A stretch of DNA of 64,000 nt from an uncultured Pseudomonadota bacterium. Its GTDB lineage: Bacteria; Pseudomonadota; Alphaproteobacteria; Rs-D84. Shown here piece by piece: positions 1 through 64,000 of the stretch. The translations under genes and the position numbers were made by a program. Numbering within the stretch: the stretch's first letter is position 1; each line of letters begins with the position of its first letter. The notes below the pieces were generated by a model. The model was not told the origin of the DNA, ran no database searches, and worked only from the letters and a program-made list of their open reading frames with translations. Where the stretch lies: positions 2,637 to 66,636 of the forward strand of contig CADAHF010000002.1 in assembly GCA_902787665.1 (NCBI GenBank), in the 5' to 3' direction.

Positions 1-1287
1 TCCTTCGGATGCCCATTTTTCTGCATCTTCGGCATTAAAGACCGCTTGGCCAACGGCGGCACCTGGGGATGCAGGTAAACCTGTTGCAATAACTTTCTTT
101 TCTGCCTTTGGGTCCAACATAGGATGCAACAAGTGATTCAACTGGTCTGCACCGACACGCAAAATTGCTTCTTCCTTGGTCAGCAAGCCTTCTTCAACCA
201 TTTCAACCGCCATACGAACAGCTGCTGCAGCGGTGCGTTTACCATTACGGCATTGCAACATCCAAAGTTTTCCGTGTTCAATCGTGAATTCCATATCTTG
301 CATATCTTTGTAATGCTTTTCCAGTTTTTCACGAACATCACACAAATCTTTATAAACATCCGGCATTGATTCTTCCAATGACACACGGCCAGATTCATCT
401 TTGCTCATTGGCTGTGGTGTTCTGATACCAGCCACAACGTCTTCACCCTGGGCATTAATCAGATATTCACCATAGTATTTGTTTTCACCAGTTGCTGGGT
501 CACGCGAAAAACATACGCCAGTCGCAGAATCATCACCAGAATTACCAAACACCATTGCCTGAACATTAACAGCGGTTCCCCAATCGCCTGGAATATTGTT
601 GATTTTGCGGTATGTGATGGCCTTTTTGGACATCCAAGAACCAAACACGGCACCGATACCCAATTTCAACTGTTCCCATGGATCCTGTGGGAAAACCTTG
701 CCAATCTTGACGCCAATTTCTTTGAACTTTTCAACCAATTCTTTCAAGTCATCAGCAGTTAATTCGGTATCAACCTTGTAACCTTTTTCTTCCTTCATCT
801 TTTCCAGTGTGTGTTCAAACAAATCAATATCTGCGCCCAACACAACATCACTAAACATCATAATGAAACGACGATATGAATCGTATGCAAAGCGTTCATT
901 ATTAGATGATTTTGCCAAAGCTTTTACTGTTTCATCGTTAAGACCCAAATTCAAAACAGTGTCCATCATCCCAGGCATAGAAACGCGTGCACCAGAACGC
1001 ACAGAAACCAACAATGGATTATCCATGTCAGCAAATTTCTTGCCCATAATGTTTTCAATATGCTTGATACCAGCCTGAACCTGATCCATCAAATCTGCTG
1101 GATATGTTTGATTGTTATCATAGTAATATGTACAAACTTCGGTTGTTACTGTAAAACCCGCAGGCACAGGCAAACCAACCAAATTCATTTCTGCCAGGTT
1201 AGCACCCTTGCCACCCAACAAATTCCGCATATCAGCGCGCCCTTCGGCGGCACCGTTACCAAATGTATAAACCCATTTGTTACTCAT
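1..1287 (-). CDS. ppdK: pyruvate, phosphate dikinase, N-terminal ~429 codons (rest of gene lies beyond window start)
   Basis: Own translation of minus strand from ATG 1287 (AGGAG just upstream): [52 protein letters not shown]... Frame stays open to nt 1 (..[20 protein letters not shown]). Missing from ORF track because there is no stop in the window. Confidence 0.85.
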
Positions 1288-1361
1288 AAGTTCTCCTTTA
1301 ATTAAAAAGCTAAAAGATTGTAAATAAATAAGAATTAAATGCAAGTGCAAAAATTACAAAA

Positions 1362-1400
1362 ACAATAAAAAATGCGTCCAAGCATATTGGACGCGTTTAT
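1362..1400. terminator. hairpin terminator (GCGTCCAA-gcata-TTGGACGC) flanked by A/T runs
   Basis: 8-bp perfect stem at 1374-1394. On the minus strand it is followed by a T-run. It sits between the 115-aa gene and the ppdK start. Confidence 0.5.
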
Positions 1401-1419
1401 TTATCAATTACTTGACAAT

Positions 1420-1767
1420 TTAACAACCCATATCATCGCAAATCGCACGCATAATTGTATATGTTTCCGCAGGTTCATAATGAACAACTGGGCGATATGT
1501 TTGAACTGTTTCGCGCACAAAATATTCACGTGCAATCACTTCTTCATATTCTTTACCACATGATTTTTCTTCTGTAACAACAGGTTTTTCAATTTCTTTA
1601 TCACAAACGACCTTTGTGATAACCGCATGATGCGCGCTAACTGCACGATTTAATTCGGCACGCATAACATTTATATCACAATTATCAGTATGTAATTCAA
1701 CAACTTCGGCATTTGCCATCGTTGCCGCAAAAAATCCAATAACGGACAAAGCCAAACTCTTTTTCAT
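1420..1767 (-). CDS. small secreted cysteine-containing hypothetical protein
   Basis: ORF track 115 aa. N-terminus MKKSLALSVIGFFAATMANA looks like a Sec signal peptide. No family recognised. Confidence 0.55.
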   Translation of the reverse strand: MKKSLALSVIGFFAATMANAEVVELHTDNCDINVMRAELNRAVSAHHAVITKVVCDKEIEKPVVTEEKSCGKEYEEVIAREYFVRETVQTYRPVVHYEPAETYTIMRAICDDMGC

Positions 1768-1851
1768 TTCTTAGACACCTTTATCTGTTTGCTCTCTCCG
1801 ACATGGACACTTTAGACAATATTTTCCCATTATCAACTAAAAAAACATATA

Positions 1852-1880
1852 TTGTATAAATCTCCCAAAAGTTGTAAAAT
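1852..1880 (+). promoter_or_regulatory. sigma70-like promoter TTGTAT-17-TAAAAT ending 7 nt before ATG 1888 (leaderless candidate)
   Basis: TTGTAT 1852-1857, 17-nt spacer, TAAAAT 1875-1880, then attcact-ATG. No Shine-Dalgarno. Confidence 0.45.
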
Positions 1881-1887
1881 ATTCACT

Positions 1888-2361
1888 ATGACAAACAACT
1901 TTAATCCAAAATCATCTATCATACTTGGCATGCACGATGCAATCGTGTCGCTGGTCGGACTTATTGCGGGGCTGTGTCTTACATTTAACAACCCAGACTT
2001 CATTATAATTTCATGCATAATTGCATCAATTACCGCGGCGCTTTCCATGGCGGCGGCTAATTATCTGGCGGTAAAGGCAACTAATAAAAATATTGCGGTC
2101 GTTTCGGCGATATATACAGGGGTTGCATATTTGGCAACTTGCGTTTTGTTGATTTTGCCATTTTTTGTATTTCACAACAGATTAATTGCAATTTTGTCTG
2201 TTTTTGCAATTGCTATTTTAATTATTTTTGCCTTCAACTTGGCTTTTTATCGCGGCAAAAGATTCCGGGAACATTTTAATGAAATGCTTAAAATCTGCGG
2301 AATTGTTACTGTTGCAGCGTTTTTTATCGCCGAAATTGCCAATTTGATCTTTGGTATATAG
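1888..2361 (+). CDS. VIT1/CCC1-family membrane protein (transmembrane part only), putative Fe/Mn transporter
   Basis: ILGMHDAIVSLVGLIAGL and IASITAALSMAAANYLAV resemble the two conserved VIT-family helices. Multi-TM. Start moved to MTNNF (ATG 1888) inside ORF 1852..2361. Confidence 0.55.
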   Translation: MTNNFNPKSSIILGMHDAIVSLVGLIAGLCLTFNNPDFIIISCIIASITAALSMAAANYLAVKATNKNIAVVSAIYTGVAYLATCVLLILPFFVFHNRLIAILSVFAIAILIIFAFNLAFYRGKRFREHFNEMLKICGIVTVAAFFIAEIANLIFGI

Positions 2362-2419
2362 AAACAAAAACTTTTGTTTCTACACAACAATCACATTAAT
2401 AGAACAACAACTAAATGTT

Positions 2420-2977
2420 TTATTTTATGTGCTGATTAATTAAACTATCGATATTTACGGCACCTTTGGCACGTTCTGCTTCATACGATTTTAAAATACT
2501 TTTTGCAAAATCTATCTTTTCCTGTTTTGCCTTGATTTGTTTTTTATTTTCGTAATTTATGTCAATTATCTCAATACCGATGCCTAATAGAACCAATCCA
2601 CCAATGATTGCCACTTGTTTTACTTTATCTTTATTTTTACTGAAAACTTTCTTTATTTTTAATTTCAGAGATTCTTGATCATGTTTACAATCATAATAAA
2701 GGTTTTTTACTTCATTATACAATGTCGGTGATTTATCCCCGTAAATGTTTTTGCCATTAATTTTAGCAACATTAACCACTGTACCTTTTTTCTCTATTGG
2801 ATAAAAAACAATATTCACAGACAAATCCGTAAAATCGTGTTCTATTTTTAACCGTACATCTTCAACAAACACGTCGTATTTCTTGCGATTCTTGTTCAGT
2901 TTCATTATGTTATCCAAAATCTCTTTTTCTGACTTATTTTCCCAATTTGAATCAAACTCTTCCGGTATAGTATACAT
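2420..2977 (-). CDS. hypothetical single-TM protein, tandem paralog A
   Basis: ORF 2420..3034; start moved to MYTIPEEF (AAGGA RBS). Shares INGK.(I/V)Y..K(S/T)P.LY..(V/I)K.LY and C-terminal (S/Q)YE.ER.K..VNIDSLIN.H with the next gene. Confidence 0.6.
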   Translation of the reverse strand: MYTIPEEFDSNWENKSEKEILDNIMKLNKNRKKYDVFVEDVRLKIEHDFTDLSVNIVFYPIEKKGTVVNVAKINGKNIYGDKSPTLYNEVKNLYYDCKHDQESLKLKIKKVFSKNKDKVKQVAIIGGLVLLGIGIEIIDINYENKKQIKAKQEKIDFAKSILKSYEAERAKGAVNIDSLINQHIK

Positions 2978-3066
2978 AAACAATCCTTTTTTATCACCGA
3001 TAAAAAATAACACAATTTTACTTATTGTCAACAAACTTGTGTTAAAAAGCCCGTTTGATGACTTTA

Positions 3067-3615
3067 TTAACGCATGTGTACATTAATTAAACTATCGATA
3101 TTGACCATATCAGATTTGTTACGTTCCAATTCGTACTGTTTCAATAACTCTTTAACGTTTTGTTTATCCTGATGTTTGGTTGCATCTTGAACAATTCCGC
3201 CATACCAACCAAAAACTCCAAACACACAGGCTGCCAGTGCTAACACATATAAAACTTCTTTGTTTTTATACAACGAATTCTTCGCTTTTTCTTTAAAAGA
3301 CATCTTTGAACGACTGCACCAATCATAAAGGAATTTGATATTCTCGTATAAATCTGGAGTTTTGTTTTGATAAACAGTCTTGCCATTGATCGTTACAATA
3401 TTTTCCTTGTCGTTGTTTTTTCGTCCAACGGTGCCAAATTTTATCTTAAGATTACCGGCAATGCCATACGCACCTTTGTTTGTAACATAAAGGTATATAT
3501 TGCCCTTATCTGTTATGTTAATATCATATGTTTTGCGATTTTCAATAAAACCGTTTATTTTTTTCGACACTTCATCATCTGTCCAACCTGACCAATTATC
3601 CGAATATTTCGTCAT
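3067..3615 (-). CDS. hypothetical single-TM protein, tandem paralog B
   Basis: ORF track 182 aa, GGAG RBS. Paralogous to 2420..2977 (same conserved blocks, one hydrophobic helix near the C-terminal third). Confidence 0.65.
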   Translation of the reverse strand: MTKYSDNWSGWTDDEVSKKINGFIENRKTYDINITDKGNIYLYVTNKGAYGIAGNLKIKFGTVGRKNNDKENIVTINGKTVYQNKTPDLYENIKFLYDWCSRSKMSFKEKAKNSLYKNKEVLYVLALAACVFGVFGWYGGIVQDATKHQDKQNVKELLKQYELERNKSDMVNIDSLINVHMR

Positions 3616-3639
3616 TTATAAAACTCCTGTTACAAGAAA

Positions 3640-3680
3640 AACAAAGCCCCGCATTTGCGGGGCGAATTCGGTTTTTAATA
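3640..3680. terminator. rRNA operon terminator hairpin GCCCCGC-attt-GCGGGGC
   Basis: 7-bp GC stem at 3646-3663. On the minus strand it is followed by TTTGTTTTT. Lies directly 3' of the 5S rRNA. Confidence 0.65.
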
Positions 3681-3696
3681 TCAAAACTAGATTTAT

Positions 3697-3810
3697 TCTG
3701 GCGACGACCTACTCTTCCGTGGCTTAAGCCAAAGTACCATCGGCGATACGGAGTTTCCCTGTCTGGTTCGGGATGGAACAGAGGGTGACTTCCGCTCAAT
3801 AATCACCAGA
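3697..3810 (-). rRNA. rrf: 5S rRNA
   Basis: The reverse complement starts TTCTGGTGATTATTGAGCGGAAGTCACCC..GTTCCATCCCGAACCAGA.. and ends ..GGAAGAGTAGGTCGTCGCCAGA. These are classic 5S helix I ends and the loop A/helix II sequence. Confidence 0.85.
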
Positions 3811-3859
3811 ATAAATCCAGCGAACATCATAATAACTTATTTTTAGAATCTGTCAACAC

Positions 3860-3873
3860 TTCTCTTCAAGCAT
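3860..3873 (-). other. 3' half of 23S processing stem (pairs with 6646-6659)
   Basis: ttctcttcaagcat at 3860-3873 is the exact reverse complement of atgcttgaagagaa at 6646-6659. The two flank the 23S ends as expected for an RNase III stem. Confidence 0.6.
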
Positions 3874-3902
3874 TTCGTCTGAACAAGTCAAACGAAAGAT
3901 AA

Positions 3903-6642
<2,740 letters not shown>

Positions 6643-6645
6643 TCT

Positions 6646-6659
6646 ATGCTTGAAGAGAA
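6646..6659 (-). other. 5' half of 23S processing stem (pairs with 3860-3873)
   Basis: See partner feature; 14-nt perfect complementarity across about 2.8 kb. Confidence 0.6.
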
Positions 6660-6935
6660 TGTCTTCAAACTTAAAAAGAAACTTAAATGAGTTTTTTAAG
6701 CATTAGTTGATTCTTGTCTTTGAATTGAATTGTCATTTCTGACTATCCATATAGAAAGATTTTTGAGATTACGATGTTCAACAAATCAAAAACATATTTC
6801 TATGCCTTTAACTTGCGACATTAAAAACCGATTTACAATGTATTGCTATAAAAGCAGATTCCGAAGATATTCATTCAGAACATCTGGAATCAAAAATGAT
6901 TTAATCATTTCTGATTCCAACCTCATCAAATAAAA

Positions 6936-7012
6936 TGGTGGGTCAGGAAGAACTCGAATCTTCGACCTTCGCTGTATCAGAGCGACATTCTAACCAACTG
7001 AACTACTGACCC
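6936..7012 (-). tRNA. tRNA-Ile (anticodon GAU), CCA encoded
   Basis: The reverse complement is GGGTCAGTAGTTCAGTTGGTTAGAATGTCGCTCTGATACAGCGAAGGTCGAAGATTCGAGTTCTTCCTGACCCACCA. Cloverleaf is good; anticodon loop CT-GAT-AC. Confidence 0.9.
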
Positions 7013-7126
7013 AATCTTGTTTCTGATTTCGGCACATTAGTTCTGCTGATACCAGAATCATTTTCAAAAAGAGATATTCAGACAGTCGACTTGGGTGACC
7101 GTTTTCGTGAAAACGGTTTTCTCTAT

Positions 7127-8629
<1,503 letters not shown>

Positions 8630-8959
8630 TTAAAAAACTTGTGGTTTAAGTCCCGTGCATATTTAAACAAAGCTGACTTAATTTCAGTTCGTCTTTACAT
8701 ATATATATTCGCAAGACAAGTTTTAACGAGGTTTATATGTAAACCTACTACCTGTCCAGGATATGCACATTTGACTTAGTCAAAGTTTGGATATTCCAAA
8801 TTCAACTGTCTGCACATCCCTTCTTGAATTTTGATGAGCTGCTTTTATTCACAATGTGCGCAGTTTTATCGGTACCCCGTTCTTAGCGTTCGTTCCGTAA
8901 ACCGCAGAATTTCAGGGGTTGAGATACTTATATAAATGGTTCCCAACTTGAAAGCCCGT

Positions 8960-8990
8960 ATACTATGAATTGAAAGACCAAAAAAGTCAA
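8960..8990 (-). promoter_or_regulatory. candidate rRNA promoter (TTGACT-17-CATAGT) with A/T-rich UP-like tract upstream
   Basis: On the minus strand: TTGACT (8990-8985), 17 nt, CATAGT (8967-8962). The 40 nt upstream are almost pure A/T. The -10 is weak, so this is tentative. Confidence 0.3.
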
Positions 8991-9204
8991 GCGATTTTTC
9001 AAAAATAATTTACAAAAAATCATAAAGAAATAAAAAACCGCAGAAATCCGCCATTTGACAAAAACAAGCATTTTGTTTTCTTGGCTTTTTTCGATTCGTA
9101 TTTAGCTTAGAAAACCGAATCATCGTTCTGTTTTTACCGATTCGGTGTCCAGTATCAAAAAAACAAAGACAAACAAAAAATCTGTTTTTTATCCTTACCT
9201 TTTA

Positions 9205-9213
9205 TGATATAAT
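9205..9213 (+). promoter_or_regulatory. extended -10 element TGaTATAAT ending 8 nt before ATG 9222 (leaderless candidate)
   Basis: tgatataat at 9205-9213, then ttatcatt-ATG. No Shine-Dalgarno. Confidence 0.35.
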
Positions 9214-9221
9214 TTATCATT

Positions 9222-10433
9222 ATGAAAATGAAGAAATATGTTTTTTCATCTCTGCTTGTAATCTGCGGGATGACACCTGTCCTGGCGTCTGATTGTACGG
9301 GGACAGATTGTGATATCGAACAAATACAATATGTAAACGAAGCACGCGCATCGGACTATATCGCGCCTGCACCATTTATGGAATACGACGAACCTGTGGA
9401 ATACATATACGCAACTCAGATTCCAATGCGTTCGGTCAAGATGTTGTCTATTAAACCGGTTCCGACCGATACACGTCCACCGCTTTGGGACGGCACACAT
9501 GGCGCACAACAACCAACCACTTACACAAAAACGGTCAGCTGGCGCGACGGCGCACCATTGTGGGACGATTCGGTTGTGAATTATCGCGATAAAAACTATT
9601 ACGATTGGTATTTGGAACCAATGCCTGAAATCTATATTCGCGAAGCAGATGCACCGGCATTTACCGAATCGGTTGATGTTTATGAAATGTATGATGAAAA
9701 TATGGCATCCGCGGCGGCGACACGTGCGCGCATTGATGAAATATTAACCCCAGTGCGTCCTAAATTTGATTTGTGGTCTGAAAAATACACCGCCCAGGAT
9801 ATGACAGATATTGTTGAAACCGCGTTTGGCGCAAACGATGGCTGTCCATTTGAAACAGAAACAGAATGTGAAATCTGGCGTCGCAAACCAATTGTGCGTG
9901 AAACGGTTTCACCACGCAGCCCGCGCATCCGTGACGACGCTATGGATAAATTTATCAGCGTTATAAAATACGACGGTGATGTTGACGCCACAGTACCTGA
10001 GGCTGCACCATTGCTTGCCCGTTATAAAATGTTAATGCAATCTGCAAATGCATGTTGTACCGACGGTTTGGCATATGCGTTGAAAAGCGCGGGTGCATCA
10101 GACGGTTTGGTTTATAAATTTATGGCGGACGATGCGAACTTTTATGGTTTTGGTTCGCGTTGTTTAATGATGACTGATGAAGAATTGGATACAAAATATC
10201 CAAACACCGCGACTGCGGCGGTTGCCGCCGATGTTCGCAACGGATGTTTATGCCGTGGCCGTCAATGGTTCAAAGCGATGCTTGCACCTTTTGCTCAGGC
10301 TTATGAAGCAGCACCAGAATTTGCAAATCAAAAGTTCTATTATACATACACCGATGGTCTGCAACGACAAACCACTGTATCAATAAATAATGACGTCCAG
10401 AACGTGTTGAAACAGCTAGAGTTATGTCCATAA
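9222..10433 (+). CDS. secreted cysteine-containing hypothetical protein (403 aa)
   Basis: ORF track. Signal peptide MKMKKYVFSSLLVICGMTPVLAS; Cys pairs (DCTGTDCD, ACC, CLC). No family recognised. Confidence 0.7.
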   Translation: MKMKKYVFSSLLVICGMTPVLASDCTGTDCDIEQIQYVNEARASDYIAPAPFMEYDEPVEYIYATQIPMRSVKMLSIKPVPTDTRPPLWDGTHGAQQPTTYTKTVSWRDGAPLWDDSVVNYRDKNYYDWYLEPMPEIYIREADAPAFTESVDVYEMYDENMASAAATRARIDEILTPVRPKFDLWSEKYTAQDMTDIVETAFGANDGCPFETETECEIWRRKPIVRETVSPRSPRIRDDAMDKFISVIKYDGDVDATVPEAAPLLARYKMLMQSANACCTDGLAYALKSAGASDGLVYKFMADDANFYGFGSRCLMMTDEELDTKYPNTATAAVAADVRNGCLCRGRQWFKAMLAPFAQAYEAAPEFANQKFYYTYTDGLQRQTTVSINNDVQNVLKQLELCP

Positions 10434-10445
10434 CAGCAAACAATT

Positions 10446-10472
10446 AAAACGCCCCACGGGGCGTTTTTTTTG
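10446..10472 (+). terminator. intrinsic terminator ACGCCC-cacg-GGGCGT + T8
   Basis: Hairpin at 10449-10464 followed by tttttttt, 13 nt after the stop of 9222..10433. Confidence 0.75.
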
Positions 10473-10486
10473 TTGATTAGTGATTA

Positions 10487-10514
10487 ATAATAAAAACCGC
10501 CCGTGTGGGCGGAA
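10487..10514 (-). terminator. intrinsic terminator CCGCCC-acac-GGGCGG + T-run (minus strand)
   Basis: Hairpin at 10497-10512. On the minus strand it is followed by TTTTTATTATT, directly 3' of 10518..11261. Confidence 0.7.
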
Positions 10515-10517
10515 TCT

Positions 10518-11261
10518 TTAATACGACGGATACGTCCGTCCTTTTGATTGTTGTTCCATGTTATAAGACGCTTTTGACACCATAGCGTTTAATTGGTTTG
10601 CACATGGCGTAATTGAATTCGATGTTGCCTTTAAATTATTACATTTATCCAGATTTTTGTATACACCATTTTCCTCAGTAACAATACCCCATGTTGCTGC
10701 TGCCTTTAAATCTTCTTCTAATTGTTTTTTTGCTTCGCCAATGTTATTACCCCCACGAACCGTATTCATTACTAATTGTATATTAGACATCAAACACGAA
10801 TAAGCGTTTTGATATGACATTGACACGCAATCTTGGGCACCCGCTAATTTCACACTGGAATTATTCATACGAAAAGACGAACCCGATGATGTTTCACCTG
10901 TATCTGCGCCAGCGGCCGCCAATTTTGTTTTCAGCACTGCTTTTTCTAATTGCGTCCTGAACCGTTTAACCATCGCATCAAGGTATTCATATTGCTGATA
11001 CATCTGTTGTGTCATAACGGTTGTTTTAAGCGCAATAGTTTCGCGCATTTCTTGTTTTTTCGCGCTGTCTTTGGTGTTCTCGGTTTCGCCAATGTTATAA
11101 ACATGTGTTGAACACAGCGCCAATGTCGGTGAAATATAATCAGCATCATCTTTATCACAACCATTACTTGCCGCAAAAGCACCGTTTGATGCGCACAGCA
11201 CAGCCGCCACACCAATCGCGCGTAACATTTTTGCATTAAAGATTTCGTTTTTCATTTTCAT
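10518..11261 (-). CDS. secreted cysteine-containing hypothetical protein (247 aa)
   Basis: ORF track. Signal-like AIGVAAVLCASNGAFAAS; start overlaps the stop of the upstream gene (ATGA-type coupling). Coiled-coil-like middle. Confidence 0.7.
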   Translation of the reverse strand: MKMKNEIFNAKMLRAIGVAAVLCASNGAFAASNGCDKDDADYISPTLALCSTHVYNIGETENTKDSAKKQEMRETIALKTTVMTQQMYQQYEYLDAMVKRFRTQLEKAVLKTKLAAAGADTGETSSGSSFRMNNSSVKLAGAQDCVSMSYQNAYSCLMSNIQLVMNTVRGGNNIGEAKKQLEEDLKAAATWGIVTEENGVYKNLDKCNNLKATSNSITPCANQLNAMVSKASYNMEQQSKGRTYPSY

Positions 11262-12949
11262 TGCGCCACTGTCTCACATTTTTTCTTATCTGTAGCGTTG
11301 CTAATCATAGAACAATCACACATATTGTAGCCATCGATCCATCTTCCACCCCAACCTGTACAATTAGCTTGTTTCATTAATAATATGTCATAGTTGGAAA
11401 GTCCGCCGTTCCCGGTTGTTGAAGATGTTGTTGTATTGTTTATGTTTGACGATGTTGTTCCGCTTACGGTTAATGGGCTGCGCACACCGTTATTCCATTC
11501 TTGTCTTGTCAAACAAACCTTTGTTGGCAATTTCTTTAATTCTGTTAATTTCTGCAAATCATCATTTTCACCAACACAGTATTTTATTGCATCTGCACCC
11601 TTGGCACTTGTTGGTGCATCTTGGGCAATAATGCGTTGCAGCGTTTCAATATCAATAGTTGCCTGTTTTTTACGATTGCGGAACAAGCCCGATGAATCAA
11701 GAATTTCCGACATACAACCAACACGTATGCGCGATTCTTCACCATACTCAGGATTTAACCAGTTATAGCGAACCTCTTCATCATTATTAATCATACCCAA
11801 CGGCTGACAACCACCATCGGACGGCGGAATAATTTTTCCAATTTCACACTTCTGTCCACCAATAACAAAGTTAGATTTTGATGGGTCTGATGTTCCATTT
11901 GGACAATTTGTTTTGGTATAGCGCAAATCTTGACGTTCTTCGCACAGATATTTGCCCCACACATTGCAAGACCCGTTCAACATCATATATATATCTGTAA
12001 TATCAACACCCACCGATTGCGCCAAAATTAACGCATCATACATTTCGTCCAAAACATTTTCATATGGATCAAAAAATGCCTCTGCTTTCTGTTTAAATAT
12101 TTTTACGCGCTTTGGTCCAGTACAATTATTTCCACGCGAATCACAGCCCGCATAGTCAAACGCATCAACCATTGTCGTCTTTAAAGTTTTTAATTGCGTT
12201 TCTGCATTTTCAACCGCAGATAAAATTTGACCAGAAATCTGTTCACGCGCCAAAACATCCGCCGAAACACCGCTTTGTGCCGCTGCAATTTGCGAATCGT
12301 TCAATGCACTTGTATTTGTCGCAGCTTGCACCGGTTGCGATGTCGCCGCTGCACGTGCCGCAGATGCCTCTGCTAATGCGTTTGCGGTTAATTCCCGCTG
12401 TTCCTCCAATGCGCTTTGTAATTGCGCCACGGTTTGTGCATTTTGCGCCGCCATTTGCGATTGCATTTGTTGCATCTGTTGTTGCATTTGCGCCAACTGT
12501 TGTGCACTTTGCTGTGCCGCCGCACTTGCCGCGGCATTTTGTGCCTCATTCGCAGCTGCATTTGCTTTGGCTGTGCTTTGCGCAACCAACTGTGCCGCGA
12601 TATATTGTGTTAATTCGTCACCATATTGTTTACATGCCGCATTTGATTGAACACAACCGTTTACAATCGAAAAAGTAACATTTAAATCAGTACAACCACC
12701 ATTGCTACATTTCGGCTGTGCACAGCGCAAAATAACCGCATTACAATTACCGAAATCAGCAGTTGCCGCCGGACCCGTTCCGACACTGCGGGAATTCATC
12801 ATATTGTTCCAACGTTCGTTATTTGTTGCGCCACTTTCGCCGTTATACGCGGTCAAATTATTACCCAATGTCGAAGATACAACGGCATGCACCGCACCAA
12901 AGGGTACGACACATAATGCCACCAACAAAAATCTGGCAATTTGTTTCAT
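11258..12949 (-). CDS. secreted cysteine-rich protein with Gln/Ala-rich coiled-coil region (563 aa)
   Basis: ORF 11258..13198 trimmed to MKQIARFLLVALCVVPFGAVHA (ATG 12949). The 83 upstream codons run through palindromic repeats and are judged spurious. It has a 6-Cys module and a long AQQ/MQQ tract. Confidence 0.7.
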   Translation of the reverse strand: MKQIARFLLVALCVVPFGAVHAVVSSTLGNNLTAYNGESGATNNERWNNMMNSRSVGTGPAATADFGNCNAVILRCAQPKCSNGGCTDLNVTFSIVNGCVQSNAACKQYGDELTQYIAAQLVAQSTAKANAAANEAQNAAASAAAQQSAQQLAQMQQQMQQMQSQMAAQNAQTVAQLQSALEEQRELTANALAEASAARAAATSQPVQAATNTSALNDSQIAAAQSGVSADVLAREQISGQILSAVENAETQLKTLKTTMVDAFDYAGCDSRGNNCTGPKRVKIFKQKAEAFFDPYENVLDEMYDALILAQSVGVDITDIYMMLNGSCNVWGKYLCEERQDLRYTKTNCPNGTSDPSKSNFVIGGQKCEIGKIIPPSDGGCQPLGMINNDEEVRYNWLNPEYGEESRIRVGCMSEILDSSGLFRNRKKQATIDIETLQRIIAQDAPTSAKGADAIKYCVGENDDLQKLTELKKLPTKVCLTRQEWNNGVRSPLTVSGTTSSNINNTTTSSTTGNGGLSNYDILLMKQANCTGWGGRWIDGYNMCDCSMISNATDKKKCETVAQ

Positions 12950-13027
12950 ATTCTCTCTTGAGCATAATTTTAACATAAAAAGTGCAAAGTGCAAAGTGGA
13001 AATTGCAAATAATGTGTGCCATACGGT

Positions 13028-13177
13028 TCTCTTACTTGTCACCCCGGTGCAGTCCGGGATCCACTGCTGTGTTTCTCTCTTACTCGTCATCCCCGCGAAG
13101 GCGGGGATCCACTGCTGCGCAGCAATAATCAATATTTGCCTGCGGCGCATTGGATACCGACCTGCGTCGGTATGACA
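13028..13177. repeat. three copies of a small palindromic element (two direct at 48-bp period, one inverted); flanks TGGAT..ATGAC conserved, stems differ
   Basis: Copies at 13028-13069 and 13076-13117 are about 80% identical, with hairpins CCCGG-tgcagt-CCGGG and CCCCGC-gaag-GCGGGG. 13151-13177 reads TGGAT-ACCGAC-ctgc-GTCGGT-ATGAC in the opposite orientation. Confidence 0.75.
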
Positions 13178-13179
13178 AT

Positions 13180-13308
13180 GACTACCCCGTCGCTTCACGC
13201 CACCCCTTCAATTAATGAAGGGGGTTTCGGTATGATTCCAGAAAACAAAAATCCCCTTCACTAGGTGAAGGGGTGGATTGTGAGCAAGGCGAACAAGACG
13301 GGGTAGTC
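13180..13308. repeat. 129-bp element bounded by 12-bp perfect inverted repeats and containing two copies of a CCCCTTCA/TGAAGGGG hairpin
   Basis: gactaccccgtc (13180-13191) and gacggggtagtc (13297-13308). Internal hairpins at 13203-13223 and 13253-13273. Confidence 0.7.
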
Positions 13309-13348
13309 TCCCACACCAATGGAGCAGGGGTCGCTTGCGCGATTAAAC

Positions 13349-13377
13349 AAAAAACCGCCCAAATGGGCGGTTTTTAT
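13349..13377 (-). terminator. intrinsic terminator ACCGCCC-aaat-GGGCGGT, bidirectional shape
   Basis: Hairpin at 13354-13371 with A-run before and T-run after, 14 nt 3' of the 1058-aa gene. Confidence 0.75.
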
Positions 13378-13390
13378 TATCGCGTTCTAA

Positions 13391-16300
13391 TTATTCCAAA
13401 CTTGTTGTGATGATGTCGCCGTACGAACCTGCCTCATCCCCACCGATATAACAAGTAATATGACGACCAACATTGTTCATGAATTCTTCGATAGCAGCTT
13501 TTTCTTCTGCATCAAGATTCGAACGTTGGATATCGCGTGTTGCCTTGTACATTAACAAGCCGCTTGCCAATGCGGTAACAGCCGTGGTTGTAGGTGTAAT
13601 CCAACCTGTCTTTTTCTGAACATGGTCGTTTTCACTAGTTTTTGACGTTAACTGTTCACAACGATTTTTCAACGCGTTCATTGCCGACAACATAGGTGCT
13701 TCAGAACTACTATTTGCAAGCACTTCCTTGCCATTATCTTTTTTGCATGCACTTGAACGTCCTTGGTTATCAAGTACACATGTGTAATTTTCCGCTGCTG
13801 TTTCTGCAACATTTGTGTTAACACCAGCTTCTTTTGCCTGACGTATTGCTTCTTGTACATAAGCTTTTCTTGTCGTGATAGAAGCACTGTCTGTTGCATT
13901 AAAACCATCTACTGCCGCGACACATTCTTGTGCTGCTTCACCAATGGTGGTTTTCTTGTTCTTTTCGTCCAAATTGGTCAGCCCCTTCATGACATTACCG
14001 TTAGTGATGCCTTCACCCAGGAAGTATCCACCAACACCGCCACCCAAGACACCAAGTGTTGTTGTCCAGAATGCTGTGCGGTCTTGCGATTTACGCATAT
14101 TTTCTGTTTTGTCATCGGCAACATCTTGCGCGATTCTTTTCAAATCACTTTCTGGAATCCAAGAACCACATGTGAAACTGTCACCGGTTGCAAAGTATGC
14201 GGTTGTCCATGATTTGTTCTTCATATATTCCTGAATCTTTTTATCGTCCGATTGCAAAGTGATACGAACACGACAGAAAGAACCATACAAATCATTACTT
14301 GCTGTAAAGGCGGTCTGTTTTAACCCATTGACTGTATAATCAGATGGCACACGATCACCCTTAAGCTTGACCCACATAAATGTGCTGGACATATCATTCT
14401 TGCCCATTATACCGCCATTGTTTGACGACATACACATATTTTGTTCCTTGGTCAACTTTGCGTTATATTTCGCTTGAGCTTCTCTCTCAATATCATAAAG
14501 CAAATCATTAAACAAAGTCTGTGCACCTGCATATACGTAATTATCCGGACTATAAACAAGCTGTGCAGAATTACCGTTACCACTCAGAACTTCATCTCCA
14601 TTTTCTGTCATGAATAAATTATTCCCATAGGCATCTGTCACAACACGTTGTGGATAAGAAGTAACATCATTATTCACAATTTCGTAACGACTTGTGATCC
14701 AACTATCCCTCACAGATGTTGCGTCACCCCACGATTCAGAAGTATTCGTGTTTCCTTTTAATTTCAATTTAGCAGTCTCGATCGCTAAGTGTTCTTCACA
14801 AGCTGATGCATTCTTGACGGTATCTAAACACAACCCTAACACAATTGTACGATCAAGCACACCATTGACTTTAAGCATAGATCTATTGTAGATTTCGCCT
14901 GCAGTATCACCAGTCCCATACGTACTTGATGCAGTAGCCCTTCCCAAATCAGACCAAATATCCGTCCGATTACGATAGCAATTCACATAATCATTACCGC
15001 ACATAGATTTAACACAACTTGTTGCCACAGATTGACATTGTTTTTTCATTTGCGCCAATGCGGCATCATTATAATTTGTTGCCAGCGCAGAATTCAACGA
15101 TGCAACAACACCGATAACATCGTTTTCGTTACCACCATTGTATGCTGGGAACAATGTATCAAATGCATCCTTGTTTATATAATTATATGTATATGGACCA
15201 GTTGCACTTGGGTTTGCAACAGCATACATACAATTTGTATCCGTATTCACAATCGCCGCGCAACCCAATTTGATTTCATCGTATGTTGCAGTGCCATTTA
15301 TGCTTTTATCCGCGCCACCATACACCAATGAATAACATGCCGCGCCAGAACCACCACCGCAAACACGCATCGCACAAGATTTGATTGTTTCGGTACACTT
15401 GTTTTTCGCCTGGGCATCGAATTTATCAACCAATTCTGCAATTTTTGTCTTCATTCCGGCATTCATACGCGATGCATACGCTTCAGCATAAACATCTTCC
15501 TGGTTTCCTTCATCGCGCAACTGGGCATTTGTTGGCATTTGACCATTACCGATAAATGTAGCATAGCAATATTTACTTGCCCCCACTGTTTCAAAACAAG
15601 CGTTTTTGATGTATGCCGCGATACTGGACTTGTTCACCATTGTTGTGACCAATTCAGTGGTCAATGGTGTGCCATTATTTATCGCATCAACAATATCAAC
15701 AACCGATTGGTCGCTATTTTCATAGCACTTGTATGGATTTTCCGCACACGCGCCCAAAATACATTGATCAACAACCTTGTAACAAGTTGACACCGCGTTA
15801 ACCGCCGCCAAAGCCGCACCTTCGTTAATCATTTCGCCAACGCGACTTGTTTTTGATGGCGCTGCTGTTAATGTGGACGAACCCAATAATTCTTTGACAC
15901 CATCGCCACTGCAACGCGCCAATGTAGAATCACAGAACACGCGCTGTTTACGGAATTCTTTATCCGTTGTGCAAAGTTCAAAATCATTTCCACAAACGGT
16001 ATCTTTCTTTAAGCACGATGTATAACGACGAACACATGTTGATGTATCATAACGATTTGCAATCGATGCCGCCGTTATCATTTGACCCAAAACACTGCCG
16101 TCGGTTGGGTATGTATAATCAGTGATTTCGCCATAAGTATTTTTCGCCGCAACATTAGACAATGCCGACACAACCGATGTTCCAAACAAACTTTCAACCC
16201 CAGACGCTGAACATTGGGCAAGTGTGCTTAAACACTTTGGCATTTGGGCATGGAACAAGATTTTGTTTGTGCATTCTTCAAAATTTTCGCCACACGCATC

Positions 16301-16567
16301 AGCCCCAGAAATACATTCACGATACGCATCAATACATTCGCTGTTTGCCATCAATGCCGCCGCCGTTGTTGTTGCCCCGGTTGCAGACGAAGTCGAAACC
16401 GAAGAACCAGCCGTCACCAATTTTGGCATCCGCGATGCAGTAGTCATACTGACACGCGCAGAATCCGTAGCGATTGTTCCGCGTGCCGTCGCCGCATATG
16501 CCGCCGGTATTGCAGACAAAAGTGCGATAAAACCAACTGTTTTTTTGAATAAATGCATTTGACTCAC
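13391..16567 (-). CDS. large secreted cysteine-rich protein with repeated 6-Cys modules and two C-terminal TM helices (1058 aa)
   Basis: ORF track. Signal peptide ..FIALLSAIPAAYAATA. Modules C78-G129 and C178-G229 are exactly 100 aa apart and alignable. Hydrophobic FWTTTLGVLGGGVGGYFLG and WITPTTTAVTALASGLLMY lie near the C-terminus. Confidence 0.75.
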   Translation of the reverse strand: MSQMHLFKKTVGFIALLSAIPAAYAATARGTIATDSARVSMTTASRMPKLVTAGSSVSTSSATGATTTAAALMANSECIDAYRECISGADACGENFEECTNKILFHAQMPKCLSTLAQCSASGVESLFGTSVVSALSNVAAKNTYGEITDYTYPTDGSVLGQMITAASIANRYDTSTCVRRYTSCLKKDTVCGNDFELCTTDKEFRKQRVFCDSTLARCSGDGVKELLGSSTLTAAPSKTSRVGEMINEGAALAAVNAVSTCYKVVDQCILGACAENPYKCYENSDQSVVDIVDAINNGTPLTTELVTTMVNKSSIAAYIKNACFETVGASKYCYATFIGNGQMPTNAQLRDEGNQEDVYAEAYASRMNAGMKTKIAELVDKFDAQAKNKCTETIKSCAMRVCGGGSGAACYSLVYGGADKSINGTATYDEIKLGCAAIVNTDTNCMYAVANPSATGPYTYNYINKDAFDTLFPAYNGGNENDVIGVVASLNSALATNYNDAALAQMKKQCQSVATSCVKSMCGNDYVNCYRNRTDIWSDLGRATASSTYGTGDTAGEIYNRSMLKVNGVLDRTIVLGLCLDTVKNASACEEHLAIETAKLKLKGNTNTSESWGDATSVRDSWITSRYEIVNNDVTSYPQRVVTDAYGNNLFMTENGDEVLSGNGNSAQLVYSPDNYVYAGAQTLFNDLLYDIEREAQAKYNAKLTKEQNMCMSSNNGGIMGKNDMSSTFMWVKLKGDRVPSDYTVNGLKQTAFTASNDLYGSFCRVRITLQSDDKKIQEYMKNKSWTTAYFATGDSFTCGSWIPESDLKRIAQDVADDKTENMRKSQDRTAFWTTTLGVLGGGVGGYFLGEGITNGNVMKGLTNLDEKNKKTTIGEAAQECVAAVDGFNATDSASITTRKAYVQEAIRQAKEAGVNTNVAETAAENYTCVLDNQGRSSACKKDNGKEVLANSSSEAPMLSAMNALKNRCEQLTSKTSENDHVQKKTGWITPTTTAVTALASGLLMYKATRDIQRSNLDAEEKAAIEEFMNNVGRHITCYIGGDEAGSYGDIITTSLE

Positions 16568-16640
16568 TCCATTATTATTTTTTTATTATATCATATTTTC
16601 AAATTTAGACAAATGAAAAAGTGAGCAAATTAAAAGTTTT

Positions 16641-17591
16641 TTATGCTGATTCCAGTATATATTTTAACTCTGTCATGTCGTCTGGTAATTTTGCCTTGAA
16701 ATGCATTTTTTCACCAGTTATAGGGTGCACAAATTCCAGAACCTCTGCGTGCAACATTTGACCATCGTGCGTTTTGATAAAATCCAGCAAATCCGCGTTT
16801 TTGACCGACCCCAACCGTGATGATCCACGACCATAAACCCCATCACACAAAACCGGAAAACCATGCGCCGACAAATGTACACGAATTTGATGTGTTCGAC
16901 CAGTTAAAAGAGTGCATCTAAATTCACTTACCCCGACACGTGACCAGGCGTTTATACAATCGACCAAAGTGGTGGCTGGTTTGCCCCCTGTTTTAACCAT
17001 ACTCATTTTTTGGCGATTACGCGATGAACGCGCAATATTTCCAGTAATTGTCGCAGATTCCCAATTTGGCACACCCCAAACAAACGCGATATATTTTCGG
17101 GTTAAATCGTGCGCCATAAATGTTTTTACCAGTCCGTTATATGCCGCATTAGATTTTGCAAAAACCATAACCCCACTGGTGTCTTTATCAAGACGATGAA
17201 CAACACCTGGACGAACACTTCCCCCAGCCGATGCCAACGGTGTATGCGCCAATATATTTTGCACCAAAGTCCCAGTTTTATTCCCCGCAGACGGATACAT
17301 AACAACACCGCGCGGTTTATTCACAACAATAATATCATCGTCTTCGTATAAAATATCCAAATCAAAATCTGTTGAAACATTTTGTGCCGCAACCGTTGCT
17401 TGTTTTTCCGGAATTTCAACGGTTATTTTGTCCCCAGCACAGACTTTTTCAGAAAATTTTACATTTTTACCATTACGCAAAACTTGGAATTTTTGAATCT
17501 CACTGCGCGAAAATTCGGGCATAGAACCAGCCAAGAATTTATCAAGGCGCACACCAACACTTTCATCACTAACAACAAAATCACGAAACAA
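16641..17591 (-). CDS. rluD: RluA-family 23S rRNA pseudouridine synthase (RluD-like, S4 domain + catalytic HRLDKDTSG)
   Basis: VRLDKFLA S4 motif, HRLDKDTSGVMVFAK catalytic motif, TGRTHQIRVH. TTG start with AGGGG RBS. Confidence 0.85.
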   Translation of the reverse strand: MFRDFVVSDESVGVRLDKFLAGSMPEFSRSEIQKFQVLRNGKNVKFSEKVCAGDKITVEIPEKQATVAAQNVSTDFDLDILYEDDDIIVVNKPRGVVMYPSAGNKTGTLVQNILAHTPLASAGGSVRPGVVHRLDKDTSGVMVFAKSNAAYNGLVKTFMAHDLTRKYIAFVWGVPNWESATITGNIARSSRNRQKMSMVKTGGKPATTLVDCINAWSRVGVSEFRCTLLTGRTHQIRVHLSAHGFPVLCDGVYGRGSSRLGSVKNADLLDFIKTHDGQMLHAEVLEFVHPITGEKMHFKAKLPDDMTELKYILESA

Positions 17592-17601
17592 TATGCTGCC
17601 C

Positions 17602-18072
17602 CTATTTATATTCGTCCCAATCTTTGCCTATTTTGCATTTGGACATGTCGATTTTTAATTCGCGACCATCGGCATCAACTGGACAAGTCAACATTCCGGT
17701 ATTTGTTGCATCGTCTGCATCACGTCCGGCATGGCGATATGAAAAATTAATCTCTGTCGGCGCATAAACACATGCAATGCGTAAATCCCCATCGTGATTA
17801 TTGCGCGGACCAAACCAAACACGCACACCTTCGCCCAAACCATAGCACGGGAAACCGTCCAAATAGTATAAAATCAAACCTTTGGACCCGATTAATTTAG
17901 AATCTGTTTTGAAAACGCCACGATATTCGTTTAACAACAAACCGGTTATACCCTGCCAATCTGTACTTGTTGAAAAAATGCTGACGCGTGGCGCTGGCGC
18001 CGGTTGGTTATCGGCAATCGCAAAATTTCCGCATATCAAAATTCCACATAATGCAACAATTACCTTCTTCAT
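17602..18072 (-). CDS. small secreted hypothetical protein
   Basis: ORF 17602..18099 trimmed to MKKVIVALCGILICGNFAIA (ATG 18072, GGGGGA RBS). No family recognised. Confidence 0.6.
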   Translation of the reverse strand: MKKVIVALCGILICGNFAIADNQPAPAPRVSIFSTSTDWQGITGLLLNEYRGVFKTDSKLIGSKGLILYYLDGFPCYGLGEGVRVWFGPRNNHDGDLRIACVYAPTEINFSYRHAGRDADDATNTGMLTCPVDADGRELKIDMSKCKIGKDWDEYK

Positions 18073-18076
18073 CCCG

Positions 18077-18583
18077 TTATTCCCCCATTTGCATTTCAAC
18101 CGTTATCTTTGCCACACCATCTGTTGTACCAGATAACACATGGTTAAATTCAACCGTTTCCCCCGCATCCAATACCGGCACAGAAGGCAAGAATTTTTGT
18201 TTAGAAATCGCATTCCCAGATGCATCCATTGATACAAACACCAGGTCTGGCACCCCATAAATTTGCGCGGTTCTATTTACAACCGCACCCCGTACAACAT
18301 AATGCGCAACACCATCTGCACCCTTAACCGTTTTTATTTCGCTAATTTCTGCGACAAGTGGTTTATGCGCAACATCGTCCATTCGATTACTTACCACAAC
18401 CGCAACAACAAACACAATTGCCGACAACAATGCACACGCCGCCGCAATAAACATCATTATTGCGCCGCGTCGTGACGGTGTTGACACAACCCATGTATGC
18501 CCACAAACCGCACATTTAACCGGCGTTGTTGGCGCACGATCAATCGTATATTCTGTTTTACAAAAATCGCATTTTATTTTCAT
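18077..18583 (-). CDS. MJ0042-type zinc-ribbon membrane protein with DUF3426-like C-terminal domain
   Basis: MKIKCDFCKTEYTIDRAPTTPVKCAVCGHTW has two CxxC pairs. This is followed by one TM helix and a beta-rich domain (architecture recognised from memory). Confidence 0.65.
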   Translation of the reverse strand: MKIKCDFCKTEYTIDRAPTTPVKCAVCGHTWVVSTPSRRGAIMMFIAAACALLSAIVFVVAVVVSNRMDDVAHKPLVAEISEIKTVKGADGVAHYVVRGAVVNRTAQIYGVPDLVFVSMDASGNAISKQKFLPSVPVLDAGETVEFNHVLSGTTDGVAKITVEMQMGE

Positions 18584-18606
18584 AAGTTTTTATATACCAC
18601 AAATTA

Positions 18607-19914
18607 TCACAATTTCAACAAACTATATTTAGCGCGCACTTTATTTTGAATTTCTTGTATCGCATTCATATAATCCGCAACCGTTGCATTTTTGTTTGCC
18701 GCAACCGCCGAAAAAGTGCGCCCAGCCACGGTTGACTTGTCTGCCTCTTTATACACAATCAAAGTCGCCATACGTTCTAATTCAGGAAAAGAAACATCAT
18801 AAAAATTCGCTGTTTTATTTTTCACATCCCAATAATATTTATCGTTCACAGAATCTACAACTTTATCACGCACAACAAGACGCGGTGTAATTGATCCAGA
18901 AAAACCAACTGTTGTATAAACAGCACTTATGCGTCCACCAGTCATGTCAAGACGTTGATTTATATTTAATACCGCCGCTTTAGAAGAATTAGACAATCCA
19001 GATAATGACAAAGTATTTGTCCATAAATCTTTTACTGTGAAATTTGAAAACTTTCCAGTGTCTGCCAACGACAATGTTCCCGCAATTTCCATCGTTTTAG
19101 AATCAGCAGACAAATTTCCAACACATGTCGCACTTTTCGTTTCCAGTGCACTGTCAATTGTTGTACGATTTGAAAACACAACCTTGTCTGCCGCAACAGT
19201 AATCGATTTTAAATTTTCATCAAATTGCGCACCGAATGCATCAAAGTATTTTGTTGCAACAATATCATGTCCCCCAAGGTTTAATGGCGACAACATTTTT
19301 GCGTCGTCTGCATTGTCTGACGGTTCACGCCACAGGTAAAGAGCATTATCGCGTCGTACCGATGTTGTCGTAATGATTCCATCTGGAACATTTACACCAA
19401 TATCAATCGCATCTGTATGCCATGCACCAAATGTTCCGTATGCATGGGTTCCTTCGATAAATCCCATATTATCGCCACCAACCTCTACAATTTGTCTTGT
19501 GCGCAACGGCGATATAGTTGTATCAGACATAACAACCACGCCCTGAAGCGTTGCTTGACCAGTAGAATCAGCAGACTTCAAAACACGTAATTGATATTTA
19601 TTACCATCTTTTTCGATTATACTTTCTGCAATACCATATTCTGCTAAATCGGCAATATTAACACGCGTTATACTTTTGCCCGCCACATTTAATAATGCAT
19701 CACGATTTAATACAATATACCGTTCAAGTGCATTTTGAACATCTTGCATTTGACGCGCCACAGTAATATTTTCGGCACGCACCACTGAATCTTGTTGATA
19801 TTTGAACAAAAACGGCAAAACCAGCGCAACAATTGCAACACTCATCAATAACTCTATCAGCATGCCCCCATGTTGATTACGAATTGCAGAAAAAATACTA
19901 TTCTGTGATTTCAT
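18607..19914 (-). CDS. large prepilin-type N-terminus protein, paralog 3 (435 aa)
   Basis: N-terminus ..IRNQHGG/MLIELLMSVAIVALVLPFLF (Gly, then Glu, then hydrophobic helix with Pro). Shares YL(W/H)R..D...L(N/D)(L/M)GG..I block with the two upstream genes. Confidence 0.7.
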   Translation of the reverse strand: MKSQNSIFSAIRNQHGGMLIELLMSVAIVALVLPFLFKYQQDSVVRAENITVARQMQDVQNALERYIVLNRDALLNVAGKSITRVNIADLAEYGIAESIIEKDGNKYQLRVLKSADSTGQATLQGVVVMSDTTISPLRTRQIVEVGGDNMGFIEGTHAYGTFGAWHTDAIDIGVNVPDGIITTTSVRRDNALYLWREPSDNADDAKMLSPLNLGGHDIVATKYFDAFGAQFDENLKSITVAADKVVFSNRTTIDSALETKSATCVGNLSADSKTMEIAGTLSLADTGKFSNFTVKDLWTNTLSLSGLSNSSKAAVLNINQRLDMTGGRISAVYTTVGFSGSITPRLVVRDKVVDSVNDKYYWDVKNKTANFYDVSFPELERMATLIVYKEADKSTVAGRTFSAVAANKNATVADYMNAIQEIQNKVRAKYSLLKL

Positions 19915-21122
19915 TATTGTTCACCATATCCCGTCGGTATAACATTTTTCCAATCGCTTGACATTAATGCTTCAAATTCGTGTTCATTTGGCATTGATGG
20001 AATCTTTGCGCGCGAAATCCTAAATCCTGTAAAACTTGGTGGCACGGTTGATGGAAACGCCCACGCACCAAGTTTTATTGGCGAATTTGTTGATAGCATA
20101 AGTTCCCCAGATACCGTCAAACCAAAATTATCATAAAACATTATTTCTGTGGTTGATAAAAAAGGAGTGTAAACCGTTCCTGCCTTGACCCCAGCAAAAC
20201 CACTTATTGTACGCAAAGAATCTGTTTTCAAAATCATATCTTTCGAAACATTTAAGGAATCTGATACTGTTGCCCGATCGGTAATTATGCGCCCAGATGT
20301 TGAAAAACCATTGTTGTTTAGTTTATTTGCATAAATATTACGAAAGCCAATAATATCGTCTGTAACACGCAACGAACCAATCGAAACATTGTTTCCGGTC
20401 ATATTAGCGCCGTTTGAAAAATAAATTGTATTTGCAACTAAATCATTTGATGTCACAAAAGTCGATGTCACATCTTTGATACGCGATGCAGATGCAAATA
20501 CCCCACCAACATCATATATGTTGTAACCACCCATATTTAAATCACGTAACATCACATTTAATTCGTCATCACCAGAAGTTCCACGATGTAAATACTTTGT
20601 TTTGTCTTCGCCCGACACATTACGCGTTATACGATATACTAAATCCCCAGATTCAAATTCTGGCGCGCTAACCGCCCAACTGCGACCATACGCAATACCA
20701 TCACTATCAACAATCGCCGCATCGTCACCAATATGATGTGCAATATTTGCAGTGTGCAGATTTGTCGAACCAAATTTAAACGCCAAATACACATCTGTTA
20801 CTGATGCACCATTTACAAGATATTTATCAATAAATCCCGCATTCGCCCCAGTTGCAACCATATCCAAATCTGTATCATTCATTTTTATTTGTGCAACATC
20901 TGGCCATGTATCTTGATTTAAACGAATAAAGTTTAACACATCTGGACGCAGGTTCGTTATATCACGCGCAACGGCCATATCGCGAATATTACTATTTGTT
21001 TCGGCAATTTGAGAATACACAAAAGGCATGGCAACCGCAACAATTGCCATTGACATCAGTACCTCTAAAATACTGGCGCCACGATTTATACTGTCAAAGA
21101 TTTTTGTTTTAATTACAGTCAC
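19914..21122 (-). CDS. large prepilin-type N-terminus protein, paralog 2 (402 aa)
   Basis: GTG start. N-terminus ..SINRG/ASILEVLMSMAIVAVAMPFVY (Glu at +5). Stop overlaps the ATG of the next gene. Confidence 0.7.
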   Translation of the reverse strand: MTVIKTKIFDSINRGASILEVLMSMAIVAVAMPFVYSQIAETNSNIRDMAVARDITNLRPDVLNFIRLNQDTWPDVAQIKMNDTDLDMVATGANAGFIDKYLVNGASVTDVYLAFKFGSTNLHTANIAHHIGDDAAIVDSDGIAYGRSWAVSAPEFESGDLVYRITRNVSGEDKTKYLHRGTSGDDELNVMLRDLNMGGYNIYDVGGVFASASRIKDVTSTFVTSNDLVANTIYFSNGANMTGNNVSIGSLRVTDDIIGFRNIYANKLNNNGFSTSGRIITDRATVSDSLNVSKDMILKTDSLRTISGFAGVKAGTVYTPFLSTTEIMFYDNFGLTVSGELMLSTNSPIKLGAWAFPSTVPPSFTGFRISRAKIPSMPNEHEFEALMSSDWKNVIPTGYGEQ

Positions 21123-22467
21123 TGTTCCCCGCCAACAAACATTGTTTGATATCTATTCTTTTTTCCAATCGTTGCCAATATACATACTGACAAATTATAT
21201 ACTGCGCCAACGAATGTTGATTATACACACCATCAAGCGATGATATTATCGCACGACACGAAACTGTTTTTGAATCATCCGCTGATGGTGTCGCTAAAAT
21301 TTCAAAACCCGTATTATCAATTGTTGAAACATACGCATCTGGCAACAACGATGTTCCAGCCGGACGAATATCCAACACAACAGCACCCGACCCACCACGC
21401 GACAATGAATCAGATGTTTGGTCACGCAATGTGATATTTGATGTGTGTATAGTAGATGTTTCTATACCGCTGTTAGCATTGTATTCAAGTGTATTCGCAT
21501 TTATATACACATCTTGACCACGCGATGCATTTATAAAAGAATCTATTTCTAATCTTTCTACATTAAGGTTTATATTGCTTGATATAACATTACCTTTGAT
21601 AATCCATTTTTCTGGACCATAAAAACTGGTTCTGTTTGCAGACATTGCAAAATCATATACCCCAGCAGAATTTAATGTTATGTTCCCAGTATCACCATAA
21701 CGAGATATTGTTTTTGTTGAAACATTATCTACAACCATTGTTCCACGCGTCAAAGACAATGAACTTTCACCTGTTTTAGATTGGAAAATCGTTTTATCTG
21801 CAACCATTGTTGAAATTTTATTACGAACACTTCTGTCCGTTTCAACGCCATTAATAGTAAGAGACCCCACTTCCAATCCGTCAAATTCGCCACGACGCGC
21901 GATTGCCCGACCAATATTTGAAATTGAATTTTCACCCATATCTAAATCAACCAAAAATGCACTTGTATCGACATCGGGTTCATTTCTGCGCACAACATCA
22001 GAATAAATTGTTTCCAATGGAACACCAATTTGAATTGTTCCGTCACCCACATCAAAAGCATAAAAACCAATACGTCGCACCAGTTCGCCACGCAACATTT
22101 CATTTAAATCACCGCCTGTCAATTCAACATATGCTGAAATTTCTTCGGCATTTTTATCAATAACCAATGCTATATCTTGTCCCAACGCCGTCTTTGCCAC
22201 AAACCCAAGTGGCAATCCATACGGTTCCAAAATATCAGCAAAAGAATTACCTGCAATTACCGTTCGGTTATATGGCAAATTAGACACATTTTCACGAATA
22301 AAAATACGTGCCACAGTTGTTGCATTATCAACTTTTTGCGTTGTTGCATACATGCGCGCATTATTTTCACGGCCCATAAGTTTTATCGCAAAAAAGGGAA
22401 TGAACATAAACAGTAACGTTAATGCCAACAATGCCTGCAACAAAAAGTTTCCGCGGCTATTTTGCAA
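21109..22467 (-). CDS. large prepilin-like N-terminus protein, paralog 1 (~452 aa; ORF track extends to 22521)
   Basis: Preferred start is TTG 22467, preceded by GGAGGGGGG. This gives leader MQNSRG/NFLLQALLALTLLFMFIPFF (Gln instead of Glu at +5). The 22521 TTG has no RBS. Confidence 0.6.
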   Translation of the reverse strand: MQNSRGNFLLQALLALTLLFMFIPFFAIKLMGRENNARMYATTQKVDNATTVARIFIRENVSNLPYNRTVIAGNSFADILEPYGLPLGFVAKTALGQDIALVIDKNAEEISAYVELTGGDLNEMLRGELVRRIGFYAFDVGDGTIQIGVPLETIYSDVVRRNEPDVDTSAFLVDLDMGENSISNIGRAIARRGEFDGLEVGSLTINGVETDRSVRNKISTMVADKTIFQSKTGESSLSLTRGTMVVDNVSTKTISRYGDTGNITLNSAGVYDFAMSANRTSFYGPEKWIIKGNVISSNINLNVERLEIDSFINASRGQDVYINANTLEYNANSGIETSTIHTSNITLRDQTSDSLSRGGSGAVVLDIRPAGTSLLPDAYVSTIDNTGFEILATPSADDSKTVSCRAIISSLDGVYNQHSLAQYIICQYVYWQRLEKRIDIKQCLLAGNSDCN

Positions 22468-22624
22468 GATGTACCCCCCTCCTACACCCCTTAGAATAGC
22501 AATACAAAAAAAAGATTGCAATCAGTTTTAAGATACTTTATTATTACGCATGTTTAAGAACGTAGGCGCAATAAAATTGATATTGTCACCTGCAAAAATG
22601 TTTTCCATAAAAAAGAAAAAAAAT

Positions 22625-22921
22625 ATGCAAAACAAAAAAAATCAAACGTCTAATGTTGGGCAAATGATACAACGCTGTCATAAATGGCGTCAAAAAAGAA
22701 AACAATACATTGACCTGGCGCGTCAAACAAGTGACGAAGTGGAACGCGAACGCTTACTGCAAGCGGCGGAACACTATGGTCGTATTGTTAATGCCGAACA
22801 GGACAAGATTGATTCTTCACGCGGTGGATCGGCTGAAAAAATCCCAGAAATACCAGAAAACACCGAATCTGGTGACGAAGAAGAAATCCCATTACCAGAC
22901 TTTATTGAAAATTTGAAATAA
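22625..22921 (+). CDS. DUF4167-like protein
   Basis: YIDLARQTSDEVERERLLQAAEHYGRI matches the remembered DUF4167 core (..Y..LA....D....E...QHAEHY.R). Start moved to MQNKKNQ. Confidence 0.55.
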   Translation: MQNKKNQTSNVGQMIQRCHKWRQKRKQYIDLARQTSDEVERERLLQAAEHYGRIVNAEQDKIDSSRGGSAEKIPEIPENTESGDEEEIPLPDFIENLK

Positions 22922-22994
22922 ATCATTTTTACGACATATTTATTGTTGAAATTTGACTTATGTTTGCTATTCTGTTCCAAAAGGAATTTTTCAC

Positions 22995-24521
22995 ATGGAT
23001 AGCAACTATACCGTTTTAGCAAGAAAATATCGCAGTCAAGATTTTGCATCATTAATTGGCCAGGATGTTTTGGTAAAAACACTTACCACTGCAATCAACA
23101 CTGGTCGTATTGCACACGCGTATATTTTCACTGGAATTCGTGGAACTGGAAAAACTAGTACTGCACGTATTTTGGCCAAGGCATTGAATTGTTTGTCCTC
23201 TGATGGACCAACTGCAACACCATGTGGGGTTTGTGAAAATTGTCGTGCAATCGCTGCGGGTCAACATATCGATGTTATGGAAATTGACGCTGCATCACAT
23301 ACCGGTGTTGATAATATGCGTGAAATTTTGGACGCGGTCCAATATCGTCCAACAAACGGCAGATATAAAATTTACATCATTGACGAAGTTCACATGTTAT
23401 CAATAAGTGCTTTTAACGCACTGCTTAAAACATTGGAAGAACCACCTGCACACGTTGTGTTCATTTTAGCAACAACCGATATTCGCAAGGTTCCTGTTAC
23501 AATTTTATCGCGTTGCCAACGTTTTGATTTGGTGCGCGTTCCAGTTGAAACCTTAAAAAAGCATTTTGCAAACATTGCCGAAAACGAAAAGATTGAATTG
23601 TCTGATGCTGCAAACGAATTGTTGGCACGTGCCGCTGATGGTTCTGTGCGCGATGGTTTATCATTACTTGACCAGGCAATTGCTCAAACTGGTGGGCACG
23701 TTGATGAAACAGCAGTGTTAAATATGCTTAAACGCGCAGATCGCGGTGTTGTTACCGGGTTAATGGAAACAATATTGTCTGGTGACACTGCTGCTGCATT
23801 GGAACGCGTTGATGAAATATATAACAATGGCGCAGACCTTTCTATGTTATTAACAGACATGATGGAATGGACACATTGGGCAACACGCATGCATCCCGCA
23901 TTGCATGCTGGGGATTCAACATCGGCACCATATACGGCTGACCAGCGCACTAAGATTCGCAATATAAATTCACAAATAACATTAAACACTCTTTCGCGCA
24001 TATGGCAGGTTATGGTTGCCTCTGTGGCAGAGATGCAGGCATCCAGCAATCAAAAACAATGCTTTGACATGCTGATTGTGCGTTTAATGCACATTGCTGA
24101 ATTACCGTCGGTTGCAGAAATTATTAATAAACAAACAACCACACAAACGGCACCGAAACCATCTGTGGCACCTGCACCGAAAAAGACAGAAATTACATCG
24201 GCAACAGATTTGGCGGCGGCATTACAATCTGACAAAGAAATATTACTATATTCATATTACACAACGAATATCGAAGTATCTGAATTTACGCCGGGCAAGA
24301 TTGTATATTTTGATCGTGGTGATGACACAGAATTTGAAAAAAAATTATCAATATGGTTGCGTAACAAAACAGGTTCCGCATGGACATTGGATCGCAACAT
24401 AAAATCAGAACATGCACAAACTGTGACCGAACAAAAGCGTCAGGAAATTGCATCTGACCCAATGGTTGCAGACGCAATGAGCTTATTCGAAGATGCGGAA
24501 ATTGTATCTTCTACAAAATAA
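22995..24521 (+). CDS. dnaX: DNA polymerase III subunit gamma/tau
   Basis: YRSQDFASLIGQDVLVKTL..AHAYIFTGIRGTGKTSTARILAKALNC, Zn module CGVCENC, DEVHML, SRCQRF. Start moved to MDSNYTVLARKYR. Confidence 0.9.
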   Translation: MDSNYTVLARKYRSQDFASLIGQDVLVKTLTTAINTGRIAHAYIFTGIRGTGKTSTARILAKALNCLSSDGPTATPCGVCENCRAIAAGQHIDVMEIDAASHTGVDNMREILDAVQYRPTNGRYKIYIIDEVHMLSISAFNALLKTLEEPPAHVVFILATTDIRKVPVTILSRCQRFDLVRVPVETLKKHFANIAENEKIELSDAANELLARAADGSVRDGLSLLDQAIAQTGGHVDETAVLNMLKRADRGVVTGLMETILSGDTAAALERVDEIYNNGADLSMLLTDMMEWTHWATRMHPALHAGDSTSAPYTADQRTKIRNINSQITLNTLSRIWQVMVASVAEMQASSNQKQCFDMLIVRLMHIAELPSVAEIINKQTTTQTAPKPSVAPAPKKTEITSATDLAAALQSDKEILLYSYYTTNIEVSEFTPGKIVYFDRGDDTEFEKKLSIWLRNKTGSAWTLDRNIKSEHAQTVTEQKRQEIASDPMVADAMSLFEDAEIVSSTK

Positions 24522-24537
24522 TTTTTTGGGGGGAATT

Positions 24538-24996
24538 ATGAAACAAGAATCTGGTCGTTCTTTGATTGAAATTTTGGGTGTATTGGCTATTGGCGCAGTT
24601 ATGTCTGTGGCAACAATATCTATGTATCGCAGTGTTCGTACAACACAATTACGTACAATTGCAACCGCAGAATTAGAACAGATTGTAAAAAACGCAAAAA
24701 TATTAACTGGTGCACACGGCACATACGAAGGATTGTCTGTTGATTATCTGGTAAAATCTGGTGCAATAAAAAATAATCTGCCCCCGATTGGTGGTGCAAA
24801 CTGGTCCGTCACCCCAAGTTTTGATGGGACATCATTTTCAATCAATTTAACAGATTTGTCATCTGGGGAATGTGAATACTTTGCAATAAAACAACCGACA
24901 TGGGCTGATTCTATTTTAATAAATGGTATCCAGGTTGACGGAACACCAAATTGCTTTTCAACCAAAACCAATATTGTTTCATTTGTTGTGAAATAA
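24538..24996 (+). CDS. short type IV pilin / pseudopilin-like protein (152 aa)
   Basis: MKQESG/RSLIEILGVLAIGAVMSVATISMY has a short basic leader, Gly, Glu at +5 and a hydrophobic helix. C-terminal Cys pair (SGECEY...TPNCF) fits a pilin disulfide loop. GGGGGGA RBS. Confidence 0.75.
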   Translation: MKQESGRSLIEILGVLAIGAVMSVATISMYRSVRTTQLRTIATAELEQIVKNAKILTGAHGTYEGLSVDYLVKSGAIKNNLPPIGGANWSVTPSFDGTSFSINLTDLSSGECEYFAIKQPTWADSILINGIQVDGTPNCFSTKTNIVSFVVK

Positions 24997-24997
24997 A

Positions 24998-25678
24998 TTG
25001 ATGAAAATAAAAAATTTATTTTTAGCGCTTATTTGCATCACCGTTTCGGGATGCACAACATATCACAGTCCAAATCGTGATACTTGGGGTGCATATCTTC
25101 GCGGCGCCAGTTTTGATAATATGACAGAAACCACACGAACCGCAAAACGTCCCGTGTATCTTGGGGCTGGTGGTCGCACATTGTCAATGGTCGAAACAAA
25201 CAATAAACTTGAATATGGGGATAAAGCATCTAACGACAACGCAGCGGCTGTTGCCTATATGTCAAAGTTAGAATTTGCATTATATGATGCACTTCGCAAA
25301 CCAGGTATTTCTGTCCAACGTGCCGGTACAGATGTTGTTGTGACTATCGTGCGTGATGCGATTATGGAACTGGCCGTTGCTGATATATCGCCAGATGGCG
25401 CAGATACTTTAAAAACAATATCTAAAATATTACAAGAATACGATGCAACATTTATCGAAATCGCGGGCTATACCGATGCGACACGCGATAAACATGCATC
25501 AAGTGCATTGTCAACCGACATGGCCATGCGCACAGCGGTATTTTTTGCCCAGCACGATATTATTCCGCAACGTATGTTTATAATTGGCCGCGGCTCTGCA
25601 CGACCAATCGCCGCCCAGGATGATATCGGTCGTTTAACCAATCGCCGTGTTGAAATCCGTATTTCGCCAGCACGATAA
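24998..25678 (+). CDS. OmpA/MotB-domain lipoprotein
   Basis: Lipobox LICITVSGC. C-terminal IEIAGYTD..S..LS...A..V.......I...R....G.G...P.........NRRVEI is an OmpA_C-like motif. Confidence 0.8.
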   Translation: MMKIKNLFLALICITVSGCTTYHSPNRDTWGAYLRGASFDNMTETTRTAKRPVYLGAGGRTLSMVETNNKLEYGDKASNDNAAAVAYMSKLEFALYDALRKPGISVQRAGTDVVVTIVRDAIMELAVADISPDGADTLKTISKILQEYDATFIEIAGYTDATRDKHASSALSTDMAMRTAVFFAQHDIIPQRMFIIGRGSARPIAAQDDIGRLTNRRVEIRISPAR

Positions 25679-25754
25679 ATGGTATAACTTTCCGTTTTAC
25701 TTTTATTTTTTTGTTGCTATACTAAGCCCATAACAAAAACAAAGGATGGAAATC

Positions 25755-26417
25755 ATGGTACAAACAAAAACAAATTCTACACCTAAAAACTACAAAAAGA
25801 TGGGTATAATTGCGGCAATCGTAGTTGCTGTTGCGATTGTTGGTGTTGCGGTTGTTGCCGCTGTTCGCAGCTCTGGCGAAGTATCGGTAAACACTGCGCT
25901 GGAAAATGTCACAACTGATGCTGCAAACGGTGCAAACTTGCGCATTGCCGTTGTTCGTATGGACGCAATTCAAAACGATGCAACCGCATTGCAAGATTTG
26001 CGTAAACAACGCGAAAACTATGAAAACAAATTGCGTGACGAATTAACCGCTGAACAAAAGAAACTGGAAAAAGAAAAAACAGAAATCGAAAAATCACAGG
26101 ATGTCTTGTCGCGTGATGCATTGCAACGCCGTGTTGTTGACTATCAAAACCGTGTAACAAAATTGCAACGTGATTTGACAGAACGCGCACAAAGCATTGA
26201 AACATCATATCAAAAAGCATTAAGCGATGTTCAAACAAAACACCTTGACCCAATTATCGAAGGTATTATCGCAAAGAAAAATTTGTCGTTGGTAATTGAT
26301 GGTCGTTTTGCACGGACGGGTGCTAATGTTGAAAACCTGGACATCACAAACGAAGTCGTTTCTGCTTTGAATAAAAAAGTGTCCAAAGTAAAAATGGCAA
26401 AACCACAAGGTTTTTAA
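25755..26417 (+). CDS. skp: OmpH/Skp-family periplasmic chaperone
   Basis: One N-terminal TM/signal segment, a long charged coiled-coil (LRKQRENYENKLRDELTAEQKKLEKEK...) and the position directly upstream of lpxD-fabZ. Start moved to MVQTK (AAAGGA RBS). Confidence 0.75.
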   Translation: MVQTKTNSTPKNYKKMGIIAAIVVAVAIVGVAVVAAVRSSGEVSVNTALENVTTDAANGANLRIAVVRMDAIQNDATALQDLRKQRENYENKLRDELTAEQKKLEKEKTEIEKSQDVLSRDALQRRVVDYQNRVTKLQRDLTERAQSIETSYQKALSDVQTKHLDPIIEGIIAKKNLSLVIDGRFARTGANVENLDITNEVVSALNKKVSKVKMAKPQGF

Positions 26418-26432
26418 TAATAAACCAATTAG

Positions 26433-26464
26433 AAAAAAACACCGCGATTGCGGTGTTTTTTATT
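26433..26464 (+). terminator. intrinsic terminator ACACCGC-gatt-GCGGTGT + T7
   Basis: Hairpin at 26439-26456 followed by ttttttatttt, 20 nt after the skp stop. Confidence 0.7.
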
Positions 26465-26497
26465 TTCGCAATAAATTCTTTTATTTTGATTTTTCAT

Positions 26498-26506
26498 TGC
26501 TATAAT
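26498..26506 (+). promoter_or_regulatory. extended -10 element TGcTATAAT ending 6 nt before ATG 26513 (leaderless candidate)
   Basis: tgctataat at 26498-26506, then tgtgac-ATG. No Shine-Dalgarno. Confidence 0.35.
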
Positions 26507-26512
26507 TGTGAC

Positions 26513-27574
26513 ATGTTAAAAATTATTAAATCTTTATTGGCACCAGCGGGGGTTTCGATTTCTGCGGGTGATTTGGCCGAAAAATTCGGTCTTGAATTGC
26601 GTGGCGATGCAAATACTGTCGTTTCTGGTGTTGCACCAATTGCGGATGCAAAGCCTGGACAACTTGCGTTCTATTCAACCGAACAGAACAGTGCCGCATT
26701 TAAAATATTACCAATATCTGTGTTGGAAAACACTCGTGCTTCGGTCATTTTGGTCCAACCAGAAATGGCAAAACATGCGCCAAAGGGTCGCACATTATTA
26801 ATCACCGATACACCACGTGGATATATCGTGAAAATACTTGGGGAAATATATCGTGAAAAACCACGCTTTGGGATCAGTCGCGATGCCCATATTGACCGTG
26901 GTGTATTTTTCCGTAATCGCCGCAGCACTTATGTCGGACAATTTGCAACCATTGAACGCGGCGCAGTGATTGAACCAGATGTGAAAATATACCCATATGC
27001 ATTTATTGGACGCAATGTTACAATTGGTGCTGGAACAATCGTTCAAACAGGCGCACACATTGAAAACGCAACAATTGGCGCTGAATGTGTAATTAATGCT
27101 GGTGCGGTGATTGGCAAAGACGGCTTTGGTTACACACGTCAAGACGGCCACAATGTGTTTATTCCACATGTTGGTCGCGTTGTATTGGGCAACCGCGTAT
27201 CAGTTGGTGCGAATACATGTATTGACCGTGGTGTTATGACCGATACAACCGTGGGCGATGGAACAAAAATTGATAACCTTTGCCAGATTGCGCACGGTGT
27301 TGTAATTGGTGCCGAATGTTTCTTGGCGTCTGGCGTTGGGCTTGCCGGTGGAACGGTTGTTGGTGATCGTGCATTACTTGGTGGACATGTCGGTGTTGCA
27401 AACGGAATCCACATCGGCAACGATGCTGAGGTTGGCGCCCAATCTGGTGTATTTCGTAATATCCCAGACGGTGATCGACAAATGGGTTTCCCAGCAGTAT
27501 CTGGGTTGGAATTCTGGCGTCAATATGCATGGTTGAAAAACAACTATAAAAAGTCAGGAAAGAAAAATGATTGA
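26513..27574 (+). CDS. lpxD: UDP-3-O-acylglucosamine N-acyltransferase
   Basis: N-terminal LAEKFGLELRGDANTVVSGVAPIADAKPGQLAFY followed by a long run of hexapeptide repeats. Lies between skp and fabZ. Start moved to MLKIIKS. Confidence 0.9.
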   Translation: MLKIIKSLLAPAGVSISAGDLAEKFGLELRGDANTVVSGVAPIADAKPGQLAFYSTEQNSAAFKILPISVLENTRASVILVQPEMAKHAPKGRTLLITDTPRGYIVKILGEIYREKPRFGISRDAHIDRGVFFRNRRSTYVGQFATIERGAVIEPDVKIYPYAFIGRNVTIGAGTIVQTGAHIENATIGAECVINAGAVIGKDGFGYTRQDGHNVFIPHVGRVVLGNRVSVGANTCIDRGVMTDTTVGDGTKIDNLCQIAHGVVIGAECFLASGVGLAGGTVVGDRALLGGHVGVANGIHIGNDAEVGAQSGVFRNIPDGDRQMGFPAVSGLEFWRQYAWLKNNYKKSGKKND

Positions 27575-28004
27575 CGCAAAAGGTATTGAACAGGTTATTC
27601 CACATCGTGGAAACATGCGACTCGTGGACGAAATTATCGAAGTCACTGACACACATGCAGTTGGGAAAAAATATGTCCGCGATGATGAATTTTGGTGTGC
27701 TGGTCATTTTCCAGACAAACCGATTATGCCTGGTGTATTACAGGTTGAGGCATTGGCGCAAACTGCGTGTTTTTTGGCTTTAAAACATTTAAATGTTTGT
27801 GATGGCAAAACATTGGGCTATTTCACAACGATGGAACAAATCAAATTTTCACACATGGTTGTTCCGGGTGATGTATTGGAATTGCATGTTGATTTGATAA
27901 TGCATAAAATGCGCCTGTATAAATTCCACGGTGTTGCCATGGTTGATGGTCAAAAGGTAGCTGAGGCAACCTTTTCCGCAATAATGGATATCCCGCAAAA
28001 ATAA
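27567..28004 (+). CDS. fabZ: 3-hydroxyacyl-ACP dehydratase
   Basis: IPHRGNMRLVDEI..GHFPDKPIMPGVLQVEALAQ hot-dog motif. Overlaps the lpxD stop by 8 nt. Confidence 0.92.
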   Translation: MIDAKGIEQVIPHRGNMRLVDEIIEVTDTHAVGKKYVRDDEFWCAGHFPDKPIMPGVLQVEALAQTACFLALKHLNVCDGKTLGYFTTMEQIKFSHMVVPGDVLELHVDLIMHKMRLYKFHGVAMVDGQKVAEATFSAIMDIPQK

Positions 28005-28057
28005 AAAACTGGACAGTTCGGAAAAAATGCTTTAATATTCCCGCACAACACCCATCT

Positions 28058-28134
28058 GGATGTTTAGCTCAGTTGGCTAGAGCATCTGCTTTACACGCAG
28101 AGGGTCAGGGGTTCGAGTCCCTTAACATCCACCA
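28058..28134 (+). tRNA. tRNA-Val (anticodon UAC), CCA encoded
   Basis: GGATGTTTAGCTCAGTTGGCTAGAGCATCTGCTTTACACGCAGAGGGTCAGGGGTTCGAGTCCCTTAACATCCACCA gives a clean cloverleaf. Confidence 0.9.
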
Positions 28135-28176
28135 TGAATAAATAAATGCACCGCAAGGTGTATTTTTTTATTCATC
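28135..28176 (+). terminator. long hairpin terminator after tRNA-Val
   Basis: ATGAATAAA..TGCACC-gcaa-GGTGTA..TTTATTCAT nested stem with an internal T-run. Confidence 0.55.
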
Positions 28177-28281
28177 GATTGGTATGTTTGGACGAGAACC
28201 CCCAGGTTCGACAATGAGTAAGCAAGAACAAGCAACGCGTAGTTCAAGCACTAACGAATGCCGCGCAGGCTTCTAGCCGAG

Positions 28282-28302
28282 CGAGTCCCTTAACATCCAC
28301 CA
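28282..28302 (+). repeat. 21-bp exact direct repeat of the tRNA-Val 3' end (T-loop to CCA; first copy 28114-28134)
   Basis: cgagtcccttaacatccacca occurs twice, 168 bp apart. The second copy lacks the 5' T-stem strand, so it is not a functional tRNA. Confidence 0.85.
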
Positions 28303-28317
28303 CTAATTTTAGTTAAT

Positions 28318-28348
28318 AAAAAACACCGGCAAATGCCGGTGTTTTTTA
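28318..28348. terminator. bidirectional terminator ACACCGGC-aaat-GCCGGTGT
   Basis: 8-bp stem at 28323-28342 flanked by A5 and T6. Member of a hairpin family recurring at 49399, 54305 and 60651. Confidence 0.75.
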
Positions 28349-28549
28349 TCTTTGCCTTGCAAAATCACGCCACATTATATTTTCTGTGTTTGGCTTTACA
28401 TCAATAGGTGTATTTTTATATTCTCTTTTCTCTATATCAGATTTGGCTTTATGACGATGCACCAGACAACATCCCAATGCTATTGCCCCCAGTGTCAAAC
28501 CAGAAGCAACCACTAATGTTCTTATAATTTCTTTTGAGTATTTATCCAT
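28346..28549 (-). CDS. small single-TM membrane protein (67 aa)
   Basis: ORF track; AAAGGA RBS; hydrophobic LVVASGLTLGAIALGCCLV. Confidence 0.5.
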   Translation of the reverse strand: MDKYSKEIIRTLVVASGLTLGAIALGCCLVHRHKAKSDIEKREYKNTPIDVKPNTENIMWRDFARQR

Positions 28550-28561
28550 TTTTATATCCTT

Positions 28562-29314
28562 TTATCTTTGTCTTTTAAGCCAACGTTCCGCTTTTGTAAT
28601 ATATTGACGTGCAAGTGAAATATCAAATTTATTATCTGTCTTTAATTTGCCTTCGGCATCAATCCAGATGTCTTCACGATTCTTTGGCACGACCGATGAA
28701 ATCTTTCTTAAATTTTTCACAACATTGTCTGGCGACATTCCACCTGAATATCCCATTGGCACATTTTCAAACACTGGTTTATTCCAGGTGTCTGGACTTA
28801 AACCACGTCCACCAGATGCATCATAAAGCAACGAGAATTTCGCACGCATTTCGTGCAATACCCATGTGGCATTTTTTGTCCGATCATTATATTGAATAAT
28901 AAATTCATGATCATCGTTATGCATAAATAATTTTTTCACAGCATCATAGTTTATATCACGAACGGCAGCATTCGACATATTTAATTGCCACCGTTTAACC
29001 AGTGGCGCAAAGCCAAGATTTTTACGATAAAGACCAAAAAATTCCCTTAATTCCATTGGAATTTCACCAGTGCGACAGATTTCTTCGCACCATTCTTGAT
29101 TTACGTGTGCAGCCAAATTTATATCATGAGCGTCTTTTACGCAACAACGGCACAATTCATGGAACCATTCGTTTCGTGGCATACCAGGGAATGCTTTTGA
29201 TGGATGCAATTGAACCGCAATTTCAACACGCGGCGACATTTCTGCCAGTTTTACAATATCATGAATATCATTAAATTCACGTGGATCCGAGCATGTGATG
29301 TATCGTAGTCGCAT
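28562..29314 (-). CDS. hypothetical protein with TrpF (phosphoribosylanthranilate isomerase)-like C-terminal motif pattern
   Basis: LLYDASGGRGLSPDTW....GYSGGMSPDNV.......WIDAEGKL resembles the TrpF pattern LLD..GG.G..FDW...LAGGL.P.NV...GVDV.SGVE. Start moved to MRLRY (ATG 29314, 2 nt after the rlmN stop). Confidence 0.35.
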   Translation of the reverse strand: MRLRYITCSDPREFNDIHDIVKLAEMSPRVEIAVQLHPSKAFPGMPRNEWFHELCRCCVKDAHDINLAAHVNQEWCEEICRTGEIPMELREFFGLYRKNLGFAPLVKRWQLNMSNAAVRDINYDAVKKLFMHNDDHEFIIQYNDRTKNATWVLHEMRAKFSLLYDASGGRGLSPDTWNKPVFENVPMGYSGGMSPDNVVKNLRKISSVVPKNREDIWIDAEGKLKTDNKFDISLARQYITKAERWLKRQR

Positions 29315-29315
29315 T

Positions 29316-30416
29316 TTAACTTTCCTTTTTGTGTTTAAGACGCAACTGTCCACATGCCGAACCGATATCGGTTCCCCTCTCTCGCCGTATGCGCGTATGA
29401 ATACCGTTTTTAATCAAAATATCTTGAAATCGATGAACGGCATTACCCGAAATGGACGCAAAATCACGTTCATCAACCGTATTCCATGGAATTAAGTTTA
29501 CCATACAGTTTTTTCCATGCAACAACTTTGATAGTTTTTCAGCATATTCCGGTGTCGCGTTATAAAGCACGTTTTCCCCGTTTTCGTCTTTTTTGCCCAG
29601 TAATATATATTCAATCATTAACTGACGATTATGCAGGTTTGTAAATTCGTCCGCTGCTGCTAAAACTTCTTCTAATTTATACTTATTATTTATCGGCATA
29701 ATCTGGCTGCGCAGTTCATCCGTTGGTGCATGCAGTGATATTGCCAAATTGATTGGACGTCCCCATTCTATCAATCGTTTAATACCCGGCACAATACCGC
29801 AAGTTGAAACGGTAATACGCCGCCAACCAATACCCATATCATTATTTGCACGTTCAATAAAACCGATTACATTTTCGGTATTTTGTAATGGTTCACCAGT
29901 TCCCATAATTACAATATGCGAAACATCGTTATTATTTGCATCGCCATTTGCACGAATAGATTTTTCAGCCATAGAATTACGCAAGGTCCACTGTGCAATC
30001 AAAATTTGCGCAAACATTTCGTTTACAGTTAAATTGCGTTTAAGCCCCAACAATGTACTTGCACAAAATTTACACCCCATTGCACATCCGGCCTGGGAAC
30101 TAACACACACACTATTACCGTAACTGGTGCGCATTAACACACATTCAATTTGTTCACAATCTTGTAATTCCAACAAAAACTTGGTTGTTTGACCATCGCT
30201 TGATTCTAGTTTTGTTGTGACCCGTACTGGCAAAGTTTGCGCAACACCATCAAGTTGTTTGCGCAATTTTTCGGGCAAATTTTTCATTGATTCAAAATCG
30301 GGGGCGCCACGGTTTAACCAATCACGAATTTGTTTTGCACGAAAACGCGGTTGCCCTATATCAACCACAAACTTTTCAAGTTCATTATCTGTAAAATCAA
30401 ATAATACTGGTTTCAT
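29316..30416 (-). CDS. rlmN: 23S rRNA/tRNA (adenine-C2)-methyltransferase, radical SAM
   Basis: FRAKQIRDWL, CVSSQAGCAMGCKFCAST (CxxxCxxC), GTGEPL, and C-terminal GSACGQL. Confidence 0.9.
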   Translation of the reverse strand: MKPVLFDFTDNELEKFVVDIGQPRFRAKQIRDWLNRGAPDFESMKNLPEKLRKQLDGVAQTLPVRVTTKLESSDGQTTKFLLELQDCEQIECVLMRTSYGNSVCVSSQAGCAMGCKFCASTLLGLKRNLTVNEMFAQILIAQWTLRNSMAEKSIRANGDANNNDVSHIVIMGTGEPLQNTENVIGFIERANNDMGIGWRRITVSTCGIVPGIKRLIEWGRPINLAISLHAPTDELRSQIMPINNKYKLEEVLAAADEFTNLHNRQLMIEYILLGKKDENGENVLYNATPEYAEKLSKLLHGKNCMVNLIPWNTVDERDFASISGNAVHRFQDILIKNGIHTRIRRERGTDIGSACGQLRLKHKKES

Positions 30417-31234
30417 AATTTATATCTGTCATCATTTATAACAACTACCGCCTTGCGCCGTAATTGTTTTAACTGTTGATCGGCAATAAACATTGCTTGT
30501 TTATACATCGCATTTTGCTTAATAACATCATCCAATTTTCCATATTCAGATGTCTTTTTCGTATTGCATACCAACAATACAGAACCGTCTTTGACTGGTG
30601 ACCAGGTCATATTTGGCAAACCAACCACACGATCACGAATATCACGCGACAATTCGTATTGAACCGCGGTGAATTTTTGTGGTGCACCACCAAGGTCTTC
30701 AGCCATCTTAACTGCATCATCACAATTTTTGGGTTTGGTTAATTTTTCTGCAACATCATTTGGAATATCAATTAAACGCACAATTGTCATTTCTATTGGC
30801 AAACCCTGTTCACGCGATAAATCATTTTTCATTTCGGTAATATCATCTTTGCTGACATCAACAGTTGGCAAAATAGTTCGCGCAACAACAATTTGCCATG
30901 CAATATTTGCGCGTATCGCAGACAATGCCATTTCCCGTTCAAGACCGGTTAAATCATTCATATTGATTCGTTTTAATTCACCTGTCACATCGTCTTCATT
31001 TGGTTTAACACCAAAGTTAGATGCATAATTTAATTTCACAGAATCATCAATAATATTCTGCAACGCTTTGCGACGATTATCTGTGGACACATCGCCCTGA
31101 CGCGCCATAAGTTTTGTTCGTGCAGTAATATCGGAATCTGTAATCGGCGACCCATTTACAGAAGCAACAACACTTGCCCCAAAAGCATGCGATAACATCA
31201 TCATAAACAAAACAGCAAAATTAAAACACTTCAT
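30413..31234 (-). CDS. surA: SurA-like periplasmic chaperone (N-terminal SurA domain plus degenerate parvulin-like region)
   Basis: Signal peptide, VNGSPITDSDI start typical of SurA, and position directly downstream of lptD. The parvulin-like segment lacks the usual His. Confidence 0.6.
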   Translation of the reverse strand: MKCFNFAVLFMMMLSHAFGASVVASVNGSPITDSDITARTKLMARQGDVSTDNRRKALQNIIDDSVKLNYASNFGVKPNEDDVTGELKRINMNDLTGLEREMALSAIRANIAWQIVVARTILPTVDVSKDDITEMKNDLSREQGLPIEMTIVRLIDIPNDVAEKLTKPKNCDDAVKMAEDLGGAPQKFTAVQYELSRDIRDRVVGLPNMTWSPVKDGSVLLVCNTKKTSEYGKLDDVIKQNAMYKQAMFIADQQLKQLRRKAVVVINDDRYKL

Positions 31235-31251
31235 ATTATTTATTCCTTTCT

Positions 31252-33258
31252 TTAATAATGTTGCCCGTCGATACTTATACCAAAACGGAACTGAAAAGTT
31301 GTGTTGCCACTGTAATCACGACGCACGGCATTATCACGTTGATACCCAATGGAAAAATAATAACACGGATGGTTATAGAACAATGTTGCATTATGTTTCA
31401 AGAAATTATCTTCGGTCCAATTATAAATACCATTTACTTGTAATGACCAACGACCAGACAAACGCAGCCCCGCACCAACAGTTGATTCGTTTGTATTATT
31501 TTCACGCGATCCAATATTTGATAACTGTTGCGCCCATATATGTCCCAAAGACAAATATGTCTGTCCACGACCTATACGCGCAGATGTTTCTGAATGTCGT
31601 AAATCAAACGAATCCCTATCGAAACGAAATCGTTCAGACAATGTAAGCCATCTTGAATTGCTAAATCCAATACGCCCAACATAGTCAGAACGCCCAGTAT
31701 GAAAACCACTGTTTGGATCGGTCACTTTTTCAGAAAAATCGTACGATTCACCCAAAAATACTTCCACTTGGCGTCCATCTGGATTAAACGCAGCCCAGCG
31801 CAACCCATAGTCCGCAAAAGTCCCATTTTCCCACAAATCATATCCAGAAAAACGGTTATCAGAAAACAGTACCGTATCTGATAAAAATGCACCCACAGAA
31901 TCATTATTTTCGGCAAATTGCTCATCATCGACACGACGTCGCATCGTTAATCGCGCCCGCGGTTCCAATGTTTGCGACCAAGATTTCGCTGGACGCACAA
32001 GTGGCAACCCCCATTCAACATAACCACTGGGCAGGAATCTTGTTTTTAATCCTGAAAATTCGCTGTGATCAATCATAATTGTATTATCAAAATTATACAC
32101 ATCATACCGCGCATCAAGTGATACAGTAAATCTGTTTCCACCCCACAATGTCCACGGGCTTGTTATTCGTGCATCACCAACCATACGTTGTGCCATTGTC
32201 CCATCGCCAACGATGCCCAAAACATCTGTTCCAAATGTCGCATAAGTTTCCTTAAAGAACGGCTTTGTTTGGTAAACACCGCGAATATTTGGCAATATGT
32301 TTCCACCCAATCTTGCCTGTACCCAATTACCTTCACGCAGTTCTTGGAAGTCATGAGTATCTGCAACGATGTAACCAGAACTTTCAAACAGCTCTAATTT
32401 TACACCAGAATCCAAATACGGTTCACTGTTGAAAAAACCATATTTCTGCAAATATGTTTTATCAGATGTTCGCGCAATGTAAACTGAAGCACGGGCATGT
32501 TCGCCCAAATCAACCTTGTCATTATTAAATATGTGCCAACGATTATCGCCTTCTTTATTATGAGTAAACGACCCGCGTGTTCTAAATTCCGCATGCGACA
32601 AATTTAACCGATGCTCCAGTTGAAACAATGGGTTTTCTTTGGTCAAATACGAAAAAGTCACTGTTGCATCATGATAATCAGAAAAATTAACATATACTGG
32701 AATATTTATCTGGGTTCCCATTTTATTTGTTGAACCAAAACTTGCCATCAAGAATCCGCTTTTATGCTTAACCCCAGGGTCCGGCATCGTATAATATGGT
32801 AACCACAACACCGGCAAATCGTATGTTTTGAAAACCATATTGTAAAAACTTAACATACGTTCATCCATATTGTGGGTTATTTTTGATGCCCATATTGCCC
32901 ACGCATTACCAAAAGTATCACACCCATCGCACGCCGTAAATTCAGCATTTTTTGCAATTGTGTCGGGACCATTGTGTGTTATATTATCCGATTTAATATA
33001 CACATGCTGACCAAGCCATATTTGCACGTCTTTGCCCGACATATTGTCGCCATTTTTAGACATATATGAATCGGTAAGCGTCATACGTTGACCACTGGCG
33101 TTTGTAATTTCTGTCTTGCCCGATGTTTTAACAGCCCCGCTTTTAACATCATATTCTATTTTTTCAGACTTAATCGTTTTTGGTTCGTTCGCATTAACCC
33201 CTATGGCAAACAGGGGCATTGGGGCAAACAACATCAAAAATGCGAATAATTTTTTCAT
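31252..33258 (-). CDS. lptD: LPS-assembly outer-membrane protein LptD (OstA)
   Basis: Signal peptide, OstA-like N-terminal beta-jellyroll segment (IEYDVKSGAVKTSGK..), a long beta-barrel region rich in aromatic-X-aromatic strands, and synteny with lptG and surA. Confidence 0.85.
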   Translation of the reverse strand: MKKLFAFLMLFAPMPLFAIGVNANEPKTIKSEKIEYDVKSGAVKTSGKTEITNASGQRMTLTDSYMSKNGDNMSGKDVQIWLGQHVYIKSDNITHNGPDTIAKNAEFTACDGCDTFGNAWAIWASKITHNMDERMLSFYNMVFKTYDLPVLWLPYYTMPDPGVKHKSGFLMASFGSTNKMGTQINIPVYVNFSDYHDATVTFSYLTKENPLFQLEHRLNLSHAEFRTRGSFTHNKEGDNRWHIFNNDKVDLGEHARASVYIARTSDKTYLQKYGFFNSEPYLDSGVKLELFESSGYIVADTHDFQELREGNWVQARLGGNILPNIRGVYQTKPFFKETYATFGTDVLGIVGDGTMAQRMVGDARITSPWTLWGGNRFTVSLDARYDVYNFDNTIMIDHSEFSGLKTRFLPSGYVEWGLPLVRPAKSWSQTLEPRARLTMRRRVDDEQFAENNDSVGAFLSDTVLFSDNRFSGYDLWENGTFADYGLRWAAFNPDGRQVEVFLGESYDFSEKVTDPNSGFHTGRSDYVGRIGFSNSRWLTLSERFRFDRDSFDLRHSETSARIGRGQTYLSLGHIWAQQLSNIGSRENNTNESTVGAGLRLSGRWSLQVNGIYNWTEDNFLKHNATLFYNHPCYYFSIGYQRDNAVRRDYSGNTTFQFRFGISIDGQHY

Positions 33259-34353
33259 TTATTTTTTATATAATAACCCAAGTATAATTCCTAAGACAAT
33301 TATCTGCACAACAAACAACACAACAAAGTCGGTAATACTTTTCATCATATTTGTTGCAGACATAAATGCCGCCATAACCACCGCCATCGCCACAACAGAT
33401 ATCGCTGGCGCAAAACTTGTCCGCCGACGTAATAACGAAGAACGTAACAATATCGTTAAACACAATGCCGCCAAAATAAGATTCATCAATGGATCTAAAA
33501 GACGTGTTGCCAATTCTGTTAACACCGCTCTATGCCGTTTTGCTGTTGGTGAATCAAATACATCCTGCATAAGCATTTGTGTTGGAACACTGCGTACGCG
33601 ATATGATGAACTTGACGATTTTTCTGCAACATTTAAATCCATATCAAATGTATCAAATGTCCCGGACACCGTCATATCACCGTTCCCCTGGATAGAACCG
33701 TTTGACATAACAATCGACAATCCGCGCAATGTCGCAACCAGTTTTCCCTTTTCTGCAAAAATTGTCCGCTGCGAACGATTATCACGCATATCAGACAACA
33801 TAACATGCGACAAATCATATCCAGAAACCTTGTCCACATAAACAACCAAACCAGGCGACAATACGGTAAACGCGGACTCTTTCAATTTAAGATGTGCCAG
33901 ACCATAACGCAAATTCCATTGCATATTATAAAATTCTGTTTGTGATGCCGGCACAATAAATATATTCAGCGCTAAATGTAATGCTGTTAATATTGCAGCC
34001 AAACATAATGCGGGGCGCGCAATCTGAGCAGGTGACAGGCCAGAAGCCGCCATAACGCTAACTTCGCTGTCGGCAATAAGCTTGTTATATACAAAAACAA
34101 TCGCAATAAAAGTCACAAACGGAATAATGATAGATACAATGAACGGTATCATAAGCGATGTCAAGACCATAAAACTTCCCACATTTACACCATAATTTAA
34201 CAGGAATTTCATCATGGACATTATTTGAACCATCCATGCCAAGCCCGTCAAAACCGCCAGCAACATAAAAAACACCATTATCAACTGGCGCGAAAAATAC
34301 CTGCTTATTATTGTCATGACACTAAGTATAAAACCCAAAAGCATTGGTGTCAA
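33259..34353 (-). CDS. lptG: LptF/LptG-family LPS export permease
   Basis: YjgP/YjgQ-like architecture: RYFSRQL N-terminus, 3 TM, periplasmic beta domain, 3 TM. Stop abuts the lptD start. Confidence 0.75.
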   Translation of the reverse strand: MTPMLLGFILSVMTIISRYFSRQLIMVFFMLLAVLTGLAWMVQIMSMMKFLLNYGVNVGSFMVLTSLMIPFIVSIIIPFVTFIAIVFVYNKLIADSEVSVMAASGLSPAQIARPALCLAAILTALHLALNIFIVPASQTEFYNMQWNLRYGLAHLKLKESAFTVLSPGLVVYVDKVSGYDLSHVMLSDMRDNRSQRTIFAEKGKLVATLRGLSIVMSNGSIQGNGDMTVSGTFDTFDMDLNVAEKSSSSSYRVRSVPTQMLMQDVFDSPTAKRHRAVLTELATRLLDPLMNLILAALCLTILLRSSLLRRRTSFAPAISVVAMAVVMAAFMSATNMMKSITDFVVLFVVQIIVLGIILGLLYKK

Positions 34354-34369
34354 TGATATCAGTTTTTTC

Positions 34370-34397
34370 TTGCATTTTGATATTTCGCCATTATAAT
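34370..34397 (+). promoter_or_regulatory. sigma70-like promoter TTGCAT-16-TATAAT for nusA-infB
   Basis: TTGCAT 34370-34375, TATAAT 34392-34397. The ~88-nt leader contains hairpin GCGGGGTT-gaag-AACCCCGC (34429-34448). Confidence 0.6.
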
Positions 34398-34485
34398 AAC
34401 GCTTGTTCTTAAAATAAAAGTTTTAGGGGCGGGGTTGAAGAACCCCGCTCTTTCAATAAAAGACGAATATATAAGGAGATACGAT

Positions 34486-36024
34486 ATGTCTTTTGAATCT
34501 ATGCCCAGACAGGATTTGTTATTAGCCATTGATTCATTGGCCCAGGAAAAACAAATCGACCGTGAAATTGTTATTGAATCACTTGAGGCGGCTATTGCAA
34601 AAATCGCCAAACACAAATACGGCGAAGAATTTAATATTGTTGCTGATATTGATCGCAAAAATGGCGCAATTCATGTTAAACGTCTGTTTGATGTTATTGA
34701 ATCCCCAGAAAGCGCCGGCGAAGAATATAACCCAAGCACGATGTTAACACCTGACCAGGCAAAAAAATATGCTAAAAACCCATCTGTGGGCGATGTAGTC
34801 GAAGACCAATTACCAGAACCGGAATTTGGTCGTATGGCTTTTCAAACGGCAAAACAAATTATGACTGCCCGCGTGCGTGATGCCGAAAAGGGCCGTCAAT
34901 TCGAAGAATTCAAAGACAACATTGGTGACATCGTATCTGGCGTTGTAAAACGTATCGAATTTGGTAATGTGTTTGTTGATATTAATGGCAAGGCCGAAGG
35001 TTATATTAAAGGAACAGAACTTATCCCGGGCGAACGTTTAGCAGTTGGTGACCGTGTTCGTGCATTGATTATGGATGTTGCACGTTCTAATTCTGGTCCA
35101 CAAATCTTTTTAACCAGAACTCATCCATTGTTTATGGAAAAACTGTTTGTCCAGGAAGTTCCTGAAATTTACGAAGGTTTGATTAAGATTAAATCTGTGT
35201 CACGCGCACCTGGTTCACATGCAAAGATTGCTGTAGAAACATCTGACCCGTCCATTGATGCCGTTGGTATGACCGTTGGTATTAAGGGAACACGTATTCA
35301 ACCAGTTATCAATGAATGTCATGGCGAAAAGATTGATGTTATTTTGTATTCCGAAGACCCTGCTGTATTTATCGTGAATGCAATGCAACCAGCTAAGGTC
35401 GCAAAAATCATCGTTGACGAAGATACACATACTGCCGCGGTTGTTGTGAACGAAGATCAACAATCTTTGGCAATTGGTCGTCGCGGTCAAAATGTGCGTC
35501 TTGCGTCACAATTAACTGGTTGGAACATCGATGTTATGAACGAAGCCGAAGAACAAGAACGTCGCACACGCGAATTCAAAGAAAAGACAGAATTGTTCAT
35601 CGCCGCATTGGATGTTGATGAAATGATTGCACACCTGCTTATTACAGAAGGCTTCCGTACAGTCGAAGAAGTTGCATTTGTAGATGCATCCGAACTTGAA
35701 TCTATCGAAGGGTTCAATGCCGAACTTGCTGCGGAATTGCAAAAACGCGCCAAAGATTACCTGGCAAAACAGGAACAAGATTACATTGATAACGGACATA
35801 AATTAGGAATGTCTGATGACCTGTTAAAATTCGACTTTATCAAACGTCCTGTTATCATGAAATTGGGTGAAAACGGCATTAAATCTGTTGCGGATTTGGC
35901 TGACTTATCATCTGATGAATTGGTTGAAATCTTGGGCGAAGACACAATGAGTGAACGCTTGGCCGGTCGTGTAATTATGAAGGCACGCGAAATCGCATAT
36001 GGTATAACCCAGGACGAGGAATAA
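34486..36024 (+). CDS. nusA: transcription termination/antitermination factor NusA
   Basis: LLLAIDSLAQEKQIDREIVIESLEAAI, S1 and KH regions (AIGRRGQNVRLASQLTGW), two C-terminal HhH repeats. AAGGAG RBS at the moved start. Confidence 0.92.
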   Translation: MSFESMPRQDLLLAIDSLAQEKQIDREIVIESLEAAIAKIAKHKYGEEFNIVADIDRKNGAIHVKRLFDVIESPESAGEEYNPSTMLTPDQAKKYAKNPSVGDVVEDQLPEPEFGRMAFQTAKQIMTARVRDAEKGRQFEEFKDNIGDIVSGVVKRIEFGNVFVDINGKAEGYIKGTELIPGERLAVGDRVRALIMDVARSNSGPQIFLTRTHPLFMEKLFVQEVPEIYEGLIKIKSVSRAPGSHAKIAVETSDPSIDAVGMTVGIKGTRIQPVINECHGEKIDVILYSEDPAVFIVNAMQPAKVAKIIVDEDTHTAAVVVNEDQQSLAIGRRGQNVRLASQLTGWNIDVMNEAEEQERRTREFKEKTELFIAALDVDEMIAHLLITEGFRTVEEVAFVDASELESIEGFNAELAAELQKRAKDYLAKQEQDYIDNGHKLGMSDDLLKFDFIKRPVIMKLGENGIKSVADLADLSSDELVEILGEDTMSERLAGRVIMKAREIAYGITQDEE

Positions 36025-36059
36025 GATATACAGTAACACATTAAAATACGGAGTATTTA

Positions 36060-38438
36060 ATGGCAACACTGACACTTGGAAAATCTGTAACATTGGACGC
36101 AGTGCACAGCAAAAAGGGTGATTCTGTTTTTGTTGAACGCCGTCGCCGTATTGTTGCCCCTGGCAGCAAAGAATTACGCGAAGAACCAACAACACCACAA
36201 CAGACTCATAATGCAGCCGATGAAAAATTGCGCGCTGTATTAGAGGCAGCACGTGCGCGCGAGGAAGAACGCAAAGCGCGCGAGGCCGCCGAAGAAGCAG
36301 CTCGTGTTGCGCGTGAAGCTGAAATTGCACGTGAAGCCGATGAATACGAACAGGTGAAATCTCAACTTGCTGCGCGCGAAAATGCAAACAATGACGCGCC
36401 CGACGTTGATGAAAAAACACTTAACCAAAGTTCCAAGAAACAGTCGCAAAATCCAAATGGTTCACGAAATCATAACACGCGTGAGATTGATGAAGATCGT
36501 CCACAAAAAACAAACTTTAAAAAAGATTTCAAAAAAGCTGGCAAAATTTCAATTCACGATATTGTTATTGGTGGTGATGACGATGATGATGAAATCGGTA
36601 TTCGTGGTGCAAATCGCCGTCGTTCCGAAGCATCATTAAAAAGATTCCGTGAAAAAGCACGTGCTATATTCAATGCACCACAAAAGGTTGCACACGAAGT
36701 AACACTTGGTGAAACAATCACTGTCAAAGATTTAGCGGCGGCAATGGCTGAAAAGGTTGGTAATGTTATCAAGAAATTGATGGAAATGGGTATGATGGCA
36801 TCTGTCAATCAATCAATTGATGCAGATACAGCTGAATTAATTGCTGGTGAATTTGGTGCAACCGTTAAACGCGTTGTTGTTAAACCGTATGCTGACCAGT
36901 TGGAAAGACAACCAGATCCAAATAAATTACAATCTCGTCCACCTGTTGTTACGGTTGTTGGACATGTTGATCACGGGAAAACATCGCTTTTGGACGCATT
37001 TCGTAATGCAAATGTTGCAGCGGGCGAAGCGGGCGGTATTACACAACACGTTTCCGCATATGAGGTTAAATCGAAATCTGGACAAATGATAACTTTCCTT
37101 GATACGCCGGGTCACGAAACATTTACCGCCATGCGTGCACGTGGTGCCCAAATGGCAGATATTGTTATTTTGGTTGTTGCTGCAAATGATTCTATTATGC
37201 CCCAAACGATTGAGGCAATTAATCACATCCGTGCAGCAAATGTTCCGTTTATCGTTGCAATAAACAAAATCGATTTACCTGAGGCAAACCCTCAACGCGT
37301 AAAAACAGATTTGTTGCAACAAGAAGTCCAGGTCGAAGATATGGGTGGCGATGTTCAATGCGTTGAAGTGTCTGCCAAAAATAAAATCGGTCTTGATAAA
37401 TTGGAAGAAGCAATTTTGTTGCAAGCAGATTTAATGGAGTTAAAAGCAGACCCCGAAATGCCGGCTGTTGCCCACGTGGTTGAAGCAAAAATGGAACGCG
37501 GTCTGGGCGCTGTCGCAACCGTATTGGTTCGCCAGGGAACATTAAAGATTGGCGATGTATTCGTTGTTGGCGAAACATTTGGTCGTGTTCGTGGTTTAAT
37601 CAATTCAACTGGCGAACGCGTCAAATCTGCACGTCCGGGACAACCAATTATTGTTTTGGGTCTTGATGCGGTGCCTTCTGCTGGCGATGAATTACACGTT
37701 ATGGAAACAGAAGCACAAACCAGGGAAGTTGCCGCATATCGTACACAACAAGCACGCGACAAAGCAAATGCTGTTAAACGCACATCACTGCAAGAACTGT
37801 TTGCAAAACGCGATAACGACAAAAAACTTATGTTACCAATTGTTTTGCGCGCCGATGTTCAGGGCAGTGTTGAAGCCATTGTCGATATGTTAAAAGATAT
37901 TAATACCGATAAAGCCGGTGTTGAAATCTTGTCATCTGGCGTTGGTCAAATTACAGAAGGAGACATCAGATTGGCCGCGGCATCAAATGCTGTCATAATT
38001 GCATTTAATGTTCGTGCCGATGCGGGTGTTCGTGACATGGCACGCAGCGCAGGTGTTGACATTCGTTATCACAGCGTTGTATACCGTATTACAGACGAAA
38101 TCAAAGACATCTTATCTGGTAAACTGGCACCCGAAAAACGCGAAAACTTTATCGGTTACGCTGATGTTATCGCCTTGTTTACAGTGGGTAAGGGAATTAA
38201 AGTTGCCGGTTGTCGTATGTCCGAAGGAACGGTAAAGAAAGATGCATTCGTGCGATTACTGCGTGACAATGTTGTTATTTATGATGGTAAAATTGGACAA
38301 CTGCGCCGTGAAAAGAATGAAGTCAAAGAAGTATCTGGTGGCGTCGAATTCGGTATGAGTTTTGAAAAGTATAACGATTTAAAAGAAGGCGACCGTGTCG
38401 AATGTTACGAAGTCCAAGAAGTAAAAACAGAGTTATAG
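36060..38438 (+). CDS. infB: translation initiation factor IF-2
   Basis: [30 protein letters not shown]-domain motifs and a charged N-terminal region. Confidence 0.95.
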
Positions 38439-38458
38439 CAGATAGTGTTAGCTGTTAG

Positions 38459-38488
38459 TAAAAACCCACCAAATTGGTGGGTTTTTTA
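38459..38488. terminator. bidirectional terminator CCCACCA-aat-TGGTGGG between convergent infB and rpsO
   Basis: 7-bp stem at 38465-38481 flanked by A4 and T6. Confidence 0.75.
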
Positions 38489-38761
38489 TTATTTACGCAG
38501 ACCTAATTTTTTGATCAGTTCTTCGTATTCAGAAACGTTGTTCTTTTTAATATAAGCCAACAATTTTTTACGACGATTAACCATCAACAACAAACCACGT
38601 TTTGAATGTTCGTCTTTGTGATTTGCCTTCATGTGTTCGGTCAAGTTGCGAATGCGTTCTGTTAAAACAGCAACCTGGGATGCGGCACTGCCACCATTGT
38701 CTTTATCAGTTGTCTTATATGCAGCAACCAATTCTGCTTTTTTTTCTTTTGTAACGGACAT
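38489..38761 (-). CDS. rpsO: 30S ribosomal protein S15
   Basis: [48 protein letters not shown] is a typical S15 sequence. Confidence 0.95.
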
Positions 38762-38778
38762 TTATTTTCCTTTTTGTT

Positions 38779-39648
38779 TTAAATTGTTCGTTTCGGTCGC
38801 AAAATGCCATTTGATATCGTGCCAACGCCAATAAATTTATCACCGTTATAAACACGCGTCAAACCGTCATCGTGCGTCACATTGATAAATCCACCATGAA
38901 CATACAGTTCGGTATCTTTATCATTCAGATACAGAACCGGAATGTCCCCCAGTCCTGAATCCATTGGCACCAAGTATTTATCGATGTCCGCGCTATTATT
39001 AACCAGATTTTCAAGAAAATCAAGTTTTACAGCGTTTTTTATGTCAAAGTTACCAGATTGTGTCCGGCAAATCATTGTGGCAACCGCCACAGCCCCCAAT
39101 TTTTCTGCAATATCACGTACAATGCTGCGAACATATGTGCCACGGCTGCATTTAACCCTGAATTCAAACGAATCACCATTTTTGCCAGTATATTCCAATT
39201 CATAAATATGAATCTTGCGTGGCGGAATTTCAATATTTTCACCGTTTCTTGCCATTTGATATGCACGCACACCATTAACATGTACCGCCGAATATGCGGG
39301 CGGGGTTTGCATTTGTTCCCCGATAAAAGACGGCAAGACATTTTTTATTTCTGCTTCTGTCGGAATCAAATTATTTGTTGTAATCGTATGTCCGGTAATA
39401 TCAAGTGTATCTGTTTCCACGCCAAAACGAACACCGAACATATATTCTTTTATTTGCGGATTTAATTCTTCAACAAAAGGAATCATTTTTGTGGCATCGC
39501 CAATCGCGATTGGTAATACACCAGATGCCATTGGATCCAGAGTGCCGATATGTCCAAATTTCTTGCGTCCAAATATGCGTGCAACACGCATCCCCGCCGT
39601 GCGCGAGAAAACGCCACTGTCTTTATCAAGAATTATCCAGCCGTCCAT
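38779..39648 (-). CDS. truB: tRNA pseudouridine-55 synthase
   Basis: GHIGTLDPMASGVLPIAIGDATK catalytic motif. Confidence 0.9.
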   Translation of the reverse strand: MDGWIILDKDSGVFSRTAGMRVARIFGRKKFGHIGTLDPMASGVLPIAIGDATKMIPFVEELNPQIKEYMFGVRFGVETDTLDITGHTITTNNLIPTEAEIKNVLPSFIGEQMQTPPAYSAVHVNGVRAYQMARNGENIEIPPRKIHIYELEYTGKNGDSFEFRVKCSRGTYVRSIVRDIAEKLGAVAVATMICRTQSGNFDIKNAVKLDFLENLVNNSADIDKYLVPMDSGLGDIPVLYLNDKDTELYVHGGFINVTHDDGLTRVYNGDKFIGVGTISNGILRPKRTI

Positions 39649-39653
39649 ATTTA

Positions 39654-42182
39654 TTATCCAAAAAGATCAAGTTGTGTTGTGCTTGCGTTTGGCGAACATA
39701 CGCGATTTTGTTTTTTGGGAGTCTTTTCTTCTGTGGTTACAGAGTTTGTCGCAACAGATGTGCGTGATTCTAATTCGCCCAAAACTTCGTCCGCACGTTT
39801 AACCACAGATTCTGGCATACCCGCCATTTTTGCCACATGGATTCCATATGAACGATTTGCGACCCCTGATACAATTTTATGCATGAATATAATTTCATTA
39901 TTATGTTCACGAACATCTATTGTTAAACATGCAACATTTTGTAGGTTATCGTCGCCATCGCCAACCAATGTTGTTAATTCATGGTAATGGGTCGCAAATA
40001 ATGTTCGCACCTGCATAGCGTTTATATATTCCAAAACCGCCTGGGCAATCGCCATACCGTCGTATGTAGCCGTTCCCCGCCCTATTTCATCAAATATAAT
40101 AAATGATTGTTTTGTTGCGCGGCGTAAAATATTTGCTGTTTCCGCCATTTCGACCATAAATGTTGATTGTCCCGCCGCCAGATTGTCAGATGCACCAACA
40201 CGACTGAATAATTGATCACAAATTCCAATTGTGGCGCGTGTTGCAGGAACAAACGAACCCAAGTGCGCTAACACAACAATCAACGCATTCTGACGCAGAT
40301 ATGTTGATTTACCAGCCATATTTGGACCGGTCAACAATGCGATTGGTTTTACATCTAAATTACAATCGTTTTTCACAAACGCGTCACCTGTTTTGCGCAA
40401 CGCATATTCAATAACAGGATGCCGCCCACCAACAATATCAAATGCATTATCGTTTGTTATTATTGGACAAACCCAACTATATTCATTGGCACATTTTGCC
40501 AGCGAATACCATACATCTAAATCGGCCAGTGTGTCCGCAGTGGATAAAATACTTTTCGACACTTCGCGAATTTTGTTAATTAAATCTTGAACGATTTCAT
40601 CTTCAATCCCAGCGGCTTTTTCAGCGGCATTACGAACATCGTTATCAAGATTTATAAGTTGTTCGGTTGTAAAACGAACATTTCCAGCCATTGTTTGACG
40701 ATGTATGAATCCAGAATCATTCGCCATCATGGCATCTGCGCGTGCGGATGGAACCTCAATAAAATACCCAAGGATATTATTATATTTTATCTTTAATGTA
40801 TGTATGCCGGTTTGTGCCGCATATTTTGCCTGAAGTCCCGCTATCGTTTCTTTTGCCCCGTGGGAAAGACCACGCATATTATCAAGTGCAATATTAAACC
40901 CATCACGAATAACACCACCATCGCGGAAAAATGTTGGTAATTCGTCTGCCATTGCAGAACGCAATTCAAGTGCCAAATCGTCATGGGTATCTATTTCGCT
41001 AAATTGTGCAGCAAGACCAGCATCAAGACGCGTTGATAACATCTTTGCATTTGGTAATTCTGTTAAAAAATCACAGATGTGTTTCATATCGCGTGGTGTG
41101 CCGCGTCCAGACAACAAACGCGAGAGTGAACGTCCAACATCCGGCACAGATTCCAATATTGTTGAAACAATGCCCATAACATTTGGGTTCATCGTCATAT
41201 GTGAAATGTGTTCTTGGCGTGCATGAATTACATTTATATCGGCGGACAGCGAACGCAAATATCCGCGTAATTTACGCGCGCCAGCGGCGGTTTTGGTTTT
41301 ATCAATTACATCCAGCAAACATATTCCACCATCGTTTATTGATGAATCAATTTCCAAACTTTTCCATGTCGCCGAATCTATTAACAACTGGCGACCAGAA
41401 TTAAATTCATGTGGCGCACGAAATGTTATTTCTGCACCGCGTTGTGTATTAAACAAATACCCGGCCAACAAAGAAATCGCATCGCCACCCTTGGTCGCAA
41501 CAGTTGAATCAATCGCGCCACCAAACACACGCGAAACAATCAAACCAATGTCTGAACGCACATACATTTTTTCATATACTGGGGTTGTTTTGAAAATATC
41601 GCGTATGTGCAATATCGTTTCGTTTTCAGCCACCATATACGGATATATTATTTCCGCAGGTGCAACGCGAACCATATCATCAATTAAATCGGCTGATTTG
41701 CCAATAAAAAATTCACCAGTTGAAATATCACAACCAGCAATATCAAATTCACCGTTTTGATTTGGCGATACGGCAACCAAAAAATTAGAACTTTTCGGAT
41801 TTAATAAGTTTTCATCGGTCAAAGTGCCTGGTGTTAAAACACGAATAACACGACGGTCAATATATTTATGGCCACGTTCTTTGGCCTGGGCTGGTGTTTC
41901 CATTTGTTCAACCAACGCAAGTTTATAACCGGCACGCACCAAGCGCCCAAAATAATTATCTGCAGCATGCCACGGAATACCACACATTGGAATGTGTTCA
42001 CCATCACCGTCTGAACCACGCGATGTCAAAACAAGACCAAGATTTTCGCTAATTACCTTTGCATCGTCAAAAAAAGATTCATAAAAATCACCAAGTCGAA
42101 ACATAAGTAATGCATCTGGATTTTCCGCTTTCATATCCACATATTGTTGCATTACTGGTGTAAGTTTGTTTTTTTCGACCAC
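39654..42182 (-). CDS. mutS: DNA mismatch repair protein MutS
   Basis: TPVMQQYVDMKAENPD, GPNMAGKSTYLRQ Walker A, DEIGRGT, C-terminal region. GTG start. Confidence 0.92.
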   Translation of the reverse strand: MVEKNKLTPVMQQYVDMKAENPDALLMFRLGDFYESFFDDAKVISENLGLVLTSRGSDGDGEHIPMCGIPWHAADNYFGRLVRAGYKLALVEQMETPAQAKERGHKYIDRRVIRVLTPGTLTDENLLNPKSSNFLVAVSPNQNGEFDIAGCDISTGEFFIGKSADLIDDMVRVAPAEIIYPYMVAENETILHIRDIFKTTPVYEKMYVRSDIGLIVSRVFGGAIDSTVATKGGDAISLLAGYLFNTQRGAEITFRAPHEFNSGRQLLIDSATWKSLEIDSSINDGGICLLDVIDKTKTAAGARKLRGYLRSLSADINVIHARQEHISHMTMNPNVMGIVSTILESVPDVGRSLSRLLSGRGTPRDMKHICDFLTELPNAKMLSTRLDAGLAAQFSEIDTHDDLALELRSAMADELPTFFRDGGVIRDGFNIALDNMRGLSHGAKETIAGLQAKYAAQTGIHTLKIKYNNILGYFIEVPSARADAMMANDSGFIHRQTMAGNVRFTTEQLINLDNDVRNAAEKAAGIEDEIVQDLINKIREVSKSILSTADTLADLDVWYSLAKCANEYSWVCPIITNDNAFDIVGGRHPVIEYALRKTGDAFVKNDCNLDVKPIALLTGPNMAGKSTYLRQNALIVVLAHLGSFVPATRATIGICDQLFSRVGASDNLAAGQSTFMVEMAETANILRRATKQSFIIFDEIGRGTATYDGMAIAQAVLEYINAMQVRTLFATHYHELTTLVGDGDDNLQNVACLTIDVREHNNEIIFMHKIVSGVANRSYGIHVAKMAGMPESVVKRADEVLGELESRTSVATNSVTTEEKTPKKQNRVCSPNASTTQLDLFG

Positions 42183-42192
42183 GATAAAACCA

Positions 42193-42393
42193 TTATTGTT
42201 GGGATGATACTTTCAGTGTTTCGATTTTCAATTCTGCTTCTTTAAGCATTTGTTCACAATATGCTTTCAGTTTGATTCCCTGTTCATATGCGGCAACAGA
42301 ATCGGCCAATGGCATTTCGCCAGATTCCATTTTTTTTACCAATTCGGTTAATTGTTTATATGCTTCTTCAAAAGACAATTTGTTTTCTTCCAT
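42193..42393 (-). CDS. xseB: exodeoxyribonuclease VII small subunit
   Basis: 66 aa; FEEAYKQLTELVKKMESGEMPLADSVAAYEQGIKL matches the XseB pattern. Confidence 0.8.
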   Translation of the reverse strand: MEENKLSFEEAYKQLTELVKKMESGEMPLADSVAAYEQGIKLKAYCEQMLKEAELKIETLKVSSQQ

Positions 42394-42438
42394 TTTTATC
42401 TCCCATTTACCAACAGCTTACAACCTAAAACCCACAAC

Positions 42439-42732
42439 CTATATCGGCATATCGGCGGTTGCATCACTCATCACATTGTCTATAACTTCATCTGCTTTTG
42501 ATTTTGCATCACGCAACGCAGCCAAAACAATTTGCGATATTTCATCAGCAACGCGCCCAGATATATCTTCACGCAATTTTAATGAAACCAAGTCGTATTT
42601 ACCAGTCATTTCAACAATGCATGCACCATTATCAGCAATTCCGCGCACAGTTGTATTTGCCAATTTTTCCTGGGCCTCAGCAACACGCGACTGTAACTGT
42701 TGTGCCTGTTGCATCAAATCTTGCATTTCCAT
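42439..42732 (-). CDS. ybaB: YbaB/EbfC-family nucleoid-associated protein
   Basis: LMQQAQQLQSRVAEAQEKLANTTVRGIADNGACIVEMTGKYDLVSLKL is the typical YbaB layout. Confidence 0.85.
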   Translation of the reverse strand: MEMQDLMQQAQQLQSRVAEAQEKLANTTVRGIADNGACIVEMTGKYDLVSLKLREDISGRVADEISQIVLAALRDAKSKADEVIDNVMSDATADMPI

Positions 42733-42743
42733 TTTACAATCCT

Positions 42744-43097
42744 TTATCTCTCACGAATTAACATCATTTGAACTGACTTTGCTGGAACATTAAATTTTTT
42801 TGCCACCTCATCTTTCAGTTCCAATGATGAAATCATTTCGTTTGCACAACGAACAACCTGTGCCTTGTCATGATAAGCGTGCTCATAATCAAACAACACC
42901 GGTGATTTTATTTTTCTTCCTTTTGGCCCGATGACTTTTTTGAATATTCGGAATTCGTATCGTTCGTTTGCATTACAAAAGTGTACTTCCATAACAATAT
43001 TCGCGGACAATGCCTTTCTGTATTCTGGAATTTTCTCAACTGAACAATTTAAATATTTTGCCCAATCTTGATCTGACCAATTAATACGATCTTCCAT
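42744..43097 (-). CDS. hypothetical protein (117 aa)
   Basis: ORF 42744..43145 trimmed to MEDRINW (AAGGA RBS). No family recognised. Confidence 0.5.
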   Translation of the reverse strand: MEDRINWSDQDWAKYLNCSVEKIPEYRKALSANIVMEVHFCNANERYEFRIFKKVIGPKGRKIKSPVLFDYEHAYHDKAQVVRCANEMISSLELKDEVAKKFNVPAKSVQMMLIRER

Positions 43098-43160
43098 TGT
43101 TTGTCCTTGGTTGGTTAAGTTTAAATGTGCCTCAGACCGAGGCACATTTTTGTTGCTTTA

Positions 43161-45326
43161 CTATTTGACTTCTTTACCGGTCTTTTGATCGATTCCAACC
43201 ATAGACATACGGGTTTTACCACGTTTGTCTGCCCCAAGGTAACGAACAAATACTTTGTCGCCTTCCTTGATTTTGGTGTCTTCGATTTTTGCAATGCGTT
43301 CACCAGTAATTTCAGAAATGTGAACCATCGATTCAAAACCGTTCAAGATTTTTACAAACAGACCAAAGTCTTTTATCCCAGACACAACACCTTCATAGAT
43401 TTCGCCAACTTCTGGTTCGGCAACGATGTCTTTGATGCGCGCAATAGCGGCATCAGCATCTTCTTTGGATGTTGCCATAATCTTGATTGTGCCATCATCG
43501 GACAAATCAATTGTTGTGTTTGTATCACGGGTTAATGCCTGGATAACAGCACCACCTTTGCCAATCACATCACGAACTTTGTCTGGATTGATTTTCATGG
43601 TATATGCTTGTGGCGCAAATTCAGAAACCGTTTTGCGTGGGGCCTTGATTGCTTTTTCAATCTTGCCCAAGATGTGCATACGGCCATCTTTTGCCTGTGC
43701 CAAAGCATGTTCCATAATTTCAAATGTAATGGATGTGATTTTGATATCCATCTGCAATGCTGTAATACCACGATCGGTTCCTGTTACTTTAAAGTCCATG
43801 TCCCCAAGGTGGTCTTCATCACCCAAAATATCGGTCAAAATCGCATAATCATCGCCTTCTTTGATAAGGCCCATTGCGATACCTGCAACTGGACGTGTTA
43901 ATGGAACACCACCATCCATCATAGCAAGTGTTGCACCGCATGTTGTTGCCATTGATGACGAACCATTTGATTCCAAAATATCCGAAACAACGCGGATAAC
44001 ATAATCAAACTTTTCACGTGATGGCACCATTGGATGCAATGCACGCCATGCCAAATTACCATGGCCCAATTCACGACGACCAGGCGATTTCAAACCCTTG
44101 GCTTCACCAACTGAATAACCTGGGAAGTTATAGTTCAAAATAAAGTCGCGTTCTTCGGTACCGTCCAAACTTTCGATTGGCAATGCATCTTTATCACCAC
44201 CCAAGGTTAACGAAACCAACGCCTGTGTTTCACCGCGTGTAAATAATGCAGAACCGTGTGCGCGTGGCAAAACACCCAATTCAATTTCAATCGGACGAAC
44301 CGTCTTGGTGTCGCGACCATCAATACGTGGTTTGCCGGCCAAGATATTGCTGCGCATAATGCGGGCAGTGATACCTTCAACAATTTCATCAGCAAATGAT
44401 TCCAATGTTGATGTAGCAGTTGTGCTTTCTGGGAACAATTCTGGGATACGCGCCTTGGCCGCTGCATGAATTTCACCCAAAGTTTCCAAACGTGTCAATT
44501 TTTCTTTGATTTGCAATGCTTCTTCGATTTGTGGTGCAAATTGTTCGAAATCTTTTTCCATTGCAACATATTCGGCTGTGTGTTCAGGTGTTGCCCAACG
44601 TTCTTTACCGGCTTTTTCTGTCAATTCGTTGATTGCAGCAATAACGGTTTGTTGTGCATCAAAACCGAATTTCACAGCACCCAATGTCGTTTTTTCGTCC
44701 AATTCACCGATTTCAGATTCAACCATCAAAACACCATCTTTGGTTGCAGCAACGACCAAATCCATTTCGGAATCTTCAACCGCTTTCTTAGATGGGTTAA
44801 GGATGTATTTGCCATCTGCATAACCAACACGTGCCGCGCCAATCGGGCCAGCAAACGGAACACCAGACAAAGCCAACGCGGCACTTGATGCAATCATCGC
44901 GACAATATCCGGCTGATTCTTTTTATCGTATGAAAATGTTTGTGCGATAATTTGAACCTTGTTCTTAAATGTTTCTGGGAACAACGGACGAATTGGACGA
45001 TCAATCAAACGCGCAATCAAAGTTTCGTTTGTTGATGCCTTGCCTTCACGTCTGTCGCGTGAACCCGGAATACGTCCAGCAGATGCAAATTTTTCTTGAT
45101 AATCAACGGTTAATGGAAAGAAATCTTGTCCTTCGACAGCTGTCTTTTCAGCACAAACAGTTGCCAAAACCATTGTTCCACCCATTGTTGCCAAAACTGC
45201 ACCGTTCGCCTGTTTTGCCATACGACCAGTTTCCAAGCGCAGCGTTTCATCGCCATATTGAACCTCAACCACCACAGGGTTGTTCAAATGTTTCTTTTCG
45301 TCTTTGTTTAATAAACCAAATAACAT
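43161..45326 (-). CDS. pnp: polyribonucleotide nucleotidyltransferase (PNPase)
   Basis: Two RNase PH domains, a KH domain and an S1 domain (..GEIYEGVVSGIKDFGLFVKI..). GGAG RBS. Confidence 0.95.
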   Translation of the reverse strand: MLFGLLNKDEKKHLNNPVVVEVQYGDETLRLETGRMAKQANGAVLATMGGTMVLATVCAEKTAVEGQDFFPLTVDYQEKFASAGRIPGSRDRREGKASTNETLIARLIDRPIRPLFPETFKNKVQIIAQTFSYDKKNQPDIVAMIASSAALALSGVPFAGPIGAARVGYADGKYILNPSKKAVEDSEMDLVVAATKDGVLMVESEIGELDEKTTLGAVKFGFDAQQTVIAAINELTEKAGKERWATPEHTAEYVAMEKDFEQFAPQIEEALQIKEKLTRLETLGEIHAAAKARIPELFPESTTATSTLESFADEIVEGITARIMRSNILAGKPRIDGRDTKTVRPIEIELGVLPRAHGSALFTRGETQALVSLTLGGDKDALPIESLDGTEERDFILNYNFPGYSVGEAKGLKSPGRRELGHGNLAWRALHPMVPSREKFDYVIRVVSDILESNGSSSMATTCGATLAMMDGGVPLTRPVAGIAMGLIKEGDDYAILTDILGDEDHLGDMDFKVTGTDRGITALQMDIKITSITFEIMEHALAQAKDGRMHILGKIEKAIKAPRKTVSEFAPQAYTMKINPDKVRDVIGKGGAVIQALTRDTNTTIDLSDDGTIKIMATSKEDADAAIARIKDIVAEPEVGEIYEGVVSGIKDFGLFVKILNGFESMVHISEITGERIAKIEDTKIKEGDKVFVRYLGADKRGKTRMSMVGIDQKTGKEVK

Positions 45327-45443
45327 ACTTTATTCTCCTGTTTTTGTTTATTCATTTTTTGGTTTGTGACGGAGAAAAATCATTCATCTTTGCACTCTTG
45401 TTCTTAAGCACAAAAAAGAACAATTTAGCCCCCGCCGAATGCG

Positions 45444-45471
45444 ATTATAGAGCATATTTAATCGTTTGCAA
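45444..45471 (-). promoter_or_regulatory. sigma70-like promoter TTGCAA-16-TATAAT for pnp
   Basis: On the minus strand: TTGCAA (45471-45466), 16 nt, TATAAT (45449-45444). The ~110-nt leader contains an 8-bp hairpin TTGTTCTT/AAGAACAA. Confidence 0.6.
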
Positions 45472-45498
45472 ATATTAAATGGTGTTTTTATATGATTT

Positions 45499-46095
45499 TT
45501 ATATCAAACAAGCCAACGCTGCACTGGCATTTTTAAGCATAAACCAACCAATGCGATAATTCGTCATGTATACCGTTGCCATAAACAACCCCAGCATAGC
45601 AATAACCATAATTACATTGGACTTTTTACCATGCATACAATATGCACTGATATTATAAAACAAGAATAACACATATGCATCACACAACAGACTGATAATC
45701 CAAAGTGATGTGCAATTAAATGCCAGCGCATTCAGCACCAGTATTGTTGGATACACGAACATAATAGAAGCCAATCCCTTAATCGCGATTTCCCAGTCAC
45801 GTTCACCGCCAGTTATTTCGGAAACCAACATAAGCAATCCGCCACACACAAACAATAGTGCCACTGCTAAAACAGGCATAATTATAATCGCGGTAAACAC
45901 CGAACCAATTGTGATTGTTGCACCGCCAAGTAAGCGAATTCCAAGCACCAAAACCCCACCAATAAGACCATAAATAAACGCCTTGAACATCGATTCATCC
46001 AAATTACCATCGGCAACAATCTTCGTAAAATACCGCTTTGGGTTTACAATAATATCCCAAAAATGATTTTTGCGTGCGCTGGTCTTTTGTTTCAT
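45499..46095 (-). CDS. Yip1-like multi-pass membrane protein
   Basis: Cytosolic N-terminus then 5 TM helices. The FKAFIYGLIGGVL pattern is reminiscent of the Yip1/DUF1282 family. Confidence 0.45.
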   Translation of the reverse strand: MKQKTSARKNHFWDIIVNPKRYFTKIVADGNLDESMFKAFIYGLIGGVLVLGIRLLGGATITIGSVFTAIIIMPVLAVALLFVCGGLLMLVSEITGGERDWEIAIKGLASIMFVYPTILVLNALAFNCTSLWIISLLCDAYVLFLFYNISAYCMHGKKSNVIMVIAMLGLFMATVYMTNYRIGWFMLKNASAALACLI

Positions 46096-46164
46096 ATTTC
46101 TCTTCCTTTGTTTGATTATTTATATTTTTGCTTTATAATTGCAAAAAAGCAACGAGAAAATGAT

Positions 46165-47496
46165 ATGAAAATAGTAATAGCGGGTCGCCCCAATACAGGC
46201 AAGTCGACATTGTTTAATGGTTTAACGGGAACGCGTGATGCATTGGTGCATGACCGCCCAGGTGTAACGCGTGATACGTTATCGGGAATTGTTCTTAACC
46301 GCGATTATGAAATAACCGACACAGCGGGTCTGGAACATGCAAAATCTGGCATTGCACATGATTCAACCGACATGGCGGTTACTGCAATCAGCGAATCTGA
46401 TGCTGTATTATTTGTCGTCGATGGTCGTGTTGGCGTTACAGCCGAAGATACCGACTGGGCACGCATTGTTCATCGTAAAACGAAATCACCAGTGTTGCTG
46501 TTGGTTAACAAAAGCGAATCGAAAAATAGGCTTGCCGATGTAAATGAATTTTATAAATTGGGCTTTGGGGAACCAGTATTGATTTCTGCTGAACACAAAC
46601 GCGGATTTGATGAAATTTACGAATTTATGGATAAAGTCGCCGGCGAAAATGTTCAAAAAACGCCGGCAAATACTGGCAACAATCAGCGCATAAAAATAGC
46701 CGTTTTGGGTCAGCCAAATGTTGGTAAATCAACTTTTGTAAATCGTGTATTGGGTGAAAAGCGTCAAATCGTTCAAGATGCGCCCGGCATCACACGTGAT
46801 ACTGTTAAAATTCCAACAACCTTTTATGGTCGCGATATCGTTTTGATGGATACAGCGGGCTTGCGTCGTAAAGCTGGTGTGACCGACGATGTTGAAACAT
46901 TGTCTGCACTAAAATCGTTGGACGCAATTGATAAAGCAGATGTTGTTATTTTAATGGTTGATGCAACGCGTGATATTGAAAATCAGGCGTTGTCTATTGC
47001 TGGTCGTGTTTATGATGCTGGTAAAATCTTATGTGTTGCACTGAACAAATGGGATTTGGTTGATACAGAATTGCGTGATGAAAAATTGTTAAAATTAAAA
47101 CATCAATTCACTAATTCTTTCCATCAAATTATAAAACCACTTATTTTAGCGGTGTCCGCTGAGGTGGGAACCGGTGTCCAAAATATGTTTCGTCGTATTT
47201 ATGAACAATGTGATTTATCATGCGCAACCGTACCAACAAGTTTATTAAATCGTATTGTTGAAAAATTGGTTGAATCACGCCAACCACCAATGTCGCGTCT
47301 GAAACGTCCAATGAAAATAAAATTTGCGCGCCAGGTTGGCACACATCCAATGCGAATCGCAATAAATGTTGGTGGGGCATCTGATATTCCAGAATCATAT
47401 ACGCGTTATTTACGTCGTGGTATTGCAAATGAATTAAAATGGGAACACTTGCCAATTATTATCGAATATAAAAAAGCAGAGAACCCATTTGATTAA
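46165..47496 (+). CDS. der: ribosome-associated GTPase Der (EngA)
   Basis: Two tandem G domains (GRPNTGKST..DTAG..NKSE; GQPNVGKST..DTAG..NKWD) and a KH-like C-terminus. Start moved to MKIVIAG. Confidence 0.92.
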   Translation: MKIVIAGRPNTGKSTLFNGLTGTRDALVHDRPGVTRDTLSGIVLNRDYEITDTAGLEHAKSGIAHDSTDMAVTAISESDAVLFVVDGRVGVTAEDTDWARIVHRKTKSPVLLLVNKSESKNRLADVNEFYKLGFGEPVLISAEHKRGFDEIYEFMDKVAGENVQKTPANTGNNQRIKIAVLGQPNVGKSTFVNRVLGEKRQIVQDAPGITRDTVKIPTTFYGRDIVLMDTAGLRRKAGVTDDVETLSALKSLDAIDKADVVILMVDATRDIENQALSIAGRVYDAGKILCVALNKWDLVDTELRDEKLLKLKHQFTNSFHQIIKPLILAVSAEVGTGVQNMFRRIYEQCDLSCATVPTSLLNRIVEKLVESRQPPMSRLKRPMKIKFARQVGTHPMRIAINVGGASDIPESYTRYLRRGIANELKWEHLPIIIEYKKAENPFD

Positions 47497-47508
47497 TAAA
47501 ATGTGTAT

Positions 47509-47538
47509 AAAAAACGCCGAATTAATCGGCGTTTTTTA
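47509..47538. terminator. bidirectional terminator ACGCCGA-attaa-TCGGCGT between convergent der and infC
   Basis: 7-bp stem at 47514-47532 flanked by A6 and T6. Confidence 0.75.
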
Positions 47539-48090
47539 TTATTGTTTGACTGGTGCAATAATAATTGATTTTGTTCGTTCGTCTGGTTTTGATTTTGCTT
47601 CCAGTGTCGCTTTATCTTTCACAAGTTCTAAAACACGCGCAAACAATTCTGGAATAGCATCTTTAGCACGAGCTAAAACCTTTTTATTTCCATGTTTCAT
47701 AACCGCAATTTTAACCTTGTTGCCATTATCCAGAAATTCGAACACCTTTTTCATTTTTATGTTTAAATCATTTTCCTCAATAAAAGGTCTTATCCACACT
47801 TCTTTCATTTCAATGGATTTCTGGTTTTTGCGTGCTTCGCTTGCGCGTTTCTTTTGGTCGTATTTGAATTTACCGTAATCCATAATTTTTACAATTGGTG
47901 GGACATTGGTGGCATTTATTTCAACCAAATCAAGACCATCATTCGATGCGATCTGCAACGCCTGTTCTGTTGGCATAACACCAAGATTTTTACCGTCGCT
48001 GCTTATTACTTGCACTGTTTTGGCAAAAATTCGGTTGTTCATACGTGGACCTAAGTCACGACGATTATCATGATTGTTTACAGGTTTAAT
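47539..48090 (-). CDS. infC: translation initiation factor IF-3, initiated at ATT
   Basis: In-frame extension of ORF 47539..48042: GGAG-cgtaaa-ATT AAA CCT.. gives IKPVNNHDNRRDLGPRMNNRIFAKTVQVI.. The GPR(I/M)N motif belongs to the IF-3 N-terminus. Confidence 0.85.
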   Translation of the reverse strand: MKPVNNHDNRRDLGPRMNNRIFAKTVQVISSDGKNLGVMPTEQALQIASNDGLDLVEINATNVPPIVKIMDYGKFKYDQKKRASEARKNQKSIEMKEVWIRPFIEENDLNIKMKKVFEFLDNGNKVKIAVMKHGNKKVLARAKDAIPELFARVLELVKDKATLEAKSKPDERTKSIIIAPVKQ

Positions 48091-48126
48091 TTTACGCTCC
48101 TTTTATTTTTATAAGTCGATTATTTA

Positions 48127-48885
48127 TTATTTTTGCACTATTTTCAACAAATTTTGTATATTTTGTAATGCATCCCAAACATCGCGTTTTGCAGATGGTT
48201 TTAATGCCAAATAGTTCGGGTGATAAATCGGCATTAATTTTGCACCAAAATCCGTATCAATTACTTTACCATGTTCTTTGGACAACTGAATGTGCCCAAA
48301 TTCCGATGCTGGCAGCGAACCAAGTGTTAAAACAACAGCTGGATTCATCATTTGAATCAACCTTTCTACAAAAGGTTTTGCCAAATCAATTTCTTCCCGT
48401 GTTGGTGTACGACCACCAGGTGTGCGCCAAAAAAGCATTGGAACAATCGACACTGAATCGCGCGATATATTGATAGCGTTTAGCATTTTGTTAATCATTT
48501 CACCAGCCACCCCTGATAGTATTTTACCCGATGCATCATCTTCGGCGCCCGGCATATCTGTCAAAATCATTAAACCATTTGGGTTTTGTGCAATATCCGG
48601 CAACACTACATTTGTTACGCTGCGCCGAAGCGGATGATTAAATTCGCCAATCATTCGACACAACGAATCAATATCGGTTGGACGGGCAGCCATTGATATC
48701 ACAGTTGATAGAGAAATGTTCTGTATTGGCGCAATAGGAGGAACAATTGTAGATGTCGGGGTACGCAAAACCGCCGATTCTGTTTTTTGTTTTACAGAAT
48801 CAAACCTTGTCGGGACATTTGGATTTTCATTTAGTTCCCATTTTACCCCAGACAACATCAAATCTTGTAAATCACCACGCAACAT
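48127..48885 (-). CDS. uracil-DNA glycosylase family protein (family-4-like) with N-terminal extension
   Basis: MILTDMPGAEDDASGKILSG, ..VVLTLG.., and HPNYLA near the C-terminus fit the family 4/5 UDG layout. The active-site motif is somewhat degenerate. Confidence 0.65.
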   Translation of the reverse strand: MLRGDLQDLMLSGVKWELNENPNVPTRFDSVKQKTESAVLRTPTSTIVPPIAPIQNISLSTVISMAARPTDIDSLCRMIGEFNHPLRRSVTNVVLPDIAQNPNGLMILTDMPGAEDDASGKILSGVAGEMINKMLNAINISRDSVSIVPMLFWRTPGGRTPTREEIDLAKPFVERLIQMMNPAVVLTLGSLPASEFGHIQLSKEHGKVIDTDFGAKLMPIYHPNYLALKPSAKRDVWDALQNIQNLLKIVQK

Positions 48886-48964
48886 TTAAGTGTTTTTCCT
48901 TGCTTTTTTAGATATTCTGCTATAAAATATACCACGAGTAACAAAAACTCAAGGGAGTATTTTC

Positions 48965-49381
48965 ATGAAAATAAAAAACTTTGCTATGTTGGCCGGTGTT
49001 GCTGCTTTATTGGCGGCTTGTGGCGGCTCTAAAATCACAGAACCTGCTGACTTGAACGATCAGCGTGTGTTCTTTGCGTTCAACTCATCGGAAATTTCTG
49101 ATGAAGCGCGCGACAACCTGTTGGGTCAAGCTTTGTATATGAAAAACCATGAAAAAGTCAAAATCCAGATTGCTGGTAATTGCGACGAACGTGGTTCCAC
49201 AGAATACAACTTGGCATTGGGTGCGCGTCGTGCAAACGCAGCTAAAAATGTCATCGTCAAAGACGGTGTAAGTGCAAAACGTATCTCTACAATTTCATAC
49301 GGTAAAGAACGTCCATTGGTCCAAGGATCTGGCGAAAAAGTATGGAAATGGAATCGTAATGCAACAACAACAGTTAAATAA
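48965..49381 (+). CDS. pal: peptidoglycan-associated lipoprotein Pal
   Basis: Lipobox LLAACGG. VFFAFNSSEI..GNCDERGSTEYNLALGARRANA..YGKERP is an OmpA_C motif. Confidence 0.9.
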   Translation: MKIKNFAMLAGVAALLAACGGSKITEPADLNDQRVFFAFNSSEISDEARDNLLGQALYMKNHEKVKIQIAGNCDERGSTEYNLALGARRANAAKNVIVKDGVSAKRISTISYGKERPLVQGSGEKVWKWNRNATTTVK

Positions 49382-49392
49382 TATTTAATTGT

Positions 49393-49424
49393 AAAAAAAC
49401 ACCGGCTTTTGCCGGTGTTTTTTT
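49393..49424. terminator. bidirectional terminator ACACCGGC-tttt-GCCGGTGT between convergent pal and parB
   Basis: 8-bp stem at 49399-49418 flanked by A7 and T7. Confidence 0.8.
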
Positions 49425-49426
49425 AC

Positions 49427-50305
49427 TTATTTTTGAATTAATTTTTTTATCAATTCGTTCAATTCGATTCGCGATTTAAATGCTATTACTATCTGACCTG
49501 CCCCACCCCGTCGTTCAACAATTTTAACAGGTGCCCCAAGTGCCTTTGTAAGACCCTCTTGCATTGATTTTAATGCGGCAGAATCCATAGTTGTTATTGT
49601 ATGTGTGCGACTTTTTGTTGAACGTTTCGAATTACGAACAAGCGCACCTGTTTCTTCCACAGATAGTTTTTTATTCTTTATCTCGTTTGCTAATTTTTCT
49701 GGATTTTCTGCAACCGCAATAGTGCGCGCATGCGATGCAGAAATATCACCGTCTTGAACCATTCTTTGCACAGATTCTGGTAATTCTGTAAGACGAATTG
49801 AATTACGAATATAGCTTTCTGATTTGCCGATTAAACGAACGACATCGATCATTTCGTAACCACATTTCTGCATAAGGTTTTTATATGCATTGGCCTCTTC
49901 AATAGGATTAAGGTTTTCGCGTTGGACGTTTTCAATCAATGCGATTTCCATCGCGTTTTCGTTTGATATTGTTTTTATTATTGCCGGAATTTCGGTTAAT
50001 CCGGCAAGTTTGCTTGCACGAAAACGCCGTTCCCCAGCGACAATTTCGTACATATATAGCTGATCAGCGACACTACGCAACAAAATTGGTTGAATTACAC
50101 CACGTTCACGAATAGACGTCGCCAAATCATTTAATTCAGAATCAGAAAATGTCTTACGTGGCTGGTCCGGATTTGCGCCAATTTGATTAAGTGGTATTTT
50201 GCGAACAACTATGCGTTCTGCACCAGTTAATATAGACATTTCTGGAACAGTTCCAATTTCTTTTTCTAAATCTTCAAGTCCACGACCCAATCCAAATTTT
50301 GCCAT
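49427..50305 (-). CDS. parB: chromosome partitioning protein ParB
   Basis: IQPILLR, IVAGERRFRASKLAGL, HTH region and C-terminal dimerisation segment. Confidence 0.9.
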   Translation of the reverse strand: MAKFGLGRGLEDLEKEIGTVPEMSILTGAERIVVRKIPLNQIGANPDQPRKTFSDSELNDLATSIRERGVIQPILLRSVADQLYMYEIVAGERRFRASKLAGLTEIPAIIKTISNENAMEIALIENVQRENLNPIEEANAYKNLMQKCGYEMIDVVRLIGKSESYIRNSIRLTELPESVQRMVQDGDISASHARTIAVAENPEKLANEIKNKKLSVEETGALVRNSKRSTKSRTHTITTMDSAALKSMQEGLTKALGAPVKIVERRGGAGQIVIAFKSRIELNELIKKLIQK

Positions 50306-50311
50306 TTTATA

Positions 50312-51085
50312 TCAAGCCCCCTGCTCTATCTTTTGAACAACTTCGGTTGCTACACGCAAATATGCCTGGGCACCAGGTGAATTAAAATCATAAAACAGTG
50401 CCGGTTTACCGTGACTTGGCGCCTCTGCCACACGAACATTGCGTGGCACAATGGTTTTAAATACTGTATCACCAAATTTTTTACGCACATCTTCGTCAAC
50501 CGCACGCGTCATACCGTATTGCTTGGTATACATAGTTAACAAAACACCCAATATTTCCAATTCGGGATTCCACCGATTGTGAATTTCGTTAATTGATTTC
50601 ACCATATGGGTTATTCCTTCAAGTGCATAAAATTCGCACTGCATAGGGATAATTACATAGTTTGCGGCTACAAGTGCATTAATTGTTATAAGACCCAATG
50701 CCGGCGGACAATCAAGCAATATATAGTCATAGTGTTGTGCAATTTGTGTCAACGCATCACGCAAACGATATTCGCGCCGTTCAAGATCCATTAATTCAAC
50801 CTCAGCATCCGCAAGTTGCATTGTTGATGGCATTATATGCATATTGGGTATTGCGGTTGTAAGTATGTTTTCTGATGGTTTTGATGTCCCCAGTAACACG
50901 CCGTAAACACTTTGTTTGTGCGCTGTACGAACGAACCCAAGACCGGTGCCTGCATTACCCTGGGAATCAAGATCAATTAATAACACGCGCCGGCCAATTG
51001 TTGCAAGCGACGCACCAATATTTACCGCGGTTGTTGTTTTTCCAACACCACCTTTTTGATTTGCAAATGCGATAATTTGAACCAT
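50312..51085 (-). CDS. parA: chromosome partitioning ATPase ParA/Soj
   Basis: IIAFANQKGGVGKTTTAVNIG deviant Walker A. Start moved from TTG 51124 to ATG 51085. Confidence 0.9.
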   Translation of the reverse strand: MVQIIAFANQKGGVGKTTTAVNIGASLATIGRRVLLIDLDSQGNAGTGLGFVRTAHKQSVYGVLLGTSKPSENILTTAIPNMHIMPSTMQLADAEVELMDLERREYRLRDALTQIAQHYDYILLDCPPALGLITINALVAANYVIIPMQCEFYALEGITHMVKSINEIHNRWNPELEILGVLLTMYTKQYGMTRAVDEDVRKKFGDTVFKTIVPRNVRVAEAPSHGKPALFYDFNSPGAQAYLRVATEVVQKIEQGA

Positions 51086-51175
51086 TTTATTTATAACCTT
51101 TGTTGTAATAATAATTAAAACCAATCAAACGGTCAAGAAAATTATAAAAAACATGTAAAAACAATGTATTATTGC

Positions 51176-51193
51176 TTATTTCATATGAAATAA
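51176..51193. promoter_or_regulatory. parS-like 18-bp perfect palindrome TTATTTCATATGAAATAA (copy 1)
   Basis: Perfect dyad. Resembles canonical parS TGTTTCACGTGAAACA with symmetric G>A, CG>TA, C>T changes. Lies 91 bp upstream of the parA ATG. Confidence 0.45.
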
Positions 51194-51236
51194 AAACTTA
51201 TGGCGCAAAAACACAATAAAAACAAAAAGTTATTTC

Positions 51237-51254
51237 TTATTTCATATGAAATTA
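51237..51254. promoter_or_regulatory. parS-like palindrome (core ATTTCATATGAAAT, copy 2) overlapping rsmG stop
   Basis: A shared 17-bp block cttatttcatatgaaat is repeated 61 bp from copy 1. Confidence 0.45.
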
Positions 51255-51812
51255 CCGGTCTTTTTTGATAATAATTATAAAACCATCACCGGTTTTTGAC
51301 GGTATAAGTTCGTGTTTGAAATTGTATTTTTGTTTTGCGGTGTCAATTTCCGATTCGATTTCCCGGCCTTTTAATAAAAAAAGCCGGCAATTTTTTGTTC
51401 TGGTATAGTCCAAAATTTTAATCAATGGTGCAAATGCGCGTGCAGTGAATACAAAATCAGATGAATTTGCCGGCATTTGCCGGATAAAATCTTCAAGACG
51501 GCCGTGATAAATTTCAAGATTATCCAATTCTAATTCTTGTTTGACAGTATTAAGAAACAATGCTTTTTTTCCAATAGATTCAACACATGTGACGCGCCAG
51601 CCCAAAATAGCCAATACAACCCCTGGAAAACCAGCACCACTGCCCATATCAACGACATGAACATTTTTAGGTAAAACATCCGCCAGCTGTGCAGAATCGG
51701 CAAAATGGCGCACTTCTATATCATTTAAAGTACTGGGCGCAACAAGATTTATGCGTTTCGACCAATCACGCAAAATATCTGCATATCTGTTAAATTTGGC
51801 TTTATTATTCAT
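51252..51812 (-). CDS. rsmG: 16S rRNA (guanine527-N7)-methyltransferase RsmG (GidB)
   Basis: VVDMGSGAGFPGVVLAI SAM motif and position upstream of parAB. Confidence 0.88.
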   Translation of the reverse strand: MNNKAKFNRYADILRDWSKRINLVAPSTLNDIEVRHFADSAQLADVLPKNVHVVDMGSGAGFPGVVLAILGWRVTCVESIGKKALFLNTVKQELELDNLEIYHGRLEDFIRQMPANSSDFVFTARAFAPLIKILDYTRTKNCRLFLLKGREIESEIDTAKQKYNFKHELIPSKTGDGFIIIIKKDR

Positions 51813-51836
51813 AAAGTTTATTATACCATAGCTTTC

Positions 51837-53441
51837 ATGAAAAAAACAGGAACTTTATTTATTGGTTTTATGTTGCTTTGTGCACTGGTGGCAGTGTGTG
51901 CAAATCTGTTTGGTATAACACAAACAGCAAAACATAATGGTGTTATGGAAACAGAATATGGTGCTTTTCTGGCTGCACAGCACGCAATATACAACAATGA
52001 TTTTGATATGGCTGCAGAATATGGTGCAAAACTTAGCGACACCAATATAGCGGCGGTTAAAAATGTCAAAATTATTGCCGATTTCTTAAGCGGACGATTA
52101 CCAGAAAACGCGTCTGATTTAGCCAAGGAATCTGGAACACCTGCGCGTCTTGTATATGATGCATATTTAGTCGGGCAGGGCGATTGGGATAAATTATATA
52201 CGCGACACAAAAATGACGATTCGGCATTGATTGCACCGTTACGCATCATATCGTCTGTTGCGATAAATCATCGAACAGAAGCAATAAAGTTTGTCAATTC
52301 GCTGCAAACCAATGATTCATGGAAATCGTTTGTGCGCGGACAAATATATGCAGAAAGTGGAAATATTGAAAAAGCCTCTGCAGAGTTTTCATCTGTGTCT
52401 GTTGATTTTATGAACATAAACGATTACTTGTACATAATGTCATTTTATCGTCACAATAATTTAACAGAACTGGCCGATGCATTGCGTGACGATTTTACAT
52501 CACGTCCAGGCGGTATGTTTATGCTTGATTACAATGATATTCCAGATTGGTCTGTTTTTTCCGGACTACAAAACGCGCTTGCGTTCAGTTTAATTCAAAA
52601 TGTTTCGCATACACATGTTATGATGTATTCAGACCTGTCCATTTTATTGTTGCGTTTTGCACAAATTATAATGTCAGATAATACCAATCACGACGCTATA
52701 AATTATTATGTCGGTCAATATTTTTTCAGCAATAACGGTAATTACAATCAGTATTTTGATAAAGTGAGTCCGAAAAGTCCGTTTTATTTATTTGCTGTTT
52801 TACGAGATTGCGAAACAAGTGGCGATATAGGCAAATTAAAAAGTTTATTGCGTACAAACCCATTATTTGTGCCTGCAATGAATAAATTGGTTGCGTATTA
52901 TATTGCAAATGGCGATTTGCGCGCAGCTTTGCGTGTGTTAAATCATGCAATGAAAAATGATAATTTGTCTGATGTTTCACATGCGTTTTTATTAAAGAGC
53001 AGGGCACAGGTTTATTTTGCTTTTGACGATTTTGATAGGGCGCAATCTGATATTCATGCCGCATCCGAAGTATTAACACTTGATCCGGAAATTTTAGCAT
53101 TACAGGCAAAAATTTGGGCGGCACAGAATCGTAATCTGGATGATGCGTATGATTATGCCATGACACTTGTTCAACGCGACCCCGGCGATGTATTTGCATG
53201 GGATGTGTTGGGACGCGTCGTTGCAGCAAGGGAAGGGGTGAATGCCGCACTAGAATTAATCGAACGCGTGGGCGAAATATCAAAAGAATGCTCATCTTTG
53301 TTCGATGGTTTGGGTGATTTATACATGCAAAGTGGCGAATACGATTTAGCACGCGATGCATATATGCGGGCAATTGATTTATCAAATGATGGATTGGTTG
53401 TTGTCCCGAAAATTCAAAACAAGGTAAGGAAGTTGAAATGA
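51837..53441 (+). CDS. secreted/anchored TPR-repeat protein (534 aa)
   Basis: N-terminal hydrophobic segment. The C-terminal half has repeated A..Y..A...(D/N)P helical-pair patterns typical of TPR. Confidence 0.65.
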   Translation: MKKTGTLFIGFMLLCALVAVCANLFGITQTAKHNGVMETEYGAFLAAQHAIYNNDFDMAAEYGAKLSDTNIAAVKNVKIIADFLSGRLPENASDLAKESGTPARLVYDAYLVGQGDWDKLYTRHKNDDSALIAPLRIISSVAINHRTEAIKFVNSLQTNDSWKSFVRGQIYAESGNIEKASAEFSSVSVDFMNINDYLYIMSFYRHNNLTELADALRDDFTSRPGGMFMLDYNDIPDWSVFSGLQNALAFSLIQNVSHTHVMMYSDLSILLLRFAQIIMSDNTNHDAINYYVGQYFFSNNGNYNQYFDKVSPKSPFYLFAVLRDCETSGDIGKLKSLLRTNPLFVPAMNKLVAYYIANGDLRAALRVLNHAMKNDNLSDVSHAFLLKSRAQVYFAFDDFDRAQSDIHAASEVLTLDPEILALQAKIWAAQNRNLDDAYDYAMTLVQRDPGDVFAWDVLGRVVAAREGVNAALELIERVGEISKECSSLFDGLGDLYMQSGEYDLARDAYMRAIDLSNDGLVVVPKIQNKVRKLK

Positions 53442-54301
53442 AAGTAGGCGTAATTGGTGCAGGTGCATGGGGAACAGCACTTGGGATTATTGCTGCGCGT
53501 GGTGGCAATGATGTTGTTTTGTGGTCTTTTGACGGTCTTTATAAAATATTTGATGGTGTTGAAATGCCTGCAAATTTACATGTTTCATCGGACATGTCCG
53601 AAATGCAAGATATGGATGCATGGCTTGTTGTGACACCTGCTGCATTTTTCCGTGAAACAATGCGCAAAGCGCGCGATATTTATAACAACCAACCAATCAT
53701 TATTTGCACCAAAGGGGCAGAGCCAGAAACATGTGCATTTATGTCAGAAATCTTAACAGATGTCTTGCCAGAATGTGTAGACTTTGGCGTGTTGTCCGGG
53801 CCGCAATTTGCAGCAGAGGTTGCACATGGTATTCCAACAGGTTCGACACTTGCTGCGATGTCAATCTCGCGTGATATGGGTCATAAAATATTAAATAAAT
53901 TATACCTTGATGACAGCGATGACATTATCGGTGCCGAATATTGCGGGGTTGGCAAAAATGCTGTGGCATTAATTTGTGGATACAATGCTGTTGCTGCATC
54001 TGGCGAAAATGAACGCGCAATGATATTTACCCGCGCATGGGACGAAGTGGTTAAAATAGGGTGCGCATCTGGCGCAAAGCCGGGAACATTTCTTGGGCTT
54101 TGTGGTATTGGTGACTTGTTCTTGTCTGCGACATCAGAAACAAGCCGTAATTTTTCTGGTGGTATGGCGATTGCACAGGGTAAAGCACCCGAAGGCACAG
54201 TCGAAGGAATATCAGCATTGCACGGCCTTATTGCCCGCGCAAACAAAGCGGGGGTTGATGTGCCAATATTGAAACAAATGTGTGATAAAATGAAAATATA
54301 A
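53438..54301 (+). CDS. gpsA: NAD(P)H-dependent glycerol-3-phosphate dehydrogenase
   Basis: MKVGVIGAGAWGTALG Rossmann motif, ..GPQFAAEVA.., ..SRNFSGG... ATGA overlap with the upstream gene. Confidence 0.85.
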   Translation: MKVGVIGAGAWGTALGIIAARGGNDVVLWSFDGLYKIFDGVEMPANLHVSSDMSEMQDMDAWLVVTPAAFFRETMRKARDIYNNQPIIICTKGAEPETCAFMSEILTDVLPECVDFGVLSGPQFAAEVAHGIPTGSTLAAMSISRDMGHKILNKLYLDDSDDIIGAEYCGVGKNAVALICGYNAVAASGENERAMIFTRAWDEVVKIGCASGAKPGTFLGLCGIGDLFLSATSETSRNFSGGMAIAQGKAPEGTVEGISALHGLIARANKAGVDVPILKQMCDKMKI

Positions 54302-54328
54302 AAACACCGGCAAATGCCGGTATTTTTA
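54301..54328. terminator. bidirectional terminator CACCGGC-aaat-GCCGGT(a) between convergent gpsA and kinase-like gene
   Basis: Stem at 54305-54321. Near-identical to the hairpin at 28323. Confidence 0.7.
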
Positions 54329-55066
54329 TTTATGTGAATTATATAATTTTTCGTATTCTATTACTGTTTTAACCATTATATCTTCTGCATTACGATTTTT
54401 AAGATATTTGTGTGCAGCCAAAACATCCTGTGACCAATCGCAGAATTTTGCACTTTCCCAATCAATAACAGCTGTTATTTTGCCCGTGTGTTCATCTACA
54501 AGAAAATTACCACCAATATCATTATGTGCCCATCCATACATAAAGCCCGGTTTTGCACGAACAGACGGTTTTAAATGTTTAATAGATTTTGGATCACTTT
54601 GACCAATTGCATATAAAAATTCAGCCAACTGACGTGCTATCTTGTCACCATATTTATTCAATGTTTCCTTTGAAATACTTCCTATGGGTGTACCAGAAAT
54701 AAAATCGTATTTAAGCACATCTATTGTTTCCCCGTTCATATTCATCGGAACAATTTCCATTTTTGGTAATTTCAAAGGCGAAATCTCGCGAAACGCATCT
54801 GTAAACATCTTCTCTGTTTTTGGCGAATCATAGCGCGCTGGAACAAGTGGGAATTTATACGCCTTTCTTTTGTCCAAGACTATTATTACTTTCTTCATAC
54901 CACCGTGTCCCTGGAATATATCAATACGGACACGTTTCATATTCGCATCTTTTAAGGCAAATTTTATAAGCGGACGAATATCAAAAGTCATACGCATCCG
55001 CATACGGTGACGCAATTTACGACTTGGTATAAGTGCACATAACAAATTTACAAATATTTTACGCAT
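54326..55066 (-). CDS. APH/choline-kinase-family phosphotransferase-like protein
   Basis: GWAHNDIGGNFLVDEHTGKITAVIDWESA fits the H.D....N....(I/V)DWE catalytic and Mg-binding loop pattern. Confidence 0.6.
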   Translation of the reverse strand: MRKIFVNLLCALIPSRKLRHRMRMRMTFDIRPLIKFALKDANMKRVRIDIFQGHGGMKKVIIVLDKRKAYKFPLVPARYDSPKTEKMFTDAFREISPLKLPKMEIVPMNMNGETIDVLKYDFISGTPIGSISKETLNKYGDKIARQLAEFLYAIGQSDPKSIKHLKPSVRAKPGFMYGWAHNDIGGNFLVDEHTGKITAVIDWESAKFCDWSQDVLAAHKYLKNRNAEDIMVKTVIEYEKLYNSHK

Positions 55067-55068
55067 AG

Positions 55069-55536
55069 CTATTGTCCACGTTTTTTTCTGAAATCGTCCA
55101 ACGATACAATACGTTTGTCGTCTGGCACAGAATTAGGTTTTTCATCCAGTGGTAATTCCATATCGTTATCAGCCGCCGCAGGTGCAGTTTTATGATGAAA
55201 CGATAACATAAAATCAGTTGATGGATCTTTAAATTCAACCAATGCAGAAAAAGGCACGCGAATAAAAAATGGCCGTCCATCAAATGTTAATTGCACACCA
55301 AATTCACGGTCGGATACATTAAGGTTATTATACGAATACTGTAACACAATCGTCATTATGTCTGGATAACGCATACGCAAGAAATCAGGCAAAACAACAC
55401 CTGGGTCGCGCGTCTTGAATGTAATAAAAAAATGTGTTCCATCACCCAAGCCGTTAACCTGGGCATATACAAGTGCATCTTTGACCACCGATTTTAATGC
55501 ATTATCTAACAATTCTTGATAATTTATTTTTGCCAT
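55069..55536 (-). CDS. sspB: alpha-type SspB ClpXP adaptor
   Basis: INYQELLDNALKSVVKDAL..HFFITFKT..PGVVLPDFLRMRYPDIMTIVLQ..VPFSALVEFKDPS closely follows the remembered Caulobacter SspB-alpha sequence. Confidence 0.75.
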   Translation of the reverse strand: MAKINYQELLDNALKSVVKDALVYAQVNGLGDGTHFFITFKTRDPGVVLPDFLRMRYPDIMTIVLQYSYNNLNVSDREFGVQLTFDGRPFFIRVPFSALVEFKDPSTDFMLSFHHKTAPAAADNDMELPLDEKPNSVPDDKRIVSLDDFRKKRGQ

Positions 55537-55537
55537 T

Positions 55538-56623
55538 TTATTCCTGTCCTGGTTCCAGTATATTACTTACATTCCCATTTGCGCAAGAAACAAATACAGC
55601 GTTTGGAACATTGTCAAAAACATCTGCGTCAATACCTGTTGCCCAAACCTGTGCCTGTGTTTCGCCAAGTTTTTCAAACAGTTTTCGTCTGGCATCATTG
55701 TCTAAATGCGCAACAGCCTCATCAAGTAAAATAATTGGGTGGCGGTTTGTACGGGCATGCAACAATTTCGCATGCGCCAATATAAGTTCCAAAAGAATTG
55801 TTTTTTGTTGACCCGTGCTTGTTAATTGTACTGGCAAATTAAGTGTTTTATTGAATACACCAAAATCAGATTTATGGACACCATCAATAATCATTTTGTC
55901 TGCCACAATTTCACGCGCAGACCCAAGATATTCACGATATGCACGTTCTGTATCACCAGCGCTGCGACCATCAATCAACATTTGTTCCAACATACCCGAT
56001 ACAGACACAGCGGCACTTTCCAGAAAATAGTTTAATTCACCAGCATACTGGACACGTGCCGCTGCAATTGCGGTTGCCGTTGCAGCAATTTGATCATCCA
56101 GCGCATCTATCCAGCGCATATCTTGCCCCAATTTAAGTGCCACTGCTCGTTCACTTAACAGTTTTGTGAACCGCGCTGTGCGTCCAGAATGTGTCGAATC
56201 AAAACCAGATACAAGACGGTCAAAAAAAGCGCGTCTGTCTGCGGCAGAATCAACAAACAATCTGTCTTCGCGTGGGGTTATCCATACCATTGGTAGCCGC
56301 GCAGACAATTCACTTAATGAAGCGGCATCACCATCAATTCGACCATGACGATTTGTATCCCCAGAATTAAATTCAACAGAAACCGCCGAATCGTCATTTA
56401 ATGTAGCAAAAACAGAAAAACCACCGTTCCCACCGAAGCGCGCAATATCGACCATTTGTGCACCACGCATACCACGGTCACCAGACAGTAAAGACAAAGC
56501 TTCCAGAACAGCCGTTTTGCCCGCACCGTTTGGACCGATAACGATAACATTACCACGACCATGCGTTTTTATTCTGCATGATGTGTGATTACGAAAATCT
56601 GTGAGTACAAGTGTTTCAATCAT
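55538..56623 (-). CDS. recF: DNA replication and repair protein RecF
   Basis: LVLTDFRN, GPNGAGKTAVLEAL Walker A, signature SGGQQK-like STGQQK, LLDEAVAHLD Walker B. Start moved to MIETL. Confidence 0.88.
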   Translation of the reverse strand: MIETLVLTDFRNHTSCRIKTHGRGNVIVIGPNGAGKTAVLEALSLLSGDRGMRGAQMVDIARFGGNGGFSVFATLNDDSAVSVEFNSGDTNRHGRIDGDAASLSELSARLPMVWITPREDRLFVDSAADRRAFFDRLVSGFDSTHSGRTARFTKLLSERAVALKLGQDMRWIDALDDQIAATATAIAAARVQYAGELNYFLESAAVSVSGMLEQMLIDGRSAGDTERAYREYLGSAREIVADKMIIDGVHKSDFGVFNKTLNLPVQLTSTGQQKTILLELILAHAKLLHARTNRHPIILLDEAVAHLDNDARRKLFEKLGETQAQVWATGIDADVFDNVPNAVFVSCANGNVSNILEPGQE

Positions 56624-56631
56624 ATTAAAAG

Positions 56632-56705
56632 TGGAGGCCAGAGTCGGAATCGAACCGGCATACAAGGATTTGCAGTCCTCTGCATAACCACTCTGCCATC
56701 TGGCC
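56632..56705 (-). tRNA. tRNA-Cys (anticodon GCA), CCA encoded
   Basis: The reverse complement is GGCCAGATGGCAGAGTGGTTATGCAGAGGACTGCAAATCCTTGTATGCCGGTTCGATTCCGACTCTGGCCTCCA. Confidence 0.88.
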
Positions 56706-56800
56706 TTTGTAATGCCTTTGAATCCTAGACAAAAAATATTTGTAATTCAACATAAAAATTGCTAAGCTTAGCCCATAGTATTTGGGACAGGAAGAGGGGA

Positions 56801-58129
56801 ATGAGAAAACTGCTTGTTTTATTGATGTTTTTTCCGATCGTTGCGTTTGCAGCGGATGATTGTGCTGAATTAACATCTGTTCCTGATTCTGTATTAACAA
56901 TATCCGATGTTATTGATTTGGGTCTTTGTCGTAATCCCCAAACCGCGGCTGCTCATGCGGCACTGCGTGCACAAAAATACAATAAAAATGGGGCATATTC
57001 ATCTTATTTGCCAAAGGTTGATTTAGGTGCCAATGCTGGAAAAAACTATGAAAACAAGGATTGGAAGGATTGGAATTACAGTGCGTCTCTTGGGGCATCG
57101 TATTTATTGTTTGATTTCGGAAAACGCACATCAGATATGGCAGAAACGCTTGCCACATATCGTGCTGCTGGGTTTGATTATGATGAAACAATTCAAAATT
57201 TTGTTTATGGCATAATTGGCGCGTATTATGAGTTATTGAACGCCGATGCTGATGTAAAAAGCGCGTTATCTGCACAAACTGTTGCAAAAACAGCGCGCGA
57301 TACCGCGAAAAAGAAATTTTCGGCTGGGTCTGTCGCTCGTGCCGATGTGTTAAAGGCAGAAACAACATTGGCAAGTCGCGATTTGGCGGTTGAACGCGCA
57401 AAAAACAATCGTGAAATTGCAAAGGGAACATTACTTACAAAACTATCTTTTCCAGCTGACCAAGAAATAACCATTGCTGATATGGAATCAAAAATTGGCA
57501 GTGATGCTGAAATGAAAAGTATTGATGAATTAATCGATATTGCCCGCGAAAAGCGTCCAGACCTGTTGCGTGCAACTGCGAATAAAGACGCGGCATGGCA
57601 TCGGCGCAATTCCAGTTTTTTAAGTAATTTGCCATCGGTTAATTTGTCTGGAAGATTAAATTGGGGTGGAAACGATGTCGGTGATGTTTTTGCACCAGAT
57701 TCACAAAAAATTGGTGGATCTATCGGTGTAAGCATTTCCATGCCTTTGTTTGCTGGTTTCAAAAATATAAATAACTTACGTGCCGCTGGTGCAAGTTATG
57801 AACGCGCCAAAGAACAAGAACGCAGCACATCAAATGATGCTATGTTGGATGTGTTTAAGGCTTATCAAAATTATAAAACAGCACAAACCGTATTGAAACA
57901 AACAGAAACACTTCTTGCGTCTGCAACCGAAACAGAAAAAATGACAAGCGGTATGTACAAGGTTGGTCGTGCAACAATGCTTGACTGGCAAACAGCACAA
58001 TCAGAATTGTTAGACGCCCAAAAACAAAACAATGCGGCAAAGTATGATTTGTACATCAAACGCGCGGCGGTTGCGCTGGCGATTGGTGATATACAGGCGG
58101 AACTTGATAAAACACAGGGAAATGAATAA
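56801..58129 (+). CDS. tolC: TolC-family outer-membrane efflux protein
   Basis: Signal peptide MRKLLVLLMFFPIVAFA, duplicated helical/beta repeat layout, LTISDVIDLGL..NPQ start typical of OEP family. GAGGGGA RBS. Confidence 0.8.
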   Translation: MRKLLVLLMFFPIVAFAADDCAELTSVPDSVLTISDVIDLGLCRNPQTAAAHAALRAQKYNKNGAYSSYLPKVDLGANAGKNYENKDWKDWNYSASLGASYLLFDFGKRTSDMAETLATYRAAGFDYDETIQNFVYGIIGAYYELLNADADVKSALSAQTVAKTARDTAKKKFSAGSVARADVLKAETTLASRDLAVERAKNNREIAKGTLLTKLSFPADQEITIADMESKIGSDAEMKSIDELIDIAREKRPDLLRATANKDAAWHRRNSSFLSNLPSVNLSGRLNWGGNDVGDVFAPDSQKIGGSIGVSISMPLFAGFKNINNLRAAGASYERAKEQERSTSNDAMLDVFKAYQNYKTAQTVLKQTETLLASATETEKMTSGMYKVGRATMLDWQTAQSELLDAQKQNNAAKYDLYIKRAAVALAIGDIQAELDKTQGNE

Positions 58130-59361
58130 TGGCAAAAAACACAAAGAAAGTTGAATCAGCTATTCAAAATCGTCCATCATTTCTGCGGCGCACATTGTCG
58201 TGGGTATGGCGTAAAAAATGGTGGATATTGTTAGCAGCCGCTGTTTTGATTGGCATAAATCTTATTTGGGGCGGTGCAAAAAAATCTGACAAGGGCGAAT
58301 TTGCAACGGTACAAATTATTCATGGTGATTTACGTCAGGTTGTAACCGCAACCGGCGAAATTCAACCAGTCAACACCGTTAACATAGGTTCACAAGTATC
58401 TGGAACAATTGATAACATATATGTCGATTTTAATTCACATGTGAACAAGGGCGATATATTGTTGACCATTGAACCATCTGTATTACAGGCCCAGGTTGAT
58501 GAGTCGGCAGCATCACTGGCCAGTTCGGAATCAAAACGAAATTATGCAAAAAGCGAATACGAACGCAACAAATCGCTTTACAATGATGGTTTTATTTCAC
58601 GCGCAGAAATGGAACAATCACAAACAACTTATGAACAATCAGAGCAAGATGTTGTTCGCACCCGTTCACAATATGAACGTGCAAAAACAAATCTTGGATA
58701 TGCAACAATATCTTCACCAGTCGAAGGAACAGTAATTTCGCGTAAGGTTGATGTTGGACAAACTGTTGCAGCATCTTTCCAAACACCAGACCTGTTCGAA
58801 ATTGCCGAAGATTTAACAAAAATGCAAATTGAAACTTCGGTATCAGAGGCGGACATTGGTGTTATTAAAGAAGGTCAGCCGGTTACATTTACTGTGGATG
58901 CATATCCACAAAAAACATTTGCTGGACGCGTTCACCAAATTCGTCTGTCACCAACAACAACATCTAATGTGGTTGTTTATACTGTTGTAATATCGGTTGA
59001 TAATTCAGATTTAAGCTTGATGCCTGGCATGACCGCATTTGTTACGATCGTCATTGAAGAAAAATTTGATATTATCAAAGCACAAAATTCTGCGTTCTTG
59101 GTACGATCATTTGATTCGTTGGGTGTGGATATGGGTGACGCAAAACCGTCAACACATTTGGCTATTTTGCGCGATGGCAAAGTTGTCTTTGTGCCGTATT
59201 CCAAGGGATTAGTCACCGCCACTGAAACAGAAATTATATCAGATGAAATTCAAGATGGTGACAAAATCGTTGTCGGCAAAATTGGTGCAACCGCAACCAA
59301 TAAACCGTCTGGTGGTGGTATGGGTGGACGTCCCGGCGGTATGGGTGGTGGTCCACGTTAA
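58129..59361 (+). CDS. macA: MacA/HlyD-family periplasmic adaptor (membrane fusion protein)
   Basis: N-terminal TM, GEIQPVNTVNIGSQVSGTI lipoyl-like hairpin, coiled-coil, beta-barrel (ATISSPVEGTVISRKV), Gly-rich tail. Confidence 0.8.
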   Translation: MAKNTKKVESAIQNRPSFLRRTLSWVWRKKWWILLAAAVLIGINLIWGGAKKSDKGEFATVQIIHGDLRQVVTATGEIQPVNTVNIGSQVSGTIDNIYVDFNSHVNKGDILLTIEPSVLQAQVDESAASLASSESKRNYAKSEYERNKSLYNDGFISRAEMEQSQTTYEQSEQDVVRTRSQYERAKTNLGYATISSPVEGTVISRKVDVGQTVAASFQTPDLFEIAEDLTKMQIETSVSEADIGVIKEGQPVTFTVDAYPQKTFAGRVHQIRLSPTTTSNVVVYTVVISVDNSDLSLMPGMTAFVTIVIEEKFDIIKAQNSAFLVRSFDSLGVDMGDAKPSTHLAILRDGKVVFVPYSKGLVTATETEIISDEIQDGDKIVVGKIGATATNKPSGGGMGGRPGGMGGGPR

Positions 59362-59367
59362 GATAAC

Positions 59368-59395
59368 AATCCCCACGAAAGTGGGGATTTTTTAT
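59368..59395 (+). terminator. strong hairpin AATCCCCAC-gaaa-GTGGGGATT + T-run between macA and the permease gene
   Basis: 9-bp stem at 59368-59389 with a GNRA loop, followed by tttttat. Confidence 0.6.
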
Positions 59396-59429
59396 GCTAA
59401 TAATGTTGTGTCTTAATTTGGTGGGGAAC

Positions 59430-60647
59430 ATGACATTTGGCGATATATTAAAAGAATCTTGGGTTTCAATCAGTGGAAACAAAGTCCGGTCTTTTCTAAC
59501 GGTTTTGGGTATAATTATTGGTGTTATGGCGGTGGTGATTATGGTTGCCGTCGGAGAAACAGTTGAAAACGAAATTACTGATCAATTTTCTGCACTGGGA
59601 ACGAACACAATTATGGTGCGTGCGGGTGTTGCGCGTATGGGTGGTGTGCGAACAGGAAATATGCAGACACTAACAATGCAAGATGCAGAATATATTGCAT
59701 CATTGCCAGATGTGTTGGCGGTAAGTCCCGTGCAAACCACCGGGGCCCAGGTAATTTATGGTAATCAAAATCAATCAACATCATTAATGGGTGTTTATCC
59801 GTCATATACGGCTGTTCAAAATGTAGAAATTGAATATGGAACATTTTTTAATCAATTTGATGTGCGTAATGCAGCAACTTATGCTGTTATGGGGCCAGAA
59901 ATAGTAAATAAATTGGAAATGCCACCTGACCCCGTTGGGCAAATTATTCGTGTTCAAAACATACCGTTGACGGTTATTGGTGTGACGAAAGCTAAGGGTG
60001 ATTCGGCAATGGGGTCAATGGACGATATGATTTTGATTCCAATTACTACACTTAAAAAACGGGTCCAGGGCAGTCGTTTTCCAAATGCAGTGCAAATGAT
60101 TGTTATAAAACTTTACCCCGATGCAGACAGCACGCTTTTTGTTGAACAGTTGACATCTATATTGCGTCAGCGACATCGATTAAAAAAAGACGAAGAAAAC
60201 GATTTTCAGATAATGGATATGAAACAGATTATGGAAGCAATGACAACGGTGACGGGTTATATGAAATTGTTGCTGATTGCGATTGCGGCAGTATCGTTAT
60301 TGGTTGGCGCAATTGGAATTATGAATATGATGTTGGTGTCGGTCGCAGAACGCACGCGTGAAATTGGGATACGCAAGGCAATCGGTGCGCGCGAAAGACA
60401 AATTATAATACAATTTTTGGCAGAATCGGTTTTGATATCGTTTATTGGTTCAATGGTGGGACTGATTATCGGTGTTGGTCTGTCCCAGGGTGTGGGACGT
60501 CTTATATTACATTATCATGTGCCGTTTTCGTTGTGGCCGGTATTGTTGTCATTAACTGTTGCGGTTGTTGTGGGATTGGCGTCTGGTGTTGTCCCAGCAT
60601 TCAAAGCCGCAAAACTTAATCCGATTGATAGTTTAAAATATGAATAA
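59430..60647 (+). CDS. MacB/FtsX-type ABC transporter permease (no fused ATPase domain)
   Basis: SGNKVRSFLTVLGIIIGVMAVV TM1, large periplasmic domain, then three C-terminal TM with ERTREIGIRKAIGA FtsX motif. Start moved to MTFGDIL. Confidence 0.8.
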   Translation: MTFGDILKESWVSISGNKVRSFLTVLGIIIGVMAVVIMVAVGETVENEITDQFSALGTNTIMVRAGVARMGGVRTGNMQTLTMQDAEYIASLPDVLAVSPVQTTGAQVIYGNQNQSTSLMGVYPSYTAVQNVEIEYGTFFNQFDVRNAATYAVMGPEIVNKLEMPPDPVGQIIRVQNIPLTVIGVTKAKGDSAMGSMDDMILIPITTLKKRVQGSRFPNAVQMIVIKLYPDADSTLFVEQLTSILRQRHRLKKDEENDFQIMDMKQIMEAMTTVTGYMKLLLIAIAAVSLLVGAIGIMNMMLVSVAERTREIGIRKAIGARERQIIIQFLAESVLISFIGSMVGLIIGVGLSQGVGRLILHYHVPFSLWPVLLSLTVAVVVGLASGVVPAFKAAKLNPIDSLKYE

Positions 60648-60673
60648 AAGACCGGCATTTGCCGGTGTTTTTT
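60646..60673. terminator. bidirectional terminator ACCGGC-attt-GCCGGT between convergent permease and bamB-like genes
   Basis: Stem at 60651-60666 flanked by A4 and T6. Confidence 0.7.
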
Positions 60674-61406
60674 ACTTTATTTTTTCACCAGTTATCGCAT
60701 CAAACTTTTCTTTTGCTACTGTAATAATTTTATTTTCATATTTTGGGGCGGTTTGTTTTTTGATCGTCGCATTCCAATATGCCGCGCCATCACTATCACG
60801 TAATGCGTACAGATTGTTATTTGTCGTGACAACATAAATAACATTGTTGGCGATTGTAAATGGCTGTGCAACGGCAATCTCTACACACCATTTTTTTGCA
60901 CCATTATTTGCGTTTATTTTACAAAATGCGTCCCCCAGCCCGCCGACATATACAAACGAATCACGCACCACAATCGGTGCAACAATATCCAAAACGGATG
61001 CGCCACCCATCATATTGCTTGCCCTGTAAATATCAGCAATCCAGACGATTTGACGATTTGATGCATTTATCTTTATTAATTCGCCAGTTGTTAATCCGGC
61101 ATAGATAAATTTACCGCTGCATACCGGGGCTGCATCATGTTTAACCGCGTTTGTTGTTGGAAACCCAGTAAAAATTTTGCGACCACCGTTCCAAATTGTG
61201 TTAGACGAATCTTGGGTATACGGACAATTTACATCCGTCATTTCAAAGGCGTTATCGGGCAGGACGGTTATTTTTGCGTCGGTTGTTTTAATCGTACTTG
61301 TATCAAAAATCGATGTTCTCGTTCCCGGTAAAATCGGGTCGTGTTTTTCACAGGCACCTAATACAACCAAACACATCAAACCAAAAATAACAGTGCTTTT
61401 ACGCAT
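60672..61406 (-). CDS. bamB: BamB-like PQQ-repeat beta-propeller lipoprotein (short, 244 aa)
   Basis: Lipobox VVLGAC. Repeated ..G.L..(I/L)(N/D)...G...W motifs; sits downstream of a YfgM-like gene as in the yfgM-bamB arrangement. Confidence 0.55.
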   Translation of the reverse strand: MRKSTVIFGLMCLVVLGACEKHDPILPGTRTSIFDTSTIKTTDAKITVLPDNAFEMTDVNCPYTQDSSNTIWNGGRKIFTGFPTTNAVKHDAAPVCSGKFIYAGLTTGELIKINASNRQIVWIADIYRASNMMGGASVLDIVAPIVVRDSFVYVGGLGDAFCKINANNGAKKWCVEIAVAQPFTIANNVIYVVTTNNNLYALRDSDGAAYWNATIKKQTAPKYENKIITVAKEKFDAITGEKIK

Positions 61407-61416
61407 ATATGCAACC

Positions 61417-62070
61417 TTACTTTAACATTTCGGCACTGCCAACAATTGATGCAGGAGCATCTTTGTCGTTAATGATTTTATCAAGCCAAGGTTTAGCTGC
61501 ATCTGGATTATTTTCCGACAAATACTTTTGCGCCACAGTCAAACATGCAGTGAAATAAAAAGGTGATGACTTTGTATTAAGCGGTGACAGATATTTTTCA
61601 ACATCCGCCCCCGACATTTCGTCACCCTTGATTCCAATTATATGCAAACGCGCCAAATCACGAAAATCACGCGTATCACCATTTTCAGCCAAATCTTCCA
61701 AATTTTTAATATCTTTATTCAAAATATATGATTGAAACAGTGCTAAATCAGCGGTTGCACCAGATGTGTTTTTACCAATAGCCGCAAGCGCATTTGCGTC
61801 CAGATTTTCAAGCGCCGTTTCATAATTTACCGCACGCGCAATTTGACGCGCACGATATTCACGAACACCAATTTGAACACCAGTAACCAAAATCATAAGA
61901 ATCAGCGCTGCAGACACCATTTGGCGATAATATTTCTTAATAAACGCGGTTGTTTTGTCGTTGTTTACTTCTTCCCAAACCTCACGATAAAGGGCGTCTT
62001 GAGCATATTCTTCACGCGTCTTTTTCTCTTTTGGTTTAAGGTTTTTATTTCTTTGCAAAATTGTTGCCAT
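61417..62070 (-). CDS. YfgM-like membrane-anchored TPR-like protein
   Basis: Charged N-terminus, single TM (VSAALILMILVTGVQIGV) and a helical periplasmic domain. Synteny with bamB. Confidence 0.55.
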   Translation of the reverse strand: MATILQRNKNLKPKEKKTREEYAQDALYREVWEEVNNDKTTAFIKKYYRQMVSAALILMILVTGVQIGVREYRARQIARAVNYETALENLDANALAAIGKNTSGATADLALFQSYILNKDIKNLEDLAENGDTRDFRDLARLHIIGIKGDEMSGADVEKYLSPLNTKSSPFYFTACLTVAQKYLSENNPDAAKPWLDKIINDKDAPASIVGSAEMLK

Positions 62071-62098
62071 AGATTTTTCTCCTGTCGTTAATGGTGCC

Positions 62099-62126
62099 TT
62101 GATAAATCTTATTTTATTGCTATACT
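62099..62126 (+). promoter_or_regulatory. sigma70-like promoter TTGATA-16-TATACT ending 9 nt before rpoH ATG (leaderless or near-leaderless)
   Basis: TTGATA 62099-62104, TATACT 62121-62126, then ataaaagtt-ATG. No Shine-Dalgarno. Confidence 0.5.
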
Positions 62127-62135
62127 ATAAAAGTT

Positions 62136-63044
62136 ATGAAAAAGCAAATCAAGAACGCTTTACCTGCAACCACTAACACGAGCATTGTCGCTGCCCGTGG
62201 GGTCAGTGACGAAAATGGTTTGGCACAATATATCCAAACAATTCAGAAAATTCCTATTTTAACCGCCGAAGAAGAATATGAATATGCAAATCAATGGATA
62301 AAAAATCACGATAATACGGCCGCTGAAAAGTTGGTGGCAAGCCATTTGCGCCTTGTCGTGTCGGTGGCGTATGATTTTAAAAACTATGGTGTGCCAATGG
62401 GCGAATTGATTGCCAGTGGCAATATGGGATTAATGCAAGCGTTACAGAAATTTGATCCAGAAAAAGGTTTTCGTTTTTCCACATACGCAATGTTTTGGAT
62501 TAAAGCAGAAATTTATGAAACAATTTTGGACAATTGGTCAATTGTAAAAATTGGAACATCTGCAAACCAAAAGCGCGTATTCTTTAACCTGGCCCGTGCA
62601 AAACGCGCATTGGGTATAATGGATAACAGTATGTCTGATGAACAGACAAAACAGGTTGCAGAATATCTTGATGTACCAGAAACCGATGTTAAACGCATGG
62701 CAACGCGAATATCTGCGCGCGATGTTTCATTAAATGCACCGATGCGTAATGATGAAGATGCATCAGATATTTTATCTAATATGGCAGACAATCGTGAAAA
62801 TATCGCGGATACTGTTGAAAATATGGAAATGCGCCGTTTGGGGTATGATTTATTAAAAAAGCACCTGGCCGAATTGCCGGAAAGAGACAGAGAAATTTTA
62901 AAGGCACGCAGATTAACAGAACCAGCATTAACACTTGAAGCATTGGCACAAAAATACGGCATTTCCCGTGAACGCGTTCGCCAAATTGAAGAACGGGCTT
63001 TTGCGCGTTTGCGTGATGCGATATTAAAAGAAACACAAGGATAA
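62136..63044 (+). CDS. rpoH: RNA polymerase sigma-32 factor
   Basis: Regions 2-4 are clear (HLRLVVSVAYDFKNYG, FRFSTYAMFWIKAEI). RpoH-box-like NQKRVFFNLARAK and C-terminal GISRERVRQIE. Confidence 0.88.
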   Translation: MKKQIKNALPATTNTSIVAARGVSDENGLAQYIQTIQKIPILTAEEEYEYANQWIKNHDNTAAEKLVASHLRLVVSVAYDFKNYGVPMGELIASGNMGLMQALQKFDPEKGFRFSTYAMFWIKAEIYETILDNWSIVKIGTSANQKRVFFNLARAKRALGIMDNSMSDEQTKQVAEYLDVPETDVKRMATRISARDVSLNAPMRNDEDASDILSNMADNRENIADTVENMEMRRLGYDLLKKHLAELPERDREILKARRLTEPALTLEALAQKYGISRERVRQIEERAFARLRDAILKETQG

Positions 63045-63047
63045 TTT

Positions 63048-64000
63048 ATGCGGACAAGTTTTATTGCTTTTGGAATCGTATTGTCCACAGTTATATCTGC
63101 GGCTGCCGCACCAATTGAACATAGCGAAGATGGCGTTACGGCACGTCTGTCTGGTTATGGCACCATTGGTATGATTGAGCCTGATTTTGCATTAAAAAAT
63201 TCTTCGTTCTTGGGCGATTGGTCGATACGCGGACAATTAACCTACGATGCAGACGACACGCATCGTTTGGGTTTTGTTTATTCTTTGAATCAGCAAACCG
63301 TTGATGAAGATGAATATATAAACGATTTGTTCGCATTGTGGCAAATCAAAGAATTCGGACGAATTGAAATTGGTCTGACAGATTCAGTTACAGAAAAACT
63401 AGGTCTTGGATTGCCCGATGTTGGCGGTTTGAGATTAAATGACAATTCATTGATTTATAAAAAAATCAAACCAGATGATGCAATTATTGCCGATACAACT
63501 CTTGATTCTGGTGATGGCGCCCCCCGTTTGAATATTGTTAGTGTGCCAGTTGATAATGTTCAATACGGACTGTCCGTGGCTGGTCTTGGCGATGATTATA
63601 GCTTTGTTATCGATGGTGCAATAAAAATTCGCCGTCCAAACGGCAAAACAAAAACAGCTTATTCCATTGGTGCATCTTTTATGTCGCGACCAGATGATTT
63701 TTCCCAATCGCCATATTCACCTAATGTAACGGCAGATTGGCGCGCACAATTTGCTGCATCTATGAATTTGCAATATAACAGCTTAATGTTTGCTTTTAAT
63801 GCGCGCGCAATTTACGATAAAAACCCTGTTGTCATGGTTTCTGATGGTATCATTTTGGGAACGGGTATAAGTTATGATTTGTTTAAATATACCGTATCAT
63901 TATCCTATTTGTTGTCTGATACTGGCATATGGCATAAAGATATAGATAACAATATGTATCACACAGTTGTTTCGTCTTTCCGTTATAAATACAGCGAAAA
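63048..64000 (+). CDS. porin-like outer-membrane beta-barrel protein, N-terminal 317 codons (runs off window end)
   Basis: Own translation from ATG 63048 (AAGGA RBS): MRTSFIAFGIVLSTVISAAAAPIEH... The frame is open to nt 64000. Alternating-hydrophobic strands and aromatic girdle residues are present. Absent from ORF track (no stop). Confidence 0.55.
   Translation, partial: MRTSFIAFGIVLSTVISAAAAPIEHSEDGVTARLSGYGTIGMIEPDFALKNSSFLGDWSIRGQLTYDADDTHRLGFVYSLNQQTVDEDEYINDLFALWQIKEFGRIEIGLTDSVTEKLGLGLPDVGGLRLNDNSLIYKKIKPDDAIIADTTLDSGDGAPRLNIVSVPVDNVQYGLSVAGLGDDYSFVIDGAIKIRRPNGKTKTAYSIGASFMSRPDDFSQSPYSPNVTADWRAQFAASMNLQYNSLMFAFNARAIYDKNPVVMVSDGIILGTGISYDLFKYTVSLSYLLSDTGIWHKDIDNNMYHTVVSSFRYKYSE

Follow-up and report, generated by a model that had tools for sequence, protein, structure and literature searches.

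Introduction

What kind of proteins are encoded by the four cysteine-rich genes lying between an rRNA operon and rluD in an uncultured Pseudomonadota bacterium, and where in the cell would they act? The block is found in a 64,000-nt stretch of DNA (GCA_902787665.1 CADAHF010000002.1:2637-66636), hereafter the window, in which positions are counted from the first letter. An initial annotation described the four products as secreted, without a recognisable family and unusual for a free-living proteobacterium, and proposed that together they form a lineage-specific surface layer or a secreted complex. The source bacterium is Candidatus Enterousia, of the order Rs-D84 of Alphaproteobacteria, a gut lineage with a genome < 1 Mb for which an obligate symbiont or parasite lifestyle, with dependence on partner cells, has been proposed, in such a way that the free-living framing has to be abandoned. 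The lineage has been reported as a strict anaerobe devoid of a respiratory chain and of a known quinone-linked DsbB route. The peptidoglycan and rod-shape proteins MreB, RodA and MrdA have also been reported for it (PMC12306168), so a sacculus is expected.

Results

As shown in Table 1, the block comprises genes A to D, flanked by the 16S rRNA gene (7127-8630) and rluD (16641-17591; PseudoU_synth_2 match), just as first placed. The sizes given before for A, B and C were also right, and only D, taken as 1058 aa, had to be shortened to 1055 aa, because its ATG at 16558 is located 8 nt past a GGAG, a start shared by the database protein P0001. For C, a longer ORF of 646 aa, up to 13198, is possible, and the 563-aa form was chosen since 33 of 33 homologues begin with MKxIxRF. 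A terminator and promoter scan divided the block into three transcription units (A; C-B; D), with a strong terminator of D at 13375-13350. The stop of C and the start of B overlap as ATGA, as expected from the translational coupling proposed for them. Around 240 nt of the C-D intergenic region are missing in same-species loci. The GC content of the block (0.41-0.45 vs 0.38-0.43 in the flanks) did not reveal the atypical composition of a phage or defence element.

Table 1. Coordinates of genes, variable segments and other features of the block in the window.
Feature	Position	Strand	Details
Gene A, 403 aa	9222..10433	+	ORF; Sec leader, 10 Cys in mature protein
Convergent intrinsic terminators	10446..10512	.	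Terminator scan; 10446-10467 closes A (+), 10497-10512 closes B (-)
Gene B, 247 aa	10518..11261	-	ORF, alignment; Sec leader, 6 invariant Cys in mature protein
Hypervariable C-terminal half of B	10521..10901	-	aa 121-247; comparison with L092
Gene C, 563 aa	11258..12949	-	ORF; promoter-like site 12995-12967
Hypervariable Cys-rich tail of C	11261..11449	-	aa ~501-563; column conservation 0.2-0.3, large indels
C-D intergenic region	13028..13375	-	Two 42-nt REP-like hairpin repeats 13028-13117; hairpin pair 13200-13276
Gene D, 1055 aa	13391..16558	-	ORF; promoter-like site 16612-16585, RBS GGAG
Gly/Ala/Thr-rich hydrophobic segment 2 of D	13544..13606	-	aa ~985-1005; homologues: IASGIGAGVGAIAGGILAH
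D hypervariable region 2 (HV2)	13607..13978	-	aa ~861-984; flanked by Gly-rich segments 1 and 2
Gly-rich hydrophobic segment 1 of D	14015..14083	-	aa ~826-848, TTTLGVLGGGVGGYFLGEGI; hydropathy; 100% conserved between strains
D hypervariable region 1 (HV1)	14519..14938	-	aa 541-560, 601-680

No family match was detected for A-D in Pfam, NCBIfam or PHROGs, and profile searches of the four proteins against the PDB were also negative. Foldseek found no match for the model of D in the PDB or BFVD, nor for that of A in the PDB, supporting the earlier statement that these proteins belong to no recognisable family.

The four proteins carry Sec-type leaders with an n-region, a hydrophobic core and an AxA-type site, with cleavage sites (marked by a slash) VLA/S, AFA/A, VHA/V and AYA/A. 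The total cysteines are 11 in A, 7 in B, 21 in C and 38 in D, which represent 2.7-3.7% of the residues, whereas the other 46 genes of the window have a mean of 0.98%, giving a 3-4 fold enrichment (binomial P of 2e-3, 1e-2, 3e-7 and 2e-11, respectively); thus, both the signal peptides and the abundance of cysteines noted at first were borne out. All the mature proteins have an even number (A 10, B 6, C 20, D 38), and in the model of D the C-x6-C ... C-x6-C spacing falls on predicted helices. Even counts and helical-hairpin spacing favour intramolecular pairs, so the cysteines of A-D would form intramolecular disulfides acting as helical-hairpin staples. No CxxC, CxxCH or His-rich motifs are present in the four proteins, and no Dsb or VKOR genes were found in the window or in the homologous loci examined, which cover a small part of the genome. 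The anaerobic lifestyle of the lineage, with no respiratory chain, was counted against disulfide formation.

From its N-terminus, D has the Sec leader, a disordered Ser/Thr linker, a conserved helical core in which a 6-Cys module occurs twice in tandem (aa 75-116 and 175-216; C-x6-C-x6-CGxxFxxC-x12-C-x6-C), three modules of 4 Cys, an alpha/beta domain (aa ~681-815), the two Gly-rich hydrophobic segments and, at the C-terminus, a conserved beta-hairpin domain. The AF2 model has a mean pLDDT of 68, with 70-90 across most of aa 70-520, 680-815 and 870-930. In > 97% of the 185 sequences compared, some with as little as 20-29% identity, around 36 Cys columns are kept, and the consensus pair Cys649/Cys659 of HV1, absent from the window protein, is lost jointly in 4 of the 185. 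The Gly-rich segments had been annotated as two TM helices, but their hydrophobicity is lower than that of classical ones, with Kyte-Doolittle 19-mer maxima of ~1.1 and 0.7 (up to 1.5 in homologues), and from their sequence they look more like glycine zippers.

In A, alignments revealed variable Pro-rich linkers followed by a near-invariant C-terminal domain (aa ~205-403), and the pLDDT of its AF2 model reaches 70-87 only over aa 236-403 (helical plus beta-hairpin), the N-terminal 235 residues being poorly modelled; none of its 526 homologues bears a family name. In C, the Sec leader is followed by a conserved N-terminal motif, a 6-Cys module (aa 69-106), a Gln/Ala coiled-coil-like tract (aa ~105-215), a strongly conserved Cys-containing domain (aa 221-480) and the variable tail. 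The Gln/Ala tract, already pointed out in the initial annotation, is real and kept among homologues.

Variation between strains was studied with two loci, one from a strain at ~97% DNA identity over 15 kb (L093), which stops before the variable half of B, and one from the same clade at ~92% DNA identity (L092), used for the cassette of B. As compared with L093, D HV1, D HV2 and the C tail showed 55-81% nucleotide identity with indels, in contrast to 96-99% in their flanks. For HV1, the bins at 14301-14900 gave 63-65% vs 96-99% in the flanks, and the protein segment has 24% identity to its counterparts in P0002 and P0003, against 96-98% for the core. HV2, a predicted small helical bundle (pLDDT 77-92 at aa 871-930 and 961-970) bracketed by the conserved Cys879 and Cys967, showed 55-78% nucleotide identity to the same-species L093, and pairs of family members share on average 21% identity in HV2 vs 73.5% in the core. 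Many pairs of Enterousia species are 97-100% identical in the D core and 14-64% in HV2, and the reverse is seen in two chimeric pairs, which points to recombination.

The C tail differs in length between species by up to several hundred residues. With respect to P0121, aa 1-480 of C are 97% identical and the tail 54%, and with L092 and L093 the identity of aa 521-563 drops to 10-15%. In B, aa 1-120 are 100% identical to those of L092, whereas aa 121-247 are 20-35% identical, with the cysteines retained (~65% nucleotide identity vs 93-99% in the flanks). By contrast, A is uniform between strains, with 95-100% identity to L092 over its full length. At the protein level the borders of the cassettes are sharp in D, C and B, and this combination of conserved flanks and a hypervariable region among strains is the one used to recognise antigenic variation. 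Drift in situ does not explain the cassettes, because a background divergence of ~3% cannot yield 40%. Silent donor cassettes were not found within the 64-kb window.

The hallmarks of diversity-generating retroelements are a nearby template repeat, a reverse transcriptase, and substitutions only, at adenines. No repeat of the variable regions was found in the block or in the window, no reverse transcriptase exists among the annotated window genes, and the variation is rich in indels, so within the window the variable regions do not look like targets of such an element.

The locus is chromosomal and, in hundreds of MAGs, adjoins rRNA and housekeeping genes, its neighbours being rRNA, rluD, pilin-like genes, dnaX, lpxD and similar genes. 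D is found order-wide, usually tied to rluD and a cluster of three pilin-like genes and a pilin, from which it is separated by rluD, and this vicinity is kept even at 24% D identity; the link is weak, as synteny persists in reduced genomes whatever the function. B adjoins C in 29 of 29 loci, and fusions of the two occur in several species, as seen in 6 loci and several database proteins. Of 83 loci, 29 have C-B behind D, and A is found at about one in two of the loci examined. With these differing distributions of D, C-B and A, and with three transcription units, the four genes are not one conserved unit. Other species have insertions here that encode a BspA-type LRR surface protein and another Cys-rich family.

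Discussion

We give an even chance to the interpretation that A-D are lineage-specific, disulfide-stabilised envelope or surface proteins, with exposed domains that would be under diversifying selection. Sharply bounded, strain-variable segments in three of the proteins suggest a novel type of variable protein set at the cell surface, and we infer that the cysteines pair as disulfides, that the proteins are anchored in the membrane and exposed on the surface, and that they take part in contact or adhesion. The surface or envelope part of the original proposal agrees with the hypervariable cassettes and the C-B fusions. S-layer proteins are usually Cys-poor, a point that does not favour the surface layer first proposed.

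Near-identical flanks around strain-swapped segments are also seen in Anaplasma Msp2/P44, Neisseria PilE/Opa and Treponema TprK, and the bracketing of D HV2 by two conserved cysteines recalls the disulfide loop of type IV pilins. Unlike those systems, A-D show no homology to them (no Pfam match to Msp2/OMP1, Surface_Ag_2), the variation was seen between strains and not within a clone, and the silent donors of Msp2/P44-type systems are missing from the window. Helix-turn-helix units pinned by regularly spaced cysteines occur in the Sel1-like Hcp proteins of Helicobacter, secreted by a host-associated proteobacterium, and in twin-CX9C/CX3C hairpins, but the proteins described here are modular and much larger, with a C-x6-C spacing and an additional CGxxF loop, and Sel1, TPR and CHCH gave no Pfam match in A-D. 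The GxxxG-rich, mildly hydrophobic segments of D are similar to the glycine zippers of SlyB/PCP, the Rickettsia 17-kDa antigen and C19orf12-like proteins, and two distant D relatives have weak C19orf12-like matches (E about 1e-3); the window D gave no significant match to the Pfam glycine zippers, and its segments belong to a 1055-aa protein, unlike those of the small lipoproteins.

The initial annotation had pointed to a lattice like the chlamydial cysteine-rich outer membrane complex (OmcA/OmcB/MOMP), in which intermolecular disulfides would confer mechanical rigidity. This possibility agrees with the Cys richness and Sec export of the proteins and with the reduced genome of their host-associated bacterium; we nevertheless judge it improbable, as the even Cys counts and the hairpin spacing suggest intramolecular staples, a sacculus is expected from the peptidoglycan genes, and a structural lattice is not expected to bear allelic hypervariable cassettes. 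Moreover, A-D are mainly alpha-helical, without sequence or fold similarity to the chlamydial proteins, and have no OmcA, OmcB or DUF11 match in Pfam or NCBIfam (none at E<=1 for OmcB/Chlam_OMP6 and DUF11, nor in PDB profiles). It is also very unlikely that the proteins are periplasmic metal-binding or redox factors with cysteines as ligands: the many invariant cysteines and an anaerobic host without a respiratory chain or a known DsbB route would agree with it, but the absence of CxxC, CxxCH and His-rich motifs, the even counts, the Cys pair lost jointly, the paired modules, whose helices carry cysteines at intervals of seven residues, and the hypervariable cassettes, unexpected in metalloproteins, argue against it.

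T2SS cargo typically has a Sec leader and a disulfide-rich fold, and its substrates are recognised by a Sec or Tat leader and by folding in the periplasm. A-D have Sec leaders and, judging by their Cys pattern, would fold in the periplasm, so they might be effectors, toxins or nutrient scavengers released by a T2SS or type IV pilus-like machine partly encoded by the pilin genes next door, whose synteny with D is held through large divergence; the variable regions could then mirror an arms race with the targets. We consider this unlikely, since the window contains pilin-like genes but no secretin, ATPase or platform gene, rluD separates them from D, which has its own promoter-like site, synteny is uninformative in reduced genomes, and the conserved hydrophobic Gly-rich segments of D suggest anchoring. 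That C could be a TraN-like protein for mating-pair stabilisation in F-type conjugation is hardly credible. TraN of the F plasmid is also Cys-rich, Sec-exported and of about 600 aa, and one C homologue (UniRef100_A0A9D1SM96, P0239) is named 'IncF plasmid conjugative transfer protein TraN', but no Pfam or NCBIfam TraN model, including the TIGR TraN_Ftype, matches C, P0239, P0188, P0233 or P0123 at E<=1, C has no TraN match in the PDB, and no tra genes are found near this chromosomal locus.

If A-D are indeed envelope proteins, D would be an ancient, order-wide core component with a large Cys-stapled helical body and, between its two glycine-zipper-like segments, a small helical domain that is closed by Cys879 and Cys967 and swapped between strains. 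C and B would form one complex, in which C would be a coiled-coil stalk whose Cys-rich tip varies, while B would contribute an N-terminal half that is conserved and a C-terminal half that is variable. A would be an invariant partner, serving as an enzyme or as an assembly or scaffold factor. The cassettes would be the exposed parts of the proteins, with alternative alleles kept in the population and swapped by recombination, under a selective pressure that may come from phages, host antibody or partner-cell specificity. Tentatively, and with considerable doubt, we propose that D is an undescribed, order-wide Rs-D84 envelope protein that displays its allelic disulfide-closed helical domain on the surface of the cell through the two glycine-zipper segments, and that it forms with the C-B stalk complex a variable surface or contact apparatus setting partner, host or phage specificity. 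If true, this would represent a new variable contact apparatus in an obligately dependent gut alphaproteobacterium.

Organization of the block

The four long ORFs of the block at positions 9222-16567, one on the plus strand (A) and three on the minus strand (B, C and D), are present as initially annotated (see the table), and lie between the rRNA operon, with the 16S rRNA gene at 7127-8630, on one side and rluD on the other. The start of D had to be revised. It had been read as a protein of 1058 aa from a GTG codon, but since this form has no exact-sequence database record, that start is wrong; the ATG at 16558 has a GGAG motif 8 nt before it, and the database copy of D (P0001) has 1055 aa. 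A longer ORF is also possible for C, yet 33 out of 33 aligned homologues start at MKxIxRF. The proposed translational coupling between C and B holds, as the stop of the former and the start of the latter overlap in ATGA. From promoter-like and terminator-like sites, three units can be distinguished in the block, namely A, C-B and D, the last with a strong terminator at 13375-13350.

The spacer between C and D (13028-13276) contains two REP-like repeats of 42 nt, which have a GC-rich hairpin each and translate as IPAFAGMT, and a second hairpin pair. Around 240 nt of this spacer are absent from two loci of the same species (L092 and L093), so that the repeats are read as a small mobile or insertion-prone element.

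Location of the cysteine-rich genes, their modules and associated genes
Feature	Location	Strand	Description
A	window 9222-10433	+	ORF, 403 aa
B	window 10518-11261	-	ORF, 247 aa
C	window 11258-12949	-	ORF, 563 aa
D	window 13391-16558	-	ORF, 1055 aa
D tandem modules (two)	aa 75-116 and 175-216		C-x6-C-x6-CGxxFxxC-x12-C-x6-C
D further modules (three)			C-x6-C-x4-C-x6/7-C
Exported protein	window 17602-18072	-	156 aa, 4 Cys in mature part
Zn-ribbon protein	window 18077-18583	-	N-terminal zinc ribbon (Pfam Zn_ribbon_4) and TM segment
Pilin-like proteins (three)	window 18607-22521	-	435, 402 and 470 aa; type IV pilin-like class III leaders
Pilin	window 24493-24996	+	167 aa
Fifth cysteine-rich family	L009 13404-15680; L032 12567-15113; L056 1945-4074		
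Distant D-like genes	L084, L085, L086, about 7300-13200	same as ftsQ and ftsA	After ftsQ and ftsA; 24-27% identity, 39-45 Cys
BspA-type LRR protein	L029 13223-14983; L006 13147-14904		

Export signals and cysteine content

All four proteins have Sec-type leaders with AxA-like sites at the end, and cysteine makes up 2.7-3.7% of each of them against 0.98% in the other 46 genes of the window, with binomial P values from 1e-2 (B) to 2e-11 (D). The remaining exported proteins of the window (LptD, TolC-like, OmpA-like and OmpH) are poor in cysteine. The mature proteins contain 10 (A), 6 (B), 20 (C) and 38 (D) cysteines, all even numbers. C indeed has its Gln/Ala tract, which is conserved, and the two transmembrane helices predicted for D exist as segments, although they are Gly-rich and only mildly hydrophobic.

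C has a single module with a spacing similar to that of the 6-Cys modules of D. When 185 full-length relatives of D are aligned, around 36 Cys columns prove to be retained in more than 97% of the sequences; 23 distant members lack the whole first Cys module, and Cys649 and Cys659 are lost jointly, the window protein included. From the structural model we infer that the i/i+7 spacing of cysteines on predicted helices would fit helical hairpins pinned by disulfide pairs. Neither a Dsb nor a VKOR gene was found in the window or the collected loci, a small fraction of the genome, and a motif search of these loci, which span little of the genome, yielded no DsbA-like ORF.

Further cysteine-rich proteins were detected. 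In other Enterousia species a fifth exported family (700-850 aa, 30-39 Cys), absent from the window, adjoins D and has in common with it the module C-x6-C-x6-CGxxF/YxxC. At 1420-1767 of the window (minus strand) there is a small exported ORF of 115 aa with 5 Cys (4.3%) and no family match.

Homology and structure prediction

The statement that the proteins belong to no recognisable family was borne out, as A-D gave no significant match in Pfam, NCBIfam or PHROGs, and the same scans gave nothing significant for distant D relatives and C homologues. In profile searches of the four proteins against the PDB, all hits were coiled-coil or low-complexity noise. AlphaFold predicts D, with a mean pLDDT of 68 (70-90 across most conserved parts), as a mostly helical protein that includes a small alpha/beta domain, and its model of A is confident for aa 236-403 only; no match at E<=0.001 was obtained for D (Foldseek against PDB and BFVD) or A (against PDB). 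A search with the D profile among 1.84 billion representative proteins found only 262 sequences; the most distant of them, at 20-29% identity, are proteins without a name or any Pfam domain, from MAGs labelled "Alphaproteobacteria" or "Rickettsiales". Profile-profile comparison detected no homology of C or B to D. These families and folds are undescribed.

In UniRef, one homologue of C, P0239 (UniRef100_A0A9D1SM96), is called "IncF plasmid conjugative transfer protein TraN". This identity was rejected for C, because no TraN model matches any tested member, and the name looks like an annotation error.

Hypervariable cassettes

The window was compared with L093 (around 97% DNA identity over 15 kb) and L092 (around 92%). 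Nucleotide identity falls to 55-65%, with indels, at 14301-14900 and 13701-14000 within D, to 75-78% at 13401-13700 of the same gene, to 81% in the tail of C (11301-11600) and to 65% in B (10701-11000), while the DNA between these stretches is 96-99% identical. The boundaries are sharp in protein alignments. In D, aa 61-540 are 98% and aa 1001-1055 100% identical, in contrast with 24% for aa 601-680 and 28% for aa 861-1000. In C, aa 1-500 are around 97% identical against 10-15% for aa 521-563, and in B identity drops from 100% (aa 1-120) to 20-35% (aa 121-247) with the cysteines kept. A is 95-100% identical along its whole length.

Across the D family, the second hypervariable region (HV2, aa ~861-984) has a mean pairwise identity of 21%, whereas the core reaches 73.5%. 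In dozens of pairs the cores are 97-100% identical and the HV2 regions only 14-64%, and two pairs display the reverse, chimeric pattern. HV2 sits between two Gly-rich segments, is bracketed by the conserved Cys879 and Cys967, and is predicted by AlphaFold to be a folded helical unit. A divergence of around 40% within loci otherwise around 3% apart rules out local drift, and implies that the population keeps divergent alleles and exchanges them. The 64-kb window was checked for signs of a DGR, a shufflon or silent cassettes, and it contains no template repeats, no inverted repeats at the flanks and no partial or silent copies.

Distribution and genomic neighbourhood

The survey covered 83 loci, drawn from GTDB species representatives and from related assemblies. 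D is almost always preceded by the three pilin-like genes (pil470-pil402-pil435), the Zn-ribbon/TM protein, a small exported protein rich in cysteine, and rluD. Of the 83 loci, 29 have C and B, together every time and as one fused ORF in six (fusions were also seen in P0123, P0188 and P0192), and about half of the 83 have A nearby. The four genes, distributed over three transcription units, are thus not the conserved unit initially envisaged. Distant D-like genes (24-28% identity) stand alone amid housekeeping genes, in three contigs directly after ftsQ-ftsA, and one contig retains the pilin-rluD-D order. D is thus old and order-wide, and A and C-B are later additions.

The ftsA ORF of those three contigs, as called, also codes for a ribulose-phosphate epimerase domain and may therefore be two genes. 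Some species have an insertion between D and C-B that encodes a BspA-type leucine-rich-repeat protein (Pfam LRR_5); this suggests that the locus collects surface proteins.

The leaders of the pilin-like proteins read G|xxxxE, with Q in place of E in one of them, and a hydrophobic helix comes next. The synteny of these genes with rluD and D is kept across the order, and they are somewhat more strain-variable (84-87% nucleotide identity in L092 against around 92% for the whole locus). Pili have not been reported for Rs-D84 in the published analysis (PMC12306168). The Zn-ribbon and 156-aa proteins are always between the pilin-like genes and rluD, the former being reminiscent of Caulobacter ZitP in its zinc ribbon and TM segment. 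An AT-rich stretch (GC 0.34) beside the 5S rRNA gene has two adjacent, paralogous-looking ORFs of 204 and 182 aa (2420-3615, minus strand), both with a C-terminal TM segment and ending in NIDSLIN.H..; the 204-aa ORF has no Pfam match.

Interpretation

Rs-D84/Enterousia bacteria are widespread gut inhabitants, found in humans, livestock, birds and termites, and presumably live off other cells. A-D have homologues in uncultured gut Alphaproteobacteria only, several of them named Candidatus Enterousia, within the order Rs-D84 (GTDB), and one complete genome among the hits has 958,618 bp. According to a 2025 study, Rs-D84 genomes are below 1 Mb, lack respiration, encode an incomplete glycolysis and have rod-shape and peptidoglycan genes, and the bacteria are likely to be obligate symbionts or parasites (PMC12306168). 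With such a reduced genome and lifestyle, the premise of a free-living proteobacterium falls.

The most economical reading is that A-D would together be envelope or surface proteins, exported by Sec and stabilised by disulfides, among which D, C and B would display exposed, diversifying domains, C and B would form a complex and A would be an invariant partner. In part this agrees with the earlier proposal of a surface layer or secreted complex, but it favours neither an S-layer nor a cross-linked lattice like that of chlamydia. Less probably, A-D may be released by type II or pilus-like machinery, part of it encoded next door; no secretin, ATPase or platform genes are in the window.

As a kind, Cys-rich exported envelope proteins with antigen-like variable regions are in principle already known among other bacteria that associate with hosts. 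D (3.2 kb, order-wide, with around 36 near-invariant Cys) and its cassette-bearing partners are a strong candidate for a cell-contact interface, and likewise for a target of phage and antibody pressure. More tentatively, and less likely than not, they would make up a variable apparatus of a new type, for surface display or contact, which sets partner specificity in Rs-D84. Antibodies or tags against A-D could be used to locate the cells and their partners, and typing of cassette alleles for strain tracking. The proteins also offer new folds to structural biology, and test cases for how disulfides form in a strict anaerobe that lacks a respiratory chain.

Follow-up and report, generated by a model that had tools for sequence, protein, structure and literature searches.

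PilV proteins are accessories of conjugative plasmids and genomic islands, where they choose the mating partner through sugars on its surface. Other large minor pilins of the type IVb class are TcpB of Vibrio cholerae and CofB of enterotoxigenic Escherichia coli (∼420–520 amino acids (aa)), in which an N-terminal pilin domain precedes beta-rich C-terminal domains, and which are reported to form a trimer at the pilus tip and to start assembly. In the published ternary complex of the GspK-GspI-GspJ cap, GspK, which lacks a glutamate at position 5 (Glu5), sits at the top; like FimU and PilVWX of type IVa pili, these are co-encoded minor subunits that prime or cap a fibre. In the type IVb thin pili of IncI1/IncI2 plasmids such as R64 and TP114, PilV (Shufflon_N; Pfam PF04917; ∼430–480 aa) is a shufflon-encoded minor pilin and tip adhesin that binds the lipopolysaccharide of recipient cells, and consists of a 345-aa constant region followed by a variable C-terminus (PMC9045228).

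Here we examine three tandem genes, designated A, B and C, within a 64-kb stretch of DNA (‘the window’) from Candidatus Enterousia, an uncultured, genome-reduced gut bacterium (∼0.75–1.0 Mb) of the alphaproteobacterial order Rs-D84. Its lineage lacks complete glycolysis, the TCA cycle and respiratory chains as well as standard nutrient transporters, and may rely on partner organisms (PMC12306168). The sequence read comprises ∼74 kb of this genome (the window and a further 10 kb) and 10 kb on each side of the trio in ∼80 species-representative genomes of relatives (the best 80 of 159 matches). An earlier note on this DNA had proposed that the trio forms either a tip or adhesin complex of a pilus-like fibre, or a new pilin-anchored surface system. 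The first proposal proves the better reading, and now rests on homology to PilV as well as on the N-terminal motif; nothing in the data requires the second. We consider it probable that A, B and C are diverged PilV paralogs forming a fixed tip or initiation complex of a type IVb-like pilus in Candidatus Enterousia.

The three neighbouring, overlapping open reading frames (ORFs) on the minus strand that the earlier note had described are confirmed by the ORF list: A at 21109–22467 (452 aa), B at 19914–21122 (402 aa) and C at 18607–19914 (435 aa). The ORF containing A extends to 22521, but the likeliest start codon is the TTG at 22467, yielding a protein that begins MQNSRG, since a Shine-Dalgarno sequence (AGGAGG, 22478–22483, minus strand), read directly from the DNA, lies 10 nt upstream of this codon and most A orthologs are 451–452 aa long. 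The overlap is 14 nt between A and B (GTGACTGTAATTAA) and 1 nt between B and C (TAATG).

By their sequences, A, B and C are prepilin-type proteins, each carrying a class III (prepilin peptidase) signal with an invariant glycine at −1 and a hydrophobic alpha-1 helix, as had been claimed. Their leaders are MQNSRG (A), MTVIKTKIFDSINRG (B) and MKSQNSIFSAIRNQHG (C), and the mature N-termini would begin NFLLQ, ASILE and GMLIE, respectively. The glutamate noted earlier at +5 in two of the proteins, and the glutamine in the first, also hold across orthologs: G6, Q11 and P24 are invariant in A (n = 113 sequences), G15, E20 and P33 in B (n = 31), and G16, E21 and P34 in C (n = 120), with Gly(−1) and Pro(+18) kept without exception in each family. 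A also contains four invariant cysteines near its C-terminus (C404, C426, C443 and C451). Among 48 homologs only 16–45% identical to C, Glu(+5) is invariant and Gly(−1) is at least 90% conserved, and the family profile matches type IV pilins of solved structure along their alpha-1 helices (best E 6.4e-7). In searches with N-methylation and pilin models, which the earlier note had recommended, B reaches 12.7 bits against PF07963 (cutoff 21.2), a short model that divergent pilins often match below threshold, A and C show no PF07963 match in the Pfam scan, and NCBIfam contains no family matching any of the three.

The paralogy of the trio described earlier is real but weak, as judged by alignment, and confined to the N-terminal 180–290 residues. 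BLASTP aligns B with C at E = 4e-10, A with C at 4e-4 and A with B at 8e-4, and hhalign links C to B (98.1%, E 7e-14), C to A (93.5%, E 2e-7) and B to A (86%, E 5e-6). Asn, Ser, Thr and Gly make up 35–42% of the middle regions, in agreement with the composition originally reported. Structure prediction, also suggested by the earlier note, was informative for the N-terminus: AlphaFold2 predicts a long helix (residues 13–69 in C, 7–59 in A) followed by beta strands, with pLDDT 70–88 in that domain. The models are otherwise poor (mean pLDDT 54.6 and 56.3, falling to ∼30 in the middle regions), and a Foldseek search of the PDB with them gave no match at E < 0.1, so that these models lend no structural support to a fold for the presumed adhesin part.

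The earlier note named no known minor pilin family to which most of each protein could be assigned. Profile comparisons now link all three to PilV/Shufflon_N, and A, B and C are, on this evidence, remote homologs of that family. Against a PilV alignment, hhalign gives 98.9% for C (E 2.6e-17, 322 columns, residues 12–350), 97.2% for B (E 4.3e-11, residues 12–213) and 95.2% for A (E 2.8e-8, residues 1–197), and an HMM built from four PilV sequences finds C at E 2.9e-20 and B at E 1e-9. The shared domain spans ∼200–350 residues and includes the motif YLxR-(8)-N.M...LdMGGn.I.N; in C, homology runs across the entire PilV constant region and is followed by a conserved ∼85-aa C-terminal domain. Among 1.84 billion cluster representatives, only 313 clusters matched a profile built from C orthologs; they include bona fide Shufflon_N proteins (P0498, P0506 and P0484, scoring 158, 118 and 90 bits against PF04917, cutoff 27.5). 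The first of these, P0498, itself matches pilV genes annotated on 2815 plasmids. In a tblastn search of 7.3 Gb of plasmid sequence with C, all matches listed were annotated pilV genes (best E 2e-4). An alphaproteobacterial PilV, from an Acetobacter plasmid, matched 45 C orthologs by phmmer (best E 2.4e-10). The relationship falls below the Pfam model itself, A, B and C remaining unmatched by PF04917 (gathering threshold 27.5 bits) at E up to 1. Profile searches thus reach an already described family, at the level of a superfamily, which is one of the outcomes that the earlier note had itself named as refuting. Nor are the proteins unusually large, as first thought: their 400–450 aa are normal for PilV family members, such as that of plasmid pV408 (a 1437-nt gene, ∼478 aa).

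The trio resembles PilV in its prepilin leader with Gly(−1) and Glu(+5), its size (about 400–480 aa), its homologous constant region and its pairing with a PilS-type pilin. In contrast to PilV, which is a single gene with switchable 3′ cassettes on a conjugative element, the trio consists of separate paralogous genes in tandem, one of which (A) encodes Gln at +5, on the chromosome amid the housekeeping genes of a reduced genome. The locus has no shufflon: no homolog of the Rci recombinase was found in 1.69 Mb of loci, and no sfx-like inverted repeats in 17500–23000. Whereas the PilV C-terminus is variable, those of the trio are conserved between species, save for the last ∼50 residues of B; this counts against an adhesin, since diversifying selection usually makes adhesins look different. 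Compared with TcpB and CofB, which are also large type IVb minor pilins with an N-terminal pilin part, the trio comprises three paralogs rather than a homotrimer of one gene product, and a PDB search with the family profiles gave no match to these or other structures beyond the alpha-1 helices. The Gsp cap and FimU/PilVWX provide a parallel for several co-encoded minor subunits, but show no sequence or profile match to the trio, whose members are far larger and all mutual paralogs.

PilV is encoded beside the pilL–pilU machinery, and the trio is not. As the earlier note had observed, the 64-kb window contains no PilB/C/D/Q, Gsp or Tad gene; the search combined Pfam scans, the L004/L005 gene tables and phmmer queries from two sets of type IVb pil proteins. 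Genes for an ATPase, a platform protein, a secretin or an A24 peptidase were found neither in the window nor in the further 10 kb, and in the ∼80 relatives no gene of these four kinds lies within 10 kb of the trio. Homologs of PilN/O/P/Q/R/T/U were likewise absent from the window and from the 10 kb around the trio in 85 other loci, and Acetobacter pil queries against 86 loci detected no pil machinery homolog within 10 kb of the trio.

The view that there were no pilus genes in sight is nevertheless not quite right. A conserved gene 2 kb from the trio (24538–24996, plus strand) encodes a small PilS-like type IV pilin of 152 aa (MKQESG|RSLIEILGV...), identified from its ORF and an ortholog alignment in which G6, E11, C112 and C139 are invariant. 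PF08805 (PilS) matches 11 of 15 orthologs (best E 2.6e-5) and N_methyl 12 of 15, making this member of the type IVb major-pilin family a candidate fibre subunit. The pilin gene adjoins dnaX in 71 of 82 loci. Directly downstream is a gene for a 226-aa OmpA-family peptidoglycan-binding lipoprotein (24998–25678, plus strand; OmpA PF00691 E 3.1e-9, YiaD-like 1.4e-26), which adjoins the pilin gene in 71/82 loci and whose tie to the pilin genes is positional only.

Two further genes accompany the trio on the minus strand. Beginning 23 nt past C, a gene at 18077–18583 encodes a 168-aa zinc-ribbon protein (Zn_ribbon_4, MJ0042_CXXC and FxLYD matches) that combines an MJ0042-type zinc ribbon at its N-terminus with a single transmembrane helix and a beta domain in the periplasm; the gene follows C in all 82 loci and in the distant locus L086. 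Next comes p165 (17602–18072, within the ORF 17602–18099), encoding a secreted protein of ∼156 aa (156 aa in the L001 ortholog) with no known domain, present in 82/82 loci with its order unchanged, and with a homolog after the zinc-ribbon gene in L086. Both proteins may be accessories of the A-B-C module. The check for co-occurrence across related genomes that had been proposed for the trio shows that the order A-B-C is kept in 82 of 82 loci, that the entire block A-B-C-zinc-ribbon-p165 is identical in order throughout this set, and that it is retained, between different flanking genes, in a lineage that is 44% identical. The trio appears, from this conservation, to be a chromosomally fixed core-genome operon in Candidatus Enterousia. 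The other genes around it are housekeeping genes. A VirD4/TraG-type coupling protein of 735 aa is encoded ∼4.4 kb past the window end.

Similarity to pilins need not imply a fibre, and two readings dispense with one. A, B and C could be pilin-derived proteins whose helix serves as an uncleaved inner-membrane anchor or as part of another envelope machine, spanning the periplasm or exposed on the surface in a lineage that has lost its type IV pilus machine, with a type IV secretion system as a possible user. Such a reading fits the lack of machinery both in the 74 kb read here and in the 10 kb on each side of the trio in ∼80 relatives; it also fits the small genomes (only 0.75–1.0 Mb), the nearby coupling protein, and the fact that type IV pili are unreported for Rs-D84, the genome survey recording them only for another lineage, UBA9783 (PMC12306168). 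We regard it as unlikely: Gly(−1) and a charged Glu(+5) within the hydrophobic helix are invariant in very divergent homologs and in the small pilin, a pattern that is difficult to account for unless a peptidase processes the proteins and they pack into a filament. In addition, a distinct fibre subunit of the PilS type has been kept. Pilus genes, moreover, are often dispersed over bacterial chromosomes. Also unlikely, in our estimate, is that Candidatus Enterousia lacks any machine for assembling type IV pili or type II secretion systems and keeps four pilin-type genes (three PilV-like, one PilS-like) for a machine-independent or differently coupled role, possibly as a contact apparatus, perhaps with its type IV secretion system, that attaches a metabolically dependent bacterium to partner cells; if true, this would be a pilin-derived surface system outside known pilus pathways.

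Other pilin-based machines offer alternative assignments for the trio. As a set of different minor subunits, one of which, like GspK, lacks Glu5, A, B and C might be type II secretion minor pseudopilins (GspH/I/J/K-like) capping a pseudopilus in the periplasm instead of a pilus outside the cell, and the C ortholog P0015 is indeed named ‘type II secretion system protein’ in its NCBI record. Yet no NCBIfam or Pfam model of a Gsp pseudopilin matches any of the three, even with E as high as 1, every significant profile or sequence link leads to PilV and none to Gsp proteins, the sizes suit PilV better than Gsp minor pseudopilins (120–330 aa), and no GspD/E/F gene lies nearby, making this assignment improbable. 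Tad/Flp systems, the commonest pilus type in Alphaproteobacteria, would be a natural expectation for this host, and TadG-like proteins are sometimes large. Membership of the TadE/F/G-like pseudopilins is nonetheless highly improbable: Pfam and NCBIfam yield no match to TadE (PF07811), TadG or any other Tad protein, the adjoining pilin is PilS-like and 152 aa long, in contrast to Flp pilins (∼60 aa), and the homology found is to PilV.

For the favoured PilV-type tip complex, we propose that A, B and C are cleaved after the invariant glycine by a prepilin peptidase whose gene would lie in another part of the genome, and that contacts between the hydrophobic alpha-1 helices would then hold the three mature proteins together as a tip or initiation complex. 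The apex might belong to A, since it is the only one of the three without Glu5; the model is the GspI-J-K cap, in which the topmost subunit, GspK, has no partner for a Glu5 salt bridge; both the A-B-C heterotrimer and this position of A are things that we only infer. The PilS-like pilin would polymerise below the complex, and the divergent C-terminal halves would be displayed at the fibre tip, binding a surface ligand of another cell. Three fixed paralogs would thus stand where IncI plasmids vary one PilV through DNA inversion. The trio is probably used for cell attachment.

These findings would assign ∼300 protein clusters now unnamed or ‘hypothetical’ in databases to the PilV family. In these bacteria, PilV-type proteins appear as vertically inherited core genes, in a fixed order across ∼80 genomes (the best 80 of 159 matches). 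If the proposed tip complex is correct, a conjugation adhesin would have been turned into a chromosomal attachment device, and if the trio does grip other cells, it would offer a specific candidate mechanism by which these uncultured bacteria of the gut hold on to partners or to host surfaces.

The trio consists of three consecutive minus-strand genes, A, B and C, whose open reading frames (ORFs) occupy positions 21109-22521, 19914-21122 and 18607-19914, respectively. The overlap between A and B is 14 nt long (GTGACTGTAATTAA), and B and C have one base in common, within TAATG. Read from its first possible start, A would encode 470 amino acids, which probably overstates its length; a TTG at 22467 lies 10 nt behind an AGGAGG, and A orthologs mostly comprise 451-452 residues, so we take A to be a protein of 452 amino acids starting MQNSRG, as an earlier note made from the sequence alone had proposed. 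In each protein, a short basic leader with a terminal glycine precedes a hydrophobic helix, and three positions of this region are invariant among orthologs: G16, E21 and P34 in C (n = 120), G15, E20 and P33 in B (n = 31), and G6, Q11 and P24 in A (n = 113). Thus B and C contain a glutamate at +5, glutamine is fixed at this position in A, and all three have a proline at +18. Together, the reading frames, their overlaps and the invariant Gly(-1) confirm the tandem of prepilin-type genes claimed in that note, and the difference at +5 that it read from one genome holds across orthologs. The middle parts of the three proteins are 35-42% Asn/Ser/Thr/Gly.

Family databases reveal little about these proteins: in Pfam, A has no match, the one match of B is an N-methylation motif below threshold (12.7 bits, cutoff 21.2), C yields nothing relevant, and NCBIfam has no match for any of them. 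A profile of C orthologs run against 1.84 billion cluster representatives retrieved a small family of 313 clusters (E <= 1e-3), whose members range from ~400 to 1240 amino acids and have the first ~230 residues in common. Across 48 aligned members, whose identity to C is just 16-45%, Glu(+5) never varies, while Gly(-1), Pro(+18) and three other positions are at least 90% conserved. Eight of these 48 are Shufflon_N proteins (PF04917; cutoff 27.5 bits), including the homologs P0498 (158 bits), P0506 (118 bits) and P0484 (90 bits), and P0498 matches genes annotated 'shufflon system plasmid conjugative transfer pilus tip adhesin PilV' in 2815 plasmids. The ~230-residue N-terminal module also heads proteins of 900-1240 amino acids (representatives among P0449-P0510), whose N-termini are highly uniform (..GSMMVEALAMLGLISMVTPVLYKKAAERTTELQDIN..) and whose remaining parts match no Pfam domain.

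In profile-profile comparisons with an alignment of one IncI-type PilV, P0498, P0506 and P0484, C matched over 322 columns, its residues 12-350 covering the whole PilV constant region (probability 98.9%, E = 2.6e-17), B over residues 12-213 (97.2%, E = 4.3e-11) and A over residues 1-197 (95.2%, E = 2.8e-8). An HMM built from only those four sequences detected C (2.9e-20) and B (1e-9) among the ORFs of the window. All listed tblastn matches of C in 7.3 Gb of plasmid sequence were annotated pilV genes (best E 2e-4), and an Acetobacter plasmid PilV matches 45 Enterousia C orthologs (best E 2.4e-10); a motif common to PilV and the trio proteins, in B TKYLHRGTSGDDELNVMLRDLNMGGYNIYD, can be discerned by eye. 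The PilV link is therefore reached from several independent directions. Judged by profile and sequence comparison, A, B and C are remote homologs of PilV, the minor pilin and tip adhesin of type IVb thin pili, which resolves the puzzle of large prepilins not assignable to any known minor pilin, as the earlier note had described them. Nor are they unusually large: the pilV gene of plasmid pV408 has 1437 nt (~478 amino acids), and TP114 PilV comprises a 345-residue constant part and a variable end of 69-113 residues (PMC9045228), so 402-452 amino acids is an ordinary size for this family.

Paralogy within the trio is confined to the N-terminal 180-290 residues, and is detected for B-C (BLASTP E 4e-10, hhalign probability 98.1%), A-C (4e-4, 93.5%) and A-B (8e-4, 86%). 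AlphaFold2 models based on 120 (C) and 113 (A) orthologs have a mean pLDDT of 54.6 and 56.3, respectively, with confidence usable only at both ends and a middle of 160-220 residues near 30. For C, the model comprises an N-terminal helix (13-69) with strands (pLDDT ~70-85), a middle (188-348, ~30) and a C-terminal domain (350-435, 60-78); for A, the helix (7-59) with strands reaches 75-88, the middle (153-373) ~30, and the C-terminal domain (375-445) 86-90. The modelled N-terminal domains fit a pilin-like head, though this is not proof. Foldseek searches of both models against the PDB returned nothing with E <0.1, the top matches (NanoLuc, kinases) being noise. Among solved structures, profiles of C orthologs, the diverse family and PilV matched pilin alpha-1 helices only (best E 6.4e-7, diverse-family profile on type IV pilins), and no solved PilV-like globular domain was detectable by sequence.

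The earlier note had seen no pilus or type II secretion machinery nearby; this stands for the machinery in the window, but a pilin gene 2 kb from the trio, across dnaX, had been missed. It encodes a 152-amino acid protein (24538-24996, plus strand) starting MKQESG/RSLIEILGV, in whose orthologs Gly(-1), Glu(+5) and two cysteines are invariant, and 11 of 15 orthologs match PF08805 PilS (best E 2.6e-5), the type IVb major-pilin family that partners PilV. The locus therefore has a candidate fibre subunit besides three PilV-like subunits.

Searches for assembly proteins with phmmer covered ~1.7 Mb of loci: R64-type PilL through PilU found nothing in the ORFs of the window and 85 other loci, Acetobacter plasmid PilP, PilO2, ATPase and GspF nothing in the window and 86 other loci, and no ATPase, platform protein, secretin, PilO/P or A24 peptidase was detected in the window or related loci. 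Two window ORFs considered as hidden peptidases (28562-29353 and 30413-31234) were rejected, as neither is a polytopic membrane protein. A distant locus with a different genomic context (L086) has no machinery adjoining its trio, and a further 10 kb of the source contig holds housekeeping genes and a VirD4-type coupling protein, without pilus genes. This 735-amino acid VirD4/TraG-type protein (T4SS-DNA_transf, TrwB_AAD_bind, TraG-D_C; 14400-16607 of contig locus L005, ~4.4 kb past the window end) has only housekeeping genes as neighbours, which suggests that the genome encodes a type IV secretion system with dispersed genes. A shufflon at the trio was rejected: no Rci-type recombinase was found in the window and loci examined, nor any sfx-like repeats at the trio, where the sole long direct repeat is formed by the homologous alpha-1-encoding parts of B and C.

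For each of A, B and C, the databases contain ~900-1060 relatives; the nearest 120 per protein are of equal length, 56-100% identical, and come from uncultured gut and rumen Alphaproteobacteria. A scan of one genome per species gave 159 matches, the best 80 of which carry the title 'Candidatus Enterousia' or 'Alphaproteobacteria bacterium' and derive from the guts of animals and humans. Co-occurrence of the trio, a check the earlier note had proposed, is borne out by gene order: the 82 related loci follow a single order of skp, ompA-like, pilin, dnaX and DUF4167 genes, then A, B, C, a zinc-ribbon protein gene (18077-18583, minus strand), p165 (17602-18072, minus strand) and rluD, any missing genes being accounted for by contig ends. 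In L086, whose C-like protein is only 44% identical, nusA-infB replaces dnaX on the left flank, yet DUF4167-A'-B'-C'-zinc-ribbon-p165-rluD is kept, and A' again has glutamine at +5; because they follow C' even in this lineage, the zinc-ribbon and p165 genes may be part of the module. The small DUF4167-like gene (22550-22921, plus strand; 6771-7136 in L086) is always divergent and just upstream of A, despite the differing other flank, and might have a common regulatory region with the trio.

Enterousia genomes (order Rs-D84) measure ~0.75-1.0 Mb and lack complete glycolysis, TCA cycle, respiratory chains and standard transporters, and the bacteria may depend on partner organisms (PMC12306168); that paper mentions type IV pilus genes for another lineage only, and the literature on Enterousia and Rs-D84 makes no statement about them in this one. 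The window fits this picture of a reduced genome, with a complete rRNA operon (5S, 23S, tRNA-Ile, 16S; 3696-8630, minus strand) and a dense array of housekeeping genes (rluD, dnaX, skp, lpxD, fabZ, rlmN, lptD, lptF/G, nusA, infB, truB, mutS, pnp, der, infC, parAB, rsmG, recF). According to ARAGORN and Rfam, the 16S-23S spacer contains only tRNA-Ile, without the usual accompanying tRNA-Ala.

Just downstream of rluD, four ORFs (9222-16567) encode Cys-rich secreted or membrane proteins without Pfam or NCBIfam matches: 403 amino acids (9222-10433, plus strand), and 247 (10518-11261), 646 (11258-13198) and 1058 (13391-16567) amino acids on the minus strand. The largest occupies the same position in 66 of the 82 related loci, and all four could be additional components of the cell surface in this bacterium with its reduced genome. 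A 42-nt GC-rich palindromic element (..GTCATCCCCGCGAAGGCGGGGATCCACTGCTG) occurs as two tandem copies at 13028-13117, within the 5' end of the 646-amino acid frame when that frame is taken from its earliest start codon (GTG, 13198); the long N-terminal extension that results may not in fact be coding. Nested inverted repeats (28 nt, 86% complementary; 13180-13308) span the start of this frame and the gap before the 1058-amino acid gene; both sets look like REP-type repeats or terminators.

Prepilin-type N-termini, homology to the PilV tip adhesin, a PilS-like pilin and an overlapping, conserved operon make a tip or adhesin complex of a pilus, as the earlier note had suggested for proteins it could not assign, the best reading of the trio. 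A pilin-derived membrane anchor without a fibre would suit the tiny genome, the lack of a visible machine in the loci searched and the silence of the literature on pili in this lineage, but sits poorly with Gly(-1) and Glu(+5) invariant in very divergent homologs, and with retention of a fibre pilin. For type II secretion minor pseudopilins speaks one database record, which names a C ortholog 'type II secretion system protein', but no Gsp model matches and all homology detected points to PilV. Tad pseudopilins likewise find no matching model, and the adjoining pilin is not Flp-like.

For a tip complex, a peptidase encoded elsewhere would cut after the invariant glycine, and A, B and C would associate through their alpha-1 helices to form a tip or initiation complex; the PilS-like pilin would polymerise on it. 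A would be placed at the apex because it lacks Glu5, a residue that, to our knowledge, only the topmost subunit can do without, as GspK does in the GspI-J-K cap. The divergent C-terminal halves would bind a surface ligand. Conservation of the C-termini between species, except for the last ~50 residues of B, speaks against a classical adhesin arms race.

The novelty lies in the arrangement: Enterousia has three fixed tandem paralogs in place of a shufflon, one of the three carries Gln5, and the trio is inherited vertically as part of the core genome in a gut lineage with reduced genomes, with no pilus operon or conjugative element visible beside it. Variants of R64 PilV are known to bind particular lipopolysaccharide sugars on the recipient cell (PMC9045228). 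In a bacterium that may depend on partners, attaching to other cells would be a sensible role for the trio.
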